Below, piece by piece: positions 1 to 64,000 of a stretch of DNA of 64,000 nt. Location: positions 2,349-66,348 of the forward strand of contig CAYJIJ010000003.1 of the NCBI GenBank assembly GCA_964370185.1. Direction: 5' to 3'. The notes under the pieces are model-generated. The model saw nothing but the letters and a program-made list of their open reading frames with translations, searched no databases and was not told the DNA's origin. Made by a program: the position numbers and the translations under genes. Position 1 is the first letter of the stretch. Each line of letters starts with the position of its first letter. The stretch is from an uncultured Oscillospiraceae bacterium. Lineage in GTDB: Bacteria; Bacillota; Clostridia; Oscillospirales; Ruminococcaceae.

Positions 1-1
1 A

Positions 2-1102
2 GTGCCAAAATCCGTACAAGCACGAAGCATTATGCAGTATGTTCACCACACAGCAGAGGAGTTTGAGCGAGAAGTGAAACTGGGGTTTAGCGAGTTTGGT
101 GAGATGACATTTGAAGAATTTGCACTTAAATGGCTGGAACGACAAACGAAATATGCTGTTAGCACAATCAATGGATACAGAAAACTTTTAGAAAAGTGTT
201 ACCCTCATATAGGCTCTATAAAGTTAAATCGGCTAAAACCAATAGCCCTTGAAAATATGCTAAATGAAATCAGAAAGCGCACATATAAAGGTAGAGTGAT
301 AAAAGAAGTCACTGTTCAAAAGCACCTTGTGGCAGTTTCTGCCGTGCTGTCCGATGCCAAGCGTAACGAGATTATACAGCGAAATCCTGCCCATATGCTT
401 GATTTGCCTATACCTGAAAAAGTAGAGCAAGTCATACCGACAGACGGTCAGATATTGGAATTTATGAACTATCTCCTCGAACTGCCTGAGCATTTTAGAT
501 ATTACTATTTTCTTGCAATATATACAGGTTGCCGCCGTGGTGAACTCTGTGCGTTTAAGTGGTCGGATTTTAAAGTGCTTGAGGGCAAGTATACATTAAT
601 AGTTAGTCGCTCTCGTTCCTCACTCCCATATAGCGGTGTGGTGGAAAAAGGCACTAAGAATAATAAAGACAGGCATATACTTCTCAGCCAAGATATTTGG
701 GATATTGTATCAAACTATTATCATTACAAGAAAAAACAGTGCGAGGAACTGGGAATAAAAATGAGCGAATATCTCTTTACCAATGATAAAGGCGAGATGA
801 TTCACCCTGATACATTCAGCAAGACGATACGGAAAATTTATGATGAGTTAGGCTTCTCAAAAGCCTTTCATCTGCATACACTTCGTCATTATTTCGTATC
901 AACAATGCTTCATAATGGTGTGGACAAGCAGACCGTAGCCGAGCTTGCAGGGCATGGCGACACCTCATTTTTGGAGCGAACTTACTGTCACCCACACACC
1001 ATAGCAAAGCAAAAAGCAGCAGTGAGTATGCACAATATACTCTTTGGGGGCACTGCATATATAGATGAAGACGGCAAAGAGCGACCAATTCGCACAGCAT
1101 AA
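2..1102 (+). CDS. Tyrosine recombinase / phage-type integrase (5' end cut by window edge)
   Basis: ORF is open to position 2. Full catalytic signature present: TGCRRGEL (Arg I), HTLRHY (HxxR), AGHGD, RTYCH (Tyr nucleophile). Confidence 0.85.
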   Translation: MPKSVQARSIMQYVHHTAEEFEREVKLGFSEFGEMTFEEFALKWLERQTKYAVSTINGYRKLLEKCYPHIGSIKLNRLKPIALENMLNEIRKRTYKGRVIKEVTVQKHLVAVSAVLSDAKRNEIIQRNPAHMLDLPIPEKVEQVIPTDGQILEFMNYLLELPEHFRYYYFLAIYTGCRRGELCAFKWSDFKVLEGKYTLIVSRSRSSLPYSGVVEKGTKNNKDRHILLSQDIWDIVSNYYHYKKKQCEELGIKMSEYLFTNDKGEMIHPDTFSKTIRKIYDELGFSKAFHLHTLRHYFVSTMLHNGVDKQTVAELAGHGDTSFLERTYCHPHTIAKQKAAVSMHNILFGGTAYIDEDGKERPIRTA

Positions 1103-1212
1103 TTGTTGCTTAAGTAGAATTAGTTTTTTTCAGTAGACATGCTACCTTCTTTGTAGTATTGTGTGTTTGGCTGATAGCACAGTCGGATAAAACTGAGGAG
1201 GAGAGATTGGGA

Positions 1213-2067
1213 ATGTCTAATAAAATTATGGGTTATGATTACAGTGGTAGGAAGATTTTTGTAGCTGAAAAAAACAACACAGAAATAATAACAGTAGCAG
1301 AATTCATACAAAAGTATCGTTATGATATTGGAGAAAATATTAACAACGAGGATATCAAACGAATATGTGAAAGGATTGGAAAGTTAAATATTAGCGAGAT
1401 ATCCCCACACATTTTAGAGAAATTTCATAGGCAAATACAAGTAGAAACAAAGCTAAGTTTCTCAGCAAGGGAGCATTTGCACAGAGTTATTTGTGAGATA
1501 TTTAAAACAGCAGTATCACTGGGGTATCTCAGTATAAACCCAGCTTTCAGAACATTTCGATACGAGAAAAAGATAGTAGGTGATGTGAAAAAGGTGGATG
1601 TAAGTGAGATAAAGACCCTTGTAAAATGCCTTGAACAAGAACTACCCAATCATAAACTTTACTACTCGCTGATAATTGCTACAGGCTTGAAGCGTACTGA
1701 AATTGTAAATCTTAGGTGGGAAGATGTAAACCTTCGCAAAAGGCAGATTAAAGGAATATCTCTCAGCAAAAATATTATCGCACAACTTAATACAATGAAA
1801 AAAGATGATGGATATATCTTCACCGGAGTTTATGGTGATGTAATGTGTCCATCATCTTTTACATATAGGCTGAATTTAATCAGAAAAAAGCATGGTCTTA
1901 AAGGCATAAACATGCACAAGATTTATAACACTGTAAATGAAATGCTAAAAATAATGTCCCATAAGGAAATGCAGAGAAAGGTTGGGTTAGTCACTGCTAC
2001 TGCTGAATTTGGTGTTAAGATAACGCAGGATTTTTTAAATCAGACAAGGCAGGAGGAGGGCGAATAA
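1213..2067 (+). CDS. Tyrosine-recombinase-like protein, catalytically degenerate
   Basis: GAGGAGGA RBS about 10 nt before ATG 1213. Integrase-like core-binding segment (LGYLSINPA) and Arg I box (ATGLKRTEIVNLRWEDV). Box II reads MHKIYN (Arg replaced by Tyr), and no LGH...Y nucleophile segment is present. Confidence 0.6.
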   Translation: MSNKIMGYDYSGRKIFVAEKNNTEIITVAEFIQKYRYDIGENINNEDIKRICERIGKLNISEISPHILEKFHRQIQVETKLSFSAREHLHRVICEIFKTAVSLGYLSINPAFRTFRYEKKIVGDVKKVDVSEIKTLVKCLEQELPNHKLYYSLIIATGLKRTEIVNLRWEDVNLRKRQIKGISLSKNIIAQLNTMKKDDGYIFTGVYGDVMCPSSFTYRLNLIRKKHGLKGINMHKIYNTVNEMLKIMSHKEMQRKVGLVTATAEFGVKITQDFLNQTRQEEGE

Positions 2068-2154
2068 CAAAGCTATTTAACCGACGAATAACACCGTATG
2101 ATTGAAAAAAAGGCAAGTTAGAAAACACAAAATTTAGTAGGAGGAGTGACCACA

Positions 2155-3330
2155 ATGGCAAGCATCAGACAGAGGGGGAACAGCTATTTAATAGTAGTGT
2201 CAAAAGGCTATGACTACACAGGAACAAGGAGAATGTCACAGCAGAAAACAGTCAAGCCACCAGAGGGTTTAACTAAAAAGCAAACTGAAAAATGGCTAAA
2301 TGAGCAGGCAGTTTTATTTGAGAAAGAGGTTAAAAACCTACCTGTAACCACAAATAAAAACATAACCTTAGCCCAGTATATAGAGATATGGCGAGTAGAT
2401 GTAGCGCCACAAAAATTAGCTAAGTCCACAATACACCGAGCAGAATCTGATATAAAAAGAATACTGCCACACCTTGGGCATTATAAACTCCGTGATTTGA
2501 AAAGCGAACATTTCAGAAATTTCTATAATCTTATGCGAAAAGAGAAGAATATACGAACTGGCGGTGTTATATCGGAAAGCAGTGTCGAAGGCATACACGG
2601 GGTAATATGCAGTATACTTAGTTCGGCAATGGAACAGGATTACATAAGCCACAACCCAGCGTGGCGTACCTACAAACCACACGGGCAAATGAGAGAAAAA
2701 GTTATCGCAGACGAAGAAACAATACAAAAAATACTCTCAGCTTTGGAAGGTGAGAGTATAAAATATGAGGTGTATTTTAAGATAATCATAGCCACAGGCA
2801 TACGCCGTGGTGAATGCACAGGGCTAATATGGGGAGATATAAATTGGGCTGATAACTCAATACATATTAGGAGAAACGCTGTAAAAGTTGAGGGGGAAGA
2901 AATATTTACCAAAGATACCAAAACAAAAAGTGGTAATAGGTATGTGTATTTTTCGGATACACTAAGTAGTCTGCTAAGGGAGTACAAAGAGTTTTGTACA
3001 GAGCATATGAAGATCTATGAGGGGCGAGAAATAAGTAGTGACACCTACTTATTTAGGCAAGAGGGTAAAGACTTGCCAATGTTACCAGACACATTCTCAA
3101 GTAGATTTAAAAAGATACTTAGAAAGCACAATCTATCCACCAACCTAAATGTACACAGTCTTCGCCACAGTGTAGCAAGTGTGCTTATTGGCAAGGGCGC
3201 AGATGTGGCGACGGTGTCAAGTTTGCTTGGTCACGCACAGGTTAGCACTACGCTTGATATTTACACCCATGCATTTGATAAGAATAGGAAGAAGGCGGCG
3301 AGGGTGCTTCATGAGGGGCTTAGGGTGTAA
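2155..3330 (+). CDS. Tyrosine recombinase / site-specific integrase
   Basis: GGAGGA RBS before ATG 2155. N-terminus MASIRQRGNSY is typical of phage integrases. Motifs ATGIRRGE, HSLRHS and LGHAQVSTTLDIYTH are present. Confidence 0.9.
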   Translation: MASIRQRGNSYLIVVSKGYDYTGTRRMSQQKTVKPPEGLTKKQTEKWLNEQAVLFEKEVKNLPVTTNKNITLAQYIEIWRVDVAPQKLAKSTIHRAESDIKRILPHLGHYKLRDLKSEHFRNFYNLMRKEKNIRTGGVISESSVEGIHGVICSILSSAMEQDYISHNPAWRTYKPHGQMREKVIADEETIQKILSALEGESIKYEVYFKIIIATGIRRGECTGLIWGDINWADNSIHIRRNAVKVEGEEIFTKDTKTKSGNRYVYFSDTLSSLLREYKEFCTEHMKIYEGREISSDTYLFRQEGKDLPMLPDTFSSRFKKILRKHNLSTNLNVHSLRHSVASVLIGKGADVATVSSLLGHAQVSTTLDIYTHAFDKNRKKAARVLHEGLRV

Positions 3331-3537
3331 AAAAATTAAATTTAAAAATCTCTCGTTGGGTAAAGGTGAGAGACTTTTGGTATGTGGTACTTATGCCAAT
3401 ATGAAATACTGCTTTTAATCTTATACGCTCAGCAAAATAAAGATGTTAACAAAATTCACCCCCTTGAATTGTTACAGAGGATTTTAAATCCTTAGTATAT
3501 TTATTTGCTATTCAATGGCAAGAACTTAAGTAAACTA

Positions 3538-3582
3538 CCCCGTATACCTTTCTCCTTCGTGGGCAGAGAAAGGTATACGGGG
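3538..3582. repeat. Perfect 17-bp inverted repeat (stem-loop) with 11-nt loop
   Basis: ccccgtatacctttctc (3538-3554) pairs with gagaaaggtatacgggg (3566-3582). No U-tract on either strand. Confidence 0.9.
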
Positions 3583-3597
3583 TAATATTAGGAGGCT

Positions 3598-3627
3598 AAA
3601 TTTGCCCACATTGGTTGGCAATTTAAA
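3598..3627. repeat. REP-like hairpin, copy i of a dispersed family (AAATTTGCC-N-GGCAATTTAAA)
   Basis: aaatttgcc cacattggtt ggcaatttaaa, preceded by ggaggctaaa. The outer arms match the copies at 52697-52737 and 56369-56439. Confidence 0.6.
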
Positions 3628-3672
3628 GTGATTGATAAAAATAATCACACATAAGATTATTATCACTAAATT

Positions 3673-4308
3673 TTATATTGTAAGTAATTCAAACGCTTTA
3701 TCTGCGGCGCTGGCGGCATCCACCGTGTAATAATCGGCACCAATATCACTGCAAAACTTCTGTGTTACAGGTGCTCCGCCTATCATGATTTTTATCTTTT
3801 TCCTAAGCCCCGCTTCTTCAAATTTTTTCACTATAATATCCAACTCGTTTAGGGTAGTTGTGAGCAGTGCTGAGCAAAGCACTATTTTGCAGTTTTCTTT
3901 GACCGCCGTTTCAAGAAATTTATCGGGATGAACATCGGTGCCAATATCAACTACCTCTATCCCCTTGCCCTCAAGCATCATCTTAACAAGATTTTTCCCT
4001 ATGTCATGCAAATCCCCTCGGACAGTGCCTATACACACCTTGCCGATATTATCGGTGCTGTTTTCTTGCAGGAGGGGTTTAAGCAATGTCATCCCAACAT
4101 TCATTGCCCTTGCGGCTACTAAAACTTCCGGCACAAACACCTCGTCGTCTTTAAACTTTCCACCGATAATATCCATTCCTACAAGCAATCCATTTTCAAG
4201 TATTTCCTTTGCGGAAAATCCATCGTTAATCGCTTTTTGCACAAGCTCTTTTATTTTTTTAGCCTTGCCATATTGTATATGTTCAGAAATTTCATTCATT
4301 ATATTCAT
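3673..4308 (-). CDS. Cobalamin-binding corrinoid protein of a methyltransferase system (MtbC/MttC/MtgC-like)
   Basis: 211 aa with an N-terminal helical cap plus a B12-binding Rossmann domain. Carries the DxHxxG ligand motif (GDLHDIGKN). AAGGAG RBS upstream. Confidence 0.85.
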   Translation of the reverse strand: MNIMNEISEHIQYGKAKKIKELVQKAINDGFSAKEILENGLLVGMDIIGGKFKDDEVFVPEVLVAARAMNVGMTLLKPLLQENSTDNIGKVCIGTVRGDLHDIGKNLVKMMLEGKGIEVVDIGTDVHPDKFLETAVKENCKIVLCSALLTTTLNELDIIVKKFEEAGLRKKIKIMIGGAPVTQKFCSDIGADYYTVDAASAADKAFELLTI

Positions 4309-4386
4309 TAAGTGTTTTGCTCCTTAGTTTAATCGGCACATGTCTATATTATTTTAATACAAATATGTAAATTGTGCAATTCGGCA

Positions 4387-4415
4387 TTGTATTTTTATCT
4401 GTCAATATGTATAAT
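4387..4415 (+). promoter_or_regulatory. Predicted sigma-70-type promoter for the AraC-family gene
   Basis: TTGTAT (4387-4392), 17-nt spacer, TATAAT (4410-4415), about 70 nt upstream of ATG 4486. Confidence 0.4.
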
Positions 4416-4485
4416 TAATTCAAAGAAGTGATAAGTATTAATGCTGTTGTATCATCACAACATATAAAGCAAGGAATAGAATTTT

Positions 4486-5784
4486 ATGAACACTAAACAC
4501 AAATACAATGATAACTTTTCCGAGTCGCTAATAATTGACTGCGCACGCTCATTCTATAATTCTACTTCACTCCCTTGTACCGTCTCAACGGACACAGGAG
4601 AAATCATTGCAGAATTTGGATATGGGGTTAAAACTTGTAATATTTGCGAAATTGCAAAAATTGGGAAAAATAAATGCCAACGCTCGCATATCTACGCCGC
4701 TTCAGAAGCCACTCGATTTGGTGGTAAGTATATATATCTTTGTTTATCGCAACTCACTTTCTTCGCCTCACCGATTATTGATGATTTTGAAAACAAGGCT
4801 AAAATTACCGTAGGCCCATTTTTAATGGTGGAAGTAGATGATTATACCGAAATAACATTGTGCGATGAACTCTCTCTTGAAAATGATAAAATCGAACAGA
4901 TTAAATCTATTCTTAGGGATGTGCCATATGTTTCTCCGGATAAAATCCGCTATTTGTCAAATTTATTGTTCATGGCGGTGGGCTTTATCAACAATATCAC
5001 AGATTCACATAAAATGCTGGAGCTTCGCAACCAAAATACCCTTGAAGAAAAATCTTCGGTATATATACATGAACTTAAAAGCAGAGATATTAATTTATAT
5101 CCTTTCGATGTCGAAGAGAAATTGCTTGACTCCATCATAGAGTCAAATCATACCAATATAGAAAAATATCTAAATGAAATTTTAGGGCATATTTTCCTCG
5201 CTTCTGGTGGGAATTTGTCCATAGCAAGCTCTATGATAATTGAGCTCTTATCACTTGTTTCTCGTGCCGCCACCAAGGTAGGTGCAGATTCTGCCGCCTG
5301 CATTATGCTCACTCATGACTATTTACAGAAATGCACCAATATTTCCTCTATGGAGGGACTGACCGCCTGTCTTTTAGACATTATCACTAATTTTACCAAC
5401 AATGCAATCCTCTCAACCTCTGTCGGTTATTCACTTCCCATACAGCGAGCCCTCAGGTATGTCCATACACATTATTCCGAAAAAATCACCCTAAAAAGCA
5501 TATCTGAAATGGTATATCTATCTCCCGATTATTTTGGCAAAATATTTAAAAAGGAAATCGGGGTTGGATTTAATAAATATCTCAATGATTTAAGGATAGA
5601 GCGCTGTCGATTACTGCTCCGTGACCCCTCTGTAAAATTTGCAAAAATTTCGCTAATAGTAGGATTTGAAGATCAGAGCTATTTTACCAAAGTGTTTAAA
5701 AAACAAACGGGAATGACCCCTTTGCAGTACCGAAAGAAGCACCAAGCTTCCGATTCTTCGCCATATCGTGCGTTTGAGACTTAA
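4486..5784 (+). CDS. AraC-family transcriptional regulator with N-terminal PocR-type sensor domain
   Basis: N-terminal Cys/His-rich PocR-like region (CNICEIAKIGKNKCQRSH...YLCLSQLTFFASPI). C-terminal double HTH (ISEMVYLSPDYFGKIFKKE...GFEDQSYFTKVFKKQTGMTPLQYR). Confidence 0.8.
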   Translation: MNTKHKYNDNFSESLIIDCARSFYNSTSLPCTVSTDTGEIIAEFGYGVKTCNICEIAKIGKNKCQRSHIYAASEATRFGGKYIYLCLSQLTFFASPIIDDFENKAKITVGPFLMVEVDDYTEITLCDELSLENDKIEQIKSILRDVPYVSPDKIRYLSNLLFMAVGFINNITDSHKMLELRNQNTLEEKSSVYIHELKSRDINLYPFDVEEKLLDSIIESNHTNIEKYLNEILGHIFLASGGNLSIASSMIIELLSLVSRAATKVGADSAACIMLTHDYLQKCTNISSMEGLTACLLDIITNFTNNAILSTSVGYSLPIQRALRYVHTHYSEKITLKSISEMVYLSPDYFGKIFKKEIGVGFNKYLNDLRIERCRLLLRDPSVKFAKISLIVGFEDQSYFTKVFKKQTGMTPLQYRKKHQASDSSPYRAFET

Positions 5785-5791
5785 AGCCCAT

Positions 5792-7141
5792 TTAGTTATT
5801 ATTTTGTAATAATACTGCATTAATCAATTCAATAATTTCTTCAATTGGTTCTTGCATATTGGCATCGGACAGTCTTTTGATAATCTCATCAATAGCCTCC
5901 GATGGCATATGTCTGTCACAAAGCATATGAAATTTTTCTTTTACCCAATTAATATCTACTGCTGTGTTGGGGTCTCCGAGTGGCTCAAAAGATTCCGAAG
6001 CGTATAATTCGCCGTTTTTGGTGCTTATAGTCACTGAGGCTAAACGCTTTGCAGGAAAATTAGCTTCAAATTCAGGATTTACACAAAACTCTACACATTC
6101 CATAAGCTTCATGGTTTCCGGATTTGTTCGCATGTAATTTTCTCCTACTTCAATACCGGTAAAGTGCCCCTCTATTAGAGTTGCACAAACAGGATAAGCC
6201 ATACTGTATTGTGCCTCGTCACTCGTAGTAGGTATGTCTGTGGATAGCTTTGTAGCTGCTTCAAATGTATGGATAAGTATTTTATTGATGTCTGATACTG
6301 CTATTTTGTGTTTTTTTTGGATGTCCATCACTGCTAATATTGCAGGCTGTGCCCATCTGCAACAAGGAAACCACTTATAGTTTAGCTTTAAAGTTTCCCA
6401 CTCATTTCCGAGTGTGTTCAAAAGATAGTTATATTTTTCATCACCTAAAATATAATTTTTACCCGTCATACCATTCAGAGCCGCTTCTACGGATAATGCA
6501 CCGATAATTATGCCAAGTTGAACGCCATCTTTGTTCATTGAAGGCGCCTCCACATTGCGCATGACAGGTGTTAGAGGGCCATGGAAATCAGCTATTGCTA
6601 AAGCAGAGGACAATGTATCCTTGTCTAAGTTTAACAGTTTGCCCATGCCGGCAGCAATTCCAATAGTTCCCCATGAGCCACTTCCATGATAAAAATTGTA
6701 ATAGTCTTGCATTGCGATTCCATGCCGTATTGACACTTCATATGCGACAACCATCGCTTCCAAAAATTCTCTATATGACGATTTATTTGCAATGGCACAC
6801 GGAAGTAATGCGCCAAAGATAACAGCTCCCGGATGTCCTTTCAAAATACTATATCCATCATCCGCATCCAGTGCATTAATACAATACGCATGTGCAGTAA
6901 TTGCCCCAATCATATTGAAAGTTTCTTCATGCCCAACAATAGGAATACTCCCATCTCGAAACAGTTTTCCTCCCATTGCAAACCCACATTCAGAAGAAAG
7001 TGTTTGCGAACCACTAACAAGACAATTGAAATGATCCACAACACTTATAATAACTCTTTGTTTTACTTCATCAGGTATATTTTCCCATTTTGAACTAATT
7101 ATAAAATCCTCCAATGAGTTTTGAATACTATTTATTCCCAT
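5792..7141 (-). CDS. MmgE/PrpD-family protein, paralogue A
   Basis: 449 aa from ATG 7141 (GGAGG 8 nt upstream). I rejected the longer TTG start at 7186. Shares blocks NALDADDG, KGHPGAV, FYHGSGSWG, PSMNKDGV, FPCCRWA and PTTSDEAQY with paralogue B. Confidence 0.8.
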   Translation of the reverse strand: MGINSIQNSLEDFIISSKWENIPDEVKQRVIISVVDHFNCLVSGSQTLSSECGFAMGGKLFRDGSIPIVGHEETFNMIGAITAHAYCINALDADDGYSILKGHPGAVIFGALLPCAIANKSSYREFLEAMVVAYEVSIRHGIAMQDYYNFYHGSGSWGTIGIAAGMGKLLNLDKDTLSSALAIADFHGPLTPVMRNVEAPSMNKDGVQLGIIIGALSVEAALNGMTGKNYILGDEKYNYLLNTLGNEWETLKLNYKWFPCCRWAQPAILAVMDIQKKHKIAVSDINKILIHTFEAATKLSTDIPTTSDEAQYSMAYPVCATLIEGHFTGIEVGENYMRTNPETMKLMECVEFCVNPEFEANFPAKRLASVTISTKNGELYASESFEPLGDPNTAVDINWVKEKFHMLCDRHMPSEAIDEIIKRLSDANMQEPIEEIIELINAVLLQNNN

Positions 7142-7180
7142 TATTAAAACCTCCGAAATCATATCTGCATAAATAACACT

Positions 7181-7229
7181 AACCAAACGGAAGCAAGCAC
7201 ATCTAATTCTTGTTTCCGTTTGGTTTTTT
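7181..7229 (+). terminator. Stem-loop plus T-run, oriented as a plus-strand terminator, in the mttB-prpD(A) intercistronic gap
   Basis: aaccaaacggaa (7181-7192) pairs with ttccgtttggtt (7214-7225), followed by tttt. On the coding (minus) strand there is no U-tract. Confidence 0.35.
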
Positions 7230-7239
7230 AAGATTAGAA

Positions 7240-8655
7240 TTATCGTTGTTCAGCAAGTTTAATTGCTTCTATTGGCACACCATTAGACAGAAGGACTTCT
7301 CGCACTTTTTCAACTCTTTCCGAATCAAGTTCATGTTGGTTGTAATTGCTAATTGCTTTATTAATATAGTCGGTTATATTATCACTTAACTGTGTTGTAG
7401 GTTTTTCAGTAACACCGCGTACACCGATTATAGGAGTATAGAGCTCATCTCTAAAATTCTCTAAAGTGTGATCTTCCACTAAATAAACGCCTCCGGCACC
7501 CAGTTCGTCAATTAAATCCTCTGCGAGAGTTTCTTCATTAAATACAGGCTCTCTCATCATACGTTTTATATAATTGAGAATTTCGAAATCTCCTATCATT
7601 TTCTCAAATGAAAATGACCCAAAACCACTTACTATACCACAACCTTGCAGTACAAGGCTAATATTATTCTGAAATGCAGTTGAAAGCACCATCATAGTTT
7701 CATATCCTGCCTGCATATCTGCAACTTTTGCATCGGTTATACCACCGCCGCCTCTGCTTGGAAGTCCATAAAATTTCCCCATAAGTGCACAATGTTTATA
7801 ACATATTGCACTCTCAGGTGAGCCTATTGCAATAGCACCTGATCGCATATCTGCACCTGTAGACTGCATTCCGTACAAGACCGGAGTTCCGGGTCTAACC
7901 ATTTGTGCAAATGCAATTCCTGCCAATATTTCTGCATTAGCAAGTGCCATAGTACCTGCTAATGTGACAGGAGATGTAACTCCGGTCATACCTACCGATG
8001 AAACGGCAAATGGTTGTCCGTATTTTGCATATGTAATAAGTGTTTCAAGCATTGCATCATCGTATTGAAGTGGAGTAATCGGATTAACGGGGCAGACAAT
8101 ACGAGGTTTTTCAATAATATTCTCATAACCGCCGTAGTACGCAGCCAATATATCCATGAGCATTTGCACTACTTTATATCGCCCTGTTCCTGCATAAATA
8201 CACTTTTCGGAGTACAGCAAGGTAGCATAAAGCATGAGTGCAACTGAATGTTCAGGGGGGACATCGCTCGGATGCACTATTTTTCCTCCTGAAATTTTAA
8301 ATTCAGGATTGTATTCCAAAATTTTTATTGCTCTAATATAATCTTCCATTGTTCCGTCCACAACTGCTCCGTTAGGTTTAGTTATGGAGGGGCTTCCACT
8401 ACCGGGAGCAATAGCGGTTTCACCTCCGCCTATTTCAACATTATATTTTGGATTTTGTGCATACATCGTAAATTTTGAAGGGGCTTTCCTTACAAAATTC
8501 ATAACCTGCTCTTCGGTGAAATATGCGGTTTCGCCTTCAACACGAATCCCGTTGTCTTTGAGTATTTCTATTGCATCAGGGTGGTGAAACTGTATGCCTG
8601 TTCGTGCAAGGATACGCATAGCAGCATCGTGAATAATTTGTAGTTTATCTTGCAT
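7240..8655 (-). CDS. MttB-superfamily (trimethylamine methyltransferase family) protein, non-pyrrolysine type
   Basis: 471 aa. The N-terminus MQDKLQIIHDAAMRILARTGIQFHHPDAIEILKDNGIRVEGETAYFTEEQV is typical of the MttB family. The ORF is uninterrupted, with no in-frame TAG. Confidence 0.85.
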   Translation of the reverse strand: MQDKLQIIHDAAMRILARTGIQFHHPDAIEILKDNGIRVEGETAYFTEEQVMNFVRKAPSKFTMYAQNPKYNVEIGGGETAIAPGSGSPSITKPNGAVVDGTMEDYIRAIKILEYNPEFKISGGKIVHPSDVPPEHSVALMLYATLLYSEKCIYAGTGRYKVVQMLMDILAAYYGGYENIIEKPRIVCPVNPITPLQYDDAMLETLITYAKYGQPFAVSSVGMTGVTSPVTLAGTMALANAEILAGIAFAQMVRPGTPVLYGMQSTGADMRSGAIAIGSPESAICYKHCALMGKFYGLPSRGGGGITDAKVADMQAGYETMMVLSTAFQNNISLVLQGCGIVSGFGSFSFEKMIGDFEILNYIKRMMREPVFNEETLAEDLIDELGAGGVYLVEDHTLENFRDELYTPIIGVRGVTEKPTTQLSDNITDYINKAISNYNQHELDSERVEKVREVLLSNGVPIEAIKLAEQR

Positions 8656-8697
8656 AAAATATTCTCCTCTTTATTACTGTGCAAAAAGCATTGCTTG

Positions 8698-10050
8698 TTA
8701 AAATATATTTTTATTTATAAATGTTATGAAATCAACCATAGGTGCACTATAGTCAACATTTGAGAGCATGGAGGTCAGTTTATCGATATCTTCTTCGGTG
8801 AAGCAATGCGAGGAAGTGTCACTAAATTTATTTCTGACCCACTCCATATTTACTCCCGATTCTTTTTCGCCCCATGGCTCACAGATATCAGAAATAACAC
8901 TTGTTCCATCTTTTTTAACTATCTCTACCCGTGCATAGCGTTTTGTAGGAAACTGTGCATCAAGTTCCTCATCAACCGCAAATTTCACACGCTCCATCAG
9001 TGCGATGACATCCGGGTTCGAATTAAGATAATCCTCACTGCATTCAACAGGTGTAAATTTCCCCTCTTTAATTGCAGCACACACCGGATAAATCATGTTG
9101 TATTGTGCTTCGTCGCAAGTTGTCGGAGCAAAAGCAGATAGTTTTGTGGCCGCACTGAATGTGCGGATGAATATAGTTTCAATATCATCAATTGATATTT
9201 TATCTTCTTTTGCAAGATGTATTGCTCCTGCTACCGGTGCATGAGCCCATCTGCAACATGGAAAATATTTAAAATAAATGTCTAAAATTTCATACTTTTC
9301 GCCTAAATTCTCGACAAGTTCAGAAAATTGCGGCTCAAGTAGATTGTAGAATTCGCCGGTTATTCCACTCATTGCGGATTCTATCGCCATAGCCCCGGTA
9401 AAGGCACCCCAAGCAACGCCGTCTTTGTTCATCGATGGGATTTCAACTATTCGCATAATTGGAGATATCGGAGCTTGATAATCGGCAATTCCAAGTGCAT
9501 TGGAAAGGTTTTTCCTATCGAGCTTATAGATTTTAGCAATGGCTGCAGCAGTGGCAAATGAGCCCCACGAGCCTGTTCCGTGATAAAAATCATAATAGCG
9601 ATGTACAGATAGTGCTGCCCTTACTGCCACTTCATACCCCACTACAAGTGCTGTTAAAAACTCTTTGTAAGAAGCACCTACTTTAAGTGCGGCGGGTAGG
9701 AGTCCTGCTGCAACTACCGCTCCGGGGTGACCTTTTATCAGGTTATGCCCATCGTCTGCGTCGAGAGCATTGACATTGTAACCATAGGCGAGAGTTGCCG
9801 CAACAAGGTTCATTCGCGTAGGAGTTCCTATTACAGGAATATTCCCACGAGCAAAAATATTTTCAGCAAGCCTTATTCCGTGTTGTGCCAAATGAGTTTT
9901 TGCCCCTGCTATCATTACATCGAAAAGGTCTACAGCACAGACGATTGCTCTTTGCTGAACATCAAGGGGGAAATCTTCCCATTTAGCATTTAGGATAAAA
10001 TTCTCAATTTTATCAGATGCTTGACGTGAATATGAATTCCATTCACTCAT
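8698..10050 (-). CDS. MmgE/PrpD-family protein, paralogue B
   Basis: 450 aa, colinear with paralogue A at roughly half identity by eye. Same conserved blocks (NALDADDG, KGHPGAV, FYHGTGSWG, PSMNKDGV, FPCCRWA, PTTCDEAQY). Confidence 0.8.
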   Translation of the reverse strand: MSEWNSYSRQASDKIENFILNAKWEDFPLDVQQRAIVCAVDLFDVMIAGAKTHLAQHGIRLAENIFARGNIPVIGTPTRMNLVAATLAYGYNVNALDADDGHNLIKGHPGAVVAAGLLPAALKVGASYKEFLTALVVGYEVAVRAALSVHRYYDFYHGTGSWGSFATAAAIAKIYKLDRKNLSNALGIADYQAPISPIMRIVEIPSMNKDGVAWGAFTGAMAIESAMSGITGEFYNLLEPQFSELVENLGEKYEILDIYFKYFPCCRWAHAPVAGAIHLAKEDKISIDDIETIFIRTFSAATKLSAFAPTTCDEAQYNMIYPVCAAIKEGKFTPVECSEDYLNSNPDVIALMERVKFAVDEELDAQFPTKRYARVEIVKKDGTSVISDICEPWGEKESGVNMEWVRNKFSDTSSHCFTEEDIDKLTSMLSNVDYSAPMVDFITFINKNIF

Positions 10051-10125
10051 TGATAGCCCACCTTTATATTTATATTTAATCCATCTATCATTTTTAATAT
10101 TTAGCTATTTCTGCTTAAATTTTAG

Positions 10126-10320
10126 ATATTGTAAGTGCTATGATACCCACTAAAGTCGCACTCTGTCATTCCGATGGAGGATACCGAAAAAGTCTGCTCG
10201 TATTTTGCAAATGTAATGAGCATCTCAGCTATTACATCGCCATACTAAAGCGTGGTAATCAGATTGACGGAGGCGACATAGTAGTGCAATAATACTGCCA
10301 TATCCAACATAACATACCAA
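10126..10320 (-). pseudogene. Decayed fragment of a second MttB-family gene
   Basis: Minus-strand translation WYVMLDMAVLLHYYVASVNLITTL*YGDVIAEMLITFAKYEQTFSVSSIGMTECDF aligns with the intact MttB segment QMLMDILAAYYGG...VCPVNPITPLQYDDAMLETLITYAKYGQPFAVSSVGMTGVTS. DNA similarity to 7975-8170 is also visible. Confidence 0.8.
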
Positions 10321-10324
10321 TAAC

Positions 10325-11710
10325 TTATTTAATACCTATTACTTCCGCTTCGCCCTCACGGATTGCATTCATGGGGCCTTTTTGCGCTCCATAAAGAACT
10401 CTGTTTGCAATAAAGCATGCGAGTCCAAACCCTGCTACCACTATACCTACAACTACATAGCCAAACTGCACCGTCATCTGTGGAATTAAGCTGATTAGGA
10501 ATAGCTCTACAATGGCCTGTACTGTATATGCCGAGCCGAAGTCGTCAAGTGTTCCGCTCTTCATTTCAGGGTCAACTATACGAAGAAGTGTAACTCCGAT
10601 AGCGATAACGCCTGTCATGTAGCCGAAAACGAAGATGGCACGCTCAAACCAGAAGTTTTTAAAGCCTCTGCGACCTACAAAGAATAGATAGAAAGATGTC
10701 CATAAAATTAAGATTGTACAGAGTAGAAGTATTGGCCATAAGAATTCAATTACAACAGATATTCTGATTGTCGCCACTCCGAATGCCGCTAAGTAGTCTG
10801 TTACGGTAGAGCCAATGCGGTCTACTGTCTTTTTATCCACATATGTGCCATAGCCTATTTTATTTAATATTAGCTGAATGAGTACGCCTGCAATCATGGT
10901 AAGGCACATCATAGGAACTTCAATCTGTGGGAAGTATTGTTTGTACCAGTTGTAAGCACCATAGCCTATACCTGTTGCGGTAAAGATTAAAGCTAAGTGC
11001 CACACGAGTGGGTCAATACTCATTGGGTGGACGGTTTCAGTACCCATTGATACACGCTTGCCCTCGGGTACTAATCCTGTTTTACACTCATCAGGTAAAT
11101 CTTTAGCACTCGATACAAGTTTAGTAGCGCCTTTTCTTGTAGCGTAGTTGATATATAGAATACCGAGGAATAATCCTACAAGCAAGCCTATTGTTGCAAA
11201 GGTTTGACCTATATATATTGCATCTTCACGACCAAGTAGGTTATTAAGAGCTCCACCGATAGAAGCTGCATATCCATGTCCGCCTACAAAGCCTGCGGAA
11301 AGAAGTAAACAAATCTCAACAAATACATCGGGAAAGAGTATTGTGATTAGAAACCCACCCACTAAAAGCGGGAAGCCAAATCCCATAAGCTCTGCACCCA
11401 TATTGAGGAAGAATGTGTTACCCACTTTATTTACAATAGTGCCCACGCTTTCTATCTTGGTTTTTCCAAGGAAAATCCCGGCACATAATACACTGATTAA
11501 AACGCCTGCGTATCCGCTTGCCGCACTGCTAAAAGGCAGTAGATTTAAAAACTGAGGTCCTAAAAAGAGTCCTGAAAGCCCTGCGATAACCGATGAGGGT
11601 ATGTAGTAATTTTGCAAAAACTTGATTTTACTGCGCAACATCTGAGCGAGAAAAAGCAGTCCTGATATAAGTGAAACATCGACTAATAAAGTATTTACTG
11701 TAAATTCCAT
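10325..11710 (-). CDS. Sodium/glutamate symporter family (GltS-like) transporter
   Basis: 461 aa polytopic membrane protein. The N-terminus (LLVDVSLISGLLFLAQMLRSKIKFLQNYYIPSSVIAGLSGL) resembles GltS/ESS-family carriers. Confidence 0.65.
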   Translation of the reverse strand: MEFTVNTLLVDVSLISGLLFLAQMLRSKIKFLQNYYIPSSVIAGLSGLFLGPQFLNLLPFSSAASGYAGVLISVLCAGIFLGKTKIESVGTIVNKVGNTFFLNMGAELMGFGFPLLVGGFLITILFPDVFVEICLLLSAGFVGGHGYAASIGGALNNLLGREDAIYIGQTFATIGLLVGLFLGILYINYATRKGATKLVSSAKDLPDECKTGLVPEGKRVSMGTETVHPMSIDPLVWHLALIFTATGIGYGAYNWYKQYFPQIEVPMMCLTMIAGVLIQLILNKIGYGTYVDKKTVDRIGSTVTDYLAAFGVATIRISVVIEFLWPILLLCTILILWTSFYLFFVGRRGFKNFWFERAIFVFGYMTGVIAIGVTLLRIVDPEMKSGTLDDFGSAYTVQAIVELFLISLIPQMTVQFGYVVVGIVVAGFGLACFIANRVLYGAQKGPMNAIREGEAEVIGIK

Positions 11711-11769
11711 AAAATTTTCCTCCTGTTATTTAATTAGTAAAAATAAAGTGAAAATGTACTTTATATGAT

Positions 11770-12150
11770 TTAAGCCATTGCTATACCGTCCATTTCTATG
11801 AGTATATTTCGCAGTCCGCAAGACACCGTAGTGCGAACAGGATAGCATTTGGGAATCATTTCTCTGTATACTTTATTCATACCGTCAAAATCGGCTGGGT
11901 TAGTCAAATATATATTGACACGTACCAATCTTTCCAAAGAAGAGCCTGCTGCTTTGAGCACACTTTCTAAATTTAGTATGCACTGCCTTGTCTGCTCCTC
12001 TATACCGCCCTCTACAACTTTTCCGGTTTCAGGGTCATCAGGTCGTTGACCCGACATGAATATCAGCTCACCCACTCTAAGCGCTTGGGAATATGGAGAA
12101 GTTGGTGGCGGTGCGTTTTCGGTGCGGATTTCAATTTTTTCTAAAGGCAT
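11770..12150 (-). CDS. ridA: RidA/YjgF-family reactive enamine/imine deaminase
   Basis: 126 aa from ATG 12150 (GAGGAGGA RBS). Motifs PPPTSPYSQA...GELIFMSGQ...VRVNIYL...PVRTTV...IEMDGIA. Confidence 0.85.
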   Translation of the reverse strand: MPLEKIEIRTENAPPPTSPYSQALRVGELIFMSGQRPDDPETGKVVEGGIEEQTRQCILNLESVLKAAGSSLERLVRVNIYLTNPADFDGMNKVYREMIPKCYPVRTTVSCGLRNILIEMDGIAMA

Positions 12151-12646
12151 ATATTTTCCTCCTCGTTTAAATATGGGCACTGTTAAGTTAAAATGGTAAA
12201 ATTATAAGTTTTCTTAAAAAGCTATTTTTTTCTCCTTTCTTTTACCTCCCCACCGTAGGCAAGGATGTAAAAGAAATATAAAGCTTATTTTCATATTAAC
12301 TTAACAAATCCTACATATGCTTGATATAGAACTTTGTAGCTACTTCAATTCCAAATCTTTAAGTTAATTATCACTTTTTGTTCAATAAATGTATAGTATT
12401 TTTCAGATGTTTTTTGTATTTATCAGTTGTATTAATTCATTTCATTGTGTTTTTGTACCTTTTGCATATATATTGTGATATTAATATGTGCATTTAAACT
12501 AAATTAAAGAATGGAAGTGTAATCAAAAGACTGTTGAGGGAGTCAATGGAGTTTTTAGGCTCTTAATAATAGTTATATCGAAGCCTGTGGCTGAGGAAAT
12601 ATCTGTATTCTTAATAAAAGATGGAAAGACAGAACAGTTAAAGTGT

Positions 12647-12691
12647 ATAAAAAAACAACTCCAAGCCGAAAAACGGCTTGGAGTTGTTTTT
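12647..12691 (-). terminator. Rho-independent (bidirectional) terminator downstream of tRNA-Arg
   Basis: 14-bp perfect stem acaactccaagccg / cggcttggagttgt (12655-12687) flanked by an A-run and a T-run. Confidence 0.8.
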
Positions 12692-12767
12692 TGGCACGCC
12701 TGATTGGATTCGAACCAACGACACCCAGCGTCGGAGGCTGGTGCTCTATCCACTGAGCTACAGGCGC
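12692..12767 (-). tRNA. tRNA-Arg, anticodon CCG, CCA encoded
   Basis: The reverse complement GCGCCTGTAGCTCAGTGGATAGAGCACCAGCCTCCGACGCTGGGTGTCGTTGGTTCGAATCCAATCAGGCGTGCCA folds as a 76-nt cloverleaf. Anticodon loop is CTCCGAC. Confidence 0.9.
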
Positions 12768-12918
12768 ATATATATGAAAGCTATGTTACCACAGCAATCA
12801 ACTTTTTAATTCAGTAGTCAAATAGTAGTCATTTCATTTTCCCACTGGCTTTTACTTAAGGCTAAACCCCCATAAATAAAGCCTTTCTCCCACCTAACAC
12901 CCTCACCTGAGCAGAGTA

Positions 12919-12957
12919 GTCGGAGTCTGGTGCTCTATCCAGCTGAGCTACAGGCGC
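12919..12957 (-). pseudogene. Truncated tRNA-Arg(CCG) copy: 5' half only, ending at the anticodon loop
   Basis: GCGCCTGTAGCTCAGCTGGATAGAGCACCAGACTCCGAC matches the intact gene through the anticodon loop (one indel, one substitution), then diverges. No T-arm follows. The upstream flank atatatatgaaa is also duplicated. Confidence 0.8.
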
Positions 12958-13032
12958 AAATATATATGAAAACCGCATTTAAAAGAAACTTTACAAGAAA
13001 AGCATTAGAAATTAATTTGAAGTGCTAAGACA

Positions 13033-13203
13033 TTAGCGCTTGGCAGAATTTTTGCCGCCTTGATGTTTTGCATTGTTTGGATTTAATTGGTTGCTTCTAT
13101 TGTCATTTGCTGATTTATTTGCGTTATTGTTGGAATTGTTCTGATTAGCATAATCATTGCGTTGCTCTTTTGTATGCGTATCTGAAGATACATTTTTATT
13201 CAT
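13033..13203 (-). CDS. Small hydrophilic Asn-rich protein (56 aa), not in ORF track
   Basis: Strong RBS GAAAGGAGGG 6 nt before the ATG. Translation MNKNVSSDTHTKEQRNDYANQNNSNNNANKSANDNRSNQLNPNNAKHQGGKNSAKR. Confidence 0.55.
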   Translation of the reverse strand: MNKNVSSDTHTKEQRNDYANQNNSNNNANKSANDNRSNQLNPNNAKHQGGKNSAKR

Positions 13204-13442
13204 ATCTTACCCTCCTTTCTACACTTTATATTAGTGTGTATCAGTTTGTTTTTTGCAATACTTGTCTTGTAAAATCTCTTTTAATGCGGTAATCAACCTT
13301 TAAATTTTTGGCGGTAAAATAATATCCATTACATTTCTCAACAAATATTTCCATAGCGCCAAACCCTACACAAACCATAAGGAAAAGCACAGGAGAGTAT
13401 TCCCGTGCTTGACCACTGATTTAATGAAAAGTATTCCTGCAA

Positions 13443-13613
13443 TTACTCAGCAGAAATTGCTTCAACAGGACATGTGCCTGCGCAAGCGCCACAATCGATA
13501 CATGTAGCGGCATCTACAACATAAGTGCTATCACCAGCAGAAATAGCGCTTACTGGACATTCACCTTCGCATGCGCCACAGCTGATGCAAGCATCGCTAA
13601 TAACATAAGCCAT
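13443..13613 (-). CDS. fdx: Clostridial-type 2x[4Fe-4S] ferredoxin (56 aa), not in ORF track
   Basis: MAYVISDACISCGACEGECPVSAISAGDSTYVVDAATCIDCGACAGTCPVEAISAE contains two CxxCxxCxxxCP motifs. AAGGAGG RBS upstream. Confidence 0.92.
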   Translation of the reverse strand: MAYVISDACISCGACEGECPVSAISAGDSTYVVDAATCIDCGACAGTCPVEAISAE

Positions 13614-13667
13614 TCGGATACACCTCCTTATAGTAGTCTAAATACATAAATAATCAAAACTATTTTT

Positions 13668-13700
13668 TATATTCACTACCTATTATGGGTAGTGAATATA
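13668..13700. promoter_or_regulatory. Perfect 13-bp inverted repeat, 55-87 nt upstream of the ferredoxin start
   Basis: tatattcactacc, 7-nt spacer, ggtagtgaatata. T-run on the left and A-run on the right, which is the wrong polarity for a terminator on either strand. Confidence 0.4.
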
Positions 13701-13834
13701 AAATTAATTTTTGCTTTAAGCGATTTATTCACTTAAATAAATCGCAGAATATAGCTTTGATTATGTTTGTAGTCTTATTTTACCACAGCAATGGGAAAAA
13801 TCAAGTGGAATATGAAAATATTAACATATTAACA

Positions 13835-14698
13835 TTACTCCAGATTTTTAAGCTCTTTAAGCTCTTTATCGCTGAGTTTTAGTGAGCCGTCTTTAATAAG
13901 TTTAACCTCGGATTTGTTAAATATTCTAAGACCGCTTTCAGGGCTCTTTATTAGTCTAATTTTGAGCATGCCAGTAAGAAGATTTACATCCTCTACATTT
14001 CCTTTGCCCTCTGGTGTATTTACAAAGGCGCCGACTTTTGGGGTGTGCTTTAATAAATCTTCGTATGCGTCCTGCTCGTATTTTAAACAGCACATAAGCC
14101 TACCACAAGTGCCTGAAATTTTAGTGGGGTTAAGGGAAAGCCCCTGTTCTTTTGCCATTTTAATAGAAACAGGCTGAAATTCTCCCAAAAATGTGGAGCA
14201 ACAAAAAGGTTTGCCACAAACACCGAGTCCACCAAGCATTTTTGCCTCGTCACGAACACCTATCTGACGAAGCTCAATTCTAATTCTAAACACCGACGCA
14301 AGGTCTTTTACAAGTTCTCTAAAATCCACCCTGCCATCTGCGGTAAAGTAAAACAATACCTTGCTGCCATCAAATGTGTATTCAACATCGACAAGCTTCA
14401 TATCCATGCGGTGTTGCTTAATTTTTTGCTGGCATACTTCTGCCGCTTCTTTTTCTTTTACTTTATTTTTTTCAAGTTGAATTAAATCTTCTTTGGTGGC
14501 TATGCGAATAACCTTTTTAAGAGGCTTAACAATGTTCTCATCATCTACTTCTCTATTAGTTATAGCCACTTCGCCGCATTCGATACAACGGGAGGTTTCC
14601 ACCACAACATTTGTACCGATTGGTATATTTTTACCATCTGGCGAAAAATAATAAATTTTTCCAACCTTTTTAAATCTTACTCCAATTACCTCTGCCAA
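13835..14698 (-). CDS. yaaT: PSP1-domain protein YaaT/RicT (stage 0 sporulation / RNase Y regulator complex)
   Basis: MAEVIGVRFKKVGKIYYF... with Cys cluster GVCGKPFCCSTFL...CGRLMCCLKYE. Conserved yaaT-holB synteny. Confidence 0.85.
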   Translation of the reverse strand: MAEVIGVRFKKVGKIYYFSPDGKNIPIGTNVVVETSRCIECGEVAITNREVDDENIVKPLKKVIRIATKEDLIQLEKNKVKEKEAAEVCQQKIKQHRMDMKLVDVEYTFDGSKVLFYFTADGRVDFRELVKDLASVFRIRIELRQIGVRDEAKMLGGLGVCGKPFCCSTFLGEFQPVSIKMAKEQGLSLNPTKISGTCGRLMCCLKYEQDAYEDLLKHTPKVGAFVNTPEGKGNVEDVNLLTGMLKIRLIKSPESGLRIFNKSEVKLIKDGSLKLSDKELKELKNLE

Positions 14699-14710
14699 AG
14701 CATACCTCCG

Positions 14711-15658
14711 TTAGTTTATATGTTTAAATATTCGTGCAGTTATAGAAGCTGCAAGTAAATTTGCGTTCAGATTAAAGAAATTTTCGCTGAGTCCTGCGTC
14801 TATTATATCAGCAATTTGCACCGCCTGCAATGGTGTAATGCGGTTTCTTTCGGAATTTAAGTCGGTTTTAGAAGCATTTTTAATAATTATTTCCTTTAAT
14901 GCAGTAAAAACAAGCTCAAACTGCTTGTCCTTGCAAATTTTATAGGCAAATTTATTAAAGCTGTACTCATCGCCCTTTTGTATGCAGTCGTATAGATTAT
15001 CAGCAAGCTGTATGTGCGCAGCTGCTCCCGAAATAAGCTCCTTAGCCCTGCCAAGATTGCCAAAAGCAAGTTTTACTGCATTTATTCGCTCGGCTTCTGG
15101 GAGGTTAGGATAATGTGCTAAAAGTGCTTTTTCAAGCTCTACTTCGGACAAAGGCTGAAGCCGTATAGAAATTACCCTCGAAATGATGGTTTTAATCAGT
15201 TTATTTTGATTTTCACAAACAAGTATAAATACAGCCGAGGCGGGGGGCTCTTCAATAAATTTGAGCATGGCATTTTGTGAAAGCTCACTCACCCCATCCG
15301 CATTTAGAAGTATATATACTTTGCGCTTTCCCTCGTTTGGAAGCAGATGCACATCGGTGGCAATAGCTCTTACACCATCTATCTGATATTCTTTTTTAGG
15401 ATCGTTTTTACCCAAAATCCTTACATCAGGGTGAATGCCTCTTAAAATTTTATCGCACACCACACATTCACCACAGGGGGGAATGCTCTCACACATTGCA
15501 GTGCAAGCGGCATAAAGTGCAAAATCTTCGCCACCCATGCCATGGGGTGCAGTTATTAGCAGTGCATGGGGAAATCGCCCGCCGTCACAAAGGGCGGCGA
15601 GCGTATTTATTTGATTATTATTAAAAGGGGTATTAATCTTATCTAAAATAGAGGGCAT
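14711..15658 (-). CDS. holB: DNA polymerase III subunit delta'
   Basis: 315 aa AAA+-like clamp-loader fold (HALLITAPHGMGGEDFA, CGECVVCDKI, KFIEEPP). Synteny with yaaT and darA. Confidence 0.8.
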   Translation of the reverse strand: MPSILDKINTPFNNNQINTLAALCDGGRFPHALLITAPHGMGGEDFALYAACTAMCESIPPCGECVVCDKILRGIHPDVRILGKNDPKKEYQIDGVRAIATDVHLLPNEGKRKVYILLNADGVSELSQNAMLKFIEEPPASAVFILVCENQNKLIKTIISRVISIRLQPLSEVELEKALLAHYPNLPEAERINAVKLAFGNLGRAKELISGAAAHIQLADNLYDCIQKGDEYSFNKFAYKICKDKQFELVFTALKEIIIKNASKTDLNSERNRITPLQAVQIADIIDAGLSENFFNLNANLLAASITARIFKHIN

Positions 15659-15660
15659 TT

Positions 15661-15984
15661 TTATACCTTTTCGAAACGCTCAACATTTGTAACGAATATT
15701 GTAGCTCCGCCCACGGGAACTTCCACAGGGAAAGAAGAATACATTCCCACACCATATGCGGAGGTGGAGGGTACAACCTGTGTGCGTTTTTTGCTGTGCG
15801 CAGAAATAGTTTCTATAACTTCATCCACTTTGTCATCATCTGTACCAATGATGAATGTGGTATTACCTGACATGAGAAAACCACCCGTAGTAGCAAGTTT
15901 TGTCACTGAAAATTTTGCCTTTGTAAGTGCACTTTGAACTTTTGCGCTGTCATCATTTGAAACGATTGCAAATAATAATTTCAT
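15661..15984 (-). CDS. darA: Cyclic-di-AMP receptor, PII-like (DarA/PstA/YaaQ)
   Basis: 107 aa. MKLLFAIVSNDDSAKVQSALTKAKFSVTKLATTGGFL matches the YaaQ family. Confidence 0.8.
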   Translation of the reverse strand: MKLLFAIVSNDDSAKVQSALTKAKFSVTKLATTGGFLMSGNTTFIIGTDDDKVDEVIETISAHSKKRTQVVPSTSAYGVGMYSSFPVEVPVGGATIFVTNVERFEKV

Positions 15985-16140
15985 TATAACGCCTCCTTAT
16001 TAAGTGGGATTTAGAGTAAAAATAACCTTTACTTCATAGCCATTAAAAGCATCTTTTTTGCATTTCTTAGATTACTTTTCATTTCACATGAGTAAGGCTT
16101 TATCACTCGGGTAAATACCTAAGTGTGATAATTTATTTTA

Positions 16141-17469
16141 TTATAGCACAAAAATATTAGAAATGCCATATTTTTTCAGTGAAATTTTTACTTTTTCATC
16201 AATTTTTTCTCCAGGTACGGTTATGGGAATTCCAGGTGGGCATCTGCTCACAAGCTCAGCGGCAACTTCTCCCACAGCGCTCTCCACTGAAATACTTCTT
16301 TTAGCGGAGAAGATAGCTTTTTGTATGCTCATAACCCTTTCGCCTGCGTGGGGCAGGGCTTCTTCTAAAATAACCAAATTTGATTTTCTTTTAATTTCGC
16401 TTAGCATCTTTTCCACTGCATAGAGCTCTTCAGGTTTATTCTTAGCCGAGGGTAGGAGCACACAGTAATTATCACTGATATACTCATGCTCTATATTATA
16501 CTCTGAAAGCAGTGCTAAAAATTCCTCTTTTCTATATCCAAGACCACAAAATCCAAGCGCAAGACGGGTGGGGTCGCACACACCCTCAGGAAGAAAAAAT
16601 CCCCTATCATTGGCGAGTTTTTTCATATTGCCAACGAATTCTATGGTTTCCCAAATGTCTTTTACCGCATTATCATTTATATACTGCAAATTTAAATCGA
16701 CCGATAGCATTATTAAATAACTTGGACTTGTAGAGCCGAAAATACTCATGGCAGATTTAGCGCAATCAAGATATTTTTCATTGCCTATATGCAAAAGCGC
16801 ACCACCTGTGAGCACTGGCATGGTTTTGTGCAATGAGTCACAGCAGATATCCGCTCCAAGGCTCATCGGGTGCAGGCTTTGGGGCAGAAAATTCAGATGG
16901 CTTCCATGGGCATTATCCACTATCAGTGGCACATCATATTCGGTGCAGACTTCTTTAATTCCCCTAATATCGCTTATCACACCAAAATAATCGGGACTTG
17001 TTATATATACAGCGGAGGCATTTGGGCAGCTCTTTAAAGCCGTTCTTATATCGTCGGGGGAAATTCTACCGCACAGTCCCTTTCCTGCATCGCTCTTAGG
17101 ATACACCCAAAATGGAGTAAGCCCTAAAAGTCCCATGGCGTTCACCGCAGATATATGTATATTCCTACCACAAACTATACTGCCATTTTCCTTGGCAACC
17201 ATTGCAAGCATAGCCTGTATGCAAAGAGTGCTACCCCCTGCTGAAATACAGCTTTTTTTACTGCCATATATCTCAGAATAGAGCTCCTCACATTCCTTTA
17301 TGGCGCCATCACATTCATAAAGGCTGTCCGCACCACGAACTTCCGTTATGTCGTACTTTGCGGCGTCACTTAAAAAGTCGGGGAGCATACCTTTGTGCCC
17401 CGGCATATGCATACGGGAATAGTTTTTGTCCAAATATTCTGAAACAGCTTTGTAAAGCGGTGTTTGCAT
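16141..17469 (-). CDS. Orn/Lys/Arg decarboxylase-family PLP enzyme (YaaO-like)
   Basis: MQTPLYKAVSEYL...MPGHKG...DSLHKT (PLP lysine). Start chosen at ATG 17469 (GGGAGA RBS); the ORF extends to 17526. Confidence 0.75.
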   Translation of the reverse strand: MQTPLYKAVSEYLDKNYSRMHMPGHKGMLPDFLSDAAKYDITEVRGADSLYECDGAIKECEELYSEIYGSKKSCISAGGSTLCIQAMLAMVAKENGSIVCGRNIHISAVNAMGLLGLTPFWVYPKSDAGKGLCGRISPDDIRTALKSCPNASAVYITSPDYFGVISDIRGIKEVCTEYDVPLIVDNAHGSHLNFLPQSLHPMSLGADICCDSLHKTMPVLTGGALLHIGNEKYLDCAKSAMSIFGSTSPSYLIMLSVDLNLQYINDNAVKDIWETIEFVGNMKKLANDRGFFLPEGVCDPTRLALGFCGLGYRKEEFLALLSEYNIEHEYISDNYCVLLPSAKNKPEELYAVEKMLSEIKRKSNLVILEEALPHAGERVMSIQKAIFSAKRSISVESAVGEVAAELVSRCPPGIPITVPGEKIDEKVKISLKKYGISNIFVL

Positions 17470-17703
17470 GGCAATCATCTCCCAATTCAGTGTTGTAAAG
17501 GCATTTGTTTTTCGGATATAATCCAAATATAAATTTATCCATTCAGTGCTTTCTTATATATGCTTTTTCTAAAAGTGAGCTTTGTGCACAAATACTTAAA
17601 TCAGCAAGCCTACATAAAATTATTTTAACACACAAAGTCATGGATTGACAAGCTTGCACCGTTGCGGTTATACTGAATTGTAAAAAAAATTGCACCGAGG
17701 GAG

Positions 17704-18540
17704 GTGGCGCAACTGCAAGGGATAAGAGAGCTTTTTTTAAAGCAATCTGTTGAATATGTTGGGGTATGTCTTTTAGAGGAAATACAGCCACTGATAAAAT
17801 GCCGTGCAATAAGCAGACTGCCCAAGGAAGCACATAGCGTAATCACTGCACTTTTCCCCTATTACACGGGCAGTTATCCCGAAAAAAATATATCGAGGTA
17901 TACACTGGGGAAAGATTATCATAATATAGTGAGCGATATACTAAAAGAAATATCGGCAAGCCTTAAACTGAAATACCCCCAAAACGATTTCCAGCCTTTT
18001 TGCGACATTTCACCGATAAACGAAGTGCTCGCCGCTCAAAAAAGCGGACTTGGCGTCGTGGGGAGAAATAATCAGCTTATAAATGAAAAATACGGCTCAT
18101 ATGTCTTTGTTGGGTGCATAGTAACTGATTTAAAGCTTAATCCTACCGCACCTAAAGAGGGAAGTTGCCTAAACTGCGCACTCTGCATAAAGCATTGCCC
18201 AACAAAGGCTTTAGGGCAAAATTTTTGCAAGGATATATGCCTTTCACACATCACACAAAAAAAGGGTGAGCTCACAGAAACCGAAGCGGAGCTTGTGAAA
18301 AAAGGTGGGCTTATTTGGGGGTGCGATGTCTGTACGGACATATGCCCGATGAATAAAAATCCGATAATCACACCGATAAATAGATTTAAAGAGAATATAA
18401 TTCCCATAATAAATGAGGATAATATATCGGAGGCAATATCCGAAAAAGCACTCGGTTATCGTGGGAGAGCAGTTTTAGAGCGCAATATGCAGATAGTTGC
18501 AAAAGTGCCAACGGATGCCAAAAATTTTACCAATCGTTGA
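17704..18540 (+). CDS. queG: Epoxyqueuosine reductase-like (QueG family, short form) Fe-S protein
   Basis: DUF1730-like N-terminus plus ferredoxin motifs CLNCALCIKHCP and CDVCTDICPMN. GTG start at 17704. Confidence 0.6.
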   Translation: MAQLQGIRELFLKQSVEYVGVCLLEEIQPLIKCRAISRLPKEAHSVITALFPYYTGSYPEKNISRYTLGKDYHNIVSDILKEISASLKLKYPQNDFQPFCDISPINEVLAAQKSGLGVVGRNNQLINEKYGSYVFVGCIVTDLKLNPTAPKEGSCLNCALCIKHCPTKALGQNFCKDICLSHITQKKGELTETEAELVKKGGLIWGCDVCTDICPMNKNPIITPINRFKENIIPIINEDNISEAISEKALGYRGRAVLERNMQIVAKVPTDAKNFTNR

Positions 18541-18861
18541 TTTTTCCATATTTTTCACTGCCTGTGGCGGAGGGGAAATGGAGTAAAATTATATTAAGCC
18601 ATTTACTTTGGATAGTTTTAGTTAAATGACTGTTATTATAGCTAAAACTGTGGTAGAATAATAAAAGCAAAGCCCCCTTAACAAAAATATACTACTTAAA
18701 ATATAATGGATATATAACAAATGCTATTTAATGTCAATAATTTTTAGCAGTCGGATATTTTTGCACACTCATATACCGCAGGCGGTGGACAAATGTGCAG
18801 GAAATTTGGCTTAAGCTCTTGGCATTGCAAAGCTATTACAATCAAGCTGAGGAGTGACACA

Positions 18862-19917
18862 ATGGAGATACTTACCCCCGATAAATATGAGGAGCTCGAC
18901 GCCTTTGTGGCATCGCATAAAAATGGCGGATTTACACAGCTCTCGAGCTGGCGACATGTAAAAAACAACTGGGGATTTGAGGCGGTAGTCAGCCGAAATG
19001 ATGCAGGCGAAATAATAGGCTCCATGAGTATGCTAATACAAAAAATACCCTTTATCGGCACATCCTTTGTGTATGCGCCAAGAGGGCCTGTCTGCGATTT
19101 AAACGATGCAAAAGTGCTCACTGATTTAAAAGCAGGGGCGGATATGGTGGCGAAAAAACATAATGCACATGCGCTGAAAATAGATCCCGACACACTCATG
19201 GCGGACGAAGAATTCATAAAAATCGCCAAGGAAATGGGCTTTGTGCAGTTTGCAGGCCCCGATGGCTTTGAGACCATACAGGCACGATTTAATTACCGCC
19301 TTTACTTAAATGAGCGAAGTGAAGAGCAAATTCTCGCCGACCTAAACCAAAAATGCAGGTACAATATACGAGTGGCAGAGAAAAAGGGAGTGCAGGTGAG
19401 GCATGTTGGCAAAGAATATCTTGACGATTTTATCAGAATAATGCAGGTGACAGGTGAGCGTGACGGCTTTATCACAAGGCCTAAAATCTATTTTGAGAGA
19501 ATGCTCGACGCACTCGGCGAAAATGTAAGACTTTATGTGGGATTTTATCAAGACGAAGTGATATGCGGTGCCATCACCACAAATGTGGGGGGGAAATGCT
19601 GTTATGTATATGGCGCTTCCGATAATCAGCATAGAAATGTAATGCCAAATTATCTAATGCAGTGGGAGATGATTAAATGGGCGGTACAAACAAACTGCTT
19701 TGTTTACGACTTCCAAGGAGTATCGGGCATTATGGATGAAAGCCGACCCATCCATGGGCTTTATCGCTTTAAAAAAGGCTTTAATGGCACACTTGAAGAG
19801 CTTGCAGGAGAATTTGACTTCACATATAAGCCATTTAAATCTAAAATGGTGGATTATGCACTTAGTCTTAATACATTCACAAGAAAACTTAAAAAGAAGC
19901 TTAAATCAAGGGGATAA
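18862..19917 (+). CDS. FemAB-family peptidoglycan interpeptide-bridge aminoacyltransferase
   Basis: MEILTPDKYEELDAFV...GGFTQLSSW...YRFKKGF matches the FemAB family. GAGGAG RBS before ATG 18862. Confidence 0.75.
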   Translation: MEILTPDKYEELDAFVASHKNGGFTQLSSWRHVKNNWGFEAVVSRNDAGEIIGSMSMLIQKIPFIGTSFVYAPRGPVCDLNDAKVLTDLKAGADMVAKKHNAHALKIDPDTLMADEEFIKIAKEMGFVQFAGPDGFETIQARFNYRLYLNERSEEQILADLNQKCRYNIRVAEKKGVQVRHVGKEYLDDFIRIMQVTGERDGFITRPKIYFERMLDALGENVRLYVGFYQDEVICGAITTNVGGKCCYVYGASDNQHRNVMPNYLMQWEMIKWAVQTNCFVYDFQGVSGIMDESRPIHGLYRFKKGFNGTLEELAGEFDFTYKPFKSKMVDYALSLNTFTRKLKKKLKSRG

Positions 19918-19936
19918 ATATAATAATTTAGTTATT

Positions 19937-19965
19937 GTAGGGGTGGTTGAGAATGCCACCCCTAC
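19937..19965 (+). terminator. GC-rich hairpin after the femAB-like gene; REP-like (GTAGGGGTGG...CCACCCCTAC)
   Basis: 10-bp perfect stem gtaggggtgg / ccacccctac with a 9-nt loop, then a weak T-rich tail. The first 10 nt are identical to the REP-like site at 56479. Confidence 0.5.
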
Positions 19966-20190
19966 ACTTTATTGTTTAACATAATTTTTACATTGCATCA
20001 CAGCAATAGCGCATTGATTTATCAAGTATTACAGGCAGTGTAGAGGCTGATTTTGGCACAGTATTTATCAGTTATGACAATTAAACCACTAAAATCCATC
20101 CCCTTTTTTTCTTGCGAAGAATGTTAAATTATGATAAAATTAATATTTGTAATGGTAAAGCCAATATTTTAAAAAAGGAAGGTGTGGAGT

Positions 20191-21675
20191 ATGAAAAAAA
20201 TAGGATTTGACAATGAAGTTTATATGCGTGAACAGGTAAAACGCATAAAAGAGAGAGTTAACAGATTCGGTGGGAAACTTTATTTGGAGTTTGGCGGAAA
20301 GCTTTTTGATGACTATCATGCGGCGAGAGTATTGCCGGGTTTTGATGTAAACGGCAAGGTTAAAATGCTTTGTGAGATGAAAGACCAAGCAGAAATCATA
20401 CTCTGCATAAGTGCTACGTCAATTGAGAAAAATAAAATGAGGTCGGACATAGGCATCACCTACGACATGGAAGTGCTACGACTGATAGACAGCCTCAGAA
20501 AGATGGATTTGTACATAGGCTCGGTGCTAATCACCCAGTTTACAGGACAACCCTCGGCGGACATATTCCGCAAAAAGCTCGAGATGAGGGGGGAGCGTGT
20601 ATATATTCACGCACTCACAGAAGGCTATCCCTCGAATGTTGATGTTATAGTATCCGAAAAGGGATATGGAGCAAACCCATACATAGAAACCACAAGACCG
20701 CTTGTAGTGGTTACTGCACCGGGGCCTGGAAGTGGAAAGCTTGCAACCTGTCTTTCACAGCTTTATCATGAACAACAAAGGGGAGTAACCGCAGGATATG
20801 CAAAATATGAAACCTTCCCCGTGTGGAGCTTACCGCTTGATCATCCTGTGAATGTGGCATACGAAGCGGCAACAGCAGACCTTAAAGATGTAAACATGAT
20901 AGACCCATTCCACCTAAATGCCTACAATGAAACAGCTGTAAACTACAATAGAGATATAGAAGCGTTCCCCGTGGTAAGAACTATTTTAAATAGGATTTTG
21001 GGCGGTGAAGTATATAAATCACCCACCGACATGGGTGTAAATATGATAGGCATCAGCATTGCCGACGATGATGTGGTAAGAAAAGCGGCGTGTCAGGAAA
21101 TAATTAGGCGTTGGTACAGAGTGCAATGCGATTACCGCAAGGGGATAGGCGATTTAGAAGCCTGCCAAAAGCTGGAGTACCTTATGATTTCACTTGGACT
21201 GACGAGTGAGGACAGACCAGCAATAGCTCCCGCAGTAAAAAAAGCGGAAGAATGTGGTGGAAGCGCAGTGGCAATGGAGCTTGCAGATGGCACTATTGTA
21301 ACAGGCAAATCCTCCGATTTAATGAACGACACTGCGGCAGTGGTGCTAAACTCTATAAAACATCTTGCTAAAATTGATGATGACACCATGCTGATATCAA
21401 GGGATGTTCTTTCTCCGATTATTAAGATGAAGCAGGAGGTACTTGGAAGCAGAAGACCGATATTAAAGCTTGAAGAGGTGCTTCAGGCACTTTCAGTATC
21501 GGCGGTTACCGATTCAACAGCGGCACTCGCAATGAGCAAACTCACCGAGCTAAGAGGATGCGAAGCGCACAGCTCGGACATAATAACCCACTCCGACTCG
21601 GCAACATTTTTAAAACTTGGGATAAACTGCACCTGTGAGCCAAGGTTCCCCACAAAGGATTTATACTTTAGGTAG
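20191..21675 (+). CDS. DUF1846 / UPF0371 family protein
   Basis: MKKIGFDNEVYMREQVKRIKERV...GGKLYLEFGGKLFDDYHAARVLPGF is characteristic of UPF0371. 494 aa. Confidence 0.75.
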   Translation: MKKIGFDNEVYMREQVKRIKERVNRFGGKLYLEFGGKLFDDYHAARVLPGFDVNGKVKMLCEMKDQAEIILCISATSIEKNKMRSDIGITYDMEVLRLIDSLRKMDLYIGSVLITQFTGQPSADIFRKKLEMRGERVYIHALTEGYPSNVDVIVSEKGYGANPYIETTRPLVVVTAPGPGSGKLATCLSQLYHEQQRGVTAGYAKYETFPVWSLPLDHPVNVAYEAATADLKDVNMIDPFHLNAYNETAVNYNRDIEAFPVVRTILNRILGGEVYKSPTDMGVNMIGISIADDDVVRKAACQEIIRRWYRVQCDYRKGIGDLEACQKLEYLMISLGLTSEDRPAIAPAVKKAEECGGSAVAMELADGTIVTGKSSDLMNDTAAVVLNSIKHLAKIDDDTMLISRDVLSPIIKMKQEVLGSRRPILKLEEVLQALSVSAVTDSTAALAMSKLTELRGCEAHSSDIITHSDSATFLKLGINCTCEPRFPTKDLYFR

Positions 21676-21697
21676 GAGTTTATAATCAAAATTATCA

Positions 21698-21741
21698 TTA
21701 TCTTTCCCGTTTTATTATTAAGTGGGAAAGATAATTTTTTT
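21698..21741 (+). terminator. Rho-independent terminator
   Basis: ttatctttccc / gggaaagataa stem followed by ttttttt. Confidence 0.8.
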
Positions 21742-21845
21742 GCCTATTAAAAATAATTATCACGGGCTATTCCCATAAGCAATAAGTGAAATTTCATAGC
21801 ACAAAAATAAAAAAATCCAGATGTAGAGGCATAGCAAATTTTTTA

Positions 21846-21874
21846 TTGACAAAATTTAATTATTTGCATATAAT
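21846..21874 (+). promoter_or_regulatory. Consensus sigma-70 promoter of the arsR-like gene
   Basis: TTGACA (21846-21851), 17-nt spacer, TATAAT (21869-21874). Confidence 0.65.
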
Positions 21875-21894
21875 AAAACTATAAAATTAGTTTT
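21875..21894. promoter_or_regulatory. Putative ArsR-family operator 1 (quasi-palindrome abutting the -10 box)
   Basis: aaaactataaaattagtttt contains the 7-bp inverted repeat AAAACTA/TAGTTTT. An 18/20 inverted match lies at 22270-22289. Confidence 0.5.
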
Positions 21895-21932
21895 GTAAAA
21901 CTGAACTCTTGCCAAAGGATGTGAAAACAAGT

Positions 21933-22199
21933 ATGGAAAAAGATAATTTTCACTTAATATTTAAAGGCCTTGCCGACCCACATAGAATAAAAATTCTTCA
22001 AATACTTCTAATGGGCGAAGAGTGTAACTGCAATTTAAGCGAAAAAATTGATATGCCACTTTCAACCTTAGCGCATCATTTAAAAGTATTAACCAATGCA
22101 AATTTGCTAATCCCACGAAAAGATGGAAAATGGACTTATTACACACTCAACAAAGAGCAGTTTGAAAAAGCGATTGAAATTTTAAATAAATTCGTTTAA
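21933..22199 (+). CDS. ArsR/SmtB-family metalloregulatory repressor
   Basis: FKGLADPHRIKILQILLMGEECNCNL...LSTLAHHLKVLTNANLL shows the wHTH fold with a CxC metal(loid)-site motif. Confidence 0.85.
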   Translation: MEKDNFHLIFKGLADPHRIKILQILLMGEECNCNLSEKIDMPLSTLAHHLKVLTNANLLIPRKDGKWTYYTLNKEQFEKAIEILNKFV

Positions 22200-22269
22200 A
22201 TAGTGAAAGCAAATTCTGCCATACTAACCACACTGCAAAGTGTGGTTTTGATAGGACAAACAATTCGTA

Positions 22270-22289
22270 AAAATTAGTTTTATAGTTTT
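22270..22289. promoter_or_regulatory. Putative ArsR-family operator 2, upstream of the permease gene
   Basis: aaaattagttttatagtttt matches the reverse complement of operator 1 at 18 of 20 positions. Confidence 0.45.
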
Positions 22290-22415
22290 GAAGAGAGAAT
22301 ATTATGTGTACATGCGGAAGAAATTTTAGATGCAGAAGCCAGTAGTGATTATTGTATTGTCTAATAATCAATTAAGTAAAAAAACCAACAATAACATTTT
22401 ACGGAGGACTTCATT

Positions 22416-23576
22416 ATGCAACAACAAATCATAGTTTTTTTTACAAATATTTTAACACCAATCGGCATAACAGAGCCAATGGTGGGCAATGTGCTCGGGA
22501 CATTTGTATTTTTATTCGGGGAGTTAATGCTTCTATTTATTCTCATAAGCTTCTTTGTAGGGCTACTGCAAAGCTATATTTCAAGGGATAAAATCCAAAA
22601 AGCACTCACCACAAAATACAGGTTTTTAAACAGTATACTCGGCGCAGTGCTCGGCTCAATTACACCATTTTGCTCCTGCTCCACAATACCGCTTTTGGTG
22701 GGGCTTAGAAAAAGCAGGGCGCCCTTTGCAGGGATGGTATCATTTCTCCTAACATCACCGATACTAAATCCAATGATAATAATTATCTTTTTTGGTTTCT
22801 TTGGCTTTGTGCCAACGCTTTTATATGCAGGAATTGCACTGATATTTGCTATTGTGGTAGGGTATATTTTAGATAGGCTCGGATTTGAGAGATATTTTAA
22901 AGATGCCAATATAGAAAATTACGATGAAAATGCAAGCTGTTGCAGCACAGCAAGCGCGGAACAGCCAGAGGGAGTTTTACACTCAGAAACAGCAAGCGCA
23001 GAAAGTCCCTACTGTGAAACTGTGCAGCCTGAGGCAAATTGCTGCTCTGGCACAGCCGAGATAAACACAAGCTGCTGTCCGTCGACACAGGAGGAAGAGG
23101 TCGGTTGTTGTGATTCCACCGACATGTCTTTCAAGGCGCAAACAGGCACCGATTTCCAAAGGCATCTAAAAGTTTGGAAATATTCGCTAAAAGATGCTTG
23201 GGGGCAGTTTAAAAAGATAACGCTTTACCTGCTTTTTGGCGCAGGAATAGGCTCATTTATTTATGGATTTGTTCCGTCGGAATTATTGGTGCAAGTTGCG
23301 GGTGAGCAAAATCCGTTTGCAGTGCCGATTGCTGCCGTATTAGGTGTTCCGATGTATATTAGAACCGAAGCTGTATTGCCGCTTGCGAATATGCTTATTG
23401 GTCAAGGTGTTTCGCTCGGTACAATGGTTGCACTCATAATCGGTGGCGCAGGGGCGAGTATTCCAGAAGTGTCCCTGCTTAGCACATTATTTAAAAAGCA
23501 GTTCATCATCACTTTCCTAATTTGCATATTCACAGTTGCAGTAATTTCAGGATATGCATTTAATATTTTGATATAG
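22416..23576 (+). CDS. ArsP-like permease (PF03773-type) with a Cys-rich central loop
   Basis: The ITPFCSCSTIPLL motif is typical of the ArsP / predicted-permease family. Hydrophilic loop with four CC doublets (SCCST, NCCSG, SCCPS, GCCDS). GGAGG RBS. Confidence 0.7.
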   Translation: MQQQIIVFFTNILTPIGITEPMVGNVLGTFVFLFGELMLLFILISFFVGLLQSYISRDKIQKALTTKYRFLNSILGAVLGSITPFCSCSTIPLLVGLRKSRAPFAGMVSFLLTSPILNPMIIIIFFGFFGFVPTLLYAGIALIFAIVVGYILDRLGFERYFKDANIENYDENASCCSTASAEQPEGVLHSETASAESPYCETVQPEANCCSGTAEINTSCCPSTQEEEVGCCDSTDMSFKAQTGTDFQRHLKVWKYSLKDAWGQFKKITLYLLFGAGIGSFIYGFVPSELLVQVAGEQNPFAVPIAAVLGVPMYIRTEAVLPLANMLIGQGVSLGTMVALIIGGAGASIPEVSLLSTLFKKQFIITFLICIFTVAVISGYAFNILI

Positions 23577-23602
23577 GATATTAAGATTTAATTACACACA
23601 AA

Positions 23603-23631
23603 AAGATGCCACCGCCATAGGCGGTGGCATC
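23603..23631. repeat. 29-nt palindromic hairpin, copy 1
   Basis: aagatgccaccgccataggcggtggcatc. Identical copy at 23833-23861. A T-run follows on the minus strand. Confidence 0.9.
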
Positions 23632-23832
23632 AGACTGTCAAAAAACCCGCAAACTCAAAAATCTCTGCGCTTTTGGCAGAGATTTTTGCTTGCAGTGTCA
23701 CTTAAAACATGCAAATTTCGTTCATATACCATCGTATTATTCTCTTATTTGCAAGTTTAGTTCCTTGCCTTGCGAATTTTTTGATAGCCTGACAGCGTGT
23801 TCAAAAAAGGAAGGACTTTTTTGAACACGCAG

Positions 23833-23861
23833 AAGATGCCACCGCCATAGGCGGTGGCATC
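23833..23861. repeat. 29-nt palindromic hairpin, copy 2
   Basis: Identical to 23603-23631. A T-run follows on the plus strand. Confidence 0.9.
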
Positions 23862-23920
23862 TTTTGATTATCAAAGAAAATAGTCGCTTGAGACAGATTC
23901 ACTTTTCACTAATAAATAAT

Positions 23921-24562
23921 CTACTTAGTAATCTCTGTTACTGTAATTTCAGTCAGTCCGAAAGTGTTTGAGAGTGTATCGCCAAGCGCATCCACATCCC
24001 CAAAGGAAGACATGAGTACCACATTGCCGGTAGCAGTTACTACATTGTCGCCATTTGGAAGAAAGGAAACAATGCCACCATATTCACCATCAAAGCTATA
24101 TAGATATATTATCGGCTCCGTGGGTGCTTCGGAGCTTAAAAAAGCATCGTTTTCGGTGAGCATGGAGGAGACAACTAAAAGATCGGATCCACTCATGCCA
24201 TTTATAAGGGAGGGAAGTGAAGCGGTAAATTTGTTTTCTACAATCTTAAGTACTTCTTCGGATAAGATTATATCCGATTGCTCGCTGAGCATATTATACA
24301 TCGCATCCGAGGCACCCTCTATTTTGTGCACAGAAGTTGGCGTGGAAAAATCTGTGGAGGCAATACTTGCTACAATATCGTCAAATTCATCGGAATAGGT
24401 ATAAAAGCGTATGTAATCTTCATTGCTTGCAAGAGTGCCAATGTTTGTGAGTAACTCCATGCCTTTATCGTACAGTGTAATATCGTTTGAAGTGGCAGTA
24501 GTGCAACCACTCGCAGCGGGCATCATTAAAACGGATAATGCCAAAGCTAAAATTTTCTTCAT
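23921..24562 (-). CDS. Putative lipoprotein, function unknown
   Basis: Signal peptide plus lipobox MKKILALALSVLMMPAASGC. No domain recognised. Confidence 0.6.
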   Translation of the reverse strand: MKKILALALSVLMMPAASGCTTATSNDITLYDKGMELLTNIGTLASNEDYIRFYTYSDEFDDIVASIASTDFSTPTSVHKIEGASDAMYNMLSEQSDIILSEEVLKIVENKFTASLPSLINGMSGSDLLVVSSMLTENDAFLSSEAPTEPIIYLYSFDGEYGGIVSFLPNGDNVVTATGNVVLMSSFGDVDALGDTLSNTFGLTEITVTEITK

Positions 24563-24756
24563 ATTTATGACCATTCCTTTCTACTAAAGGCACAAAACAA
24601 CCATAAAAATGGTCATAAATGTGCCATGTTTTTCGGTTGTCAGGCTCGCCTGACGAGAAAAACGGTTTTTAAAATAACTAAAGTTTGAAATTTATTTTCA
24701 AACTTTTTCCTTCTCTATATGCTTTTGCATATTTTAGTTATTTTAAACACAGTGAT

Positions 24757-25470
24757 TTATCCTGCTGTCGAACCGCTGTCCACTGTTGGTAGCTCGGTGG
24801 TAATTGGCAGTATCTGCACGATTTTATAGCCATTTTGAGTTTCCTGCAAATGATAGCTCATGTATTTATCGGGGGTGGGCTCGTAGTCCTCATCATTTAT
24901 TGCAATCCCACCGAAGTTCTCAGTAGGAGGCACATATCCCACAGTTAGTGTTATCATGTCGCCCTGGGAGTCCATTTCGCTGATATAGGGAATGTAGAAT
25001 GAAGTAAGTCCCACTACGGGCACTTTGTAAAGTCCGCTCACCTCGTCGTAATAATATGTGGACTCAAAATCCCCGAATGTCTGATGGTTTATCACCGTAC
25101 TGCTTCCAAAAAGCGTAGCCGCTGCCACATCCACATCCGAGGCAGGAAGAAGTAGCATGCCGCTGTCGTCATTGCTGTATGTACCACGCTTTTCGCTTAA
25201 AAGGCATGACCATATGGAGGATAAGCGTATTAAATTTTCATCCGCATTTGTGACATCGTCAAAAGGTACAGGGTCAAACATCACCACGGGGGTGATAAAG
25301 GATTCAAGCTCATCTATTTCACCCGAGCGGTCGAAGAGTCTGATTGTCATATCCACGCTGAGCGAAACAAGTGTAATAGCCCCTACAACTGCAAGCACTA
25401 TAAGCGCAACACCTATCGAAGAAGCGTATCTATTTCTGCGACTTTTTTTAATCGGTTTACTGTTACTCAT
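24757..25470 (-). CDS. Membrane-anchored hypothetical protein
   Basis: N-terminal basic stretch plus one TM helix (IGVALIVLAVVGAITLVSL). No domain recognised. Confidence 0.5.
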   Translation of the reverse strand: MSNSKPIKKSRRNRYASSIGVALIVLAVVGAITLVSLSVDMTIRLFDRSGEIDELESFITPVVMFDPVPFDDVTNADENLIRLSSIWSCLLSEKRGTYSNDDSGMLLLPASDVDVAAATLFGSSTVINHQTFGDFESTYYYDEVSGLYKVPVVGLTSFYIPYISEMDSQGDMITLTVGYVPPTENFGGIAINDEDYEPTPDKYMSYHLQETQNGYKIVQILPITTELPTVDSGSTAG

Positions 25471-25585
25471 AAAAATTGATTATTCCTTTCAAGATAAATG
25501 ACTGATTTTTATTTTGCACCCGCATAAGGGAGCTCGCCCCCTCCATCACAGGCAGGGATACACAGAGAAATTCTTGCTAAAATGA

Positions 25586-26830
25586 TTATCTAATCTGCCC
25601 ATTACCTCTGATTACAAATTTATTTGTGGTGAGTGCCGAAAGTCCCATAGGGCCTCTCACATGCATCTTTTGAGTGGAAATGCCTATCTCGGCACCGTAT
25701 CCGAATTCACCACCATCGGTAAAGCGAGTAGAAGCATTTACATAGACAGCCGCCGCATCCACAGCCTTTATAAACGCACTACTATTTTGATAACTATCGG
25801 TGATAATTGCCTCTGAATGTCCGCTCGAATGCTCTTTTATATGGGATATTGCTTCATTTAAATCCTCAACCACTTTAACAGCGAGAATATAATCGCCAAA
25901 CTCGGTAAAATAATCCTCCTCGGTAGCCAAAACCGCCTCGGGGATAATTTTTCTTGTGATTTCACATCCCCTTATCTCAACATTATATTCATCGAGTGCT
26001 AATTTTAGCATGGGAAGATATTTTTCGGCTAAAGATTTATGCACGAGCAAAGTTTCCATGGCATTGCAAACAGAGGGACGGCTTGCCTTGGCATTAACTG
26101 CGATTTTCACAGCCATATCAATGTCGGCACTTTCATCCACATAGCTGTGGCATATTCCCACACCCGTCTCAATAACTGGCACTTTTGCATTTTCCACCAC
26201 GGTTTTAATAAGCCCTGCGCCACCCCTTGGGATTAATAAATCTATATAATCCGTCATGCAGAGAAGCTCTTTTACGCTTTCCCTCGAGGTGTCCTCTATG
26301 AGTAGTACTGCATCGGAGGGAATTTTGCTTTCGCCGAGTGCTTCACGCATTATGCGCACAAGCTCTTTATTTGAATTAATCGCCTCACTGCCACCTCTGA
26401 GTATGCAGCAGTTGCCCGATTTTATGCTGAGTGCGGCGGCGTCCACCGTGACATTTGGCCGTGCCTCATAAATCATTGCAATCACACCAAAAGGCACACG
26501 GGTATTGATGATGCTTAGCCCATTTGGCATACTTACCCCATCGGAAACATTGCCCACTGGGTCTTTAAGGCGCACTATCTCCCTCACCGCTTCTGCAATG
26601 GCAGAAATTCTATCCTCGTTAAGTGTAAGGCGGTCTATCAGTGAGGCTCTAATGCCTTTTTTCTTTGCCGCATCTATATCCATTTTATTTGCAGTAATTA
26701 TATTTTCAGCATTTTCGTTAAGACTTTTTGCAATCAAAAGCAGTGCATGATTTTTATCATCGGTGGAAACAGTAGCCATCACATCCGAGGCTATTTTACT
26801 CCTCCTACCAAGCTCTGTGGTATTGCTCAT
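25586..26830 (-). CDS. proA: Glutamate-5-semialdehyde dehydrogenase
   Basis: 414 aa. VIAMIYEARPNVT, CNAMETLLVH and THASTRFTDGGEFG-type motifs. Overlaps the proB stop. Confidence 0.9.
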   Translation of the reverse strand: MSNTTELGRRSKIASDVMATVSTDDKNHALLLIAKSLNENAENIITANKMDIDAAKKKGIRASLIDRLTLNEDRISAIAEAVREIVRLKDPVGNVSDGVSMPNGLSIINTRVPFGVIAMIYEARPNVTVDAAALSIKSGNCCILRGGSEAINSNKELVRIMREALGESKIPSDAVLLIEDTSRESVKELLCMTDYIDLLIPRGGAGLIKTVVENAKVPVIETGVGICHSYVDESADIDMAVKIAVNAKASRPSVCNAMETLLVHKSLAEKYLPMLKLALDEYNVEIRGCEITRKIIPEAVLATEEDYFTEFGDYILAVKVVEDLNEAISHIKEHSSGHSEAIITDSYQNSSAFIKAVDAAAVYVNASTRFTDGGEFGYGAEIGISTQKMHVRGPMGLSALTTNKFVIRGNGQIR

Positions 26831-27612
26831 TATTTTACCCCCTTAAAGAGTGTGCCCACTCCATCTTTTTCGAATATATCATATAGCACATCGGGATTTT
26901 TTCCATTTACTATCAGCATATCTATCCCTGATTCAGTAGCAAGTTTTGCCGCATGAATTTTAGTAATCATCCCACCTGTACCAAGACTACTTCCTGCACC
27001 CTCAGCAAGGGATAGGATGTAATCATCAATTTTTTCCACCACATCAATTTTTTCTGCATCGGCATGATGGGAGGGGTTTTTGTTGTAAAGACCATCTATA
27101 TCACTCATGATTATCAGCAAATCGCTTTCGGTAAGCAGTGAAACTATCGCTGAAAGGGTATCGTTATCTCCAAACTCTATTTCCTCTACCGAAACAGTGT
27201 CGTTCTCATTTACAATGGGAATAACACGCAAATCGAGTAGCTTTTTAAATGTGTTCACAACATTTTCCCTGCGGTGGTCACTCTCGATTACATCCCTTGT
27301 TAAGAGCACCTGCGCCACATGGTGGTGATACCCTGAAAACATTTTATCATATGTATACATAAGCTCGGATTGTCCCACTGCCGCCATCGCCTGCTTTGAA
27401 GGCATATCGGAGGGTCTATCCATGCCAAGCTTGCCCATCCCCACTGCGACAGCACCCGAGGAAACAAGTATTATTTCCTTACCGCTATTTTTTATATCAG
27501 AAATAACCTTTATTAGCGATTCAAGCCGCCTAATATTAACAAGGCCTTTTTCATGAGTAAGCGTTGAGCTACCCACTTTTATAACAATTCTCTTTACCTT
27601 TTCAAAAGACAT
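26830..27612 (-). CDS. proB: Glutamate 5-kinase (short form, no PUA domain)
   Basis: RIVIKVGSSTLT...LVSSGAVAVG...GDNDTLSA...GTGGMITKIHAA. ATG at 27612. Confidence 0.88.
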   Translation of the reverse strand: MSFEKVKRIVIKVGSSTLTHEKGLVNIRRLESLIKVISDIKNSGKEIILVSSGAVAVGMGKLGMDRPSDMPSKQAMAAVGQSELMYTYDKMFSGYHHHVAQVLLTRDVIESDHRRENVVNTFKKLLDLRVIPIVNENDTVSVEEIEFGDNDTLSAIVSLLTESDLLIIMSDIDGLYNKNPSHHADAEKIDVVEKIDDYILSLAEGAGSSLGTGGMITKIHAAKLATESGIDMLIVNGKNPDVLYDIFEKDGVGTLFKGVK

Positions 27613-28014
27613 TCTGCCCACCCCCACTTAAAGATAAATACTATCAAGTTGTTGATATTGTAATTATAATACATGCATATACAGTTTAGTATAACACAAA
27701 TAAGAAATTTTTGTATACATTTTTTTGCGGTAATTTTGCTTTGAAAAGTGAAAATATTACACTTTTATTACCGCAAAACGATAAAGGGAAAAAACTGCCA
27801 CTATATTGCCCCACATTAGCCTTTGATTTGCCATTTGAAAAAATAGTAGAATATAATAGGAAAAAGCCGAATTATTGCCATTAATAGGGAATTTTGATTG
27901 ACTAAGGAAGCGGTTTTGTGGTAGAATTAAGGGATTGAAAAGGTGGAAAAATCTTTTTGTTCCTCGGTGATTTTTTGAATAAATAAATCATCAAATAAAA
28001 TGAATGAGGTTGTA

Positions 28015-28614
28015 ATGTATATAAATTTTCTTAAACCAATAATAGATTTTGTATTAGCTGTTATTGGTATATTTTTGCTATCACCACTATTTTTAGTTTT
28101 GATAATAATGATAAAAATTGAATCAAAGGGTCCGATTTTTTTCACACAGAAAAGAGTTGGCAAAAATAAAAAACACTTTAAAATTCTTAAATTTCGCACA
28201 ATGAAGATTGATACCCCAAAAGACTGTCCTACACATTTGCTTGAAAATCCAGAACAATATATAACAAGAGTGGGAAAATTTTTGCGCAAAACTTCGCTTG
28301 ACGAATTGCCACAGTTTTTCAATCTTCTATTTTTTCAAATGAGTATAGTAGGGCCAAGGCCTGCGCTATGGAATCAGTTTGACTTAATAGATGAGCGTGA
28401 TAAATATGGTGCGAATAATATCATGCCAGGGATTACTGGCTGGGCACAAGTCAACGGACGAGATGAGCTTGAAATCCCTTTAAAGGCTAAATTTGACGGT
28501 GAATATGTAGAGAAGATGAGTTTCTTTTTTGATGTAAAATGTCTTTTCCTCACGGTGTATAAAGTCTTAATTAGCGATGGAGTAAAAGAAGGCAAAGAGG
28601 TGGTGCACAAGTGA
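28015..28614 (+). CDS. Undecaprenyl-phosphate sugar phosphotransferase (small PglC/WbaP-C-type initiating transferase)
   Basis: Re-entrant helix plus the KFRTM...DELPQ...VGPRP motifs of the bacterial sugar transferase family. Confidence 0.85.
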   Translation: MYINFLKPIIDFVLAVIGIFLLSPLFLVLIIMIKIESKGPIFFTQKRVGKNKKHFKILKFRTMKIDTPKDCPTHLLENPEQYITRVGKFLRKTSLDELPQFFNLLFFQMSIVGPRPALWNQFDLIDERDKYGANNIMPGITGWAQVNGRDELEIPLKAKFDGEYVEKMSFFFDVKCLFLTVYKVLISDGVKEGKEVVHK

Positions 28615-29483
28615 AGCGTATTCTCATAACAGGGAAAAATAGTTATATTGGAAATTCGTTTGAGGAGTATATGCAGAAATTTGATGGCTATCAGATAGAT
28701 ACTGTCGATATGATGAGCGACACTTGGCAGGAAAAGAATTTTTCAGAGTATGATGTGGTTTTTCATGTGGCAGGGATTGCTCATTCAGACAACGGTAAGA
28801 TATCACTTGAAAAATCAGGGCAATATTATAATGTAAACTGTGAATTAGCAGAAAAGACAGCCCGAAAGTGCAAATCAGAAAAAGTAGGACAGTTTATTTA
28901 TATGAGCAGTATGATTATTTTTGGAGAGAGTTCTAAAATTGGAAAAGAAAAAATGATCACAAGCGATACACCCCCATCACCCATAAATGCATATGGAGAT
29001 AGTAAATTACAAGCAGAGATTAGACTAAAAGAATTAGATGATGAAAATTTTAATATAGTTATTTTACGCCCACCAATGGTTTATGGGAAAGATAGTAAAG
29101 GCAACTATCCAATACTTTCTAAAATCGCAAACAAACTACCAATATTTCCGAATGTAAATAATAAGCGTAGTATGATTTATATAGAAAATCTTTGTGAATT
29201 TTTAAGACTTTTGATTTTAAATAACGAGAGTGGTGTTTTCATGCCACAAAATGAAGAGTATGTAAGCACAAGTAATATGGTGAAATGCATTGCAAAATGT
29301 AGTGGGAAAAATATAATTTTAACAAGAATATTTAATCCTGCACTGTATATCATCTCTCATTTTATGAGCGTTGCAAATAAAGCATTCGGAACACTAACAT
29401 ACGAAATGAGTCTTAGCGATTATAGGGAAAATTATAGGATATGTGATTTTGAAGAGAGTATAAGAAGAACTGAAAGGAATTAG
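28611..29483 (+). CDS. NAD-dependent epimerase/dehydratase-family protein
   Basis: ILITGKNSYIGNSF Rossmann start and YGDSKLQAE (YxxxK). GTG start overlaps the upstream stop. Confidence 0.7.
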   Translation: MKRILITGKNSYIGNSFEEYMQKFDGYQIDTVDMMSDTWQEKNFSEYDVVFHVAGIAHSDNGKISLEKSGQYYNVNCELAEKTARKCKSEKVGQFIYMSSMIIFGESSKIGKEKMITSDTPPSPINAYGDSKLQAEIRLKELDDENFNIVILRPPMVYGKDSKGNYPILSKIANKLPIFPNVNNKRSMIYIENLCEFLRLLILNNESGVFMPQNEEYVSTSNMVKCIAKCSGKNIILTRIFNPALYIISHFMSVANKAFGTLTYEMSLSDYRENYRICDFEESIRRTERN

Positions 29484-29494
29484 CATATAAAAAT

Positions 29495-30739
29495 ATGAAG
29501 AGCATTTGGATTTTTTGTCAGCATACCTCGCCACCCGAGCATGGACATTTTAATAGACATTTTAATTTTTCGGTCAACTTAAAGAAAAAAGGCTATGAGC
29601 CTACTATTTTTGCAGGAAGTGTGCCCCATAATACGGATACACAACTAATAAAAGGTAAAGAAAAGTTTATGATATATGATAAGCATGGTTTTGATTATGT
29701 TTACATAAAAACTTGTCTTTATAATAAAAGTGGTAAAAAAAGGCTTATCGCAATGCTCGAGTATTATTTTGGATTATTTACCACATATAAAAAATATCTC
29801 AAGCCGGGAAATGCTAAACCAGATGTGATAATTGGTTCAAGTGTACATCCACTCGCCTGTGTGGCAGGGATACTAATTGCAAAAAAATTAGGTGTACCAT
29901 GCATATCAGAAATTAAAGATCTATGGCCTGAGAGCATAGTTGCCTATTCAAGCCGTTTTACCAAAAAACATCCACTTATTAAGCTTTTGTATATGCTCGA
30001 AAAGTGGATTTATAAAAAATCGGACGCTCTTATCTTCACTATGCAGGGCGGAGCGGATTATATAAAAGACATGGGCTGGGATAAAGCTATTGACCTATCA
30101 AAAGTTCACCATATAAACAACGGTGTGGACTTAGAAGCTTTTGACTACAATAGAGATAATTTTATAACAGACGACACCGACCTTGAAAATGACGATATAT
30201 TTAAAGTTGTTTACACAGGTTCAATAAGACGAGTGAATAATCTTGGTATATTACTCGATGCGGCAAAGCTTATAACAGAGCCTAAAATAAAATTACTCAT
30301 TTGGGGTGGTGGCGATGAGCTTGAAGCATTAAAGCAGAGGGTTTTGGAGGAAAATATCACGAATGTGCTTTTTAATGGTAGTGTGGATAAAAAATATGTG
30401 CCCTATATTTTAAGTAGGGCTGATGTGAATTTGTCCCATTATTCCTATTCTGAAATAAATCGATATGGCACAAGTAGAAATAAAATGTTTGAGTACTTAG
30501 CTTCTAATAAACCAGTAATTTCCACCGAGTGGGATAATTATGAGCTTATTAAAAAGTATTTTTGTGGAGTTTCAATGCAATGTGATAGTATGGAAGAAAT
30601 TGCTTCACTTATAAATCAAATGTATAATATCGATGATGCCACAAAAAAAATCATGGCAACTAACGCCCGAGAAGCCGCCAAACAATACGATTTTAAAGTC
30701 CTTACAAGAAAACTGATAGATATAGTAGAAAAATTATAA
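29495..30739 (+). CDS. Glycosyltransferase family 4 (WbuB-like)
   Basis: 414 aa GT-B fold. The N-terminus IWIFCQHTSPPEHGHFNRHFNF is typical of the WbuB-like subgroup. Confidence 0.7.
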   Translation: MKSIWIFCQHTSPPEHGHFNRHFNFSVNLKKKGYEPTIFAGSVPHNTDTQLIKGKEKFMIYDKHGFDYVYIKTCLYNKSGKKRLIAMLEYYFGLFTTYKKYLKPGNAKPDVIIGSSVHPLACVAGILIAKKLGVPCISEIKDLWPESIVAYSSRFTKKHPLIKLLYMLEKWIYKKSDALIFTMQGGADYIKDMGWDKAIDLSKVHHINNGVDLEAFDYNRDNFITDDTDLENDDIFKVVYTGSIRRVNNLGILLDAAKLITEPKIKLLIWGGGDELEALKQRVLEENITNVLFNGSVDKKYVPYILSRADVNLSHYSYSEINRYGTSRNKMFEYLASNKPVISTEWDNYELIKKYFCGVSMQCDSMEEIASLINQMYNIDDATKKIMATNAREAAKQYDFKVLTRKLIDIVEKL

Positions 30740-30760
30740 TATAGAGGAGCAAAAAACAAG

Positions 30761-31927
30761 ATGAACATTACAGTAGTGGGAGCAGGTTATGTAGGACTAT
30801 CAAACGCAGTTCTACTCTCCACTAAATATAAAGTAAAAGTAATTGATATAGTTGCTGAAAAAGTTGCTATGCTAAATAATCACCGCTCTCCCATAGAAGA
30901 TGAATATATAAAAGATTACCTTGCAAACAAAGAGCTCGACTTAACCGCTACAACCGATAAAATTTTTGCATATAAAGATGCAGAATTTATAATAATCTGC
31001 ACACCAACCGACTACGACGAAAACACAGAGCTACTCGATACCTCAAGCATTGATGCCACAATAAAAGATGTTTTAGAGATTAACAAAAAGGCTACCATCG
31101 TAATTCGCTCAACTATTCCAATTGGTTATGTGGATATGGCGAGAGAACGCTTTGAAAAAGAAAATATCTTTTTTGCACCCGAATTTTTAAGAGAAGGTAA
31201 GGCACTCGAAGATAATCTTTACCCCTCGAGAATAGTTGTTGGTAGCCATAGTGCCGAGGCTGAAAAATTTGCTAAATTGCTTTCAAGCTGTGCATTGTCA
31301 GAGGATGTGCCAATGGTGTTTACCGACACAGTTGAAGCTGAGTCAATAAAACTCTTCGCAAACACATATCTTGCTATGAGGGTATCTTTCTTTAATGAGC
31401 TCGATACATATGCAGAGCTGAAAGGTCTAAATGCCAAGCAAATTGTAGACGGTGTTTGTCTCGACCCAAGAATAGGGCATAGATACAATAATCCTTCCTT
31501 TGGGTATGGTGGATACTGTTTGCCCAAAGACTCAAAACAGCTTAAATCTAATTTTAAGGGAATACCAAATGATGTTATTTCGGCGGTTGTGAATGCAAAT
31601 AATACAAGAAAAGAGCATATTGCACAGCAGATAATAAAAAGAAATCCTAAAAAAGTGGGCATATATAGACTTATAGCCAAGACGGAAACGGATAATTTTA
31701 GACAATCGGCTATTTTAGATATTATCGAAAAGCTCAAAAACAGCAAAATCCCTCTCATGATTTATGAGCCTACTTTGAAAGTCGAAACATTTATGGGTGT
31801 GGATTTAATTAGGAGTTTAGAGGAATTTAAGTCTGCTTGCGAAGTGATAGTTGCAAATAGATTTGCTGAAGAACTCAGAGATGTAGAGGAAAAAGTGTAC
31901 ACCAAAGATTTATATTTTAGAGATTAG
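30761..31927 (+). CDS. ugd: UDP-glucose 6-dehydrogenase-family nucleotide-sugar dehydrogenase
   Basis: VVGAGYVGLSNA Rossmann motif and catalytic FGYGGYCLPKD motif. 388 aa. Confidence 0.85.
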   Translation: MNITVVGAGYVGLSNAVLLSTKYKVKVIDIVAEKVAMLNNHRSPIEDEYIKDYLANKELDLTATTDKIFAYKDAEFIIICTPTDYDENTELLDTSSIDATIKDVLEINKKATIVIRSTIPIGYVDMARERFEKENIFFAPEFLREGKALEDNLYPSRIVVGSHSAEAEKFAKLLSSCALSEDVPMVFTDTVEAESIKLFANTYLAMRVSFFNELDTYAELKGLNAKQIVDGVCLDPRIGHRYNNPSFGYGGYCLPKDSKQLKSNFKGIPNDVISAVVNANNTRKEHIAQQIIKRNPKKVGIYRLIAKTETDNFRQSAILDIIEKLKNSKIPLMIYEPTLKVETFMGVDLIRSLEEFKSACEVIVANRFAEELRDVEEKVYTKDLYFRD

Positions 31928-31937
31928 AGGGGAAAGT

Positions 31938-33062
31938 ATGCAGTTTATAGATTTAAAATCCCAGTACAGGGCACTGAAAGACGAAATAGACAGCTCCATA
32001 CACGCAGTACTCGACCATGGTCAGTACATCATGGGCAAAGAAGTAGCAGAATTTGAAGAAATGCTCAGTGACTACACGGGGGCAAAACACGCAATCACCT
32101 GTGCAAACGGCACCGATGCACTGCAAATGGTCTTCATGGCTTGTGGAATAGGCAGTGGGGATGCAGTATTCTGCCCGAATGTAACATTTATCGCGAGTGT
32201 GGAGCCTGCTTGTATGCTCGGGGCTACACCCGTCTTCTGTGACATAGAAGAAGATAGCTATAATATCTGTCCTAAATCCCTTGTGCGACAGATTGAAAAT
32301 GTAAAAAGAAAAGGCGTGCACAAACCTAAAGCAGTTGTAGCGGTGGATTTTTTAGGAAATCCATGTGATTTTGACGAGTTAAGGGCGGTTTGTGATAGAT
32401 ATAATTTACTGCTAATCGAAGATGCGGCACAGAGCTTTGGTGCGTCATATAAGGGTAAGAAATGCTGCTCTTTCGGTGATATTGCCACCACCTCATTCTT
32501 CCCTGCAAAGCCACTCGGTTGCTATGGGGACGGCGGTGCGGTCTTTACCGATAACGACGAAATCGCCGAGGTTATAAAATCAATTAGAGTACATGGCAAA
32601 GGTGCATCAAAATACGACAATGTCAGAGTCGGCACAAATTCAAGGCTTGACACTATACAGGCGGCGATTTTAAAGGTTAAGCTAAAGGCACTGAAAGAAT
32701 ACGAAATAAACAACAGGCAGGAAATAGCCGAGTATTACGACAATGCGTTTAAAGGAAAATTCACTACCCCATTTGTGGGAGAAGAAAATATTTCCGCCTA
32801 TGCGCAATATGCGCTTTTAGCAAAGGATAAAGAGCAAAGGGATAAAATTATCACAGCTTTAAATAAGGCGAATATCCCAAACATGGTATACTACCCAACA
32901 CCACAGCATCTGCTTAAAGTGTTTGAGGGAAACATGTATTTAGAGGAAGATTTTAAAAATTCAGTATCATATTGCGAGAGGACATTTAGCTTGCCATTTC
33001 ATCCATATCTGAGTGATGCCGAGCAGGATGAAATTATAAAGGCTGTTTTGGAGGCTGTATAA
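31938..33062 (+). CDS. DegT/DnrJ/EryC1/StrS-family sugar aminotransferase (WbpE-like)
   Basis: QFIDLKSQYRALKDEI...ITCANGTDAL...FFPAKPLGCYGDGG (PLP lysine region). Confidence 0.85.
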   Translation: MQFIDLKSQYRALKDEIDSSIHAVLDHGQYIMGKEVAEFEEMLSDYTGAKHAITCANGTDALQMVFMACGIGSGDAVFCPNVTFIASVEPACMLGATPVFCDIEEDSYNICPKSLVRQIENVKRKGVHKPKAVVAVDFLGNPCDFDELRAVCDRYNLLLIEDAAQSFGASYKGKKCCSFGDIATTSFFPAKPLGCYGDGGAVFTDNDEIAEVIKSIRVHGKGASKYDNVRVGTNSRLDTIQAAILKVKLKALKEYEINNRQEIAEYYDNAFKGKFTTPFVGEENISAYAQYALLAKDKEQRDKIITALNKANIPNMVYYPTPQHLLKVFEGNMYLEEDFKNSVSYCERTFSLPFHPYLSDAEQDEIIKAVLEAV

Positions 33063-33628
33063 TGGATTATTTTGTGCATGAGAGCAGTTATATTGACGAG
33101 GGCTGTGAAATAGGAAGCGGTACGAAGATATGGCATTTCAGCCATATCATGAAGGACTGCAAAATAGGGAAAAACTGCAATATCGGGCAGAATGTAGTCA
33201 TTTCTCCGACTGTGGTAATAGGTAATGGAGTTAAAATTCAAAACAATGTATCGCTATATGGTGGGGTTGTTTTGGAAGAGGGAGTATTTTTAGGCCCTTC
33301 CTGTGTCTTTACAAATGTGATAAACCCGAGGGCATTCATCGAAAGAAAAGATGAATTTAGGGACACTCTTATAAAAGAGGGTGCGTCAGTTGGGGCTAAT
33401 GCCACCATTGTGTGTGGTCATACAATAGGAAAATATGCACTTATTGGTGCTGGTGCAGTAATTACAAAAGATGTGCCCGATTACGCACTCATGGTGGGAA
33501 ATCCTGCAAGGGTTAAAGGGTATGTCTGCAAATGTGGGAACAAGATAGAGTTTATTGACAATACCGCAAAATGCGGTGTATGTGGGGATGAATATATTAA
33601 AAAAGATGGCGTTGTAGAGGTAAGATAG
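33062..33628 (+). CDS. Left-handed beta-helix N-acetyltransferase (WbpD-like)
   Basis: Hexapeptide repeats (IGKNCNIGQNVVISPTVVIGNGVKIQNNV). Start overlaps the stop of the aminotransferase gene. Confidence 0.8.
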   Translation: MDYFVHESSYIDEGCEIGSGTKIWHFSHIMKDCKIGKNCNIGQNVVISPTVVIGNGVKIQNNVSLYGGVVLEEGVFLGPSCVFTNVINPRAFIERKDEFRDTLIKEGASVGANATIVCGHTIGKYALIGAGAVITKDVPDYALMVGNPARVKGYVCKCGNKIEFIDNTAKCGVCGDEYIKKDGVVEVR

Positions 33629-33648
33629 CTACAATGGGGAGAGTATAT

Positions 33649-34761
33649 ATGATTAAAGTGTGCCATATGACATCTGTGCATAAAAGCCAAGATGTTCGTA
33701 TATTAAAAAAGCAGTGCACTAGCCTTGCGAAAGCTGGGTACGAGGTGTATTTAGTTGCTAAAGGTGAGAGCTATACCGAAAATGGTGTAAATGTAGTTGG
33801 TGTTGGCGAAGTAGGCGGTGGCAGACTTGCAAGAATGACGAAGCAGGCTAAATCAGTATATGAAAAAGCGATAGAGCTGGATTGTGACATATATCAGATA
33901 CATGATCCAGAGCTTTTGCCATATGTGCATAAACTTAAAAATAAAGGCAAAAAAGTTATATTCGACAGTCATGAAGATTATGTAGCACAAATAAAGCATA
34001 AGCACTACATACCAAAAATATTAAGGAATTCAGTGGCAAATTTATTTGGAGTATGTCAAAATAGCGTATTAAAGCGAATTGATGCAGTTATTTTCCCTTG
34101 TCTGATTAATGGAAAAGATATTTTTGAAGATAAATGCAAAAAATCTATTATACTCGGAAATCAGCCCCTTATAGAAGAGCTTTATGATAATTATGATGGA
34201 AATAACCAAAAGATAGCAAATACAGTTTGCTATGTAGGGGGACTAACATATACAAGAGGCATAAAACATTTGATATTAGCGTCTGCAAAAGCAAATGCTA
34301 AGACAATTTTAGGTGGTAACTTTATGCCAAAAGCATTTGAAGATGAAATGGTGAAAATGCCTGAGTTTAAATCAGTTGATTTTAGAGGCTTTTGTGACCG
34401 AAAAGAAGTGCTAAATGTATATAAGCAGTCCATGATAGGCATGTCAACACTTTTAACAGTAGGACAACAGAATATTTTAGACAATTTTGTAACCAAAATC
34501 TACGAATATATGTCAATGGGTCTACCCGTAATAATGTCGGATTACCCATATGCAAGAAAAATAAACGAAAAATACAATTTTGCAATACTCGTAAACCCCG
34601 AAGACACCGACGAAATTGCAAATGCAATTACATATCTCCTAAACAACCCGGAAATAGCAAAAGAAATGGGACAAAACGGCAGAAGGGCAGTGCTTGAGGA
34701 ATTCAACTGGGGCATAGAGGAGAAGAAACTTTTAAAACTTTACGAGGAGCTAAGCAGATGA
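33649..34761 (+). CDS. Glycosyltransferase family 4/1
   Basis: MIKVCHMTSVHKSQDVRILKK N-terminus. GT-B C-terminal domain with the E-x7-E-like region. Confidence 0.7.
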   Translation: MIKVCHMTSVHKSQDVRILKKQCTSLAKAGYEVYLVAKGESYTENGVNVVGVGEVGGGRLARMTKQAKSVYEKAIELDCDIYQIHDPELLPYVHKLKNKGKKVIFDSHEDYVAQIKHKHYIPKILRNSVANLFGVCQNSVLKRIDAVIFPCLINGKDIFEDKCKKSIILGNQPLIEELYDNYDGNNQKIANTVCYVGGLTYTRGIKHLILASAKANAKTILGGNFMPKAFEDEMVKMPEFKSVDFRGFCDRKEVLNVYKQSMIGMSTLLTVGQQNILDNFVTKIYEYMSMGLPVIMSDYPYARKINEKYNFAILVNPEDTDEIANAITYLLNNPEIAKEMGQNGRRAVLEEFNWGIEEKKLLKLYEELSR

Positions 34762-35822
34762 ACTACGCATTAATCGGCTGTGGACGAATTTCCACAAACC
34801 ATATAAGGGCATGCATAGAAAATGGCATAAATATTACCGCACTTTGCGATGTAAAGCTTGAAAACATTGACACCCTACTTGCAAAACATTCGCTCTTAAA
34901 TGACACTAATATAAAAAGATACACCGACTACAAAGAAATGATAAAAAATGAAGCTATCGACTTTGTCTCGATAGCTACTGAAAGTGGAAGCCATGCGGAG
35001 ATTGCACTTTTTTGCATAGAAAATGGCGTGCATGTGATTATCGAAAAGCCGATGGCAATGAGCATAGAAGACTGCGATAAAATAATAAAGCTTGCAGATG
35101 AAAAGAATGTGAAAGTGTCCGCCTGCCATCAAAACAGATTTAATAAATCGGTGCAAAAGCTAAAACAAGCGGTGGATGAGGGCAAATTCGGCAGAATATC
35201 CCACGCTACTGTGCATGTTCGCTGGAATAGAAACAAGGACTACTACACCCAAGCACCTTGGCGTGGTACATGGGCAGAGGATGGCGGCGCACTTATGAAT
35301 CAATGCATACATGGAATTGATTTAATCCGCTGGATTATGGGTGATGAAATTGAGGAGATATATGGCGTTACAAGGCAGGTGCTCCACGACTATTTAGAAT
35401 GTGAAGATGTGGGGCTTGCAATTGTTAAATTTAAAAATGGCAGTATCGCAAGCATTGAGGGCACTACAAATGTATATCCGAAAAACCTTGAAGAAACCGT
35501 TTATATTTTCGGCGAAAATGGCACCGCAAAGCTCGGAGGTAAATCTGCAAACAATATAGACATATGGGAATTTGCAGGTAGCAGTGAAAATTTTACAGGC
35601 TTTGAGGAAGAAACAGAAAATGTATATGGGAATGGACATGTATCGGTTTGGGCTGATTTTGTACAGGCGATAGAAGATGATAGAGCTCCATATATAGATG
35701 CTTATGCAGGCAAGAGAGCGGTGGAGAATGTGCTTGCTATTTATAAGTCCTCTAAAGAGGGTGTGGCTGTGAAGCTTCCACTTTTGGATGTTAAGAGTAC
35801 TGATTTTGAAGGGATGTTTTGA
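34758..35822 (+). CDS. Gfo/Idh/MocA-family sugar-nucleotide 3-dehydrogenase (WbpB-like)
   Basis: ALIGCGRISTNH Rossmann motif and EKPMAMS motif. Sits with the aminotransferase/acetyltransferase pair. Confidence 0.8.
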   Translation: MNYALIGCGRISTNHIRACIENGINITALCDVKLENIDTLLAKHSLLNDTNIKRYTDYKEMIKNEAIDFVSIATESGSHAEIALFCIENGVHVIIEKPMAMSIEDCDKIIKLADEKNVKVSACHQNRFNKSVQKLKQAVDEGKFGRISHATVHVRWNRNKDYYTQAPWRGTWAEDGGALMNQCIHGIDLIRWIMGDEIEEIYGVTRQVLHDYLECEDVGLAIVKFKNGSIASIEGTTNVYPKNLEETVYIFGENGTAKLGGKSANNIDIWEFAGSSENFTGFEEETENVYGNGHVSVWADFVQAIEDDRAPYIDAYAGKRAVENVLAIYKSSKEGVAVKLPLLDVKSTDFEGMF

Positions 35823-37372
35823 TGTTTATAACTGAAATAAAATATAAAGAAATTGAAACGGAAAAATATAGGCTTTATTATAATGATTTTGTCATTTATC
35901 GTGAACTAACTGCCGGCGAAGAAAGTGTTAGAAGGTTTGCAATAGATTTTGAGACAAACTCTCATAATTTTGATTTGTTTTTAGGTAGCTTTCGCATAAT
36001 CATGCATTGCAAAAATAGCGATGAATATATATTTTTCGCTGATAATCAAAATAGCCAGTTGTTTTTTTATGACAAATTAAAAGGGATATTCAGTGACAGC
36101 TTGATTAAAGTCAATAATCTGGAGCCTAATTTAAAATCCATTGCACAATTTTTAAATTTTGGTTATATTTATTCTTACGAAACAATTTGCGAAAATGTCT
36201 ATTCTACAAATCCAAATTGCTTTTATACACTATCGTCTAATGGGATACATGAACATAGTAAAAATCTTACCCCATTAGGTACTACTGTTAAATACAATTC
36301 TATTGAAGAAATTGCAAATGTTATACTTAATAGCACTAAACATCTAAAAAAAATAAATATTATCACAGGTGGCGTTGATAGCCGAATGATACTTGCCAAT
36401 ATTTATAAATTAGGCGGATGTGAAAATCTTGTAATTTCTGGTGATGAAAATCATGTGGATGTAAAAATTGCAAAAGAAATATCTAAAACACTTGGCAATT
36501 TACCATTGATAATTACACCTGATGAAGCTAACGATGAACTATTCATTGCTAACATCTTTCATGAATCCGATGGACAAGTAGGGATTTCTGCTGTCAATAG
36601 ATTACTAAATAAAGCTAAAATTTTAAATAGTAAGGGCTTTGATTTAGAATTTGGTGGTGTAGCAGGTGAGATTTATAAAAATAGCTTTATAAATCAACAG
36701 TTTCCAAACTACAAAAAATCATTAGATTTAGAGCAGTTATATAATATTAAAATATTTCCGTATAAATCCCTCAGCAATATTTTTTCCGATAGCATTAATA
36801 GCCAATTTGCAACTGCCAAAAAGGATGTAATATCAACATTTAGTGAATTGCATGGTGAAGAAATTAACACAGGAAATTACTTTGACATAGCCTATTTTAT
36901 AATGCAAAAGAGAATAATGTCTTTATCTAATTCACTTTCTAAATACATAAAAACATCATCAATTTTAATGGAGAGAGATATTGTGTCGCTGATGTATGGG
37001 AAAAATCCATATAAATTAGAAATGGCAAGATTTCAAAGAAATGAAATATCAAAACAATTGCCGATAATTGCAAAGGTAAAAACTGATAGAAATACAACAG
37101 CTTCAAACAATTCACTTTACATATTTTCGGAATTAATAAAGAATTATGTTTTTATGTGCAAATTGTTTGTGCAGAGGAAATTTTTTAAAACTGTGGTTAC
37201 CGCAAGAAAAGATGCTACTTTTGATAGTATGAAAAATTCCCAAGAGGTAAAAAATGCAATTTTAACCTGCAAAAGAATTGATATTTTAAATAAAAATACA
37301 GAAATAGATGACATTCCCGACACACAAATAGATCGTATACTGACTTTGGGGATGTTTTTTGATAAAAATTAG
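35822..37372 (+). CDS. Asparagine-synthase-like (PP-loop ATP pyrophosphatase) protein lacking the glutaminase nucleophile
   Basis: PP-loop ITGGVDSR (compare SGGLDS). The N-terminal region resembles the AsnB Ntn domain (GSFRIIM...IFFADNQNSQLFFY) but starts MFIT rather than MCG. Confidence 0.55.
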   Translation: MFITEIKYKEIETEKYRLYYNDFVIYRELTAGEESVRRFAIDFETNSHNFDLFLGSFRIIMHCKNSDEYIFFADNQNSQLFFYDKLKGIFSDSLIKVNNLEPNLKSIAQFLNFGYIYSYETICENVYSTNPNCFYTLSSNGIHEHSKNLTPLGTTVKYNSIEEIANVILNSTKHLKKINIITGGVDSRMILANIYKLGGCENLVISGDENHVDVKIAKEISKTLGNLPLIITPDEANDELFIANIFHESDGQVGISAVNRLLNKAKILNSKGFDLEFGGVAGEIYKNSFINQQFPNYKKSLDLEQLYNIKIFPYKSLSNIFSDSINSQFATAKKDVISTFSELHGEEINTGNYFDIAYFIMQKRIMSLSNSLSKYIKTSSILMERDIVSLMYGKNPYKLEMARFQRNEISKQLPIIAKVKTDRNTTASNNSLYIFSELIKNYVFMCKLFVQRKFFKTVVTARKDATFDSMKNSQEVKNAILTCKRIDILNKNTEIDDIPDTQIDRILTLGMFFDKN

Positions 37373-37392
37373 ATCATTAAATCAGGAGAAAA

Positions 37393-38532
37393 ATGATGAA
37401 GACTCTCTTAGTTTGCGATTTGCTACTTGACGATAGAGAAAAATTAAAAGTGTCTATGAGTTACTTCGTTCACCATCAAGCTGTTGAACTTAAAAAAAGA
37501 GGAATAGATATCGCAATACTCTCACTTGACATGCGCTCTATTAGACGAAAGAGAAAGCTTGGCATAAATGAATATGTAATAGATGGTATACCAATATATG
37601 TCGCTGCATTTCCATGTGGCCCAGTAAAAGGTATGCTCGAATTTGTTAGCCAAAAAATGGCTGCGATTGCCTACAAACGAGTGATAAAAAAATGGGGAAA
37701 GCCCGATATTATCCATGGGCACTTTTCAGGAAATTCATATACAGTAATGCAGATAGCTAAAAAAAATAATATACCACTGATTACCACTGAGCATGGAACT
37801 AATATTTTAAATATAAATCGAAACAGTTATACCGAGAAAAAAGCTTTTGTTGTTTACAAAAATTCGGATAGAGTAATTTGTGTGAGCACTGCTCTTAAAG
37901 AGGCAGTCTCAGAGTTTTATAATGGTAAAGTAGATATAATTCCAAATATTCTCTCAAGCAATTTTAAGCTCATTTCGACTGAAAAAAATAAAGAATTTAC
38001 CTTTATAACGGTATCAAATTTAGTGGCACACAAAAATGTTGATTTAGTAATAAAAGCATTTGCAAAATTTATACAAGCCGTGCCAAATGCAAGGATTATA
38101 ATTGCAGGTGATGGCAATGAAATGCCTAAGTTGACTCAATTAGCTAAAGATTTAAATGTCTTTGAAAAGGTAGAGTTTAAAGGCAGAGTAGAAAATAGTC
38201 TTTTGTCCAATATGTATAATAGTGCACATTGTTTTGTCTTGCCATCAAAGTATGAAACATTCGGAGTTGTATACATAGAAGCAATGGCATGCGGATTGCC
38301 CGTGATTACAACAAGTAATGCGGCTGAAAATGGAATTGTAAATAGTGGCAATGGAATTGCAGTGGAGAGCTATACGGAAGACAATGTGCTAAAAGCTATG
38401 AAATATATTTATGATAATTATGAAAATTACTCGCCAAATGAAATTTCGCAAGAATGTATAAATAAATATTGCGCTGATATTGTTTCGAAACAGATAATGG
38501 AAGTGTATGGAGAGGCTTTGGAAAATGGGTAA
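37393..38532 (+). CDS. Glycosyltransferase family 4
   Basis: GT-B fold. C-terminal motif CFVLPSKYETFGVVYIEAMACGLPVITT. Confidence 0.8.
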   Translation: MMKTLLVCDLLLDDREKLKVSMSYFVHHQAVELKKRGIDIAILSLDMRSIRRKRKLGINEYVIDGIPIYVAAFPCGPVKGMLEFVSQKMAAIAYKRVIKKWGKPDIIHGHFSGNSYTVMQIAKKNNIPLITTEHGTNILNINRNSYTEKKAFVVYKNSDRVICVSTALKEAVSEFYNGKVDIIPNILSSNFKLISTEKNKEFTFITVSNLVAHKNVDLVIKAFAKFIQAVPNARIIIAGDGNEMPKLTQLAKDLNVFEKVEFKGRVENSLLSNMYNSAHCFVLPSKYETFGVVYIEAMACGLPVITTSNAAENGIVNSGNGIAVESYTEDNVLKAMKYIYDNYENYSPNEISQECINKYCADIVSKQIMEVYGEALENG

Positions 38533-39943
38533 AATATTTAGTAGCAAATATGATAAAGCCACAGAGATCTTGTGGCTAATAACATTAGTTTCATCTTTTT
38601 TCGGAATACTGATTTTCCCAGTGACGATAGGGAATTTGGGGACATTTTATTTATTTCGAATTGCACTACTGACAACATCTGCTTTGTTTTTTGCTAAAGC
38701 TATCTTTAACAAATTTAGTTTTGTGAGAGATAAGTCCAAATTAATTAAATCAGTATATATTTTATTTGTATGTATGATTTGTTATTCTATTTACTCAGTG
38801 TTTATTGCACTAAATTTTTCATTCACTCTTTCAAGAGTAATGAATTTATTTTTTGATATATTATTTTGTTTTTTAGCAATATACTTTATACCACAGAATT
38901 TTAAGCTTAATATAAAAATTATAACAGTATCACTTATTACTCTTCAATTATTAGGAGTTTATGAAACAATTTTTGGTGGCATCGTAAATAACCTTTATGA
39001 TGGGATGAGTAGATATAGTTTTTTTAGGATATTACTTTTACAGCAGCCGGTAGTAAGTTTTGGAAACACAAATGACTTTAACTCAGCCACCGCAATGATT
39101 ACTATTATAATAACATGGATACTAATATATTACAGCGATAGGCTAACCAAAGTGGAGCAAAATAAATCAAATATAATTATCATTACTATCAATTCACTAA
39201 TGTTTTACTTAGCTTCATGTGGATTATCCACACTAACAAAATATGCTATGCTGATACAGCTATCACTGATTTTAATATATGCCATAGTTATTAATAGGGA
39301 ATTTTTAATGATAGCAATTACAATACTACTGCTATTTGCTTTTACACATCTTATGCCAACAGCGCAAAAATATCTCATTGGAATTGAAAATAATATCAAT
39401 CTCATAATATCAATGTTTGATGAAAATCATGAGTACGAAGTAAAGGAAACACCAAAAGTATATGGCGAAGAGGTGACACTATCTCAACAGTTTGATGAAG
39501 ATGCTACGGGTGGCGTAAGGCTTACTCTGATAAAATACGGTGTAGATACAATAATTAGTAGTAATTTTTTAGGAGCAGGTCTTGGCAATACTGAAATAAT
39601 GGCGGCTGATGCAGGGGTAATAGAAGCATGGGCTGACAGAGAAGCTATCAGTTTGCACTGTTTTCCAATTAGAATATTAGCCGACATGGGTGTATTTATT
39701 CTTTTTCCAGCATTAGTAGTTTTTATGCTTGTTCTACAAAATGCATATAATGCTATCACTAAAAGCGAGAGGAAAAAGCAAGCAAAATACACATTAATAA
39801 TAGGTACTATTGCAGTATTTACAACATATATATGCCTATCAACGGCATCTTCTGATGCTCAAGATTTGTTGCCTATGTGGTTGTTTTTTGCACTAGTAGT
39901 ACAACTAAGTGATAAGGGAATATTAAGCAACATATATAAATAG
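38525..39943 (+). CDS. O-antigen polymerase/ligase-family membrane protein (Wzy-like)
   Basis: More than 10 predicted TM helices with a large loop (EYEVKETPKVYGEEVTLSQQFDEDATGGVR). Start at ATG 38525 after GGAGAGG. Confidence 0.6.
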   Translation: MGKIFSSKYDKATEILWLITLVSSFFGILIFPVTIGNLGTFYLFRIALLTTSALFFAKAIFNKFSFVRDKSKLIKSVYILFVCMICYSIYSVFIALNFSFTLSRVMNLFFDILFCFLAIYFIPQNFKLNIKIITVSLITLQLLGVYETIFGGIVNNLYDGMSRYSFFRILLLQQPVVSFGNTNDFNSATAMITIIITWILIYYSDRLTKVEQNKSNIIIITINSLMFYLASCGLSTLTKYAMLIQLSLILIYAIVINREFLMIAITILLLFAFTHLMPTAQKYLIGIENNINLIISMFDENHEYEVKETPKVYGEEVTLSQQFDEDATGGVRLTLIKYGVDTIISSNFLGAGLGNTEIMAADAGVIEAWADREAISLHCFPIRILADMGVFILFPALVVFMLVLQNAYNAITKSERKKQAKYTLIIGTIAVFTTYICLSTASSDAQDLLPMWLFFALVVQLSDKGILSNIYK

Positions 39944-40050
39944 GTGTATCTGTAGTTAATAGAAAATATGTATAAAAAACTAAACAAAAGCGGTGAGTAA
40001 ATATTAAAAAAGAATATAACAAGATATTTAAAAGTTTATTTGGATATTCA

Positions 40051-41430
40051 ATGGTGCCGATAATAAACTATCTCATATCATTTATAGCAGTTCCAATTGC
40101 AACAAGACTAATTTTCCCAGAAGAAATGGGTAAGATTAATCTTATTATATCGAGTGCGCAGACAATATTATTATTCGTTCTTTTAGGAGTGGACCAAGCG
40201 TTTTTTAGATTTTACTATGAACAGAGCAATCAAAAAAATAAAAAGCTGTTATTTACATTTTGCATATCGATATCTGTTTTAGTAATATTAATTTCATCGG
40301 TAATTTTATACCCATTTGCTGGTCAAATATCCTTTCTATTAATTGGCACAAATAATAAAGCTGTATATATATCACTTGTTCTAACAGTAACATTTTCAGC
40401 TATAAACAGATATCTTACACTTATTTTTAGGTTGGAAGAAAAACCAATAGCATATATGGTTCAAAGTCTTTTGGCAGTACTGCTTTCAAGGACAGCATTA
40501 ATAGTTACCGGAATAATAAATCCGATAGTGGAATACTATATTGTCATTCGCATAATTCAAAATTCCTTAGTGACTCTTCTGTTAATAATAATGAATCTTA
40601 AAAAAATGAATTTTAATGGAATGAAAGAGTTTTCGAAAGACAGCTTTAGACCTATATTTCATTTTGCACTTCCGATAGCTCCTAATAATATGATAACATC
40701 GCTTAATAACTACATTATAAATCTTTTCATTGCTTTTAAATTGAGCTATGAGCAACTTGGGATTTATACATCCGCTGTTGCAATTGCTGGAACTGTTTCA
40801 GTTGTGCAAGTGACGATTAATTTATTAATCGGCCCTTATATTTTAAAAAATTATAAGAGGGAAGACCACAACTTTTGGCTTATACATAAAGTAGTTTCCT
40901 ATATATTATCATTACTGATAGTGGGAATAACAATGATACAACCGATATTTTTGTTATTGTTAGGGGAAAAATATAGAGAGGCGTCTAAACTATTTACCCT
41001 TTTGCTGTCATCTCCAATATTTTATACAATCACAGAAACGACATATATGGGATTTACTATAATGAAAAACAACAACAAAAGAGTTATCAGTAGTGTAATT
41101 GCACTGACTATAAATGCCTTATTACTATCAGTGCTTTACTTTGTACCTAATATTGATATTATATATGTTACTGTCGTTACTGCTATAAATGCATTTGTTT
41201 TAATGATGGCACAGAGTATATTAGGGCAGAGATTATTTAAAACTCTTGAAAACTATAACCATATCTTTTTAGTCGCCATAGTTATAATTATTTGTACACT
41301 CATAAACTTGAATATATATGGTATATTCAAGTTTATATGCTTATTCTTAACTGCGCTTACATTAACACTCATCTACAAGGCTGATATTATATCTGCGTAT
41401 AAGCTTATCAAAAATAATTATTCACATTAA
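40051..41430 (+). CDS. wzx: Polysaccharide flippase (Wzx / MOP superfamily); 5' end uncertain
   Basis: Polytopic protein with the N-terminal signature ...PIATRLIFPEEMGKINL. The in-frame upstream peptide (VNIKKEYNKIFKSLFGYS) also looks Wzx-like but has no canonical start codon. Confidence 0.7.
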   Translation: MVPIINYLISFIAVPIATRLIFPEEMGKINLIISSAQTILLFVLLGVDQAFFRFYYEQSNQKNKKLLFTFCISISVLVILISSVILYPFAGQISFLLIGTNNKAVYISLVLTVTFSAINRYLTLIFRLEEKPIAYMVQSLLAVLLSRTALIVTGIINPIVEYYIVIRIIQNSLVTLLLIIMNLKKMNFNGMKEFSKDSFRPIFHFALPIAPNNMITSLNNYIINLFIAFKLSYEQLGIYTSAVAIAGTVSVVQVTINLLIGPYILKNYKREDHNFWLIHKVVSYILSLLIVGITMIQPIFLLLLGEKYREASKLFTLLLSSPIFYTITETTYMGFTIMKNNNKRVISSVIALTINALLLSVLYFVPNIDIIYVTVVTAINAFVLMMAQSILGQRLFKTLENYNHIFLVAIVIIICTLINLNIYGIFKFICLFLTALTLTLIYKADIISAYKLIKNNYSH

Positions 41431-41537
41431 TTGATAATAACTTGATATAAAATGCAAGAAAAACTTAATAAAGATAAATAAACTAAGGGACATGCACCAG
41501 CTGACAGCAGATGCATGCCCCTAAATAATTAAAACCC

Positions 41538-42635
41538 CTACCCCCAAACAACCTCTCCCTGCATATAACTATCCACCGAATAAGCAAATAATATCTGCTC
41601 ATACCCGATAATATCAAGCTCTGAGAGAAGCTCTTTGGTTACTTTCTCAGCATCCACAAAGGTAATTCTTCCATAATGCGGTGCTAAAAAGGGGAGGTAT
41701 GTCAGGGTGTGGGTATCGCCAAATACCAAAAGCTCGGTGTCGTATGGCGAAAAAACAGTTATATCAATCATGGTGGCTTCACCACCTAAAAAGACATCCA
41801 TCGGGCTTCCAAGCTCAGCGGCGTCTTTAAAGAACAATTCATGATGAAGTGATATTCCATCTTCGTCAAGACGCTCCACCAAATACTCCCTATCGTAGCG
41901 GTTAAAATGATACAGGCTGATGCTGTCCTGCCCCACATCTTTGTAGGGGGATTTATCATATACATCACCGTAAAATGAGAATGTATTATGCTCAGTATCA
42001 TACCGCTCGAAGGAATGGGGTGTGAGATTTAATCTGCTTGCAAGCTCACGGTATAGATAGTAAGAGCCTGTTGAGGTGAGGTCGGACTGTGTTTTATAAT
42101 AAAGTGGTAAATCATGGCTTGCAAAAAGTGTGGGATATACATCAACAGTGGAAACAATTCCCTCTAAATCACGGTAGACATCTTCTATATATTTCTTTTG
42201 ATTAAATAAAAGCGTGCTTGAATAACTTCCGAGCATGTGTTGATTTATACCGCAGGAGGTGGGGACAAGCATCATATATGTCGGCACTCGGTATGTGGAG
42301 GTGAAATTCTTTATGCCCTCGGTGTTTAAAAAAGTTACACTTTCGTCCGCTGGAGGGATATTCTCAAGCAAGTAATCCTCGGTGATAAATATGCCATTCT
42401 GCTCCTCATAACCGCTCTCAAATCGCACCTTGATAAGTCCACTTCTAAGTTCGGAATTAAAGGGGAATAGCTCTGTTATGAGCGTCTCCAGAGAAGTGAA
42501 AAAGCTTTGCTTATCCGAAGTGTCGGGCTGTATGGGCAGGCTTGGATAACTCAGCGCCGCTCGAAAAGAAATTGTGGTCGTGGTTATTAAAATCGCCGCA
42601 ATTATAAAAACTGCCGTGAGCCTTTTGGGTTTCAT
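41538..42635 (-). CDS. DHHW-family (AlgJ/AlgX-like) protein with substituted catalytic motifs
   Basis: Signal anchor plus family-like blocks. LYYKTQSDLTSTGSYYLY stands where the family has ..TDHHWT..GAYYAY, and FGDTHT stands where it has DS.. Confidence 0.55.
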   Translation of the reverse strand: MKPKRLTAVFIIAAILITTTTISFRAALSYPSLPIQPDTSDKQSFFTSLETLITELFPFNSELRSGLIKVRFESGYEEQNGIFITEDYLLENIPPADESVTFLNTEGIKNFTSTYRVPTYMMLVPTSCGINQHMLGSYSSTLLFNQKKYIEDVYRDLEGIVSTVDVYPTLFASHDLPLYYKTQSDLTSTGSYYLYRELASRLNLTPHSFERYDTEHNTFSFYGDVYDKSPYKDVGQDSISLYHFNRYDREYLVERLDEDGISLHHELFFKDAAELGSPMDVFLGGEATMIDITVFSPYDTELLVFGDTHTLTYLPFLAPHYGRITFVDAEKVTKELLSELDIIGYEQILFAYSVDSYMQGEVVWG

Positions 42636-42672
42636 GACTACATCCCTCCTTTCTGTCTAAATTGTAGAGTGT

Positions 42673-42873
42673 TTAATCACTCTCACTCTCTTCTTCTGCT
42701 TCTTGCTTCTTTTTCTCATCATAAATAGAGTAGAGTTTGGCAATAAGAAAATAAAATATTAAAGTTGTAATTGCTCCTAAAGGAGTACTCAAGTCATTAC
42801 TTATTCCTAATCCTGAATATAATAGCGTAAATACAGCATAGGGCACTATAAAAAGCAAAAGGGCCTTTATCAT
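42673..42873 (-). CDS. Small two-TM membrane protein with acidic tail
   Basis: GGAGGAA RBS. MIKALLLFIVPYAVFTLLYSG...ITTLIFYFLIAKLYSIYDEKKKQEAEEESESD. Confidence 0.5.
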   Translation of the reverse strand: MIKALLLFIVPYAVFTLLYSGLGISNDLSTPLGAITTLIFYFLIAKLYSIYDEKKKQEAEEESESD

Positions 42874-42933
42874 AATGAACTTCCTCCAAATCTTGTTATA
42901 AGCCTTAAGCCAATACAATCTTCACAAATGAAT

Positions 42934-44265
42934 TTACACCATAAAAACAACCGATAAAAATAAGAGCAGAAGCGATTGTAAAGAGCTTATTATCTGCCAA
43001 GTAGCAGGATAATGTTTTTCCATAAATTTGGCGGTCACACTATAAATACTACTGCAAAGAACTACACATAAAATAAGTGTGCCCATATTTGCACTGAGAA
43101 GATAAAGGGTTATATTATCGGTTGCTGGTAGGTCCGATAGATTAAACATTGAGCGTATATAAAATGTAGCTTCTGGTATGCTTGAGGCAGTGATGAATAC
43201 AAATGAGAATATTGTTACACAGAATGTCATCATTCTGCTTATGAAATCGGGTGTGTTTTTAACTATAAATGGATAGAGATACTGCTCCCCTATAATAAAT
43301 AATGCAAGGTAAATTCCCCATAATAGATAGTTTGGAGTAATTCCATACCAGAGAGAAATGAGCATACTCACCAAAATTATATTGAGTGAAGCGGATAGGA
43401 AACCACCGCTTTTTTCACCGAGTTGCATATAGACATATTTTCGCACAAATTGGTTTATCGTGATATTAAATCTGGCAAAAAACTCATCCACACTGCGGGA
43501 CATGAATGGATAGTAAAAACTCATAGGTAGCTTAAATGAAAACAGATATGCAATTGCTTGCGCCATATCGAAATAGGCGGAGAGTGTAAAATAAAGAGAA
43601 AATGTAAAGCTTATCACCAAAAGCCAAATGCCGAGAACCGAAAAATTTGAGTGGCTAATTTGGGCTAAATCGGTGTAGAGACGGTGCACACTGTCTGCGA
43701 GTATTACTTTCTTGGCAACTGCGGAAATGAGCATTACAGCACCTTTGCTTATTGAGGTAAGCGAGGGATGAACTTCTTTAATAGGATAGCGAATTTCCCC
43801 CAACCTCACAAATGGCCCACAAAATATCTTGCCGAAAAACAGGCTGTAAACTGCATATAAAAGGAGATTTTTCTCAGCTTCGAGCTCTTTTTTATATATG
43901 TCCACCGTGTAGCTTATACCGCACAGCGCAACTACCATTACACCTGCAACAGTAATGCCACTTTCGGTTAGAATAACACTGAAATAGCTAAATATTGCAA
44001 GATTTTTTATCACATTAATAACTGTAAAGAACAATGCAAGTTTTTTTATTTTGCGTTTTGAAAGCCTGCCTATAAGTAAGCCAAAAATATAGTCGGTAAA
44101 TGTCATTGTAAGAAGGATGTATATATTTGCCTCGGAAAGAGTGAGGTAGAATGCAAGGGAAATTATCAAGAGTGAAACATATTTATATTTATTGGGTGAG
44201 AAATAGTAAAAAGCCATTGAGAGTGGCAAAAAGAAAAATATAAAGGTTAAACTAAAAAACTCCAA
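42934..44265 (-). CDS. MBOAT-family membrane O-acyltransferase homologue (AlgI/DltB/PatA-like) with substituted conserved His residues
   Basis: Colinear with AlgI-type sequences. SRSVDEFFARFNITINQFVRKYVY compares with SRSITEFWRRWHISLS.WLRDYLY, and SLWYG with GLWHG. TTG start at 44265 sits 8 nt after AGGAGG. Confidence 0.7.
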   Translation of the reverse strand: MEFFSLTFIFFFLPLSMAFYYFSPNKYKYVSLLIISLAFYLTLSEANIYILLTMTFTDYIFGLLIGRLSKRKIKKLALFFTVINVIKNLAIFSYFSVILTESGITVAGVMVVALCGISYTVDIYKKELEAEKNLLLYAVYSLFFGKIFCGPFVRLGEIRYPIKEVHPSLTSISKGAVMLISAVAKKVILADSVHRLYTDLAQISHSNFSVLGIWLLVISFTFSLYFTLSAYFDMAQAIAYLFSFKLPMSFYYPFMSRSVDEFFARFNITINQFVRKYVYMQLGEKSGGFLSASLNIILVSMLISLWYGITPNYLLWGIYLALFIIGEQYLYPFIVKNTPDFISRMMTFCVTIFSFVFITASSIPEATFYIRSMFNLSDLPATDNITLYLLSANMGTLILCVVLCSSIYSVTAKFMEKHYPATWQIISSLQSLLLLFLSVVFMV

Positions 44266-44454
44266 AGCAGGCACCTCCTATTATAAAATATTTCGAAAAA
44301 ATTATGGTGTTGCCACCTGTAATCTAAATTTGTTTTATTAAATCTTAGTCAAAATTATAGCTGAGTGAAAGCATTCTGCTCTCATTACTACATTTGCAGT
44401 TTACCCACCCGAAAAAAGAGAACTATAAATATTCGCACAATTAAAGCCTAATTT

Positions 44455-45054
44455 TTAACGCCCTAATTCATCCTTAACTTTTTCTAAAATCTTACTGTAT
44501 TCTTCATAACTCATAAGTGAATTTAGCACGCTTACTAAAGAGTTGCTTGAAAGGCGTTTTGGTAGGGAGAGCTTTTCAAGGAGTGCACGGCGAATATCGC
44601 TACTGTTATCAGCGCCCGATATGCCATCGGTGATAAAGTCCTGTTTTGTGATGAGCCTTGTAGGCGCAGAAGTGGTGCAGGAAATTACACCTGAAGCGGC
44701 AAGAGCGTCCATTATCACTTCTTTAGGTACTCCCTCAACACCTAAAGTGCCCTCAGCGGAGGGGGAGGCTTTTCGGTGCTCTTTCCCTGGGATATCCGGG
44801 ATGTAGACATGGGTTATTTTGCCCTCTTTTATAGCGCCTTTAAGATAGTTTCGAATTTTAAATCCAGCCATGTCGGAATCAGTGAAGATAATAAGCCCAT
44901 TTTCTTTGGCAAGGCGCCTGAGCAAGGCAAGCATTTCTTTGTCCTTAAATATCCTATATCCACCGAGTTCTATTATATTCGCATCGATTATAGAGCTCAG
45001 TTTTGATTTGTCGTACCTGCCCTCTACAACCACGGTTTCGGTTAATTTTATCAT
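44455..45054 (-). CDS. Toprim-domain protein, RNase M5-like (DUF4093-type C-terminus)
   Basis: VVVEGRYDKSKL...IIFTDSDMAGFKIRNYL Toprim motifs. 199 aa. Confidence 0.6.
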   Translation of the reverse strand: MIKLTETVVVEGRYDKSKLSSIIDANIIELGGYRIFKDKEMLALLRRLAKENGLIIFTDSDMAGFKIRNYLKGAIKEGKITHVYIPDIPGKEHRKASPSAEGTLGVEGVPKEVIMDALAASGVISCTTSAPTRLITKQDFITDGISGADNSSDIRRALLEKLSLPKRLSSNSLVSVLNSLMSYEEYSKILEKVKDELGR

Positions 45055-45189
45055 ATATGGGGAGTCCTTTCTAAGGGTTTAGAAGTCCAATGTTTTGTGA
45101 CGACTACACCCTGTTAGAAAACTTTTCTGCACACTGTATCTACCTCTCCACTACTATAAAAAATTGTAGAGAAAAGAGCTTTAAGTCTT

Positions 45190-46236
45190 TTATTTCTTTG
45201 AGTCATGCAGTAGTGAGATGAGGCTGATTACTGTTTTTTCTAAAATAATTCTGTCATTCACCTTAGAGCTTTTGAGTGATAAATCGGCATCTGTAAGCAG
45301 TGCGAGTGCCTCATATAGCTTAGACGCTGTATGCTTTGCCGATTGATTATAGGCGTTTTTTAGCCTGAAATTGTTTTTAGAAGTAAATCCAAAATCCTCA
45401 CTCGCAGTGGATAGAGGCACATTGTTCGCCTGCGCTACCTTAGCCCTGTATAAATCGCAAAAGCTGTTTGAAAGGACTGCCATAATCATGGTGGGCGGTT
45501 CTTTTAGATAGAGAAGGTCGGAGAGTATCCGCATAGCCTGAGAGGGATTTTTGGCGTTTATTGCATTTGTTAGGTCAAACACCCTCGCTTCCACTGTTTC
45601 CACGGTGTAGCGGTGGATATCTTCATTTGTAATATTATCGCTACAGATGGCAGATAGTTTTGAGAGCTCATTATTTAGTATGGACATATCCGTGCCACAG
45701 TGACGAATTAATTCACTTGCCACATTTTTCTCGATATTCTTACCACTTTTTTTAAGGGTGCGAGTGATAAATGCAGTTAAGTCGGATGGTTGTTGTTTTT
45801 CGAATTTTAAAATATTGCCATTTTTCTCAAAAGCAGCATTTATCAGTTTGCAGGCTTTATTCTTTAAGGGGGAAAAGCTATTATCCTTTATCACAAGCAA
45901 AAATAAAGTGTGCGGTGGCATGTCTTCCGCCGCTTTTATTACTTCTTCTATGAGCTCGCCTGCATTATCGCCCTGTGGGATGGGGGGAGTGTTTAGCATC
46001 ACCGCCCTAAATCCACCAAACATCGGCACTGATTCTATGCTATTTGTAAAAGCTTCCCCAGTGGTCTTACTGCCGTCGAGCTGTAAAAAATCGCCGTCAT
46101 TTTTGGCGGTAAATTCCTTTATCATGTTAACCGCATGATTTATTAAGTAATGCTCGTTTCCATATATTAAAAAGAGGCGGGAGAAATCCTCCTGCTTTAA
46201 AGTTTCTTTGAGTTTGGCGATATCGAGTTTTGCCAT
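45190..46236 (-). CDS. holA: DNA polymerase III subunit delta
   Basis: 348 aa. FLIYGNEHYL N-terminus. Conserved position downstream of comEC. Confidence 0.8.
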   Translation of the reverse strand: MAKLDIAKLKETLKQEDFSRLFLIYGNEHYLINHAVNMIKEFTAKNDGDFLQLDGSKTTGEAFTNSIESVPMFGGFRAVMLNTPPIPQGDNAGELIEEVIKAAEDMPPHTLFLLVIKDNSFSPLKNKACKLINAAFEKNGNILKFEKQQPSDLTAFITRTLKKSGKNIEKNVASELIRHCGTDMSILNNELSKLSAICSDNITNEDIHRYTVETVEARVFDLTNAINAKNPSQAMRILSDLLYLKEPPTMIMAVLSNSFCDLYRAKVAQANNVPLSTASEDFGFTSKNNFRLKNAYNQSAKHTASKLYEALALLTDADLSLKSSKVNDRIILEKTVISLISLLHDSKK

Positions 46237-46282
46237 ACAGTTGCCTCCGAAGTCCTTAGTTTTTAGGCTTTAGCCATATAAA

Positions 46283-48322
46283 TTATTCATATATGTAGTA
46301 ATTATATTCATATTCATCGTGATAAGAGCTGATTTTAAAGCTGTTATCATGCTTAATTAAATTATTATCCTCGTCAATAATGCAGTTATACAGGCTATCG
46401 GCGTCATTAGAAACAATTATACCATAATTCCCCGACTTTTTTAATAGCGAAACATCATTATTTACAATTTTTATATCACCCGACGAAGTAAGCTCAACGC
46501 TAAAGTCGTCACTTAAATTAATTTTACACTCGGTGGCAAGTAGTGTTTTGCTCTCTACAAGACTGTTTTGCAAGAATGTGGAGGTGCTTTCATCGGAATA
46601 TACGAGGTTTTTAGGAGTGGTTTCGGTGAGATAATCGGCAAATGCACCCGATATTTGCCCCGTGGATATTACCGTATCAGCCATTACATCGGCATGCCTA
46701 TACGAAGAATAATCCTCCACAATCGCTATCTCGGCACCTCGATGATTGAGCACAAAATATCCATCACCCATTTTTATGCCAAATCCGTTGTAAAACTGAC
46801 TGTACAGGGTGGCATGTCCGATAAAAACTAAAACTGCTGAGCATAAAAGTGATAAACACATCTCATGGGAGGAGGCCTGAAGATATATGGCTAAATAGAT
46901 TATCACTGAGGCGAGGATGAATGTCAGCAGTAATGTTGGGGTGTCCACATATATTACTGAATAGGGAATTTTACTTACAAACACCGAAATTTCAGCAATC
47001 ATCATCAATAAAGCTCCCGATAAAAATCCAAATAGTTCACCAGTAAAGCCAAACAGACCGCCTAAAACTCCCGTGATAAGAGAAGAAATAAGGGAGAGCT
47101 GAGCGAGGAGACCACAAAGTATATTTGCAAATGGAGAAATGAGTGAAAAATATCCGAAATAGAGTGGAGTAAGCACAATTAGAGATAGCCATGCCGCCAC
47201 CGATTGTAGCGCTAAACCATGCAGAACATTTAAAAATCTATTTTTAGATTTTATAGCAAAACGAATCTTTAAAAACGGAGTGATAAGACATAGCCCAAGA
47301 GATGCCGAATAAGAGAGTATAAAACCAACATCGTGGACTATCAAAGGGTTAAGTAGCAAACTTATAATCCCTGCTACTGCCAGTGATGTGAGAGTGTCGG
47401 CTTCTCTGAATATGATATTTGCGATGAGTGAAAGCAAAATCATTATCACTGAGCGTGTCACCGAGGGGGAGAAGCCACAAATGCAGGCAAAGAGAATGGG
47501 GACGGGGAGGGTCAGCAGCGAAGACATGCGAATAGGTATTCCCATATAACACAAAAATCCTAAAAAGCTAAAACTGACCACCGACATATGCAGTCCGGAC
47601 ACACTTGTAAGATGCGAAGTGCCTGCAATATTCATGCTCTGCGTGAGCTCATAGTCCATATATCTTTCATCGCCTGTCGCAATTGCTACTGCAAGCCCTG
47701 AATAGTCAGAATTAACACTGTGCAGTATATTTTCAGTTATGTAATTTCTAAAGCCTACCGATAGCTGAGTAAGGGGGAAGGCGGCTTCTTCGGATGGAGT
47801 GATATTTACTACTGCGCTTCCCCTTAGGTGAATATCGTCCGAAATCTGCTCGCCGAGCATTTTATATGTTGGCATATCGGTGAGCACGGAGGTGTGAAAA
47901 CTTTCCCCTTCATCAATATCAAGCTTCCCATATGTGGTAAAGCTGATGGTGAAATTTTCGGGAATTCCCTGTACATTTAACGCAGTTGCCCTTGCATTTA
48001 TTAGGTGACCTCCATAGTAATCCTCAATTTCGGTAGCAGTAGCATGTATCTGAACTATCTTGCCGCCCATCTTTGCTAAAGGGATGAGCTCATTATTTAG
48101 ATGCAATGAAAGACTTATTAGCGCAAAAGAAACACCAATCAGAAAAACTCCTACATATTTTATATTTTTTACGATTTTATCGGTATTGACAAAAAGCAAA
48201 ACCGCTCCCACCGATAAAATCAGCATGGAAACGGTCAGTACCACTCTAATATTAAAATAAAAAGGCATTAGCAGGGAAGTGATAATATATCCACTCCCCA
48301 TAAAGAAAAGGGGACGCTTCAT
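46283..48322 (-). CDS. comEC: ComEC/Rec2-family DNA internalisation channel protein
   Basis: Competence domain with multiple TM helices (TGDERYMD...NIAGTSHLTSVSGLHM). ATG 48322 after GGAGAG. Confidence 0.8.
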   Translation of the reverse strand: MKRPLFFMGSGYIITSLLMPFYFNIRVVLTVSMLILSVGAVLLFVNTDKIVKNIKYVGVFLIGVSFALISLSLHLNNELIPLAKMGGKIVQIHATATEIEDYYGGHLINARATALNVQGIPENFTISFTTYGKLDIDEGESFHTSVLTDMPTYKMLGEQISDDIHLRGSAVVNITPSEEAAFPLTQLSVGFRNYITENILHSVNSDYSGLAVAIATGDERYMDYELTQSMNIAGTSHLTSVSGLHMSVVSFSFLGFLCYMGIPIRMSSLLTLPVPILFACICGFSPSVTRSVIMILLSLIANIIFREADTLTSLAVAGIISLLLNPLIVHDVGFILSYSASLGLCLITPFLKIRFAIKSKNRFLNVLHGLALQSVAAWLSLIVLTPLYFGYFSLISPFANILCGLLAQLSLISSLITGVLGGLFGFTGELFGFLSGALLMMIAEISVFVSKIPYSVIYVDTPTLLLTFILASVIIYLAIYLQASSHEMCLSLLCSAVLVFIGHATLYSQFYNGFGIKMGDGYFVLNHRGAEIAIVEDYSSYRHADVMADTVISTGQISGAFADYLTETTPKNLVYSDESTSTFLQNSLVESKTLLATECKINLSDDFSVELTSSGDIKIVNNDVSLLKKSGNYGIIVSNDADSLYNCIIDEDNNLIKHDNSFKISSYHDEYEYNYYIYE

Positions 48323-48383
48323 GATGTCACTCTCCATAGATGTCGTTCAAAGGCTATCGTCACACAGATTATACAGCGATAAT

Positions 48384-48426
48384 CCATAGGGTGGCTTCCC
48401 TATGGTAACTTCCCAAAAACGAACCG
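48384..48426. repeat. Inverted copy of the dispersed motif (gttcgtttt-gggRagt-caccct), interrupted by an 8-bp hairpin
   Basis: The reverse complement cggttcgtttttgggaagt[taccatagggaagc]caccctatgg aligns with 48643-48670. Confidence 0.55.
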
Positions 48427-48642
48427 TTTTTTATTTACCCAAAAGCCCCATACCTATGTCATCCCACCTTGTAAGGCGAGAGCATTACTGCGGCGGTCTT
48501 CCTTGCTATGGTGCTTTTGGCGGTATAAAAAATTCTGCGAACTCTCCATGTGTAAATTTTTTTAGATGTACGTATTCTTTAATTGTGTGCAGAAGCTATG
48601 TGGTGCGATATGCACAGTGATTAGCTAAATTTACACATTACG

Positions 48643-48670
48643 AGCGTGTTCGTTTTAGGGGAGTCACCCT
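48643..48670. repeat. Dispersed 28-nt motif, copy A
   Basis: agcgtgttcgttttaggggagtcaccct compared with 50957-50984 agcgtgttcgttttaaggggctcaccgt. Confidence 0.7.
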
Positions 48671-48707
48671 AACCAAATAAAATGCTTTTGGATTATATGG
48701 GTTATCC

Positions 48708-49454
48708 TTAAGTTAAAATATCCTTTAAAAACCCCAAACTATTGGGTGTGAATTCTATCTGGCTGAGCAAATACTGCTCTGTGGCTTTAGCGAGCAAATC
48801 AAGCGAGTGTCCGCCGAGTGTAAAAGAAAAAAGGCTTGGCTGTGTGGAGTAAATAATATGCCGCATCGCATTTACCACGGAATAGCTAAGCTTTATATCC
48901 GCCCTGCGGCTTCCCGATTTCACACAGTCGGAGCACAGCATAATTCCATCCTCTAAAAAAAGGCTGAAATATTCACTCTCATGCTTACCACAATTAGCGC
49001 AACCCACGAGATCGGGCATAAAGCCGCTTAAAGTGAGAAGTCTTAGTTCAAATACTGCCTTAATAAAAGATATTGGGCGCATACTCTCTTCAAGTATATG
49101 TAGACTGTTTAAAAGCAGTTTTTGCTGTTGCTCGGTTTGCTCTCCCTCCCTACAAAAAATCCCTGCAAGCTCACAGAGGTAGGTAGCGAGGGAGAGTTTT
49201 TCTATATCCTGCCTAATTCCGAAAAAAAGACGATGATAATCAGCACTAACCACTATGAGTGAATCCCTTTTTTTCTCAAGGACAAACCTCGAATAGCAGA
49301 TGAGCTCGGTAGCTCCCGAGAGTTTCCCGCGTGGGTTTATAGCTCCTCTGGCATATGCGGAAATCACACCCATGTCGGGGGTTAAAAGATGGATAATTCT
49401 ATCACCTTTAAAAGGCTTTGTCTTTATTATCACTGCATCCGTCGTAATTTGCAT
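48708..49454 (-). CDS. recO: DNA repair protein RecO
   Basis: 248 aa. OB-fold N-terminus and Cys4 zinc motif (CANCGK...CSDC). era-yqzL-recO synteny. Confidence 0.85.
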   Translation of the reverse strand: MQITTDAVIIKTKPFKGDRIIHLLTPDMGVISAYARGAINPRGKLSGATELICYSRFVLEKKRDSLIVVSADYHRLFFGIRQDIEKLSLATYLCELAGIFCREGEQTEQQQKLLLNSLHILEESMRPISFIKAVFELRLLTLSGFMPDLVGCANCGKHESEYFSLFLEDGIMLCSDCVKSGSRRADIKLSYSVVNAMRHIIYSTQPSLFSFTLGGHSLDLLAKATEQYLLSQIEFTPNSLGFLKDILT

Positions 49455-49566
49455 TTTCTCTATCTCCGCTGTTGTTTACAGCAACCCTCAGATTATCAAC
49501 ATAGCAGAGATAATCCTCTATTTTGCCGCTTTTCTCAAATAATTCCCAGTGTTTGTCGGTATTCAT
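49408..49566 (-). CDS. yqzL: YqzL-family small protein (52 aa)
   Basis: GGGAGG RBS. MNTDKHWELFEKSGKIEDYLCYV fits the YqzL W..F..tG.I..YL signature. Sits in the canonical slot between era and recO. The 3' end overlaps recO by 47 nt. Confidence 0.6.
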   Translation of the reverse strand: MNTDKHWELFEKSGKIEDYLCYVDNLRVAVNNSGDRENANYDGCSDNKDKAF

Positions 49567-49582
49567 CCGCCTACCTCCCAAG

Positions 49583-49616
49583 ATATAATTACACAAATTA
49601 ATTTGTGTAATTATAT
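49583..49616. promoter_or_regulatory. 34-bp perfect palindrome directly upstream of the yqzL RBS
   Basis: atataattacacaaatt|aatttgtgtaattatat (17+17, no spacer). Contains TATAAT on both strands. Confidence 0.5.
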
Positions 49617-49623
49617 TCTCTGC

Positions 49624-49935
49624 AAAAAAAGCTTTGCTATTACAGGAAATTCGGATATATAAAAATGTTAAAAAATACCGAAAAATTTCGCTTTGCTATG
49701 AAATGATTTTTTATTATCTTTCCACCACCTTGCGGTGGCGAAAAGATGAATTTGGTGTAATGGTTTTTAAAAAAACTTTGCTTATAGAATTAACTATATA
49801 AAAATGTTAAAAAATACCGAAAAATTTCGCTTTTGATATGAAATGGTTTTTTATTATCTTTCCACCACCTTGCGGTGGTGAAAAGATAAATTTGGTGTAA
49901 TGGTTTTTAAAAAAACTTTGCTTTATAAAATTCAG
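49624..49935. repeat. Tandem direct repeat, about 2.2 copies of a 140-145-bp unit, each with a 13-14-bp hairpin
   Basis: Unit 1 is 49624-49768, unit 2 is 49769-49908, and a partial unit 3 runs to about 49935. Roughly 90 percent identity by eye. Hairpin atctttccaccacc ttgc ggtggYgaaaagat. Confidence 0.9.
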
Positions 49936-49991
49936 CTATTTTCCCTCAGTTTCTCCACGGAGTGGGGGAAGGGAATATAGGGGAGAGCTTT

Positions 49992-50897
49992 TTATTCATA
50001 TCCGAATGTGCGAATAATTCCTGCCCTATTTCGCCAGTCTTCTTTAACTTTTACCCAGCATTTTAAATTTACCTTTATGCCTAAAAATGCCTCCATGTCT
50101 TGGCGTGCATGTGTGCCGATGCGCTTTAGCATTACGCCCTGTTTGCCAATAATCATCCCCTTGTGGCTGTCACGCTCGCAGAGTATGGTGGCGTCAATAT
50201 CCATGATGGGGGAGTTTTCACGCTCTTTCATTTTGTCTATCACCACCGCCGTGCCGTGGGGTATCTCATCATGTAGCGAGCGGAGTATTTTTTCCCTAAT
50301 AATCTCGGACATAATAATTCTCTCAGGTTGATCGGTGAGTGAATCCTCGGGGAAGAAATGAGGGGAGGAAACTGCAAATTTGCCCACTTCCTCCATAAGC
50401 CCAGCCGTACCACTGCCATTTAGTGCGGATATGGGGACTATTGCCGCAAAATTCATCAATGCGGTGTATGTGGTGATAACCTCCATAAGCTTCGATTTAT
50501 CGGGGATGAGGTCAATCTTATTTAGCGCTAAAATTGTTGGAAGCTCACGCTTGGTGAGATTTTCGATGAGTCCTTTTTCGGTGTCGCTTATCTTATGGGT
50601 GGCATCCACCACCAAAACAGCGCAATCCACATCGGCAAAGGACTCCTTTACCTGCCCCATCATATACTGGCCAAGCTTATTTTTAGGGCTGTGTATTCCA
50701 GGTGTGTCGATAAATACTATCTGTAAATCGCCTTCTGTTAAAACCCCTCTGATTTGGGTGCGTGTGGTTTGGGGTTTTGAGGAAACTATTGCCACTTTTT
50801 CACCTATGAGCTTATTGAGCAGAGAAGATTTGCCGACATTCGGCTTCCCTATTATAGCCACAAATGCAGTGGTGGTGGACATCTTTGTTTTATTCAT
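49992..50897 (-). CDS. era: GTPase Era
   Basis: G1 motif GKPNVGKSS, DTPG, NKID, and a KH domain at the C-terminus. Start set at ATG 50897 (GGAG 6 nt upstream); the ORF extends to 50915. Confidence 0.9.
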   Translation of the reverse strand: MNKTKMSTTTAFVAIIGKPNVGKSSLLNKLIGEKVAIVSSKPQTTRTQIRGVLTEGDLQIVFIDTPGIHSPKNKLGQYMMGQVKESFADVDCAVLVVDATHKISDTEKGLIENLTKRELPTILALNKIDLIPDKSKLMEVITTYTALMNFAAIVPISALNGSGTAGLMEEVGKFAVSSPHFFPEDSLTDQPERIIMSEIIREKILRSLHDEIPHGTAVVIDKMKERENSPIMDIDATILCERDSHKGMIIGKQGVMLKRIGTHARQDMEAFLGIKVNLKCWVKVKEDWRNRAGIIRTFGYE

Positions 50898-50956
50898 ATT
50901 ATACTCCATTTTCATGCCGTGTGTAGGGTGAGCTTTCTAAATCGAAATTTCTGTTA

Positions 50957-50984
50957 AGCGTGTTCGTTTTAAGGGGCTCACCGT
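50957..50984. repeat. Dispersed 28-nt motif, copy B (ybeY-era spacer)
   Basis: agcgtgttcgttttaaggggctcaccgt. Confidence 0.7.
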
Positions 50985-50998
50985 AGTCGAAGGTGTTT

Positions 50999-51508
50999 TT
51001 AGTTATCGTCCTCAAGCTGGGAATAAACAGTTTCTCTTGAAAGCCCCAGCCTTTGAAGTGTGCGCTCTTCCTTTTCCCTCATTTTCGAGGACTCAACAGG
51101 GCTTAGTTCATGGTCGTAGCCAAGCAGATGGAGCACCGAGTGCACACAGAGGAAAGCCATTTCTCTGTTTAAATCATGGCCGTACATCTGCGCCTGCTCA
51201 ACCGCTTTTTCCACTGATATTACTATATCTCCGAGGAGCATAGCGCCTGTTTCTTCATTTTTATCATATACGCCATTTTCTCCAAGTGGGAAGGAGAGGA
51301 CATCCGTTGCACTATCTTTTTTGCGATATTCACGATTTAAATCCCTTATATCCGCATTATCCATAAATGTTATGCTGAGCTCGGCATCGTCACTAAAGCC
51401 CTCATCATTTAAAACCGCATGGCAAGAACGCCTCAGCAATAGGCGCATACCCGAGGGGATTTTCACTTTATTTTGTCTGTTTGATACTGTGACTTTTAAT
51501 TTTCCCAT
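50999..51508 (-). CDS. ybeY: rRNA maturation endoribonuclease YbeY
   Basis: HSVLHLLGYDH zinc motif. 169 aa. Confidence 0.9.
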   Translation of the reverse strand: MGKLKVTVSNRQNKVKIPSGMRLLLRRSCHAVLNDEGFSDDAELSITFMDNADIRDLNREYRKKDSATDVLSFPLGENGVYDKNEETGAMLLGDIVISVEKAVEQAQMYGHDLNREMAFLCVHSVLHLLGYDHELSPVESSKMREKEERTLQRLGLSRETVYSQLEDDN

Positions 51509-51576
51509 TTTAAAATTCGACCTCTTTTCTAATAACTCTAAACAACTTAATCTATCGGATATCCCATATAAATCCT

Positions 51577-52551
51577 CTAATAATTATTCCTTCTTTTATT
51601 TAGCGACTCATGATATTTATCATATGCCTTTACTATATCCTGCACAAGCCTATGCCTTACCACATCTTTTTCGCCCAAATGAATTATACCTATATCATTT
51701 ATGTTTTTAAGCACTTTTGCGGCTTCGTTGAGGCCTGATTTTTTCTTGTCAGGCAAGTCTATCTGTGTTATATCACCCGTTATTACCACTTTTGAATTAA
51801 AGCCCAAACGAGTTAAAAACATCTTCATCTGCTCAGGTGTTGTATTTTGCGCTTCATCGAGGATTATGAAGGAATCATCAAGGGTGCGCCCCCTCATATA
51901 TGCAAGCGGTGCAACTTCAATATTGCCACGCTCAAGGTATTTTTGATAGTTTTCCGCACCGAGCATATCAAAAAGCGCATCGTAGAGCGGCCTTAAATAT
52001 GGGTCTACCTTATTTTGCAAATCCCCCGGCAAAAACCCGAGTTTTTCCCCTGCTTCAACGGCAGGACGAGTTAAAATAATGCGGTTTATTTCATGCGCCC
52101 TAAATGCCTTTACCGCCATAGCCACCGCAAGATAGGTTTTACCCGTACCAGCAGGGCCTATGCCGAGCGAAATAGTGTTTTTAGTTATGCAGTCCACATA
52201 TTTTTTCTGCCCGAAAGTCTTAGCCTTTAAAGGCTTGCCTTTAGCGGTAACACAGATAACATCGGAATAAAGGTTCTCTGCTTTTTCTTCATTGCCCTCA
52301 TCCACTAAAGAAATCATATAGAGGACGGTCTGCTCGGTTATAGCTTCACCGCTGTTTGTAGCAGTGATAAGATTATCCACCACCGCACCTGCACGATAAA
52401 CCTGCTCGGCATCGCCCGATATCTTGATATCAGTGCCCCTAAATACTATCGTCACATTGTAATGCTCCTCTATTAGCTTGGTGTTTTTATCAAAGCTACC
52501 AAAGAGTGAAAGTGCATGTTCCATGCGTTCAATATTAATTAGTTTCTCCAT
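51577..52551 (-). CDS. phoH: PhoH-family ATPase
   Basis: Walker A GPAGTGKTYLA. ILDEAQN, GDITQIDLP. Confidence 0.9.
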   Translation of the reverse strand: MEKLINIERMEHALSLFGSFDKNTKLIEEHYNVTIVFRGTDIKISGDAEQVYRAGAVVDNLITATNSGEAITEQTVLYMISLVDEGNEEKAENLYSDVICVTAKGKPLKAKTFGQKKYVDCITKNTISLGIGPAGTGKTYLAVAMAVKAFRAHEINRIILTRPAVEAGEKLGFLPGDLQNKVDPYLRPLYDALFDMLGAENYQKYLERGNIEVAPLAYMRGRTLDDSFIILDEAQNTTPEQMKMFLTRLGFNSKVVITGDITQIDLPDKKKSGLNEAAKVLKNINDIGIIHLGEKDVVRHRLVQDIVKAYDKYHESLNKRRNNY

Positions 52552-52696
52552 AAAATCCAATCCTTTTTTTAGTATTTGGAATAAATATAATTAAAATCAG
52601 TTTGATTTGTATTTTACTCGTAGAGCAAAACATAGGACTAATGGCAATTGCTCAAAAACTAAGGATTGCGCAGTTTTTACCCACAAATAATGTGAT

Positions 52697-52737
52697 GGGA
52701 GGTTATATTTGCCATAGGTTATTTAAATCCATATGTC
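52697..52737. repeat. REP-like family copy ii (lacks the inner hairpin)
   Basis: gggaggttatatttgccataggttatttaaatccatatgtc parallels 56369-56439 (gaggta...aaatttgcc[hairpin]ggcaatttaaatctatatgtc). Confidence 0.5.
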
Positions 52738-52940
52738 GTTTATTATGAAATTACATATATTCAGTGCAAATAAAAAATATTTTATAGTGATATTGTAGCA
52801 CAAATTTATAAGGTTGTACACTCTTTTACTGTGATTTAAATGATTTGCATTACACATTTAGTTTTAAATCTCTTTGCTTTTCCTTGCGGATTTATCAAAA
52901 ATCGCCTCTGTAAAATCTGTGTGAAAAGATATTATGATAG

Positions 52941-52985
52941 CAAAACAAAATGGCACGGTGGATAAGCTCTCCACAGCGTGCCATT
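52941..52985 (-). terminator. Rho-independent terminator of cinA
   Basis: aatggcacg / cgtgccatt stem, followed on the minus strand by ttttgttttg. Confidence 0.7.
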
Positions 52986-53007
52986 ACAGGTGCCACCAAA
53001 TAGGTGA

Positions 53008-54255
53008 TTATTTCATTTTTCTAACAAGTCTTAGCGCTAAATTCATTGCATTTGAAGAAGCTCTTTTTCGCACATTTTTTCTGCTCGGATTAATACCTGG
53101 CATTTTCATTTCATGAACTTCTGTCTTTTGTGCAGTTGCAATAGCGATATATACAAGTCCCACAGGCTTTTCCTCACTGCCACCGCCTGGGCCTGCTATG
53201 CCTGTTATGCCAATTGCAATGTCGGCACAAGAGAGTGAAAGTACTCCCTCAGCCATAGCCTTCGCAGTTTGAGTGGATACAGCGCCGTGTTTATCAATGT
53301 CGCCCACTCCGAGCAGCTTCTCTTTTATATTATTGCCATAACTGCATATGCCACAGTCAAAAACATGGGATGCCCCTGCCACATCGGTAATGCGCTTGGA
53401 GATAAGCCCACCGGTACAGCTCTCGGCTACTGCAATCTTCATATTTTTATCAGTGAGTGCCTCCACAAGTGCGTATTCGATACCGTCGGAGTCCACGCCG
53501 TATATGCTATCAGCAGGTAGCATTGTGCGCAGTTTAGCTTCTGCTTCGTCCGCTAATTTTATCGCTTCACTTTCATTTTCAGCAAAGGCAATAATCCTTA
53601 CAATCACCTCGAAATCACCCACATATGTAGCCACCGAGGGATTGATGCTGTCCACCGCATAATCTTTTATATGCTCAAATATATCCGATTCACCATAGCC
53701 AAAAATATTTAAATTCCTGCAAGCGCTGAATTTATTTGTGAGCTTTAGAAGATAGTCGCCCACAAAGTCATCCATCATCGGATTTACTTCCCTTGGCGGG
53801 CCGGGGAACATTATAATTTTTTTGCCGTCGTCAGTAGTGAGTATCAGCCCCGGTGCAGTACCTTTCTTATTAGGTATTATAACAGCGTCCTTAGGTATCA
53901 TAGCCTGCTTTAAATTGCTTGGAGGCATTTCACGGTCGAGCTTTGTGTAAAAGCTTTCTATCAGATTTCTAATTTCAGTATTTTCCACAAGCTCCTTGCC
54001 TATTACCTCGCAAACAGTTTCCTTGCTTAAATCGTCATATGTTGGGCCCATGCCACCAGTAGTCACAATAATATCGGCACGTGAAAGCGCAACTTTTAGT
54101 TGCTCGGAGAGCCTTGCAGGATGATCTCCCACCACCGACTGATGAAGCACTTCAATTCCGATTTCCCTCAGCTTTTTTGAAATATATGCTGTGTTTGTAT
54201 TAACAGTATAGCCTGTGAGAAGCTCCTCACCTATCGAAATAATTTCACAAATCAT
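53008..54255 (-). CDS. cinA: CinA: competence/damage-inducible protein (MoCF-binding plus NMN amidohydrolase PncC domains)
   Basis: MICEIISIGEELLTGYTVNTN...TTGGMGPTYDD...AVAESCTGG. GGTGGAGGA RBS before ATG 54255. Confidence 0.9.
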   Translation of the reverse strand: MICEIISIGEELLTGYTVNTNTAYISKKLREIGIEVLHQSVVGDHPARLSEQLKVALSRADIIVTTGGMGPTYDDLSKETVCEVIGKELVENTEIRNLIESFYTKLDREMPPSNLKQAMIPKDAVIIPNKKGTAPGLILTTDDGKKIIMFPGPPREVNPMMDDFVGDYLLKLTNKFSACRNLNIFGYGESDIFEHIKDYAVDSINPSVATYVGDFEVIVRIIAFAENESEAIKLADEAEAKLRTMLPADSIYGVDSDGIEYALVEALTDKNMKIAVAESCTGGLISKRITDVAGASHVFDCGICSYGNNIKEKLLGVGDIDKHGAVSTQTAKAMAEGVLSLSCADIAIGITGIAGPGGGSEEKPVGLVYIAIATAQKTEVHEMKMPGINPSRKNVRKRASSNAMNLALRLVRKMK

Positions 54256-54453
54256 GTTTTTCCTCCACCTAAAACTTTTTTCATTCCACACTAATTATAG
54301 TATATCGTAGGATTAAATTCAAGCAAATAATAGATGTGCAGAAAAAGCGAATATTAAAGACTACCTCAAGCGCTTAAAAAGTAGTTATATGGGCAAAATA
54401 CTGGGATTTTATGGGTGAAAGATGGGCAATGTTGATAAAGAGGGCGTTTAAAA

Positions 54454-54482
54454 TTGACACTATGACATTTTCGTGATAGAAT
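54454..54482 (+). promoter_or_regulatory. Predicted sigma-70 promoter of the capD-like gene
   Basis: TTGACA, 17-nt spacer, TAGAAT. Confidence 0.55.
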
Positions 54483-54519
54483 TAGTTGCTAAAATCACAA
54501 AATAAGGAGCATTTACGCT

Positions 54520-56334
54520 TTGAAAAATAAAATTAAACTATACGCTTTTATAGTGCTCGAGATGGGAATAATAGTACTTTGTGCACTCTTAGCCACCTAT
54601 CTGAGATTTGAATTTAATATACCACGAAACCATTATGAAATGCTAAGCATCTTCATCCCGATTGCTATTGCCTCCACAGCTGTGAGCAGTATTTTTGTTG
54701 GGAACTATAACAACATCCTATCCTATTTTGGATTTACAGAGCTTTTGGGGCAGATATTAGTTTCGGCCTTTACGACTACTGTTATTTTAGCCTGTAAGGT
54801 GTTTGTTTTTCCGCAAATTTCGGGCTCGATAACGGTGATATATGGTGTGCTGTTTTTCTTGCTTTCCACCGCATTAAGAGGAATACCAAGGGTGCAAAAA
54901 TGGCTTGCAATTGTTGTTAATGCCAAATACGGAAGAACAAAACGCATCATGATAGTGGGCGCAGGGGACACGGGCGTAATGCTTGCAAAACAGATTATGG
55001 GTAGTGATAACTATGATATGTACCCGGTGGTTTTTGTTGATGATAATGACGACAAACAGGGTAAAAAAGTTGCTAATATACCCGTAAAGGGCAAAATTGA
55101 AGATGCGCCTAAAATTGCTAAACTGCTTGCGATAGATGAAATCATTATAGCCATTCCATCTGCAAGCAAAAAAGAGATGCTCTATCTACTCGATAAAACC
55201 GCCGACGCAGGAATACCCACAAGGGTGTTTAGGCATGCTATTGACGCCGAAAAATTCATGTCGGGGGAAACAACTCAGATAAAAGAAGTCTCAATCGAAG
55301 ACCTACTCTTTAGAGAGCCGATTGTGGTGGAAAACCCACTAAATCGTCAGTTAATAGAGGGTAAGGTGGTTTTGGTTACGGGCGGTGTGGGTTCGATAGG
55401 ATCGGAGCTATGCAGGCAGGTGCTTGAAAACGGCTGTGAAAAACTGATAATATTTGATATTCATGAAAATGGACTTTTTGAGATAAATGAAGAGCTAAAA
55501 CACAAATTTGAGGGCAAATACATCACATGCCTTGCTTCGGTGAGGGATGTAAACAGAATTGACTATCTCTTCTCACTACATAAGCCGAGCATAGTATTCC
55601 ATGCGGCGGCGCATAAGCATGTGCCAATGATGGAGATAAACCCATTCGAGGCGATAAAAAACAATGTAATAGGCACACAAAATATAATAGAAGCGGCAAT
55701 TAGGCATAAATCGGACAAACTTATCTTAATCTCCACCGACAAAGCCGTGCACCCCACAAATATCATGGGGGCTACAAAGAGAGTGTGCGAACTCATGGTA
55801 AAAGCATATTGTGGCAGGGGCACGGAAATGGTTGCGGTGCGCTTTGGCAATGTACTGGAGTCGAATGGTTCTGTTATACCGCTATTTAAAAAGCAGATTG
55901 CGAAAGGCGGCCCTGTGACAGTCACCCACCGAGACATGGTCAGGTATTTTATGACTATAAAAGAAGCGGTGTCGCTGGTGCTATCGGCAGGAGCATTTGC
56001 CAAAAATTCAGAGCTCTTTGTACTGGATATGGGCGAGCCTGTAAAAATTTATGAGCTTGCAAATAGCCTTATAAAACTTTCGGGAAAAACTCCCGATGTG
56101 GACATAAAAATTGAAATTTCGGGACTTCGCCCGGGCGAGAAACTCTTTGAAGAAATTGTGCTCGACAGTGAAACAGTGGACAATACCTCCCATAAAAAGA
56201 TATTCATACTAAAAGGCGACAAGCTTGCAAAGACCGACTTCATAGAAAGAGTGGCAGAGCTTAAAAAACTCGCCGACGCAAATAGCGACGAAGCTAAAAT
56301 GCGTGAGCTTTTATTTGATTTAATTGTGGAGTAA
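54520..56334 (+). CDS. capD: CapD/PglF/WbpM-type membrane-anchored nucleotide-sugar 4,6-dehydratase
   Basis: Four N-terminal TM helices plus two Rossmann regions (IVGAGDTG, VTGGVGSIGSEL). YxxxK-type short-chain dehydratase. TTG start after AAGGAG. Confidence 0.85.
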   Translation: MKNKIKLYAFIVLEMGIIVLCALLATYLRFEFNIPRNHYEMLSIFIPIAIASTAVSSIFVGNYNNILSYFGFTELLGQILVSAFTTTVILACKVFVFPQISGSITVIYGVLFFLLSTALRGIPRVQKWLAIVVNAKYGRTKRIMIVGAGDTGVMLAKQIMGSDNYDMYPVVFVDDNDDKQGKKVANIPVKGKIEDAPKIAKLLAIDEIIIAIPSASKKEMLYLLDKTADAGIPTRVFRHAIDAEKFMSGETTQIKEVSIEDLLFREPIVVENPLNRQLIEGKVVLVTGGVGSIGSELCRQVLENGCEKLIIFDIHENGLFEINEELKHKFEGKYITCLASVRDVNRIDYLFSLHKPSIVFHAAAHKHVPMMEINPFEAIKNNVIGTQNIIEAAIRHKSDKLILISTDKAVHPTNIMGATKRVCELMVKAYCGRGTEMVAVRFGNVLESNGSVIPLFKKQIAKGGPVTVTHRDMVRYFMTIKEAVSLVLSAGAFAKNSELFVLDMGEPVKIYELANSLIKLSGKTPDVDIKIEISGLRPGEKLFEEIVLDSETVDNTSHKKIFILKGDKLAKTDFIERVAELKKLADANSDEAKMRELLFDLIVE

Positions 56335-56368
56335 GGGGTTTTGCTTTAATGGGGGGGATTTATATTAT

Positions 56369-56439
56369 GTGAGGTACGAATATAATATAAATTTGCCATG
56401 TGGGCATCCTTGCCCACGGCAATTTAAATCTATATGTCC
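56369..56439. repeat. REP-like family copy iii with nested GC hairpin
   Basis: aaatttgcc atgtgggcatccttgcccac ggcaatttaaa. Outer arms match copy i (3598-3627). Flanks match copy ii. Confidence 0.6.
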
Positions 56440-56478
56440 TTGCACCGAGACGGGGCAGATGGATTATTTATATAATCC

Positions 56479-56507
56479 GTAGGGGTGGCCTGCGGTTGTC
56501 AGTCGGC
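56479..56507 (+). repeat. GTAGGGG-type REP-like site, 50 nt upstream of the Y1 transposase gene
   Basis: gtaggggtggcctgcggttgtcagtcggc resembles gtaggggagacctgtggtcgtccg (56668) and the reverse complement of 56839-56864. Confidence 0.6.
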
Positions 56508-56556
56508 AGATTAATTTTTTGACACATATTTTAGTATTTACACAGGCGGTGATTAT

Positions 56557-57018
56557 ATGGGGTTGCCGAAACGAAAAGCTATCAGATTAAAAGATTATGA
56601 TTATAGTCAAAACGGTGCGTATTTTGTAACGATATGCGTAAAAAATAGAGAAAATTTATTATGGAATGTAGGGGAGACCTGTGGTCGTCCGCTCCTTGAT
56701 AATCATTTATCTGACTACGGAATAATAATTGATAAGGAAATCAATAAACTGCATGATATATATGAAACAGTGGTTGTAGATAAATATGTAATAATGCCAA
56801 ATCATATCCATATCATTATTATTTTGCAAAATGAGATAGACGGACGACCGCAGGTCGCCCCTACAATATCTCGCCTAATTCAACAATTCAAAGGTTCTGT
56901 TTCTAAACAAATTGGTTTTTCTATGTGGCAAAAATTATTTTACGACCATATTATTAGAAACGAACAAGAATACCAGAAAGTTTGGCAATACATAGACACA
57001 ATCCCATTAAAATGGTAA
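56557..57018 (+). CDS. IS200/IS605-superfamily Y1 (HUH) transposase, REP-associated (RAYT-like)
   Basis: 153 aa. KRKAIRLKDYDYSQNGAYFVTICVKNR, HUH motif PNHIHIII, and C-terminal WQKLFYDHIIRNEQEYQKVWQYI with the catalytic Tyr region. Confidence 0.8.
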   Translation: MGLPKRKAIRLKDYDYSQNGAYFVTICVKNRENLLWNVGETCGRPLLDNHLSDYGIIIDKEINKLHDIYETVVVDKYVIMPNHIHIIIILQNEIDGRPQVAPTISRLIQQFKGSVSKQIGFSMWQKLFYDHIIRNEQEYQKVWQYIDTIPLKW

Positions 57019-57059
57019 GAAGATTCTTACAACATAAATAAGCATAATCCCCAAAATTA

Positions 57060-57095
57060 AAACTACCACTATCAGTTTTTTGATAGTGGTAGTTT
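57060..57095. terminator. Bidirectional terminator between the transposase gene and nspC
   Basis: 15-bp perfect stem aaactaccactatca / tgatagtggtagttt with T-rich flanks. Confidence 0.75.
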
Positions 57096-57146
57096 GTTTC
57101 TTTAAAGTAGTCATATATAGGCACATAGTGGCATTAAAATTATTTT

Positions 57147-58277
57147 CTAAGAAAGTCTTTCCTTAAAATCGCTATAACCAAAGCTTTTCACATTAATTAT
57201 ACTGCCATCCTCTTTTAAAAGCATTATCGAGGGGAGTGCCATGCCGTTAAATGTATTGTTTTTTACCATTGAGTAAATAGCCATGTCCTCAAAAATGAGT
57301 TTATCGCCTATATTTAGCTCATGGTCGAAGGAGTAGTCACCGATTATGTCCCCTGCTAAGCAGGTTGCACCACCGAAACGATAGGTAAACGCCTTTTCAT
57401 TCGGCTGACCGCTCTGGTATAGCGGTGGGCGGTAGGGCATTTCGATAACATCGGGCATATGGCAGGCGGCAGAAGCATCTAAAATGCCTATATTCATGCC
57501 GTTTTTTACAATGTCGAGCACCTTTGTTACCATATATCCTGCGTGGTAGGCAATGGCTTCGCCTGGCTCGAGGTAGACCTCTACACCATACTCCGCCTTA
57601 AAGGATTTTACACAGTCTATCAGAGCTTCTCTGTCGTAATCGGGGCGTGTGATGTGGTGACCACCACCAAAGTTTATCCATTTCATCGCCCAGATGAACT
57701 CACCAAACTGCTCCTTTACCGCTGATAGTGTTTCTATCAGTGCGTCGCTGTTTTGCTCGCATAGGGTGTGAAAGTGCAAACCCTCTATGCCATCAAGCTC
57801 GTCGGGGCGAAACTCTTCCCTGATTACACCAAGCCTTGAGCCGACTGAGCAGGGGTCGTATATGCCACCGCCCTGCGTGGAGCAAAGGGGATTTATGCGA
57901 ATGCCACAGCTTTTTCCCGATGCCTTTGCTTTAGCCTTGTATTTATTCCACTCGTTAAAGGAATTAAATATCACATGGTCGCAAATCGAGAGAATTTCGT
58001 CCATTTCCTCTTCGTTATATGCACCGCTGAAAACATGGTTTTCCTTGCCCATTTCCTCAAAGCCAAGCTTTGCTTCATAGAGTCCGCTTGCAGTAGTGCC
58101 CGAGAGATATTTTCCTATGAGCGGATAAATACTGAACATCGAAAACGCTTTCTGCGCAAGCAGTATCTTTGCCCCCGATTTTTCTGCTACCTCGGCGAGC
58201 ATCTCTAAATTCTTTATTATTTTGCCCTCGTCCACCACATAGGCAGGGGTTTTAATATTATATAGCTCTTTGTTCAT
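57147..58277 (-). CDS. nspC: Carboxynorspermidine/carboxyspermidine decarboxylase
   Basis: 376 aa alanine-racemase-fold decarboxylase. TPAYVVDE..., HFHTLCEQ, and GGATCLAGD motif near the C-terminus. Confidence 0.85.
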   Translation of the reverse strand: MNKELYNIKTPAYVVDEGKIIKNLEMLAEVAEKSGAKILLAQKAFSMFSIYPLIGKYLSGTTASGLYEAKLGFEEMGKENHVFSGAYNEEEMDEILSICDHVIFNSFNEWNKYKAKAKASGKSCGIRINPLCSTQGGGIYDPCSVGSRLGVIREEFRPDELDGIEGLHFHTLCEQNSDALIETLSAVKEQFGEFIWAMKWINFGGGHHITRPDYDREALIDCVKSFKAEYGVEVYLEPGEAIAYHAGYMVTKVLDIVKNGMNIGILDASAACHMPDVIEMPYRPPLYQSGQPNEKAFTYRFGGATCLAGDIIGDYSFDHELNIGDKLIFEDMAIYSMVKNNTFNGMALPSIMLLKEDGSIINVKSFGYSDFKERLS

Positions 58278-59479
58278 TAGTCCACCAAAGTTGGGTTGAA
58301 GTCTTCATGCCATGGAAGGCCCCATTTATTGAGTGCTTCCATGAATGGGTCTGGATCAAATTCTTCGATGTTCCATACACCCGGCTTATTCCAAGTGCCA
58401 TTCATAACCATCATTGCACCAATCATTGCAGGCACGCCCGTTGTGTAGGAAATTGCCTGTGACTCCACTTCTTTATAGCACTCTTGATGGTCGCATACAT
58501 TGTAGACATAGTAGTTTTTCTCAACACCGTCTTTTTTACCTCTGAACATGCAGGCAATATGTGTTTTGCCCACTGTGCGAGGGCCGAGCGAAGCAGGGTC
58601 GGGCAGTAGCTCTTTTAAGAACTGAATTGGCACTATCTGGGTGCCACCGAAGTTTATAGGCTCTATGCCAAGCATACCCACATTTTCAAGGCATTTCATA
58701 TGAGTGATATAGCTTTGACCAAATGTCATGAAAAATCTAATTCTCTTAAGCCCTGGCATGTTTTCCACAAGGCTTTCAAGCTCTTCATGATATAGTAGGT
58801 ACATATCCTTCATGCCAACTTCTTTAAAATCATACTCTCTTTTGATTTCGAGCGGTTTTGTTTCTATCCATTTGCCATCTTCCCAGTATCTGCCGTTTGC
58901 CGATACTTCCCTTAGATTAATCTCGGGGTTAAAGTTTGTTGCGAATGGGTAGCCATGGTCACCGCCATTGCAGTCGAGTATATCAATATAGTTGATTTCA
59001 TCAAAATAATGCTTTAGTGCATATGCAGAGAAAACCCCTGTTACGCCTGGATCAAATCCACTTCCTAAAAGCGCACAAATGCCAGCTTCTTTGAATTTTT
59101 CTCTGTATGCCCATTGCCATTTGTATTCAAATTTAGCAGTGTCCACTGGCTCGTAGTTAGCAGTGTCCACATAGTGAGTTTTTGTAGCCAAGCAGGCATC
59201 CATTATAGTTAAATCCTGATATGGCAGTGCAAGGTTTAGCACCACATCTGGTTTAAACTCATTTATGAGTGCCACAAGCTCGTCAACATTATCGGCATCC
59301 ACCTTAGCGGTTTGGATTTTTGTCTTAGTCTTGCCCTCTAATTTTTCTTTAAGTGCATCGCATTTGGACTTTGTGCGGCTGGCAATCATAATTTCCTCGA
59401 AAACTTCGCTATTTTGGCAGCATTTGTGCACTGCAACACCCGCAACACCACCTGCGCCTATTATTAAACATCTACCCAT
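58277..59479 (-). CDS. Carboxynorspermidine/carboxyspermidine dehydrogenase (saccharopine dehydrogenase family)
   Basis: 400 aa. IIGAGGVAGVAVHKC Rossmann motif. The start of nspC overlaps its stop. Confidence 0.85.
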   Translation of the reverse strand: MGRCLIIGAGGVAGVAVHKCCQNSEVFEEIMIASRTKSKCDALKEKLEGKTKTKIQTAKVDADNVDELVALINEFKPDVVLNLALPYQDLTIMDACLATKTHYVDTANYEPVDTAKFEYKWQWAYREKFKEAGICALLGSGFDPGVTGVFSAYALKHYFDEINYIDILDCNGGDHGYPFATNFNPEINLREVSANGRYWEDGKWIETKPLEIKREYDFKEVGMKDMYLLYHEELESLVENMPGLKRIRFFMTFGQSYITHMKCLENVGMLGIEPINFGGTQIVPIQFLKELLPDPASLGPRTVGKTHIACMFRGKKDGVEKNYYVYNVCDHQECYKEVESQAISYTTGVPAMIGAMMVMNGTWNKPGVWNIEEFDPDPFMEALNKWGLPWHEDFNPTLVD

Positions 59480-59547
59480 AAGTCATATCTCCTTTTAATT
59501 GTTGTTAGTCATGCGTGGAATATTTTTTCGCATATCTTTCTTAATAA

Positions 59548-60390
59548 TTAAAGTTGCAATAATATCTCCCTTGTTATCTTGCAGGCAAGTGCGGTGGAAG
59601 CTCCACTTTGATCGTAATGGGGTGAAAGCTCGTTAATGTCACAGCCCACTACATTTAAATCACTCAGCTTAAGCACTGCATTTAAAAGCTCTTTAAATGT
59701 CACGCCACCTGCCTCAGGTGTGCCAGTGCCCCAAAAACAAGAGGGGTCAAGCACATCTAAATCAAGGGTGAAATAAACAGGTTTTCCCTTTAGCTCCTCT
59801 ACGATTCTCCTAAACTCATCTAAATCGAATTTATAGAGTCTCGTGTGATTTTTTGCAAACTCAAATTCATGTTTCTCACCACTGCGTATACCGAGCTGAT
59901 ATATTCTGCCATCACCTAAGAAATTCCATATCTGCTTCATTACACCCGAATGGGTGAGCGGCTCGCCTAAGTATTCGTCCCTCAAATCGGTGTGTGCATC
60001 TAAATGGATTATATGCAAATCAGGATATTTTTCATATACCGCCCTCACTGCACCGAGTGTGATTAGATGTTCACCGCCGAGCATCACTGGGATTTTTTCG
60101 TCGGTGAGAATTTTTTTAGTGTAGTCGTAAATTGTGTCGAGCACTTTATAAGTGTTGCCAAATGGGAAGTCTAAATCCCCACCGTCAAACACTTTTATTT
60201 CAGTTAAATCCCTATCACAGTAGGGGGAGTAGGTTTCAATTCCGAAGCTTTCATTTCTTATTGCGGCAGGGCCAAACCTTGTGCCTGGGCGAAAGGAGGT
60301 AGTGCCGTCAAACGGCGCTCCAAAAAGCACGATTTTTGCTTCATCGTATTCGCTTTCGCAAGCTATGAAAGTGCTTATATTCTTATTCAT
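59548..60390 (-). CDS. speB: Agmatinase-family ureohydrolase
   Basis: Arginase-fold metal motifs LGGEH, HLDAHTDL and LDLDVLDP. Confidence 0.85.
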   Translation of the reverse strand: MNKNISTFIACESEYDEAKIVLFGAPFDGTTSFRPGTRFGPAAIRNESFGIETYSPYCDRDLTEIKVFDGGDLDFPFGNTYKVLDTIYDYTKKILTDEKIPVMLGGEHLITLGAVRAVYEKYPDLHIIHLDAHTDLRDEYLGEPLTHSGVMKQIWNFLGDGRIYQLGIRSGEKHEFEFAKNHTRLYKFDLDEFRRIVEELKGKPVYFTLDLDVLDPSCFWGTGTPEAGGVTFKELLNAVLKLSDLNVVGCDINELSPHYDQSGASTALACKITREILLQL

Positions 60391-61243
60391 TCTCTTTAAG
60401 CATCTCCTCTACATATTTCGGCAGGCAGAATGCACCTTTGTGAAGTGTGGTGGTGTAATACTTTGTGTCAATCTCCGCCGATTTAAAACTTTCTTCCTTT
60501 AAATCCTTTGTGGGGTGGTATTTCTTAGAGGCAAAGCCGAATAGCCAATGCCCCGAGGGATATGTTGGTATATGAGCCTGATAGACTTTTGCTATCGGGA
60601 AATTACCAAGTATCCTCTTGTGAGCCCTGTTCATCGCCGCCGCATCCTGCCTGTAAAATGGGCTTTCATGCTGATTTACCATGATGCCATCATCAGTGAG
60701 TGCATTAAAGCAGTTGCCGTAGAACTCTTTTGTAAAAAGCACTTCCCCAGGGCCCGAGGGGTCTGTTGAGTCGACTATAATGAGGTCGTATTTTTCCTTT
60801 GTGTGGCGGATGAATTTAAGCCCATCGGCTATATGGATATTCGCCACGGGATTATTAAATCCGCATGCAGTTTTGGGGAGATACTGCTTGCAGATATCTA
60901 TTACCCTCTCGTCTATCTCAACAAGGTCTATAAGCTCAATTTGAGGGTATTTCTCAAGCTCCCTGAGCACTCCGCCGTCCCCAGCGCCTATTATAAGCAC
61001 CTTTTTTATATTCGGATTTACCGACATTGGTATATGGGTCATCATCTCGTGATAGATAAACTCATCCTTTTCGGTGAGCATCATCACGCCATCAAGCGTT
61101 AGAAACCTTCCGAATTCACGGCTTTCATAAACGGCTATCTTTTGGAAGTCGCTCTGCTCGCTGTGGAGTTGGCTTTCTACTTTTATAGAAAATCTCACAC
61201 CCGAAGTGTGATATTCAGTAAACCATAAATCATCCATAGTCAT
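60383..61243 (-). CDS. speE: Spermidine synthase-family aminopropyltransferase
   Basis: LWFTE...LDGVMMLTEKDEFIYHEMMTH...IIGAGDGGVLRE...VDSTDPSGPG. Confidence 0.9.
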   Translation of the reverse strand: MTMDDLWFTEYHTSGVRFSIKVESQLHSEQSDFQKIAVYESREFGRFLTLDGVMMLTEKDEFIYHEMMTHIPMSVNPNIKKVLIIGAGDGGVLRELEKYPQIELIDLVEIDERVIDICKQYLPKTACGFNNPVANIHIADGLKFIRHTKEKYDLIIVDSTDPSGPGEVLFTKEFYGNCFNALTDDGIMVNQHESPFYRQDAAAMNRAHKRILGNFPIAKVYQAHIPTYPSGHWLFGFASKKYHPTKDLKEESFKSAEIDTKYYTTTLHKGAFCLPKYVEEMLKENE

Positions 61244-61298
61244 CTTCCTTTCTATTGTGCCCTTAGTCCTATAATACCAAAGACTGCAAAAGCGTCCA

Positions 61299-62771
61299 TT
61301 AGTGCAGCTCGATTTGATGCTCTATCGGGTTTTCAAGCACATTAATCCTGCTTGCATCCATCGTCTCAGGGCCTGTGATTAAGCATCCCTTCTCCTTGGC
61401 ATAGTTTATATAGTTTATAATCTCGTCAGTTATCATTTCGCCCGGTGCAAGAATTGGTATCCCAGGCGGGTAGCACATAACAAATTCACCGCAAATATGC
61501 CCATTGCACTCGTTTATAGGCAGGCTTACCTTATCACCAAAAAATGCCCTTTGTGGGGACATTGCCACCACGGGCGAGATATATTCGCTCTCAAGCATTC
61601 CTGCTTTGTCCTTTTTATACTTTCTTCTTATCTCGGAAAGTGCAGTTATAAGTCTTTCGATATTTTTATTTTTATCACCCACCGAGATATATGCAAGTAT
61701 ATTGCCCAAATCGCCAAATTCTATCTGAATGTCGTATTCATCACGGAGAAGGTCGTATACTTCCTTGCCTGCAAGGCCTATGTCTATGGTGTTTACCGAG
61801 AGCTTAGTGGTGTCGAAATCAAATATGCTATCGCCATTTATAATTTCTTTGCTGTATGCGTAATAGTCGCCTATTTCGTTTATCTCTTCCCTTGAGTAGT
61901 CAGCAAATTTCTTCACCTTTTCAAAGATTTTCTCCCCCTCAAGTGCGAGCTTCCTCCTCGAAATATCAAGGCTTGAAAGCAGGAGATATGAGCCGCTTGT
62001 GGTCTGGGTTAAATTAATTATCTGGCGCACATAATGTGGATTTACATTTTTACCGCAGAGCAGTATGGAGCTTTGGGTAAGTGAGCCGCCCGATTTATGC
62101 ATGCTCACACTTGCCATGTCCGCACCTGCCGCCATTGCTGTTATCGGCATGTCCTTGCCAAAATAAAAATGTGTGCCGTGGGCTTCGTCCACAAGTACCT
62201 TTATCCCTTTTTCATGGGAAATATCCACTATCGACTTTAAGTCGGAGCAGATACCATAATAGGTGGGATTATTTACAAGTATCGCCTTAGCGTCGGGGTT
62301 TTTCTCAATCGCTTCCTTTACATCGGAAACGGACATTCCAAGTGCAATGCCAAGCCTCATATTGGTTTGTGGATTTACATACACAGGTATTCCTCCACAA
62401 ATTACAAGGGCATTTATAACACTCTGATGGACATTTCTTGGCAGAATTAGCTTATCCCCAGCCTTGACTGTTGCAAATATCATCGCCTGTACCGAAGAGG
62501 TAGTGCCTCCCACCATGAAGAAAGAATGTGCCGCACCAAACGCCTCCGCCGCAAGCCCTTCAGCCTCTTTTATTACCGAAGTGGGGTGGCAGAGATTATC
62601 AAGCGGTTTCATTGAGTTTACATCTACACTCATGCAGTCCTCACCCAAAAATTCGGTGAGCTCAGGGTTTCCCCTGCCTCTCTTATGCCCTGGAACATCA
62701 AAGGGCACTAATTTATTATTTTTCATCTCTTCGAGTGCATCTGCAATCGGTGCTCTTTTTTGATTTCCCAA
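61299..62771 (-). CDS. speA: Arginine decarboxylase (Orn/Lys/Arg decarboxylase fold I, Bacillus SpeA type)
   Basis: 490 aa. FDVPGHKRG, and SMHKSGGSLTQSS (PLP lysine). TTG start after GGGGGA. Confidence 0.8.
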   Translation of the reverse strand: MGNQKRAPIADALEEMKNNKLVPFDVPGHKRGRGNPELTEFLGEDCMSVDVNSMKPLDNLCHPTSVIKEAEGLAAEAFGAAHSFFMVGGTTSSVQAMIFATVKAGDKLILPRNVHQSVINALVICGGIPVYVNPQTNMRLGIALGMSVSDVKEAIEKNPDAKAILVNNPTYYGICSDLKSIVDISHEKGIKVLVDEAHGTHFYFGKDMPITAMAAGADMASVSMHKSGGSLTQSSILLCGKNVNPHYVRQIINLTQTTSGSYLLLSSLDISRRKLALEGEKIFEKVKKFADYSREEINEIGDYYAYSKEIINGDSIFDFDTTKLSVNTIDIGLAGKEVYDLLRDEYDIQIEFGDLGNILAYISVGDKNKNIERLITALSEIRRKYKKDKAGMLESEYISPVVAMSPQRAFFGDKVSLPINECNGHICGEFVMCYPPGIPILAPGEMITDEIINYINYAKEKGCLITGPETMDASRINVLENPIEHQIELH

Positions 62772-62825
62772 GATTTATTCCCCCATTGTATTTTAGTGTT
62801 GTGAGTAAAATGTTAATTTCGTTGT

Positions 62826-63590
62826 TTAGTATACATTAGTACCGCTAAAGATTTCTATCATTTCTTTTCGCAGTGCATTTGTGATATTAAGCCTTGTTTT
62901 AGGTGCTATTTCATATACATCGGCATTGAAGAGGTAGTTTTGCAGCACAATGTCTTTTATTAGCATCCTTGTGTGGAAAATATTCGACTGATATACATTT
63001 ACATCAATAGCGTCGTATTTTTCGAGTGTTTTAGTGTCAATAAAGTCCTGTATAGAGGTCATTTTGTGGTCTAAAAACAGCTTTCTTCCACTTATATCCC
63101 TTGTAAAACCCCTCACACGGTAGTCCATTGTGATTATATCGGAGTCAAAACTGCTGATTAGAAAATCCAATGTTGAAAGAGGTGGAATTTCGCCACAGGT
63201 GGCTACATCTATATCAACTCTAAATGTCGCTATTGAGTTTTCAGGGTGGTATTCGGGATAGGTGTGCACTGTTACATGGCTCTTATCAAGATGCGCAACG
63301 ACTGTTTCCCCAGAGCGGTTTTTCGCCATGCTCTCCTCTGCAATCAAAAGAGTAACTGATGCCCCCTGTGGCTCATAGTCCTGCTTTGAGATGTTTAGCA
63401 CTGTTGCCCCTATCATCTCTGTGAGCTTTGTGAGGATATCTGTTAGCCTATCAGAATTATACTGCTCGTTGATATACTTGATATAATCCTGCTGTTCCCT
63501 CGCTGTTTTAGCATAGCAAATATCATAGATATTGAAGCTGAGTGCCTTTGTTAAATTGTTAAATCCATATAGTTTTAGCTTGTCCGACAT
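62826..63590 (-). CDS. speD: S-adenosylmethionine decarboxylase proenzyme (E. coli SpeD type)
   Basis: MSDKLKLYGFNNLTKALSFNIYDICYAKT is nearly identical in pattern to enterobacterial SpeD. GGAGG RBS before ATG 63590. I rejected the track ORF extension to 63770. Confidence 0.88.
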   Translation of the reverse strand: MSDKLKLYGFNNLTKALSFNIYDICYAKTAREQQDYIKYINEQYNSDRLTDILTKLTEMIGATVLNISKQDYEPQGASVTLLIAEESMAKNRSGETVVAHLDKSHVTVHTYPEYHPENSIATFRVDIDVATCGEIPPLSTLDFLISSFDSDIITMDYRVRGFTRDISGRKLFLDHKMTSIQDFIDTKTLEKYDAIDVNVYQSNIFHTRMLIKDIVLQNYLFNADVYEIAPKTRLNITNALRKEMIEIFSGTNVY

Positions 63591-63604
63591 CTTAAAAATC
63601 CTCC

Positions 63605-63639
63605 AAAAAAGAAAAGGTATACCGCGTAAACGGCACACC
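63605..63639 (-). terminator. Leader terminator/attenuator immediately upstream of the speD RBS
   Basis: Minus strand reads ggtgtgccg-tttacg-cggtatacc (9-bp stem, 2 G-U pairs) followed by ttttctttttt, then GGAGG. Confidence 0.55.
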
Positions 63640-63954
63640 TTATAAAATAGTCTTTTTGCCCACTGGGCATAATGTATTTCAGAGTCTATATAGCAAGAAC
63701 TTACTTTTACTACTCTTATTGACCTTTTTACAAGTGTGTACCCGAGTACACTTAGGGCGAATGAACCCAACAGGCAATTAAGTTGCCAGCTTATAAAATT
63801 TTCGCTTTTAGCGCAATCAATAATGCTCTTTTTTAAGCGGAAGGTGACTTTAAAATCACCCCAAAGCCAATAAAATTTTATCGGCTCAGTAAATTCTCAC
63901 TGAATAACTGTGAAATGGGATTTTCTAAAATAAAAACATCCCCATCCATTAATT

Positions 63955-63983
63955 ATATTAATATACGCAACCCCTTTTGTCAA
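63955..63983 (-). promoter_or_regulatory. Predicted promoter of the polyamine operon
   Basis: Minus strand TTGACA, 17-nt spacer, TAATAT. This implies a 5' leader of about 350 nt. Confidence 0.55.
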
Positions 63984-64000
63984 GAGGTTATGAAGGGATT

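Follow-up and report, generated by a model that had tools for sequence, protein, structure and literature searches.

Within the 64,000-nucleotide stretch of DNA analysed here (the window), seven genes at positions 3673 to 12150 may form an accessory locus for B12-dependent methyl transfer from a quaternary (N-methylated) amine that bears a carboxylate, where two PrpD-like enzymes would act through Cα-proton chemistry, probably as epimerases. We propose this reading tentatively, as one that may well be right. The central gene encodes a non-pyrrolysine methyltransferase of the MttB superfamily, and the pairing of MttB with PrpD-like genes in four other loci suggests an undescribed anaerobic route for the breakdown of a methylated, acid-bearing amine. 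In the parts of the literature covered by our search, no publication joined MttB and PrpD, and MttB appeared together with MmgE only in work on methanogen phylogeny; this agrees with the initial annotation, which knew of no described pathway coupling these families.

Gene content and organization of the locus

ORF calls and translations confirmed all seven genes, together with every motif quoted for them, at the positions given in the initial annotation. The mttB gene (7240..8655, minus strand) is flanked on the same strand by genes for two MmgE/PrpD-fold proteins, PrpD-A (8698..10050, minus strand; 450 aa) and PrpD-B (5792..7141, minus strand; 449 aa), at distances of 42 and 98 bp. Also on this strand are the genes for a GltS-like secondary carrier (10325..11710; 461 aa) and, 59 bp upstream of it, for a RidA-family protein (11770..12150). 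The latter has 126 aa when read from the ATG at 12150, where the initial annotation had ended the locus, and its ORF extends to a GTG at 12180; it scored 107 bits with Pfam Ribonuc_L-PSP and 112 bits with TIGR00004 (cut-off 106). The carrier was recognized by Pfam Glt_symporter partially (45.8 bits, residues 139-348) and by no NCBIfam model. With the carrier adjoining the PrpD-A relative in locus L092 it shares 44% identity, whereas against canonical GltS it gave only 26 bits; judged by these comparisons, its family is distinct from canonical GltS.

On the other side, a 432-aa regulator with a PocR sensor and an AraC-type HTH (4486..5784, plus strand; Pfam PocR, 65 bits, HTH_AraC and HTH_18; NCBIfam PocR, 121 bits vs. 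a cut-off of 500) is encoded convergently with prpD-B, the two stops being 7 bp apart, and divergently from the gene for a 211-aa corrinoid (B12-binding) protein (3673..4308, minus strand). This protein carries the DxHxxG motif as GDLHDIGKN and matches Pfam B12-binding_2 (64 bits) and B12-binding (84 bits); its top NCBIfam model, MtgC_2, reached 204 bits, under the cut-off of 370. A Pfam analysis of most window ORFs with 150 aa or more revealed neither a methylcorrinoid:THF methyltransferase (MT2) nor a RamA/RACo homologue, and a RACo probe gave no tblastn match within the window, which bears out the absence of both functions noted earlier.

The MttB methyltransferase and its relation to MtgB

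The mttB gene is an uninterrupted 471-codon ORF without any stop and hence without TAG, so its assignment as a non-pyrrolysine enzyme stands. The protein scored 372 bits with Pfam MTTB and 294 bits with TIGR02369, whose cut-off is 525, and among 5.8 billion proteins none exceeds 49% identity to it. Its best solved-structure match is MtgB of Desulfitobacterium hafniense (PDB 2QNE/9YCE; 345 bits); the two align without a gap across 416 residues, with about 40% identity. MtgB and MtgC resemble the window proteins in combining a non-Pyl TIM-barrel enzyme of the MttB superfamily with a cognate DxHxxG corrinoid protein. In contrast to that system, the window mttB has no adjacent MT2 gene and is set between two PrpD-fold genes.

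The glycine betaine site differs as well. In MtgB, four residues (Y97, R312, H348 and F356) bind glycine betaine (PMC13080624). This Y-R-H-F signature reads S-R-Q-F in the window enzyme, so that two of the four are kept: the carboxylate-binding R312 is retained, as is the aromatic F356, with Ser at the position of Y97 and Gln at that of H348. R312 is conserved in MttB members acting on other quaternary amines, and the substitutions Y97A, H348A and H348N in MtgB raise the Km 26- to about 360-fold (PMC13080624). The initial annotation had left the placement of the enzyme to a phylogeny, and in our tree it forms an isolated branch, outside any clade with MtgB. Taken together, the site residues, the tree and the low identity support the view that the window MttB is not assignable to MtgB.

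These data bear on the simplest explanation of the locus, namely an MtgB-type glycine betaine methyltransferase standing beside 2-methylcitrate dehydratases of a propionate pathway. The structural match to MtgB and the label of 2-methylcitrate dehydratase, which some databases give to relatives of the PrpD-like proteins, speak in its favour, but the substitutions at Y97 and H348, where changes in MtgB are so costly, and the position in the tree do not. The properties of the PrpD-like proteins described below also weigh against it, and we consider this explanation highly improbable and largely refuted.

The pair of PrpD-fold proteins

Both proteins were assigned by Pfam, PrpD-B through the N- and C-terminal MmgE_PrpD domains. 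The PrpD-B ORF reaches 7186; its true start is likely the ATG at 7141, preceded by GGAGG, which yields the 449-aa product. All six blocks reported as shared (NALDADDG, KGHPGAV, FYHG[ST]GSWG, PSMNKDGV, FPCCRWA and PTT[SC]DEAQY) are indeed present in both translations, which are 43-44% identical. PrpD-A belongs to a small betaine-associated clade, with orthologues at 53-64% identity. The closest database matches of PrpD-B are members of this same clade (45-48%), no orthologue being found, and by sequence PrpD-B is classed as a divergent lineage-specific duplicate.

The NCBIfam equivalog models for PrpD gave 21-31 bits with both proteins against cut-offs of 458-950, and the identity of either as a 2-methylcitrate dehydratase was rejected. 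With that enzyme (PrpD/MmgE) they have Pfam domains and general fold in common; neither prpB nor prpC was found by Pfam in most window ORFs of at least 150 aa. The pair thus does not represent ordinary PrpD, in line with the earlier expectation. The AlphaFold model of PrpD-A (pLDDT 92.6) gave TM-scores of 0.80-0.81 to bsIRG1 and iminodisuccinate (IDS) epimerase, and lower values (0.62-0.77) to 2-methylcitrate dehydratase. Residues invariant in the family (D97, D99, D100, H108, Y153, H157, K209, K261, C266 and R267) are kept in both window proteins. C266 aligns with a Cys of IDS epimerase and bsIRG1, whereas CAD has His there. From these comparisons, the pair is placed in an uncharacterised subfamily nearest to IDS epimerase and the B. 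subtilis "IRG1".

IDS epimerase of Agrobacterium tumefaciens BY6 (PDB 2HP0/2HP3; TM-score 0.81) has the same fold, the DxDD...GHP, H157 and K261 motifs, and as its own substrate an N-substituted aspartate; on the other hand, no more than about 20% of the residues are identical, the window proteins have Arg in place of the canonical Lys of TKPxH, and the genomic partners are others. B. subtilis "IRG1" (PDB 7BRA) is the best match in both sequence and structure, and PA0881, a (S)-(R)-methylsuccinate isomerase of the PrpD fold, is a cofactor-independent isomerase working via an enolate. Unlike the window proteins, to which they are about 21% identical, these two are encoded among itaconate or methylsuccinate genes. 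In the MmgE/PrpD family, two of the four known activities are epimerizations through an enolate, and every known substrate contains a C4-dicarboxylate (PMC12290011). In the alignment, the residues specific to the small clade show a shift from charged to aromatic side chains (Y89, Y91, Y156, W162, W214), which we count in favour of the proposed reading; a Lys (alignment position ~306) and a Glu (~238) of other clades are Ser and Leu here. We know of no natural dicarboxylic betaine that would be an obvious candidate substrate.

Genomic context and recurrence of the MttB and PrpD-like pairing

Neighbourhoods of the PrpD subfamily were surveyed in 170 loci. An Octopine_DH-like gene adjoins in 70 of the 95 loci of one large clade, and an AlaDh_PNT-family dehydrogenase in all three loci inspected of another (n=65). 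These dehydrogenases are of two unrelated families, and in both the characterised members work at the C-N bond of N-substituted amino acids. The clade of the window proteins, a small one, has different company: an MttB, BCCT or OpuAC partner was found in 7/8 loci vs. 3/160 in the large clades (Fisher p = 1.4e-9), and MttB alone in 3/8 vs. 1/160 (p = 3e-4), the clade split behind both tests having been drawn after the data were seen. In the subfamily as a whole, MttB genes are uncommon (4/170).

The four further loci have operon-like strings. L085 reads carrier, OctDH, PrpD, MttB, MttB, its genes being 21-65 bp apart; L093 reads MttB, PrpD, isochorismatase, BCCT, PrpD, TRAP transporter; L115 reads MttB, AcnX, PrpD; and in L092 both families share one cluster, but in divergent operons. 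The co-occurrence of mttB, prpD, gltS and ridA, for which the initial annotation suggested a neighbourhood survey, holds in part. MttB and PrpD are linked at the family level, and a GltS-like carrier adjoins PrpD-like genes in 15 of the 170 loci. RidA and the corrinoid protein, in contrast, are encoded beside PrpD-like genes in none of the other loci surveyed, and orthologue-level co-conservation is not demonstrable because the exact locus occurs once: MttB, both PrpD-like proteins, the carrier, the regulator and the corrinoid protein were each found a single time among ~15 billion sequences.

Such singletons could also mean that a betaine set (MttB, corrinoid protein, PocR-AraC regulator) and an imino- or dicarboxylic-acid set (GltS-like carrier, both PrpD-like proteins, RidA) were juxtaposed by chance in a variable region. 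On one side the locus is bordered by three tyrosine recombinases (2-3330) and on the other by a tRNA-Arg accompanied by its own partial duplicate, and among the housekeeping proteins encoded around it several (Era, RecO, HolB, the c-di-AMP receptor, ferredoxin) have relatives of at least 90% identity in other assemblies. The PrpD-linked MttBs, with mutual identities of only 22-46%, are not orthologues, anaerobes of this kind have many MttB paralogues, and the corrinoid gene would stand in a separate transcription unit. Nevertheless, the sandwiching of mttB by prpD-like genes on one strand, the tight strings in four independent loci and the strong enrichment of quaternary-amine markers in exactly the PrpD clade of the window make chance juxtaposition quite unlikely. 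The host genome is of the gut-type Clostridia.

Proposed pathway

In the pathway that we propose, the GltS-like carrier would bring the compound into the cell, and the MttB enzyme would transfer one N-methyl group to the Co(I) form of the corrinoid protein, with the MT2 and the reductive activase presumably supplied from elsewhere in the genome; the PocR-AraC protein would control the genes. Both PrpD-fold proteins would abstract the Cα proton of the same molecule or of its demethylated product, most likely as cofactor-independent epimerases, which could either provide MttB with the correct stereoisomer or make the product fit for assimilation. The role of RidA would be peripheral. To our knowledge, PLP racemases are unable to handle N-blocked amino acids. 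Points that count against this pathway are the single occurrence of the exact locus, the scarcity of MttB in the subfamily and the divergence of the PrpD-linked MttBs, the C4-dicarboxylate common to all known MmgE/PrpD substrates, the Arg at the Lys position of TKPxH, and the absence of MT2 and the activase from the window.

The initial annotation had suggested another order, in which demethylation comes first, the PrpD-like pair then processes the product and RidA detoxifies an intermediate. Spelled out, the pair would dehydrate or decarboxylate the acidic (di- or tricarboxylate) product or cleave its C-N bond as a lyase, and RidA would hydrolyse the resulting enamine or imine. Dehydration and decarboxylation are established MmgE/PrpD chemistries, ridA stands on the same strand just upstream of the carrier gene, heterodimeric AcnX adjoins PrpD-like genes in 13 loci, the MttB-bearing L092 and L115 among them, and OCD/mu-crystallin genes of the imine-reductase type occur in six. 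However, RidA has no counterpart beside the other PrpD-like genes of the 170 loci, true-PrpD models score far too low, and the nearest structures and the common C266 favour the IDS-epimerase/bsIRG1 type over PrpD or CAD. The dehydrogenase partners in the large clades fit a lyase no better than an epimerase that supplies a stereospecific enzyme. Since the subfamily occurs with opine-type dehydrogenases and betaine transporters and lies nearest to IDS epimerase in structure, Cα epimerization of an N-substituted amino acid fits better, and we regard the demethylation-first order as unlikely.

Known pathways offer partial parallels to the proposed epimerase route. In the choline pathway of Eubacterium limosum (MthB/MthC/MthA/MthK), MthK conditions the substrate before the MttB member acts, and such co-localization of an MttB member with a substrate-conditioning enzyme likewise recurs across genomes (PMC12155760); there, however, the partner is a kinase, the substrate phosphocholine, and the cluster includes MT2, whereas the window has PrpD-fold partners and no MT2. 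By analogy only, the logic is also that of the aerobic hydroxyproline-betaine pathway reportedly described by Zhao et al. in 2013, with a transporter, a cofactor-independent betaine epimerase (the 2-epimerase HpbD) and N-demethylation by a Rieske enzyme. Its epimerase is said to belong to the enolase superfamily and its demethylases to require O2, in contrast to the PrpD-fold candidate epimerase and the B12-dependent demethylase considered here.

Putative transcription signals

A single transcript of the minus-strand string that includes the corrinoid gene is probably not formed, since this gene lies beyond the convergent regulator gene and a 274-bp gap (10051..10324) separates the carrier gene from prpD-A. 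This gap contains a promoter-like consensus match (10169-10140, minus strand) and may carry an internal promoter. The divergent region 4309..4485 presumably bears the promoters of both the corrinoid and the regulator genes, its promoter-like matches being at the consensus level only. In the spacer between mttB and prpD-B, a 17-bp inverted repeat (7181..7225, minus strand) forms a hairpin followed by a weak T-run, which could act as a weak attenuator or an RNA-processing site.

Organization of the Locus

The initial annotation had described the locus at 3673–12150 as a minus-strand gene string with a regulator, and the ORF coordinates, the Pfam and NCBIfam matches and the translations agreed with it exactly. 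The string begins with ridA (11770–12150, −), whose product lies above its subfamily cut-off (TIGR00004, 112.1 bits vs. 106.25), followed after 59 bp by the gene of a GltS-like carrier (10325–11710, −), after 274 bp by prpD-A (8698–10050, −; 450 aa, with the N- and C-terminal MmgE_PrpD domains), after 42 bp by mttB (7240–8655, −; 471 codons with no stop among them), and after 98 bp, with a 17-bp hairpin in the spacer, by prpD-B (5792–7141, −; 449 aa, ATG at 7141 preceded by GGAGG). The gene of the PocR-AraC regulator (4486–5784, +) is convergent with prpD-B and divergent from the gene of a 211-aa corrinoid protein (3673–4308, −). Since the regulator gene lies on the opposite strand between the corrinoid gene and mttB, the latter two are probably not co-transcribed.

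As judged by Pfam and by its translation, the corrinoid protein combines a B12-binding_2 cap with a Rossmann B12-binding domain bearing the DxHxxG motif (GDLHDIGKN), as a cognate corrinoid protein should; it stays under the NCBIfam subfamily cut-offs (TIGR02370, 195 vs. 215; MtgC_2, 204 vs. 370). The carrier gave a weak and partial match to Glt_symporter (45.8 bits, cut-off 26), confined to residues 139–348, no NCBIfam match, and 26 bits in BLASTP against canonical GltS; by these scores it would belong to a family related to GltS but distinct from it. Neither a methylcorrinoid:THF methyltransferase (MT2) nor a RamA/RACo-type reductive activase was found in the 64-kb window by Pfam on most large ORFs and by tblastn with a RACo probe, just as had been noted from the sequence, so that the MttB-type methyltransferase (MT1), corrinoid protein, MT2 and activase do not form a complete set within these 64 kb. 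The only RNA found by an Rfam scan of the window was tRNA, with no riboswitch; terminator and promoter scans gave counts near the shuffled expectation and hence were uninformative.

The MttB Homologue Differs from MtgB at the Glycine Betaine Site

The MttB protein clearly belongs to its superfamily (MTTB profile PF06253, 372 bits, cut-off 25, residues 2–453). It is not a pyrrolysine enzyme, as had been claimed: its 471 codons are uninterrupted and TIGR02369 gave 294 bits vs. a cut-off of 525. The nearest relatives in a search of 5.8 billion proteins were 48–49% identical, which bounds its likeness to the E. limosum enzymes MtpB, MtcB, MtyB and MthB at ≤49% identity. Around the closest of them, in three contigs from other genomes (L001, L003 and L004), BCCT, a second MttB, a corrinoid protein, RACo or HTH genes were found nearby and PrpD was absent. 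Orthologue-level synteny for MttB was rejected as an approach, as neighbourhoods without PrpD at 48–49% identity are uninformative on the window paralogue; an exact-sequence look-up of the window MttB returned no contig on record.

The best solved structure for the protein is that of D. hafniense MtgB (345 bits, 416 residues without gaps). In MtgB, the quaternary nitrogen is bound by Y97 and F356 and the carboxylate by R312 and H348; of the four, R312 is the one conserved across MttB members with other substrates (PMC13080624, 2026). The window MttB bears S, R, Q and F at these four positions, a combination unique among 126 aligned sequences, and thus differs from MtgB at two of the four glycine-betaine-binding residues. 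In a neighbor-joining distance tree without bootstrap support it formed a long isolated branch with D. hafniense MtgB outside the group, in keeping with the initial annotation, which had left the enzyme unassigned. The S/R/Q/F site and the isolated branch allow us to infer that this non-Pyl member probably binds not glycine betaine but another methylammonium compound with a carboxylate group.

The Two PrpD-Like Proteins Resemble Iminodisuccinate Epimerase

Both PF03972 and PF19305 matched PrpD-A and PrpD-B, the two MmgE/PrpD-fold paralogues flanking mttB. They are 43–44% identical, and all six motif blocks that had been listed as common to them are present. One outcome that would have told against the initial reading was that they are ordinary 2-methylcitrate dehydratases. 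This is not so: TIGR02330, NF006943 and NF042438 scored 21–31 bits vs. cut-offs of 458, 575 and 950. The family assignments taken by themselves would allow an ordinary MtgB beside an ordinary PrpD; with the altered MtgB site and these equivalog scores, such an explanation is essentially excluded.

The best solved relatives of the PrpD proteins are B. subtilis "IRG1" (bsIRG1, PDB 7BRA), whose function is unknown (PMC12290011), and iminodisuccinate (IDS) epimerase. An AlphaFold model of PrpD-A (pLDDT 92.6) superimposed on both with TM-scores of 0.80–0.81, vs. a lower 0.62–0.77 for true PrpD; the resemblance to IDS epimerase comprises 78 bits, a TM-score of 0.81 and a cysteine in common. The acid-base and carboxylate-binding positions of the family are conserved in both paralogues, and the canonical Lys of TKPxH is replaced by Arg200. 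C266 aligns with the Cys of IDS epimerase and bsIRG1, the residue there in cis-aconitate decarboxylase (CAD) being His. An assignment as CAD/IRG1 was rejected, with Cys266 where CAD has His277 and CAD chains at 37–45 bits. All characterised MmgE/PrpD enzymes follow an enolate route on a 2-substituted succinate skeleton, and epimerisations make up two of their four known activities (PMC12290011).

The orthologues of PrpD-A form a small clade with 53–64% identity (the A-clade). PrpD-B is closest to it (45–48%) and has no orthologues, its best matches being A-clade members, which indicates a lineage-specific divergent duplicate. The aromatic residues Y89, Y91, Y156, W162 and W214 are clade-specific, and Ser and Leu stand in the small clade where other PrpD-like clades have Lys and Glu. 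These aromatic and uncharged replacements are compatible with a putative cation-π site.

Genomic Neighbourhoods of the PrpD-Like Subfamily

Relatives numbered 509 in motif-based scans of GTDB species representatives and 185 in those of metagenome contigs. The GTDB species-representative and JGI metagenome scans returned members of the large clades only (≤46% identity) and no further A-clade loci. The neighbourhoods of 170 loci were charted with probe proteins in tblastn, and 171 PrpD-like proteins were grouped by clustering. In anaerobes that ferment amino acids, the subfamily consistently has dehydrogenases of the opine type as partners, such partners being found in sister clades of the window proteins.

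In the largest clade (95 members), a very conserved Octopine_DH-like gene directly adjoins the PrpD-like gene in 70/95 loci (within L009–L091 and L095–L174), often with a GltS or GltS-like carrier, heterodimeric aconitase-X (AcnX) or OCD. This widespread pair is unannotated, no curated NCBIfam model naming either partner. The Octopine_DH-like protein has 413 aa and is 65–96% identical across Bacillota, Synergistaceae, Desulfovibrionaceae and Fusobacterium; an example is the pair of Acidaminobacter hydrogenoformans (L023, 8693–11323), and GltS-type carriers often adjoin such pairs. In the second large clade (65 members), the loci inspected (L043, 8809–11320; L051, 7653–11326; L057, 8748–11305) bear an AlaDh_PNT-family dehydrogenase, and an M20 peptidase or ABC genes of the Opp type occur in the vicinity. 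This pairing is a non-homologous counterpart of that with Octopine_DH. The heterodimeric AcnX adjoins PrpD-like genes in 13 loci, including L092 (4149–5854), L095, L096, L099, L101, L109, L115 and L148.

The small clades comprise nine loci (the window, L005, L006, L008, L041, L085, L092, L093 and L094), where the partners are betaine-type transporters (BCCT or OpuA) or MttB. With the window excluded, MttB, BCCT or OpuAC occurred within 5 kb in 7/8 small-clade loci vs. 3/160 in the large clades (Fisher p = 1.4e-9), and MttB alone in 3/8 vs. 1/160 (p = 3e-4), the p-values being descriptive since the clades were grouped post hoc. In L006 (7651–14150), L008 (7554–12849) and L094 (1134–7006), the PrpD-A orthologue belongs to a locus for polysaccharide biosynthesis; on one side it has an OpuA-type ABC or a BCCT transporter and on the other a VimE-like deacetylase (DUF7033). 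This arrangement hints at glycan decoration with an imported betaine-like compound.

The initial annotation had called for a survey of the co-occurrence of mttB, the two prpD genes, gltS and ridA. Co-occurrence of MttB with PrpD-like genes was seen at the family level in four loci. L085 carries the genes for a carrier, OctDH, PrpD and two MttBs on one strand with gaps of 21–65 bp; L093 those for MttB, PrpD-A, an isochorismatase-type hydrolase, BCCT, a second PrpD and a TRAP transporter; L115 those for MttB, AcnX and PrpD; and in L092 OCD and MttB are divergent from AcnX and DUF1638, beside a GltS-like carrier and PrpD-A. The MttBs of PrpD-linked loci are only 22–46% identical to one another, so that the link exists between families and not between orthologues. 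For RidA it was not seen: neither RidA nor corrinoid genes lay beside PrpD-like genes elsewhere in the 170 loci. This bears on the scheme proposed initially, in which a PrpD-like dehydratase or lyase would act after demethylation together with RidA. The ridA gene within the string speaks for this scheme and its absence from the other loci against it; we rank it second and consider it unlikely.

A Possible Role in Epimerisation of N-Substituted Substrates

Both dehydrogenase families that partner the large clades, the opine dehydrogenases and the AlaDH relatives (saccharopine dehydrogenase and carboxyethylornithine synthase), have characterised members that act on the C–N bond of N-(carboxyalkyl) amino acids, and IDS epimerase, the nearest characterised PrpD-fold enzyme, inverts Cα in an N-substituted compound. 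To our knowledge, PLP enzymes cannot racemise N-substituted amino acids, so that an epimerase working without a cofactor makes chemical sense. The small clade, with a betaine transporter or MttB as its nitrogen partner, is in line with a change of substrate, N-methyl (quaternary) compounds taking the place of N-carboxyalkyl ones. Furthermore, conditioning of an MttB member's substrate by a second enzyme has a precedent in the choline system of E. limosum (PMC12155760). The likeness to IDS epimerase, the dehydrogenase and betaine contexts and this precedent favour epimerisation: the PrpD-like proteins would epimerise either the substrate of MttB or its product. We prefer this model as a whole, tentatively, at somewhat less than an even chance. 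More speculative, and doubtful at present, is its wider form, in which the PrpD-like subfamily with the motifs CCRWA and AQYN would represent a new family of Cα-epimerases that need no cofactor and act on N-blocked amino acids. The large clades would work alongside opine dehydrogenases on opine-type imino acids, and the small clade would have moved to betaines; the locus would then do anaerobically, by means of B12, what aerobic betaine pathways do with an epimerase and a demethylase, and would act on a betaine class not known so far as an MttB substrate.

In the gut, non-pyrrolysine MttB enzymes demethylate quaternary amines from the diet, and no trimethylamine is released. We know of about half a dozen MttB substrates, and many superfamily paralogues lack an assignment. 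A literature search found no paper on both MttB and PrpD (one has MttB and MmgE) and none on both opine dehydrogenase and PrpD. The parts, the PrpD fold and an MttB system of the non-Pyl kind, are known; their combination is undescribed, as is the PrpD subfamily. A recurrent partner family of MttB would extend the MthK finding that substrates may undergo modification around the demethylation step, and the MttB/PrpD-like pairing offers a genomic handle for new substrate classes. The subfamily, which has no fewer than 509 relatives in the GTDB set of species representatives, is also widespread and a clear target for enzyme discovery.

Surroundings of the Locus

The locus is known from one occurrence only: six of its proteins (all but RidA) each occur exactly once among ~15 billion sequences. 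For several of the housekeeping proteins in the flank, by comparison, other assemblies contain relatives with at least 90% identity, those of Era, RecO, HolB and the c-di-AMP receptor sharing one 43.6-kb contig of a related MAG. Two flanking proteins have named cluster-mates in MAGs of Oscillospiraceae and Ruminococcus, which suggests an Oscillospiraceae-like source. The contig of this closely related MAG, which shares the housekeeping flank at ≥90% protein identity (L175; GCA_964371155.1, CAYJLI010000013.1), ends ~220 bp past the ferredoxin gene, where the tRNA and locus region of the window begin. Such singletons beside flanking proteins with close relatives make the locus look accessory; its GC content shows no anomaly.

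To the left lie three tandem tyrosine recombinases (2–3330, +; 366, 302 and 394 aa). The trio resembles a recombinase-in-trio element, and the first gene may be cut by the window edge. To the right, a 470-bp AT-rich gap is followed by a perfect 19-bp hairpin (12650–12692) and tRNA-Arg(CCG) (12692–12767, −). A 46-nt copy of the tRNA 5′ half, 96% identical, is found at 12919–12965 and may be an old recombination scar at the locus edge; the duplicate covers the 5′ half only, and a search for direct repeats of the 3′ end, as expected of att sites, found none. An assembly of the locus by chance within a variable region is consistent with this setting and with the singleton status, and the recurrence of MttB beside PrpD-like genes argues against it; we place this explanation third and consider it rather improbable.

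Beyond the tRNA region, a 56-aa ORF very high in Asn, Gln and Lys (13033–13203, −) precedes the ferredoxin gene (13443–13613, 56 aa), after which housekeeping genes, a polysaccharide cluster and polyamine genes occupy the remaining window; neither an opine dehydrogenase nor prpBC was found in the window. The polysaccharide biosynthesis cluster (28000–44274) encodes GT4 glycosyltransferases, a UDP-sugar dehydrogenase, a DegT aminotransferase, Wzy, a flippase, MBOAT and DHHW proteins, and within it, at about 36–42 kb, GC drops to 0.30–0.33. The string at 57147–63770 (−) resembles a polyamine biosynthesis cluster, with Orn/DAP/Arg decarboxylase-type, saccharopine-dehydrogenase-type and arginase-family proteins as well as Orn/Lys/Arg decarboxylase and AdoMet decarboxylase-like proteins.

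Follow-up and report, generated by a model that had tools for sequence, protein, structure and literature searches.

A PatA/PatB-type MBOAT-DHHW pair stripped of its acetyl relay is probably kept as a non-catalytic membrane complex in Oscillospiraceae

Pairing of an MBOAT with an SGNH-type protein is the standard bacterial arrangement for acylating envelope polymers, and how its relay works was established only in 2023-2025. In the MBOAT-SGNH relay model (Anderson et al. 2025, PMC12148441), with which the PatA-PatB systems of Campylobacter and Neisseria are associated, the order of stations is the MBOAT His, then the Tyr of FxYxxF, the acyl-shuttle motif that ends canonical bacterial MBOATs, and then the SGNH Ser. 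In PatA1-PatB1, the O-acetyltransferase of the secondary cell wall polysaccharide (SCWP) of Bacillus cereus/anthracis, the PatB1 residues S337, H202 and D200 constitute the triad and R359 is the oxyanion residue (PMC9487903). Other described systems are DltB-DltX-DltD of teichoic acid D-alanylation, AlgI/AlgJ/AlgF/AlgX of alginate and the clostridial CcsH-CcsI of the cellulose synthase locus, which likewise combine an MBOAT with a DHHW protein; CcsH and CcsI are putative active O-acetyltransferases in a polysaccharide synthase operon and arose by duplication of wall-modifying pairs (PMC7710045).

We analysed a stretch of 64,000 nucleotides from an uncultured Oscillospiraceae bacterium (the window), in which an MBOAT gene and a DHHW gene lie adjacent and co-oriented on the minus strand, the strand of all window features given below. 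The MBOAT gene occupies positions 42934..44265 and encodes 443 aa from a TTG at 44265; a longer reading, 42934..44274, gives 446 aa from a GTG at 44274 and is used here for numbering MBOAT residues. Because an AGGAGG stands 7 nt ahead of the TTG, this codon is, judged by the sequence, likely to be the true start. The DHHW gene (41538..42635) encodes a PatB1-like, triad-less SGNH protein in which an N-terminal helix (3-32) anchors an extracytoplasmic domain to the membrane. As previously described for this stretch, both frames are full-length and intact. Their conserved upstream neighbours, identified by NCBIfam, are comEC (46283-48337), holA (45190-46236) and rnmV, encoding RNase M5 (44455-45054), a block spanning 44455..48337. 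The pair resembles PatA1-PatB1 in protein families, gene order and adjacency, as well as in its predicted topology, the MBOAT being polytopic and the SGNH-like domain lying outside the cytoplasm on an N-terminal anchor; however, it is linked to comEC-holA-rnmV and not to an S-layer/SCWP locus. It also differs from CcsH-CcsI, since it has neither a synthase linkage nor catalytic residues. A search of the operon for DltA/DltC, an adenylation gene or a carrier gene of the Dlt pathway found none. Nor did the locus resemble an alginate system: there was no alginate context, PF16822 (ALGX) scored 12.4 bits versus 26.5, and AlgJ/AlgX were distant fold matches of the DHHW model (TM 0.4-0.6).

The MBOAT is assigned to its family by PF03062 (51.5 bits, cut-off 27), and scores 73 bits with NCBIfam LTA_dltB, the cut-off of which is 375. 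Its AF2 model (pLDDT 95.1) matched DltB 6BUG best (TM 0.65/0.70), the closest solved MBOAT structure, and Foldseek returned DltB, HHAT, PORCN and LPCAT3, each with a probability of 1.00. The sequence-only reading had proposed that FFARFNITIN and SLWYG stand where canonical MBOATs carry conserved His residues, and this proved correct: phmmer placed EFFARFNITIN opposite EFWNRWHMSLS and SLWYGIT opposite GFWHGIT of the DltB structure 6BUG, and MAFFT, run with more than 60 canonical relatives, gave the identical register, putting N270 and Y310 in the canonical His columns. N270 (codon 43465..43467), at the site of DltB His289, changes the canonical RWH to RFN. Among 41 His-less loci, comprising 40 clade members and L060, this position is Asn in 40 and Gln in 1, versus His in 39/39 canonical loci, and both Trp residues flanking it are replaced by Phe. 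Because Asn or Asp at the DltB His289 site is normal in many eukaryotic MBOATs, Asn at 270 by itself does not prove inactivity. Y310 (43345..43347) occupies the site of the universal catalytic His (DltB His336, PatA H315), giving WYG for the canonical WHG; here the same 41 loci carry Tyr in 28 and Phe in 13, and the canonical ones His in 39/39. The third His counted as conserved in the earlier reading, that of WG.YHG, had to be dropped, as its column is not conserved (F 19, Y 17, H 1 in canonical clostridial relatives). K99, R157, R168, R267 and R289, basic residues that canonical MBOATs conserve, vary across the His-less clade, which has conserved polar residues of its own at D61, K90, E130, K149, T230, R347 and S357. 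A further loss, beyond those noticed earlier, concerns the C-terminus (...LLFLSVVFMV, 42937..42966), where the FxYxxF hexapeptide is absent; 59/63 canonical MBOATs end in it versus 0/63 His-less ones.

The partner scored 47.9 bits with PF14286 (cut-off 25), which places it in the DHHW family, and its AF2 model had a pLDDT of 92.8. The fold matched 4NZK (TM 0.66/0.78) and PatB1 5V8D (0.60-0.76), with target-normalised Foldseek TM values of 0.78 for 4NZK and 0.71-0.76 for PatB1. Used as a single-sequence query against the PDB, the protein gave no meaningful match, a failure that shows how far it has diverged, and a family profile was needed to reach the solved structures (4NZK, 4.7e-38; B. cereus PatB1 5V8D, 4.1e-33); PatB1 (5V8D/5V8E) and 4NZK are thus its best fold and profile matches. 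Aligned with the DHHW motifs, YYKTQSDLT corresponds to YY.TDHHWT, VFGDTHT to.KDS.A. and VDAEK to.D.RY, and the profile matches to 4NZK/5V8D fall in the same register, so that the substitution of DHHW by QSDL and the GDTHT block, both noted from the sequence alone, are borne out by MAFFT and by the profile comparison. Q183-S184-D185-L186 (42078..42089) replaces D200-H201-H202-W203 of PatB1 (Block V), and at the site of the catalytic His202 no partner in the His-less clade has His. At Block I, D307-T308 (41712..41717) replaces the D-S that contains the nucleophile Ser337. This site holds R12/E8/G6/S5/K4/D1/H1 in 37 partners of His-less MBOATs versus Ser in 15/15 canonical partners. Polar residues conserved specifically in the clade are N104, Y167 and H320. 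At Block II, the replacement of the oxyanion-hole Arg359 by E330 adds another loss to those of the earlier reading: D328-A329-E330 (41646..41654) stands for D-x-R, the protein reading DAEK versus DxRY, and Arg is found here in 3/37 partners of His-less MBOATs versus 12/15 canonical partners.

All four known stations of the relay are therefore missing from the pair (N270/Y310; the FxYxxF Tyr; Q183/D185/T308; E330). Compared with PatA1, neither of the two His residues nor the C-terminal FxYxxF is left in the MBOAT, and in the DHHW protein T308, D185, Q183 and E330 face S337, H202, D200 and R359 of PatB1 (PMC9487903). Canonical orthologues in sister genera show RWH, WHG, FxYxxF and the SGNH triad as expected from PatA-PatB and the relay model (PMC12148441). 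Because every station is missing, the published mechanism, as far as residues can tell, cannot operate in this pair. No substitute nucleophile or base is held either, position 310 being Tyr or Phe and the Ser337 site R/E/G/S/K. The sequence-only reading had named, as the outcome that would overturn it, a proper alignment that returns His, Asp and Ser to the catalytic columns; the alignments made here did not do so.

The same catalytically stripped state was found in about 60 relatives within Oscillospiraceae, in at least 26 of the 121 genera sampled, and of the top 149 cluster representatives at 50% identity, 90 were His-less. MBOAT and SGNH-type partner are adjacent and co-oriented in the window and at about 55 related loci, and nature even provides fusions of the two degenerate proteins, P0100 (823 aa) and P0212 (800 aa). 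The degenerate pair lies nearly always directly downstream of comEC-holA-rnmV; among the first 80 loci this synteny was seen at 32/41 His-less and 0/39 canonical ones, and it was also seen at canonical positional orthologues found later. The slot downstream of comEC-holA-rnmV is occupied by a fully canonical pair in 11 sister genera and by an intermediate form in a few lineages. The basal intermediates L106 (PFLCFTL), L136 (DFLCIIGS) and L139 (GFLCMHG) have Cys in place of the shuttle Tyr; L136 retains WHG. The conserved linkage of the pair is to comEC-holA-rnmV and not to the polysaccharide locus, and its membership in the neighbouring Wzx/Wzy/glycosyltransferase cluster was rejected, the cluster being convergent and not beside the pair in other genera. 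Phylogenetic analysis recovered the His-less clade with an SH-aLRT of 100% and separated syntenic from non-syntenic canonical sequences with a support of 94. On this tree, 2 changes suffice for the MBOAT state and 1 for the DHHW state, and the co-loss is a single ancestral event. Because of this, the coupling of the two losses counts as one observation and not as repeated convergence; repeated independent co-loss as a statistical proof of coupling was discarded, a sign test on 2 + 1 changes being powerless.

Across 10 close pairs, the MBOAT had a dN/dS of 0.055-0.14 and the DHHW protein one of 0.09-0.19, resembling the housekeeping neighbours holA (0.05-0.17), rnmV (0.03-0.24) and comEC (0.16-0.28). 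With intact frames and these values over the 10 close pairs, the locus displays neither the disrupted frame nor the neutral evolution of a pseudogene, and by this sequence record the degenerate pair is not decaying. When rnmV divergence was matched (40-60% identity), canonical orthologues were 60-61% (MBOAT) and 42-46% (DHHW) identical, whereas degenerate orthologues were 34-36% and 30-33% identical, about the level of holA. The degenerate pair thus evolves about 1.6 times faster than its canonical orthologues.

We consider it likely that the pair is a repurposed, non-catalytic membrane complex orthologous to a PatA/PatB-type envelope-polymer O-acetyltransferase. Of the two possibilities raised from the sequence alone, a co-degenerated pseudoenzyme pair in a non-catalytic role or different chemistry, the former is favoured, since the relay residues are gone, no replacement is fixed, the folds are intact and dN/dS is about 0.1. 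By position, the pair is the orthologue of a PatA/PatB-type O-acetyltransferase, an MBOAT plus a DHHW-family SGNH protein, that Oscillospiraceae carry downstream of comEC-holA-rnmV. Within a single large sub-lineage, which includes the source genome, the whole acetyl relay was dismantled in both proteins, several basic residues of canonical MBOATs being lost along with it. Both proteins nonetheless retained their folds, their adjacency (up to fusion in some relatives) and purifying selection, and from these we conclude that they probably work jointly as a non-catalytic membrane complex. The surviving job is probably to bind or handle the envelope glycan, or its lipid-linked precursor, that the ancestor once acetylated. 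In this model the anchored SGNH-like ectodomain would be the part that binds glycan, and the MBOAT body would partner it in the membrane or act as a conduit; this glycan-binding role is pure inference. A bolder proposal, to which we give slightly less than even chances, is that the pair represents a new functional class, a non-enzymatic two-protein complex that binds, guides or senses wall glycan or a lipid-linked precursor, belongs to a housekeeping operon in many genera of gut Oscillospiraceae and suffices by itself where a genome has no active MBOAT.

The strongest alternative, although in our judgement an unlikely one, is that the pair is still an acyltransferase which has been rewired to use other residues or another donor, such as a fixed Tyr310, a Thr/His pair in the SGNH domain or a Cys thioester. 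The predominance of Tyr at 310, the Cys of the three basal intermediates and the clade-specific invariant polar residues (MBOAT D61...S357; DHHW N104, Y167, H320), which might build a new active site, speak for such an enzyme. However, with Phe at 310 in nearly a third of the His-less loci, this position cannot hold an essential acyl acceptor or base, and on this ground the idea that Tyr310 had become a fixed acceptor of the acyl group was rejected for the clade. Moreover, the SGNH nucleophile site is mostly R/E/G/K with no alternative Ser, Cys or Thr fixed nearby, the basic residues of canonical MBOATs are lost, and the accelerated evolution fits the removal of an active-site constraint. Still less probable is that the pair serves as a regulatory or scaffolding subunit for intact MBOAT-DHHW paralogues of the same genome, in the manner of pseudoenzymes that control active relatives. 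The source genome does contain two canonical pairs besides the degenerate one (contig C69 7992-11050 and contig C10 17898-20414), both with RWH, WHG, the C-terminal FxYxxF and the SGNH triad, and all of the first 23 degenerate-bearing genomes examined (23/23) had at least 2 MBOAT matches. On the other hand, in the tree these paralogues are neither orthologous nor linked to the degenerate pair, and in G007 (100% complete, 1.2 Mb), G082 and G103 the degenerate syntenic pair contains the only MBOAT at E<=1e-5. Because these three genomes carry the degenerate pair alone, an active paralogue is not required, and reliance on one was rejected despite the 23/23 count.

That the proteins are decaying, functionless remnants, their frames open by chance or through recent inactivation, would agree with the loss of all catalytic residues and with their faster evolution relative to canonical orthologues, but it is very improbable and already contradicted by full-length frames in about 60 species diverged to about 30% identity, by the low dN/dS and by the confident fold predictions; a genuinely decayed copy, G015:C5, looks different, with at least 7 in-frame stops. 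We give hardly any credence to an alignment artefact that would hide catalytic residues in a shifted register: no supporting evidence was found, the uninformative single-sequence PDB search with the DHHW protein reflecting divergence, whereas phmmer, MAFFT with many canonical sequences and the profile search against solved structures agree on a register that is anchored in the MBOAT by F265/R268/W309/G311 and in the DHHW protein by Y180/T182/D307.

A non-catalytic complex, the reading we prefer, has precedents for each fold. HHATL is a His-less animal MBOAT and a pseudoenzyme. PMC5831804 names it. For the SGNH fold, the OSK domain of Oskar binds RNA (PMC9487903). These cases indicate that an MBOAT or SGNH fold can outlast its catalytic activity and acquire a binding or regulatory role; however, they are single eukaryotic proteins, whereas the present case is a bacterial relay of two proteins that became non-catalytic jointly and have remained coupled. 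A literature search returned no paper on a bacterial pair in which the relay is lost from both partners yet selection persists. If the pair is a true pseudoenzyme complex, MBOAT-SGNH scaffolds would have a second, acyl-independent envelope role in abundant gut anaerobes, and, for at least one fifth of the sampled Oscillospiraceae genera, pipelines that annotate these genes as 'MBOAT family O-acyltransferase / DHHW family protein' would predict too much wall acetylation. The locus offers a rare natural series of catalytic, intermediate and dead forms against a constant genomic background, and since active and dead orthologues occur at one locus in sister genera, it lends itself to direct study of how an enzyme becomes a non-enzyme.

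Between the two genes of the window lies a 66-aa ORF (42673..42873) with its own RBS, encoding a two-helix membrane peptide. The three-gene unit that it had been taken to complete is not conserved: the only other carrier is L114, a 97%-identical relative, and the ORF is missing at the 80 other loci, including that of the same-genus genome; where it is missing, the gap between the pair genes is 3-50 nt. Its likeness to the small membrane protein DltX is only superficial, and a DltX-like acyl-shuttle microprotein was rejected because the ORF lacks FxYxxF, occurs in no other species and evolves nearly neutrally. With a dN/dS of 0.78, the 66-aa ORF is probably a lineage-specific addition outside the conserved system.

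The window MBOAT scored 51.5 bits against PF03062 (cut-off 27) and its partner 47.9 bits against the DHHW family PF14286 (cut-off 25). The AlphaFold model of the MBOAT, built on an 88-sequence alignment, had a mean pLDDT of 95.1, and its best structural match was DltB (6BUG, TM 0.65/0.70), followed by HHAT, PORCN and LPCAT3. The partner was modelled (pLDDT 92.8) with a membrane helix at its N-terminus (residues 3-32) and an ectodomain matching the DHHW structure 4NZK (TM 0.66/0.78) and PatB1 of B. cereus (0.60-0.76); AlgJ and AlgX were more distant. Searched against solved structures, the DHHW family profile gave 4NZK at 4.7e-38 and PatB1 at 4.1e-33. Scores above cut-off, confident folds and profile matches thus indicate that both proteins are real, well-folded superfamily members.

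In the published MBOAT-SGNH relay, acetyl-CoA donates acetyl to the MBOAT histidine, from where it moves to the tyrosine of an FxYxxF hexapeptide at the MBOAT C-terminus, then to the SGNH serine and finally to the polymer (PMC12148441). PatB1, the characterised DHHW-family enzyme, uses Ser337/His202/Asp200, and Arg359 in its DxRY block forms the oxyanion hole (PMC9487903). In the window MBOAT (numbered on the 446-aa reading from 44274), EFWNRWHMSLS of DltB becomes EFFARFNITIN, with N270 in place of the first histidine (His289), and GFWHGIT becomes SLWYGIT, with Y310 in place of the catalytic His336, while the C-terminus ends in SVVFMV and has no FxYxxF. In the DHHW protein, TDHHW of Block V reads TQSDL, KDS of Block I reads GDT, and DxRY of Block II reads DAEK. 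All four relay stations are gone, and the published relay cannot run in this pair. The sequence-only reading had described substituted catalytic motifs in both proteins; we confirm and extend this to five lost catalytic elements rather than three, although WG.YHG, which it counted as a third lost histidine motif, is uninformative since F or Y occupies this position in canonical relatives from Clostridia. Five conserved basic residues of canonical MBOATs (K99, R157, R168, R267 and R289) are likewise unconserved in the His-less clade.

When 5.8 billion proteins were searched, RFN/W[YF]G was shared by each of the 23 nearest relatives of the MBOAT (identity 32-97%), and RWH/WHG by each of the 55 that ranked next. 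The His-less clade comprised 40 of 80 loci from species-representative genomes; position 270 was N, once Q, and position 310 was Y in 28 loci and F in 13, counting a separate outlier, L060. FxYxxF closed 59 of 63 canonical but 0 of 63 His-less MBOATs. Every partner gene found in the clade lacked the catalytic His, and most also lacked the Ser and Arg. Among de-duplicated loci with both genes, His-bearing MBOATs always had a triad-bearing partner (36/36) and His-less ones a triad-less partner in 57 of 58, the exception being L060. Within a library of 1.84 billion representatives, 90 of the best 149 clusters at 50% identity were His-less, and that set included two natural single-chain fusions in which both the MBOAT and the DHHW part are dead (P0100, 823 aa; P0212, 800 aa), from which we argue that these halves function as a single unit.

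In three other fusions (P0161, P0176 and P0180) the MBOAT is partly degenerate (N/H, F/A, T/H), and the DHHW domain has the triad but not the oxyanion Arg. L060, a non-syntenic locus in a Schaedlerella sp. MAG, was the sole uncoupled case seen: its MBOAT (5989-7398) shows WN and LYG and has GLFIQF at its C-terminus, and its DHHW protein (7410-8585) retains Asp/His/Ser (TDKHW, KDS) with the oxyanion Arg changed to Gln. It is probably an independent loss, because the tree places its MBOAT within canonical Lachnospiraceae sequences.

On the minus strand of the window the gene order is comEC (46283-48337), holA (45190-46236) and rnmV (RNase M5; 44455-45054), all three NCBIfam-assigned, then the MBOAT gene (42934-44274), a 66-aa ORF (42673-42873) that has an RBS and encodes a two-helix membrane peptide with an acidic tail, and the DHHW-family gene (41538-42635), with which plus-strand glycosyltransferase/Wzy-like/Wzx genes ending at 41430 are convergent. 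We found no terminator on the minus strand separating rnmV from the MBOAT gene, whose true start is most likely the TTG at 44265, 7 nt past AGGAGG, giving 443 aa as in the 97% relative P0001. The small peptide had been proposed as part of a three-gene unit, a membership that did not hold: beyond the source species the ORF is intact only in L114, the locus of a 97% relative, at 83% identity versus 93-97% for adjoining genes and with a near-neutral dN/dS of 0.78, and it is absent from all other loci compared, including same-genus L013, where the gap is 41 nt. Nor does it contain FxYxxF. We regard it as an addition particular to this species, uncertain in its reality and outside the MBOAT-DHHW system.

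In the first set of loci, comEC-holA-rnmV lay directly upstream of 32 of 41 His-less but 0 of 39 canonical MBOATs. Sampling the family at one genome per genus (121 genomes) revealed a fully canonical pair in this slot in 11 genera (FWRRWH, WHG, C-terminal FxYxxF, TDHHW, KDS, DxRY), nine genomes of which had no second MBOAT; degenerate pairs occupy it in at least 26 genera. Intermediates were also found. L104 and L109 keep FW..W/F N and have a vestigial C-terminal motif with Phe for the shuttle Tyr, a replacement also seen in L060, and in syntenic L106, L136 and L139 this Tyr is Cys (PFLCFTL, DFLCIIGS, GFLCMHG), which could in principle carry a thioester. In L136 the catalytic WHG is still present and the DHHW partner already triad-less. 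A maximum-likelihood tree grouped the main His-less clade (SH-aLRT 100) and set all syntenic sequences, whether dead, intermediate or canonical, apart from non-syntenic canonical ones (support 94); a larger tree needed two state changes for the MBOAT and one for DHHW. The simplest history would be that an active, housekeeping-linked pair was dismantled once in an ancestor and then persisted for long. Such a single event makes the coupling of the two losses one observation, not a statistical pattern. This orthologous series from active through intermediate to dead in a fixed housekeeping context is a main addition of our analysis.

Across ten close genome pairs, Nei-Gojobori dN/dS was 0.055-0.14 for the dead MBOAT and 0.09-0.19 for the dead DHHW protein, with 0.05-0.17 for holA, 0.03-0.24 for rnmV and 0.16-0.28 for comEC. 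At rnmV identities of 40-60%, canonical orthologues were 60-61% (MBOAT) and 42-46% (DHHW) identical and dead ones 34-36% and 30-33%; holA was at 30-34%, so the divergence of the dead pair is about that of holA. Judged from these comparisons, constraint relaxed after catalytic loss yet stayed at the level of a needed protein. In contrast to the intact dead pair, a canonical-type MBOAT adjoining rnmV in another genome (G015:C5:16586-17973; L146/L147) has at least seven in-frame stops, being either a real pseudogene or a product of poor assembly (65%-complete MAG).

The dead-pair proteins are folded, paired and under selection, and with relay residues lost, folds intact and dN/dS low, the pseudoenzyme pair proposed from sequence is supported. 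That the pair is instead a rewired acyltransferase we consider quite unlikely, since Y and F alternate at position 310 and the SGNH nucleophile position is unfixed. Service to active paralogues was another candidate: the source genome has two further canonical MBOAT-DHHW pairs (C69, 7992-11050; C10, 17898-20414) with all motifs present. As a general rule this fails, because the dead syntenic pair is the only MBOAT in G007 (100% complete), G082 and G103; that the pair does not depend on active paralogues is our further main addition. We propose that the complex would retain a non-catalytic function that its ancestor already had. Several residues around the old SGNH site (Y180, T182, D307) and in the MBOAT core (Y122, D125, Y127, S232, D236, R268, W309, G311) are conserved in dead and canonical classes alike, which suggests that the former ligand sites may still be in use; our best guess is that the pair binds or handles an envelope glycan or its lipid-linked precursor. 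Full-text literature searches turned up papers on PatB1, CcsH/CcsI and PatA/PatB, and none that describes a His-less MBOAT paired with a triad-less SGNH protein in bacteria.

Some loci depart from the usual arrangement. In two Angelakisella MAGs (MAG086/087; L026, L027) the dead MBOAT has neither comEC-holA-rnmV upstream nor an adjoining DHHW gene, and an 806-aa ORF, putatively PriA-like from its N-terminal residues, follows it instead; either the pair is separated or the partner is located elsewhere. Two other Angelakisella loci (L025, 5491-5961; L035, 5384-5899) have a conserved ORF of ~156-171 aa, starting MKLFC.ERAIQVNVVGYQFPY, directly upstream of the dead MBOAT, between rnmV and MBOAT in L025 and with rnmV missing in L035. 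In the source genome, the canonical DHHW paralogue at C69:9515-11050 (511 aa) differs from the one on C10 (375 aa) in having a Pro/Ser/Glu-rich low-complexity linker past its membrane anchor and a C-terminal tail that is long and acidic.
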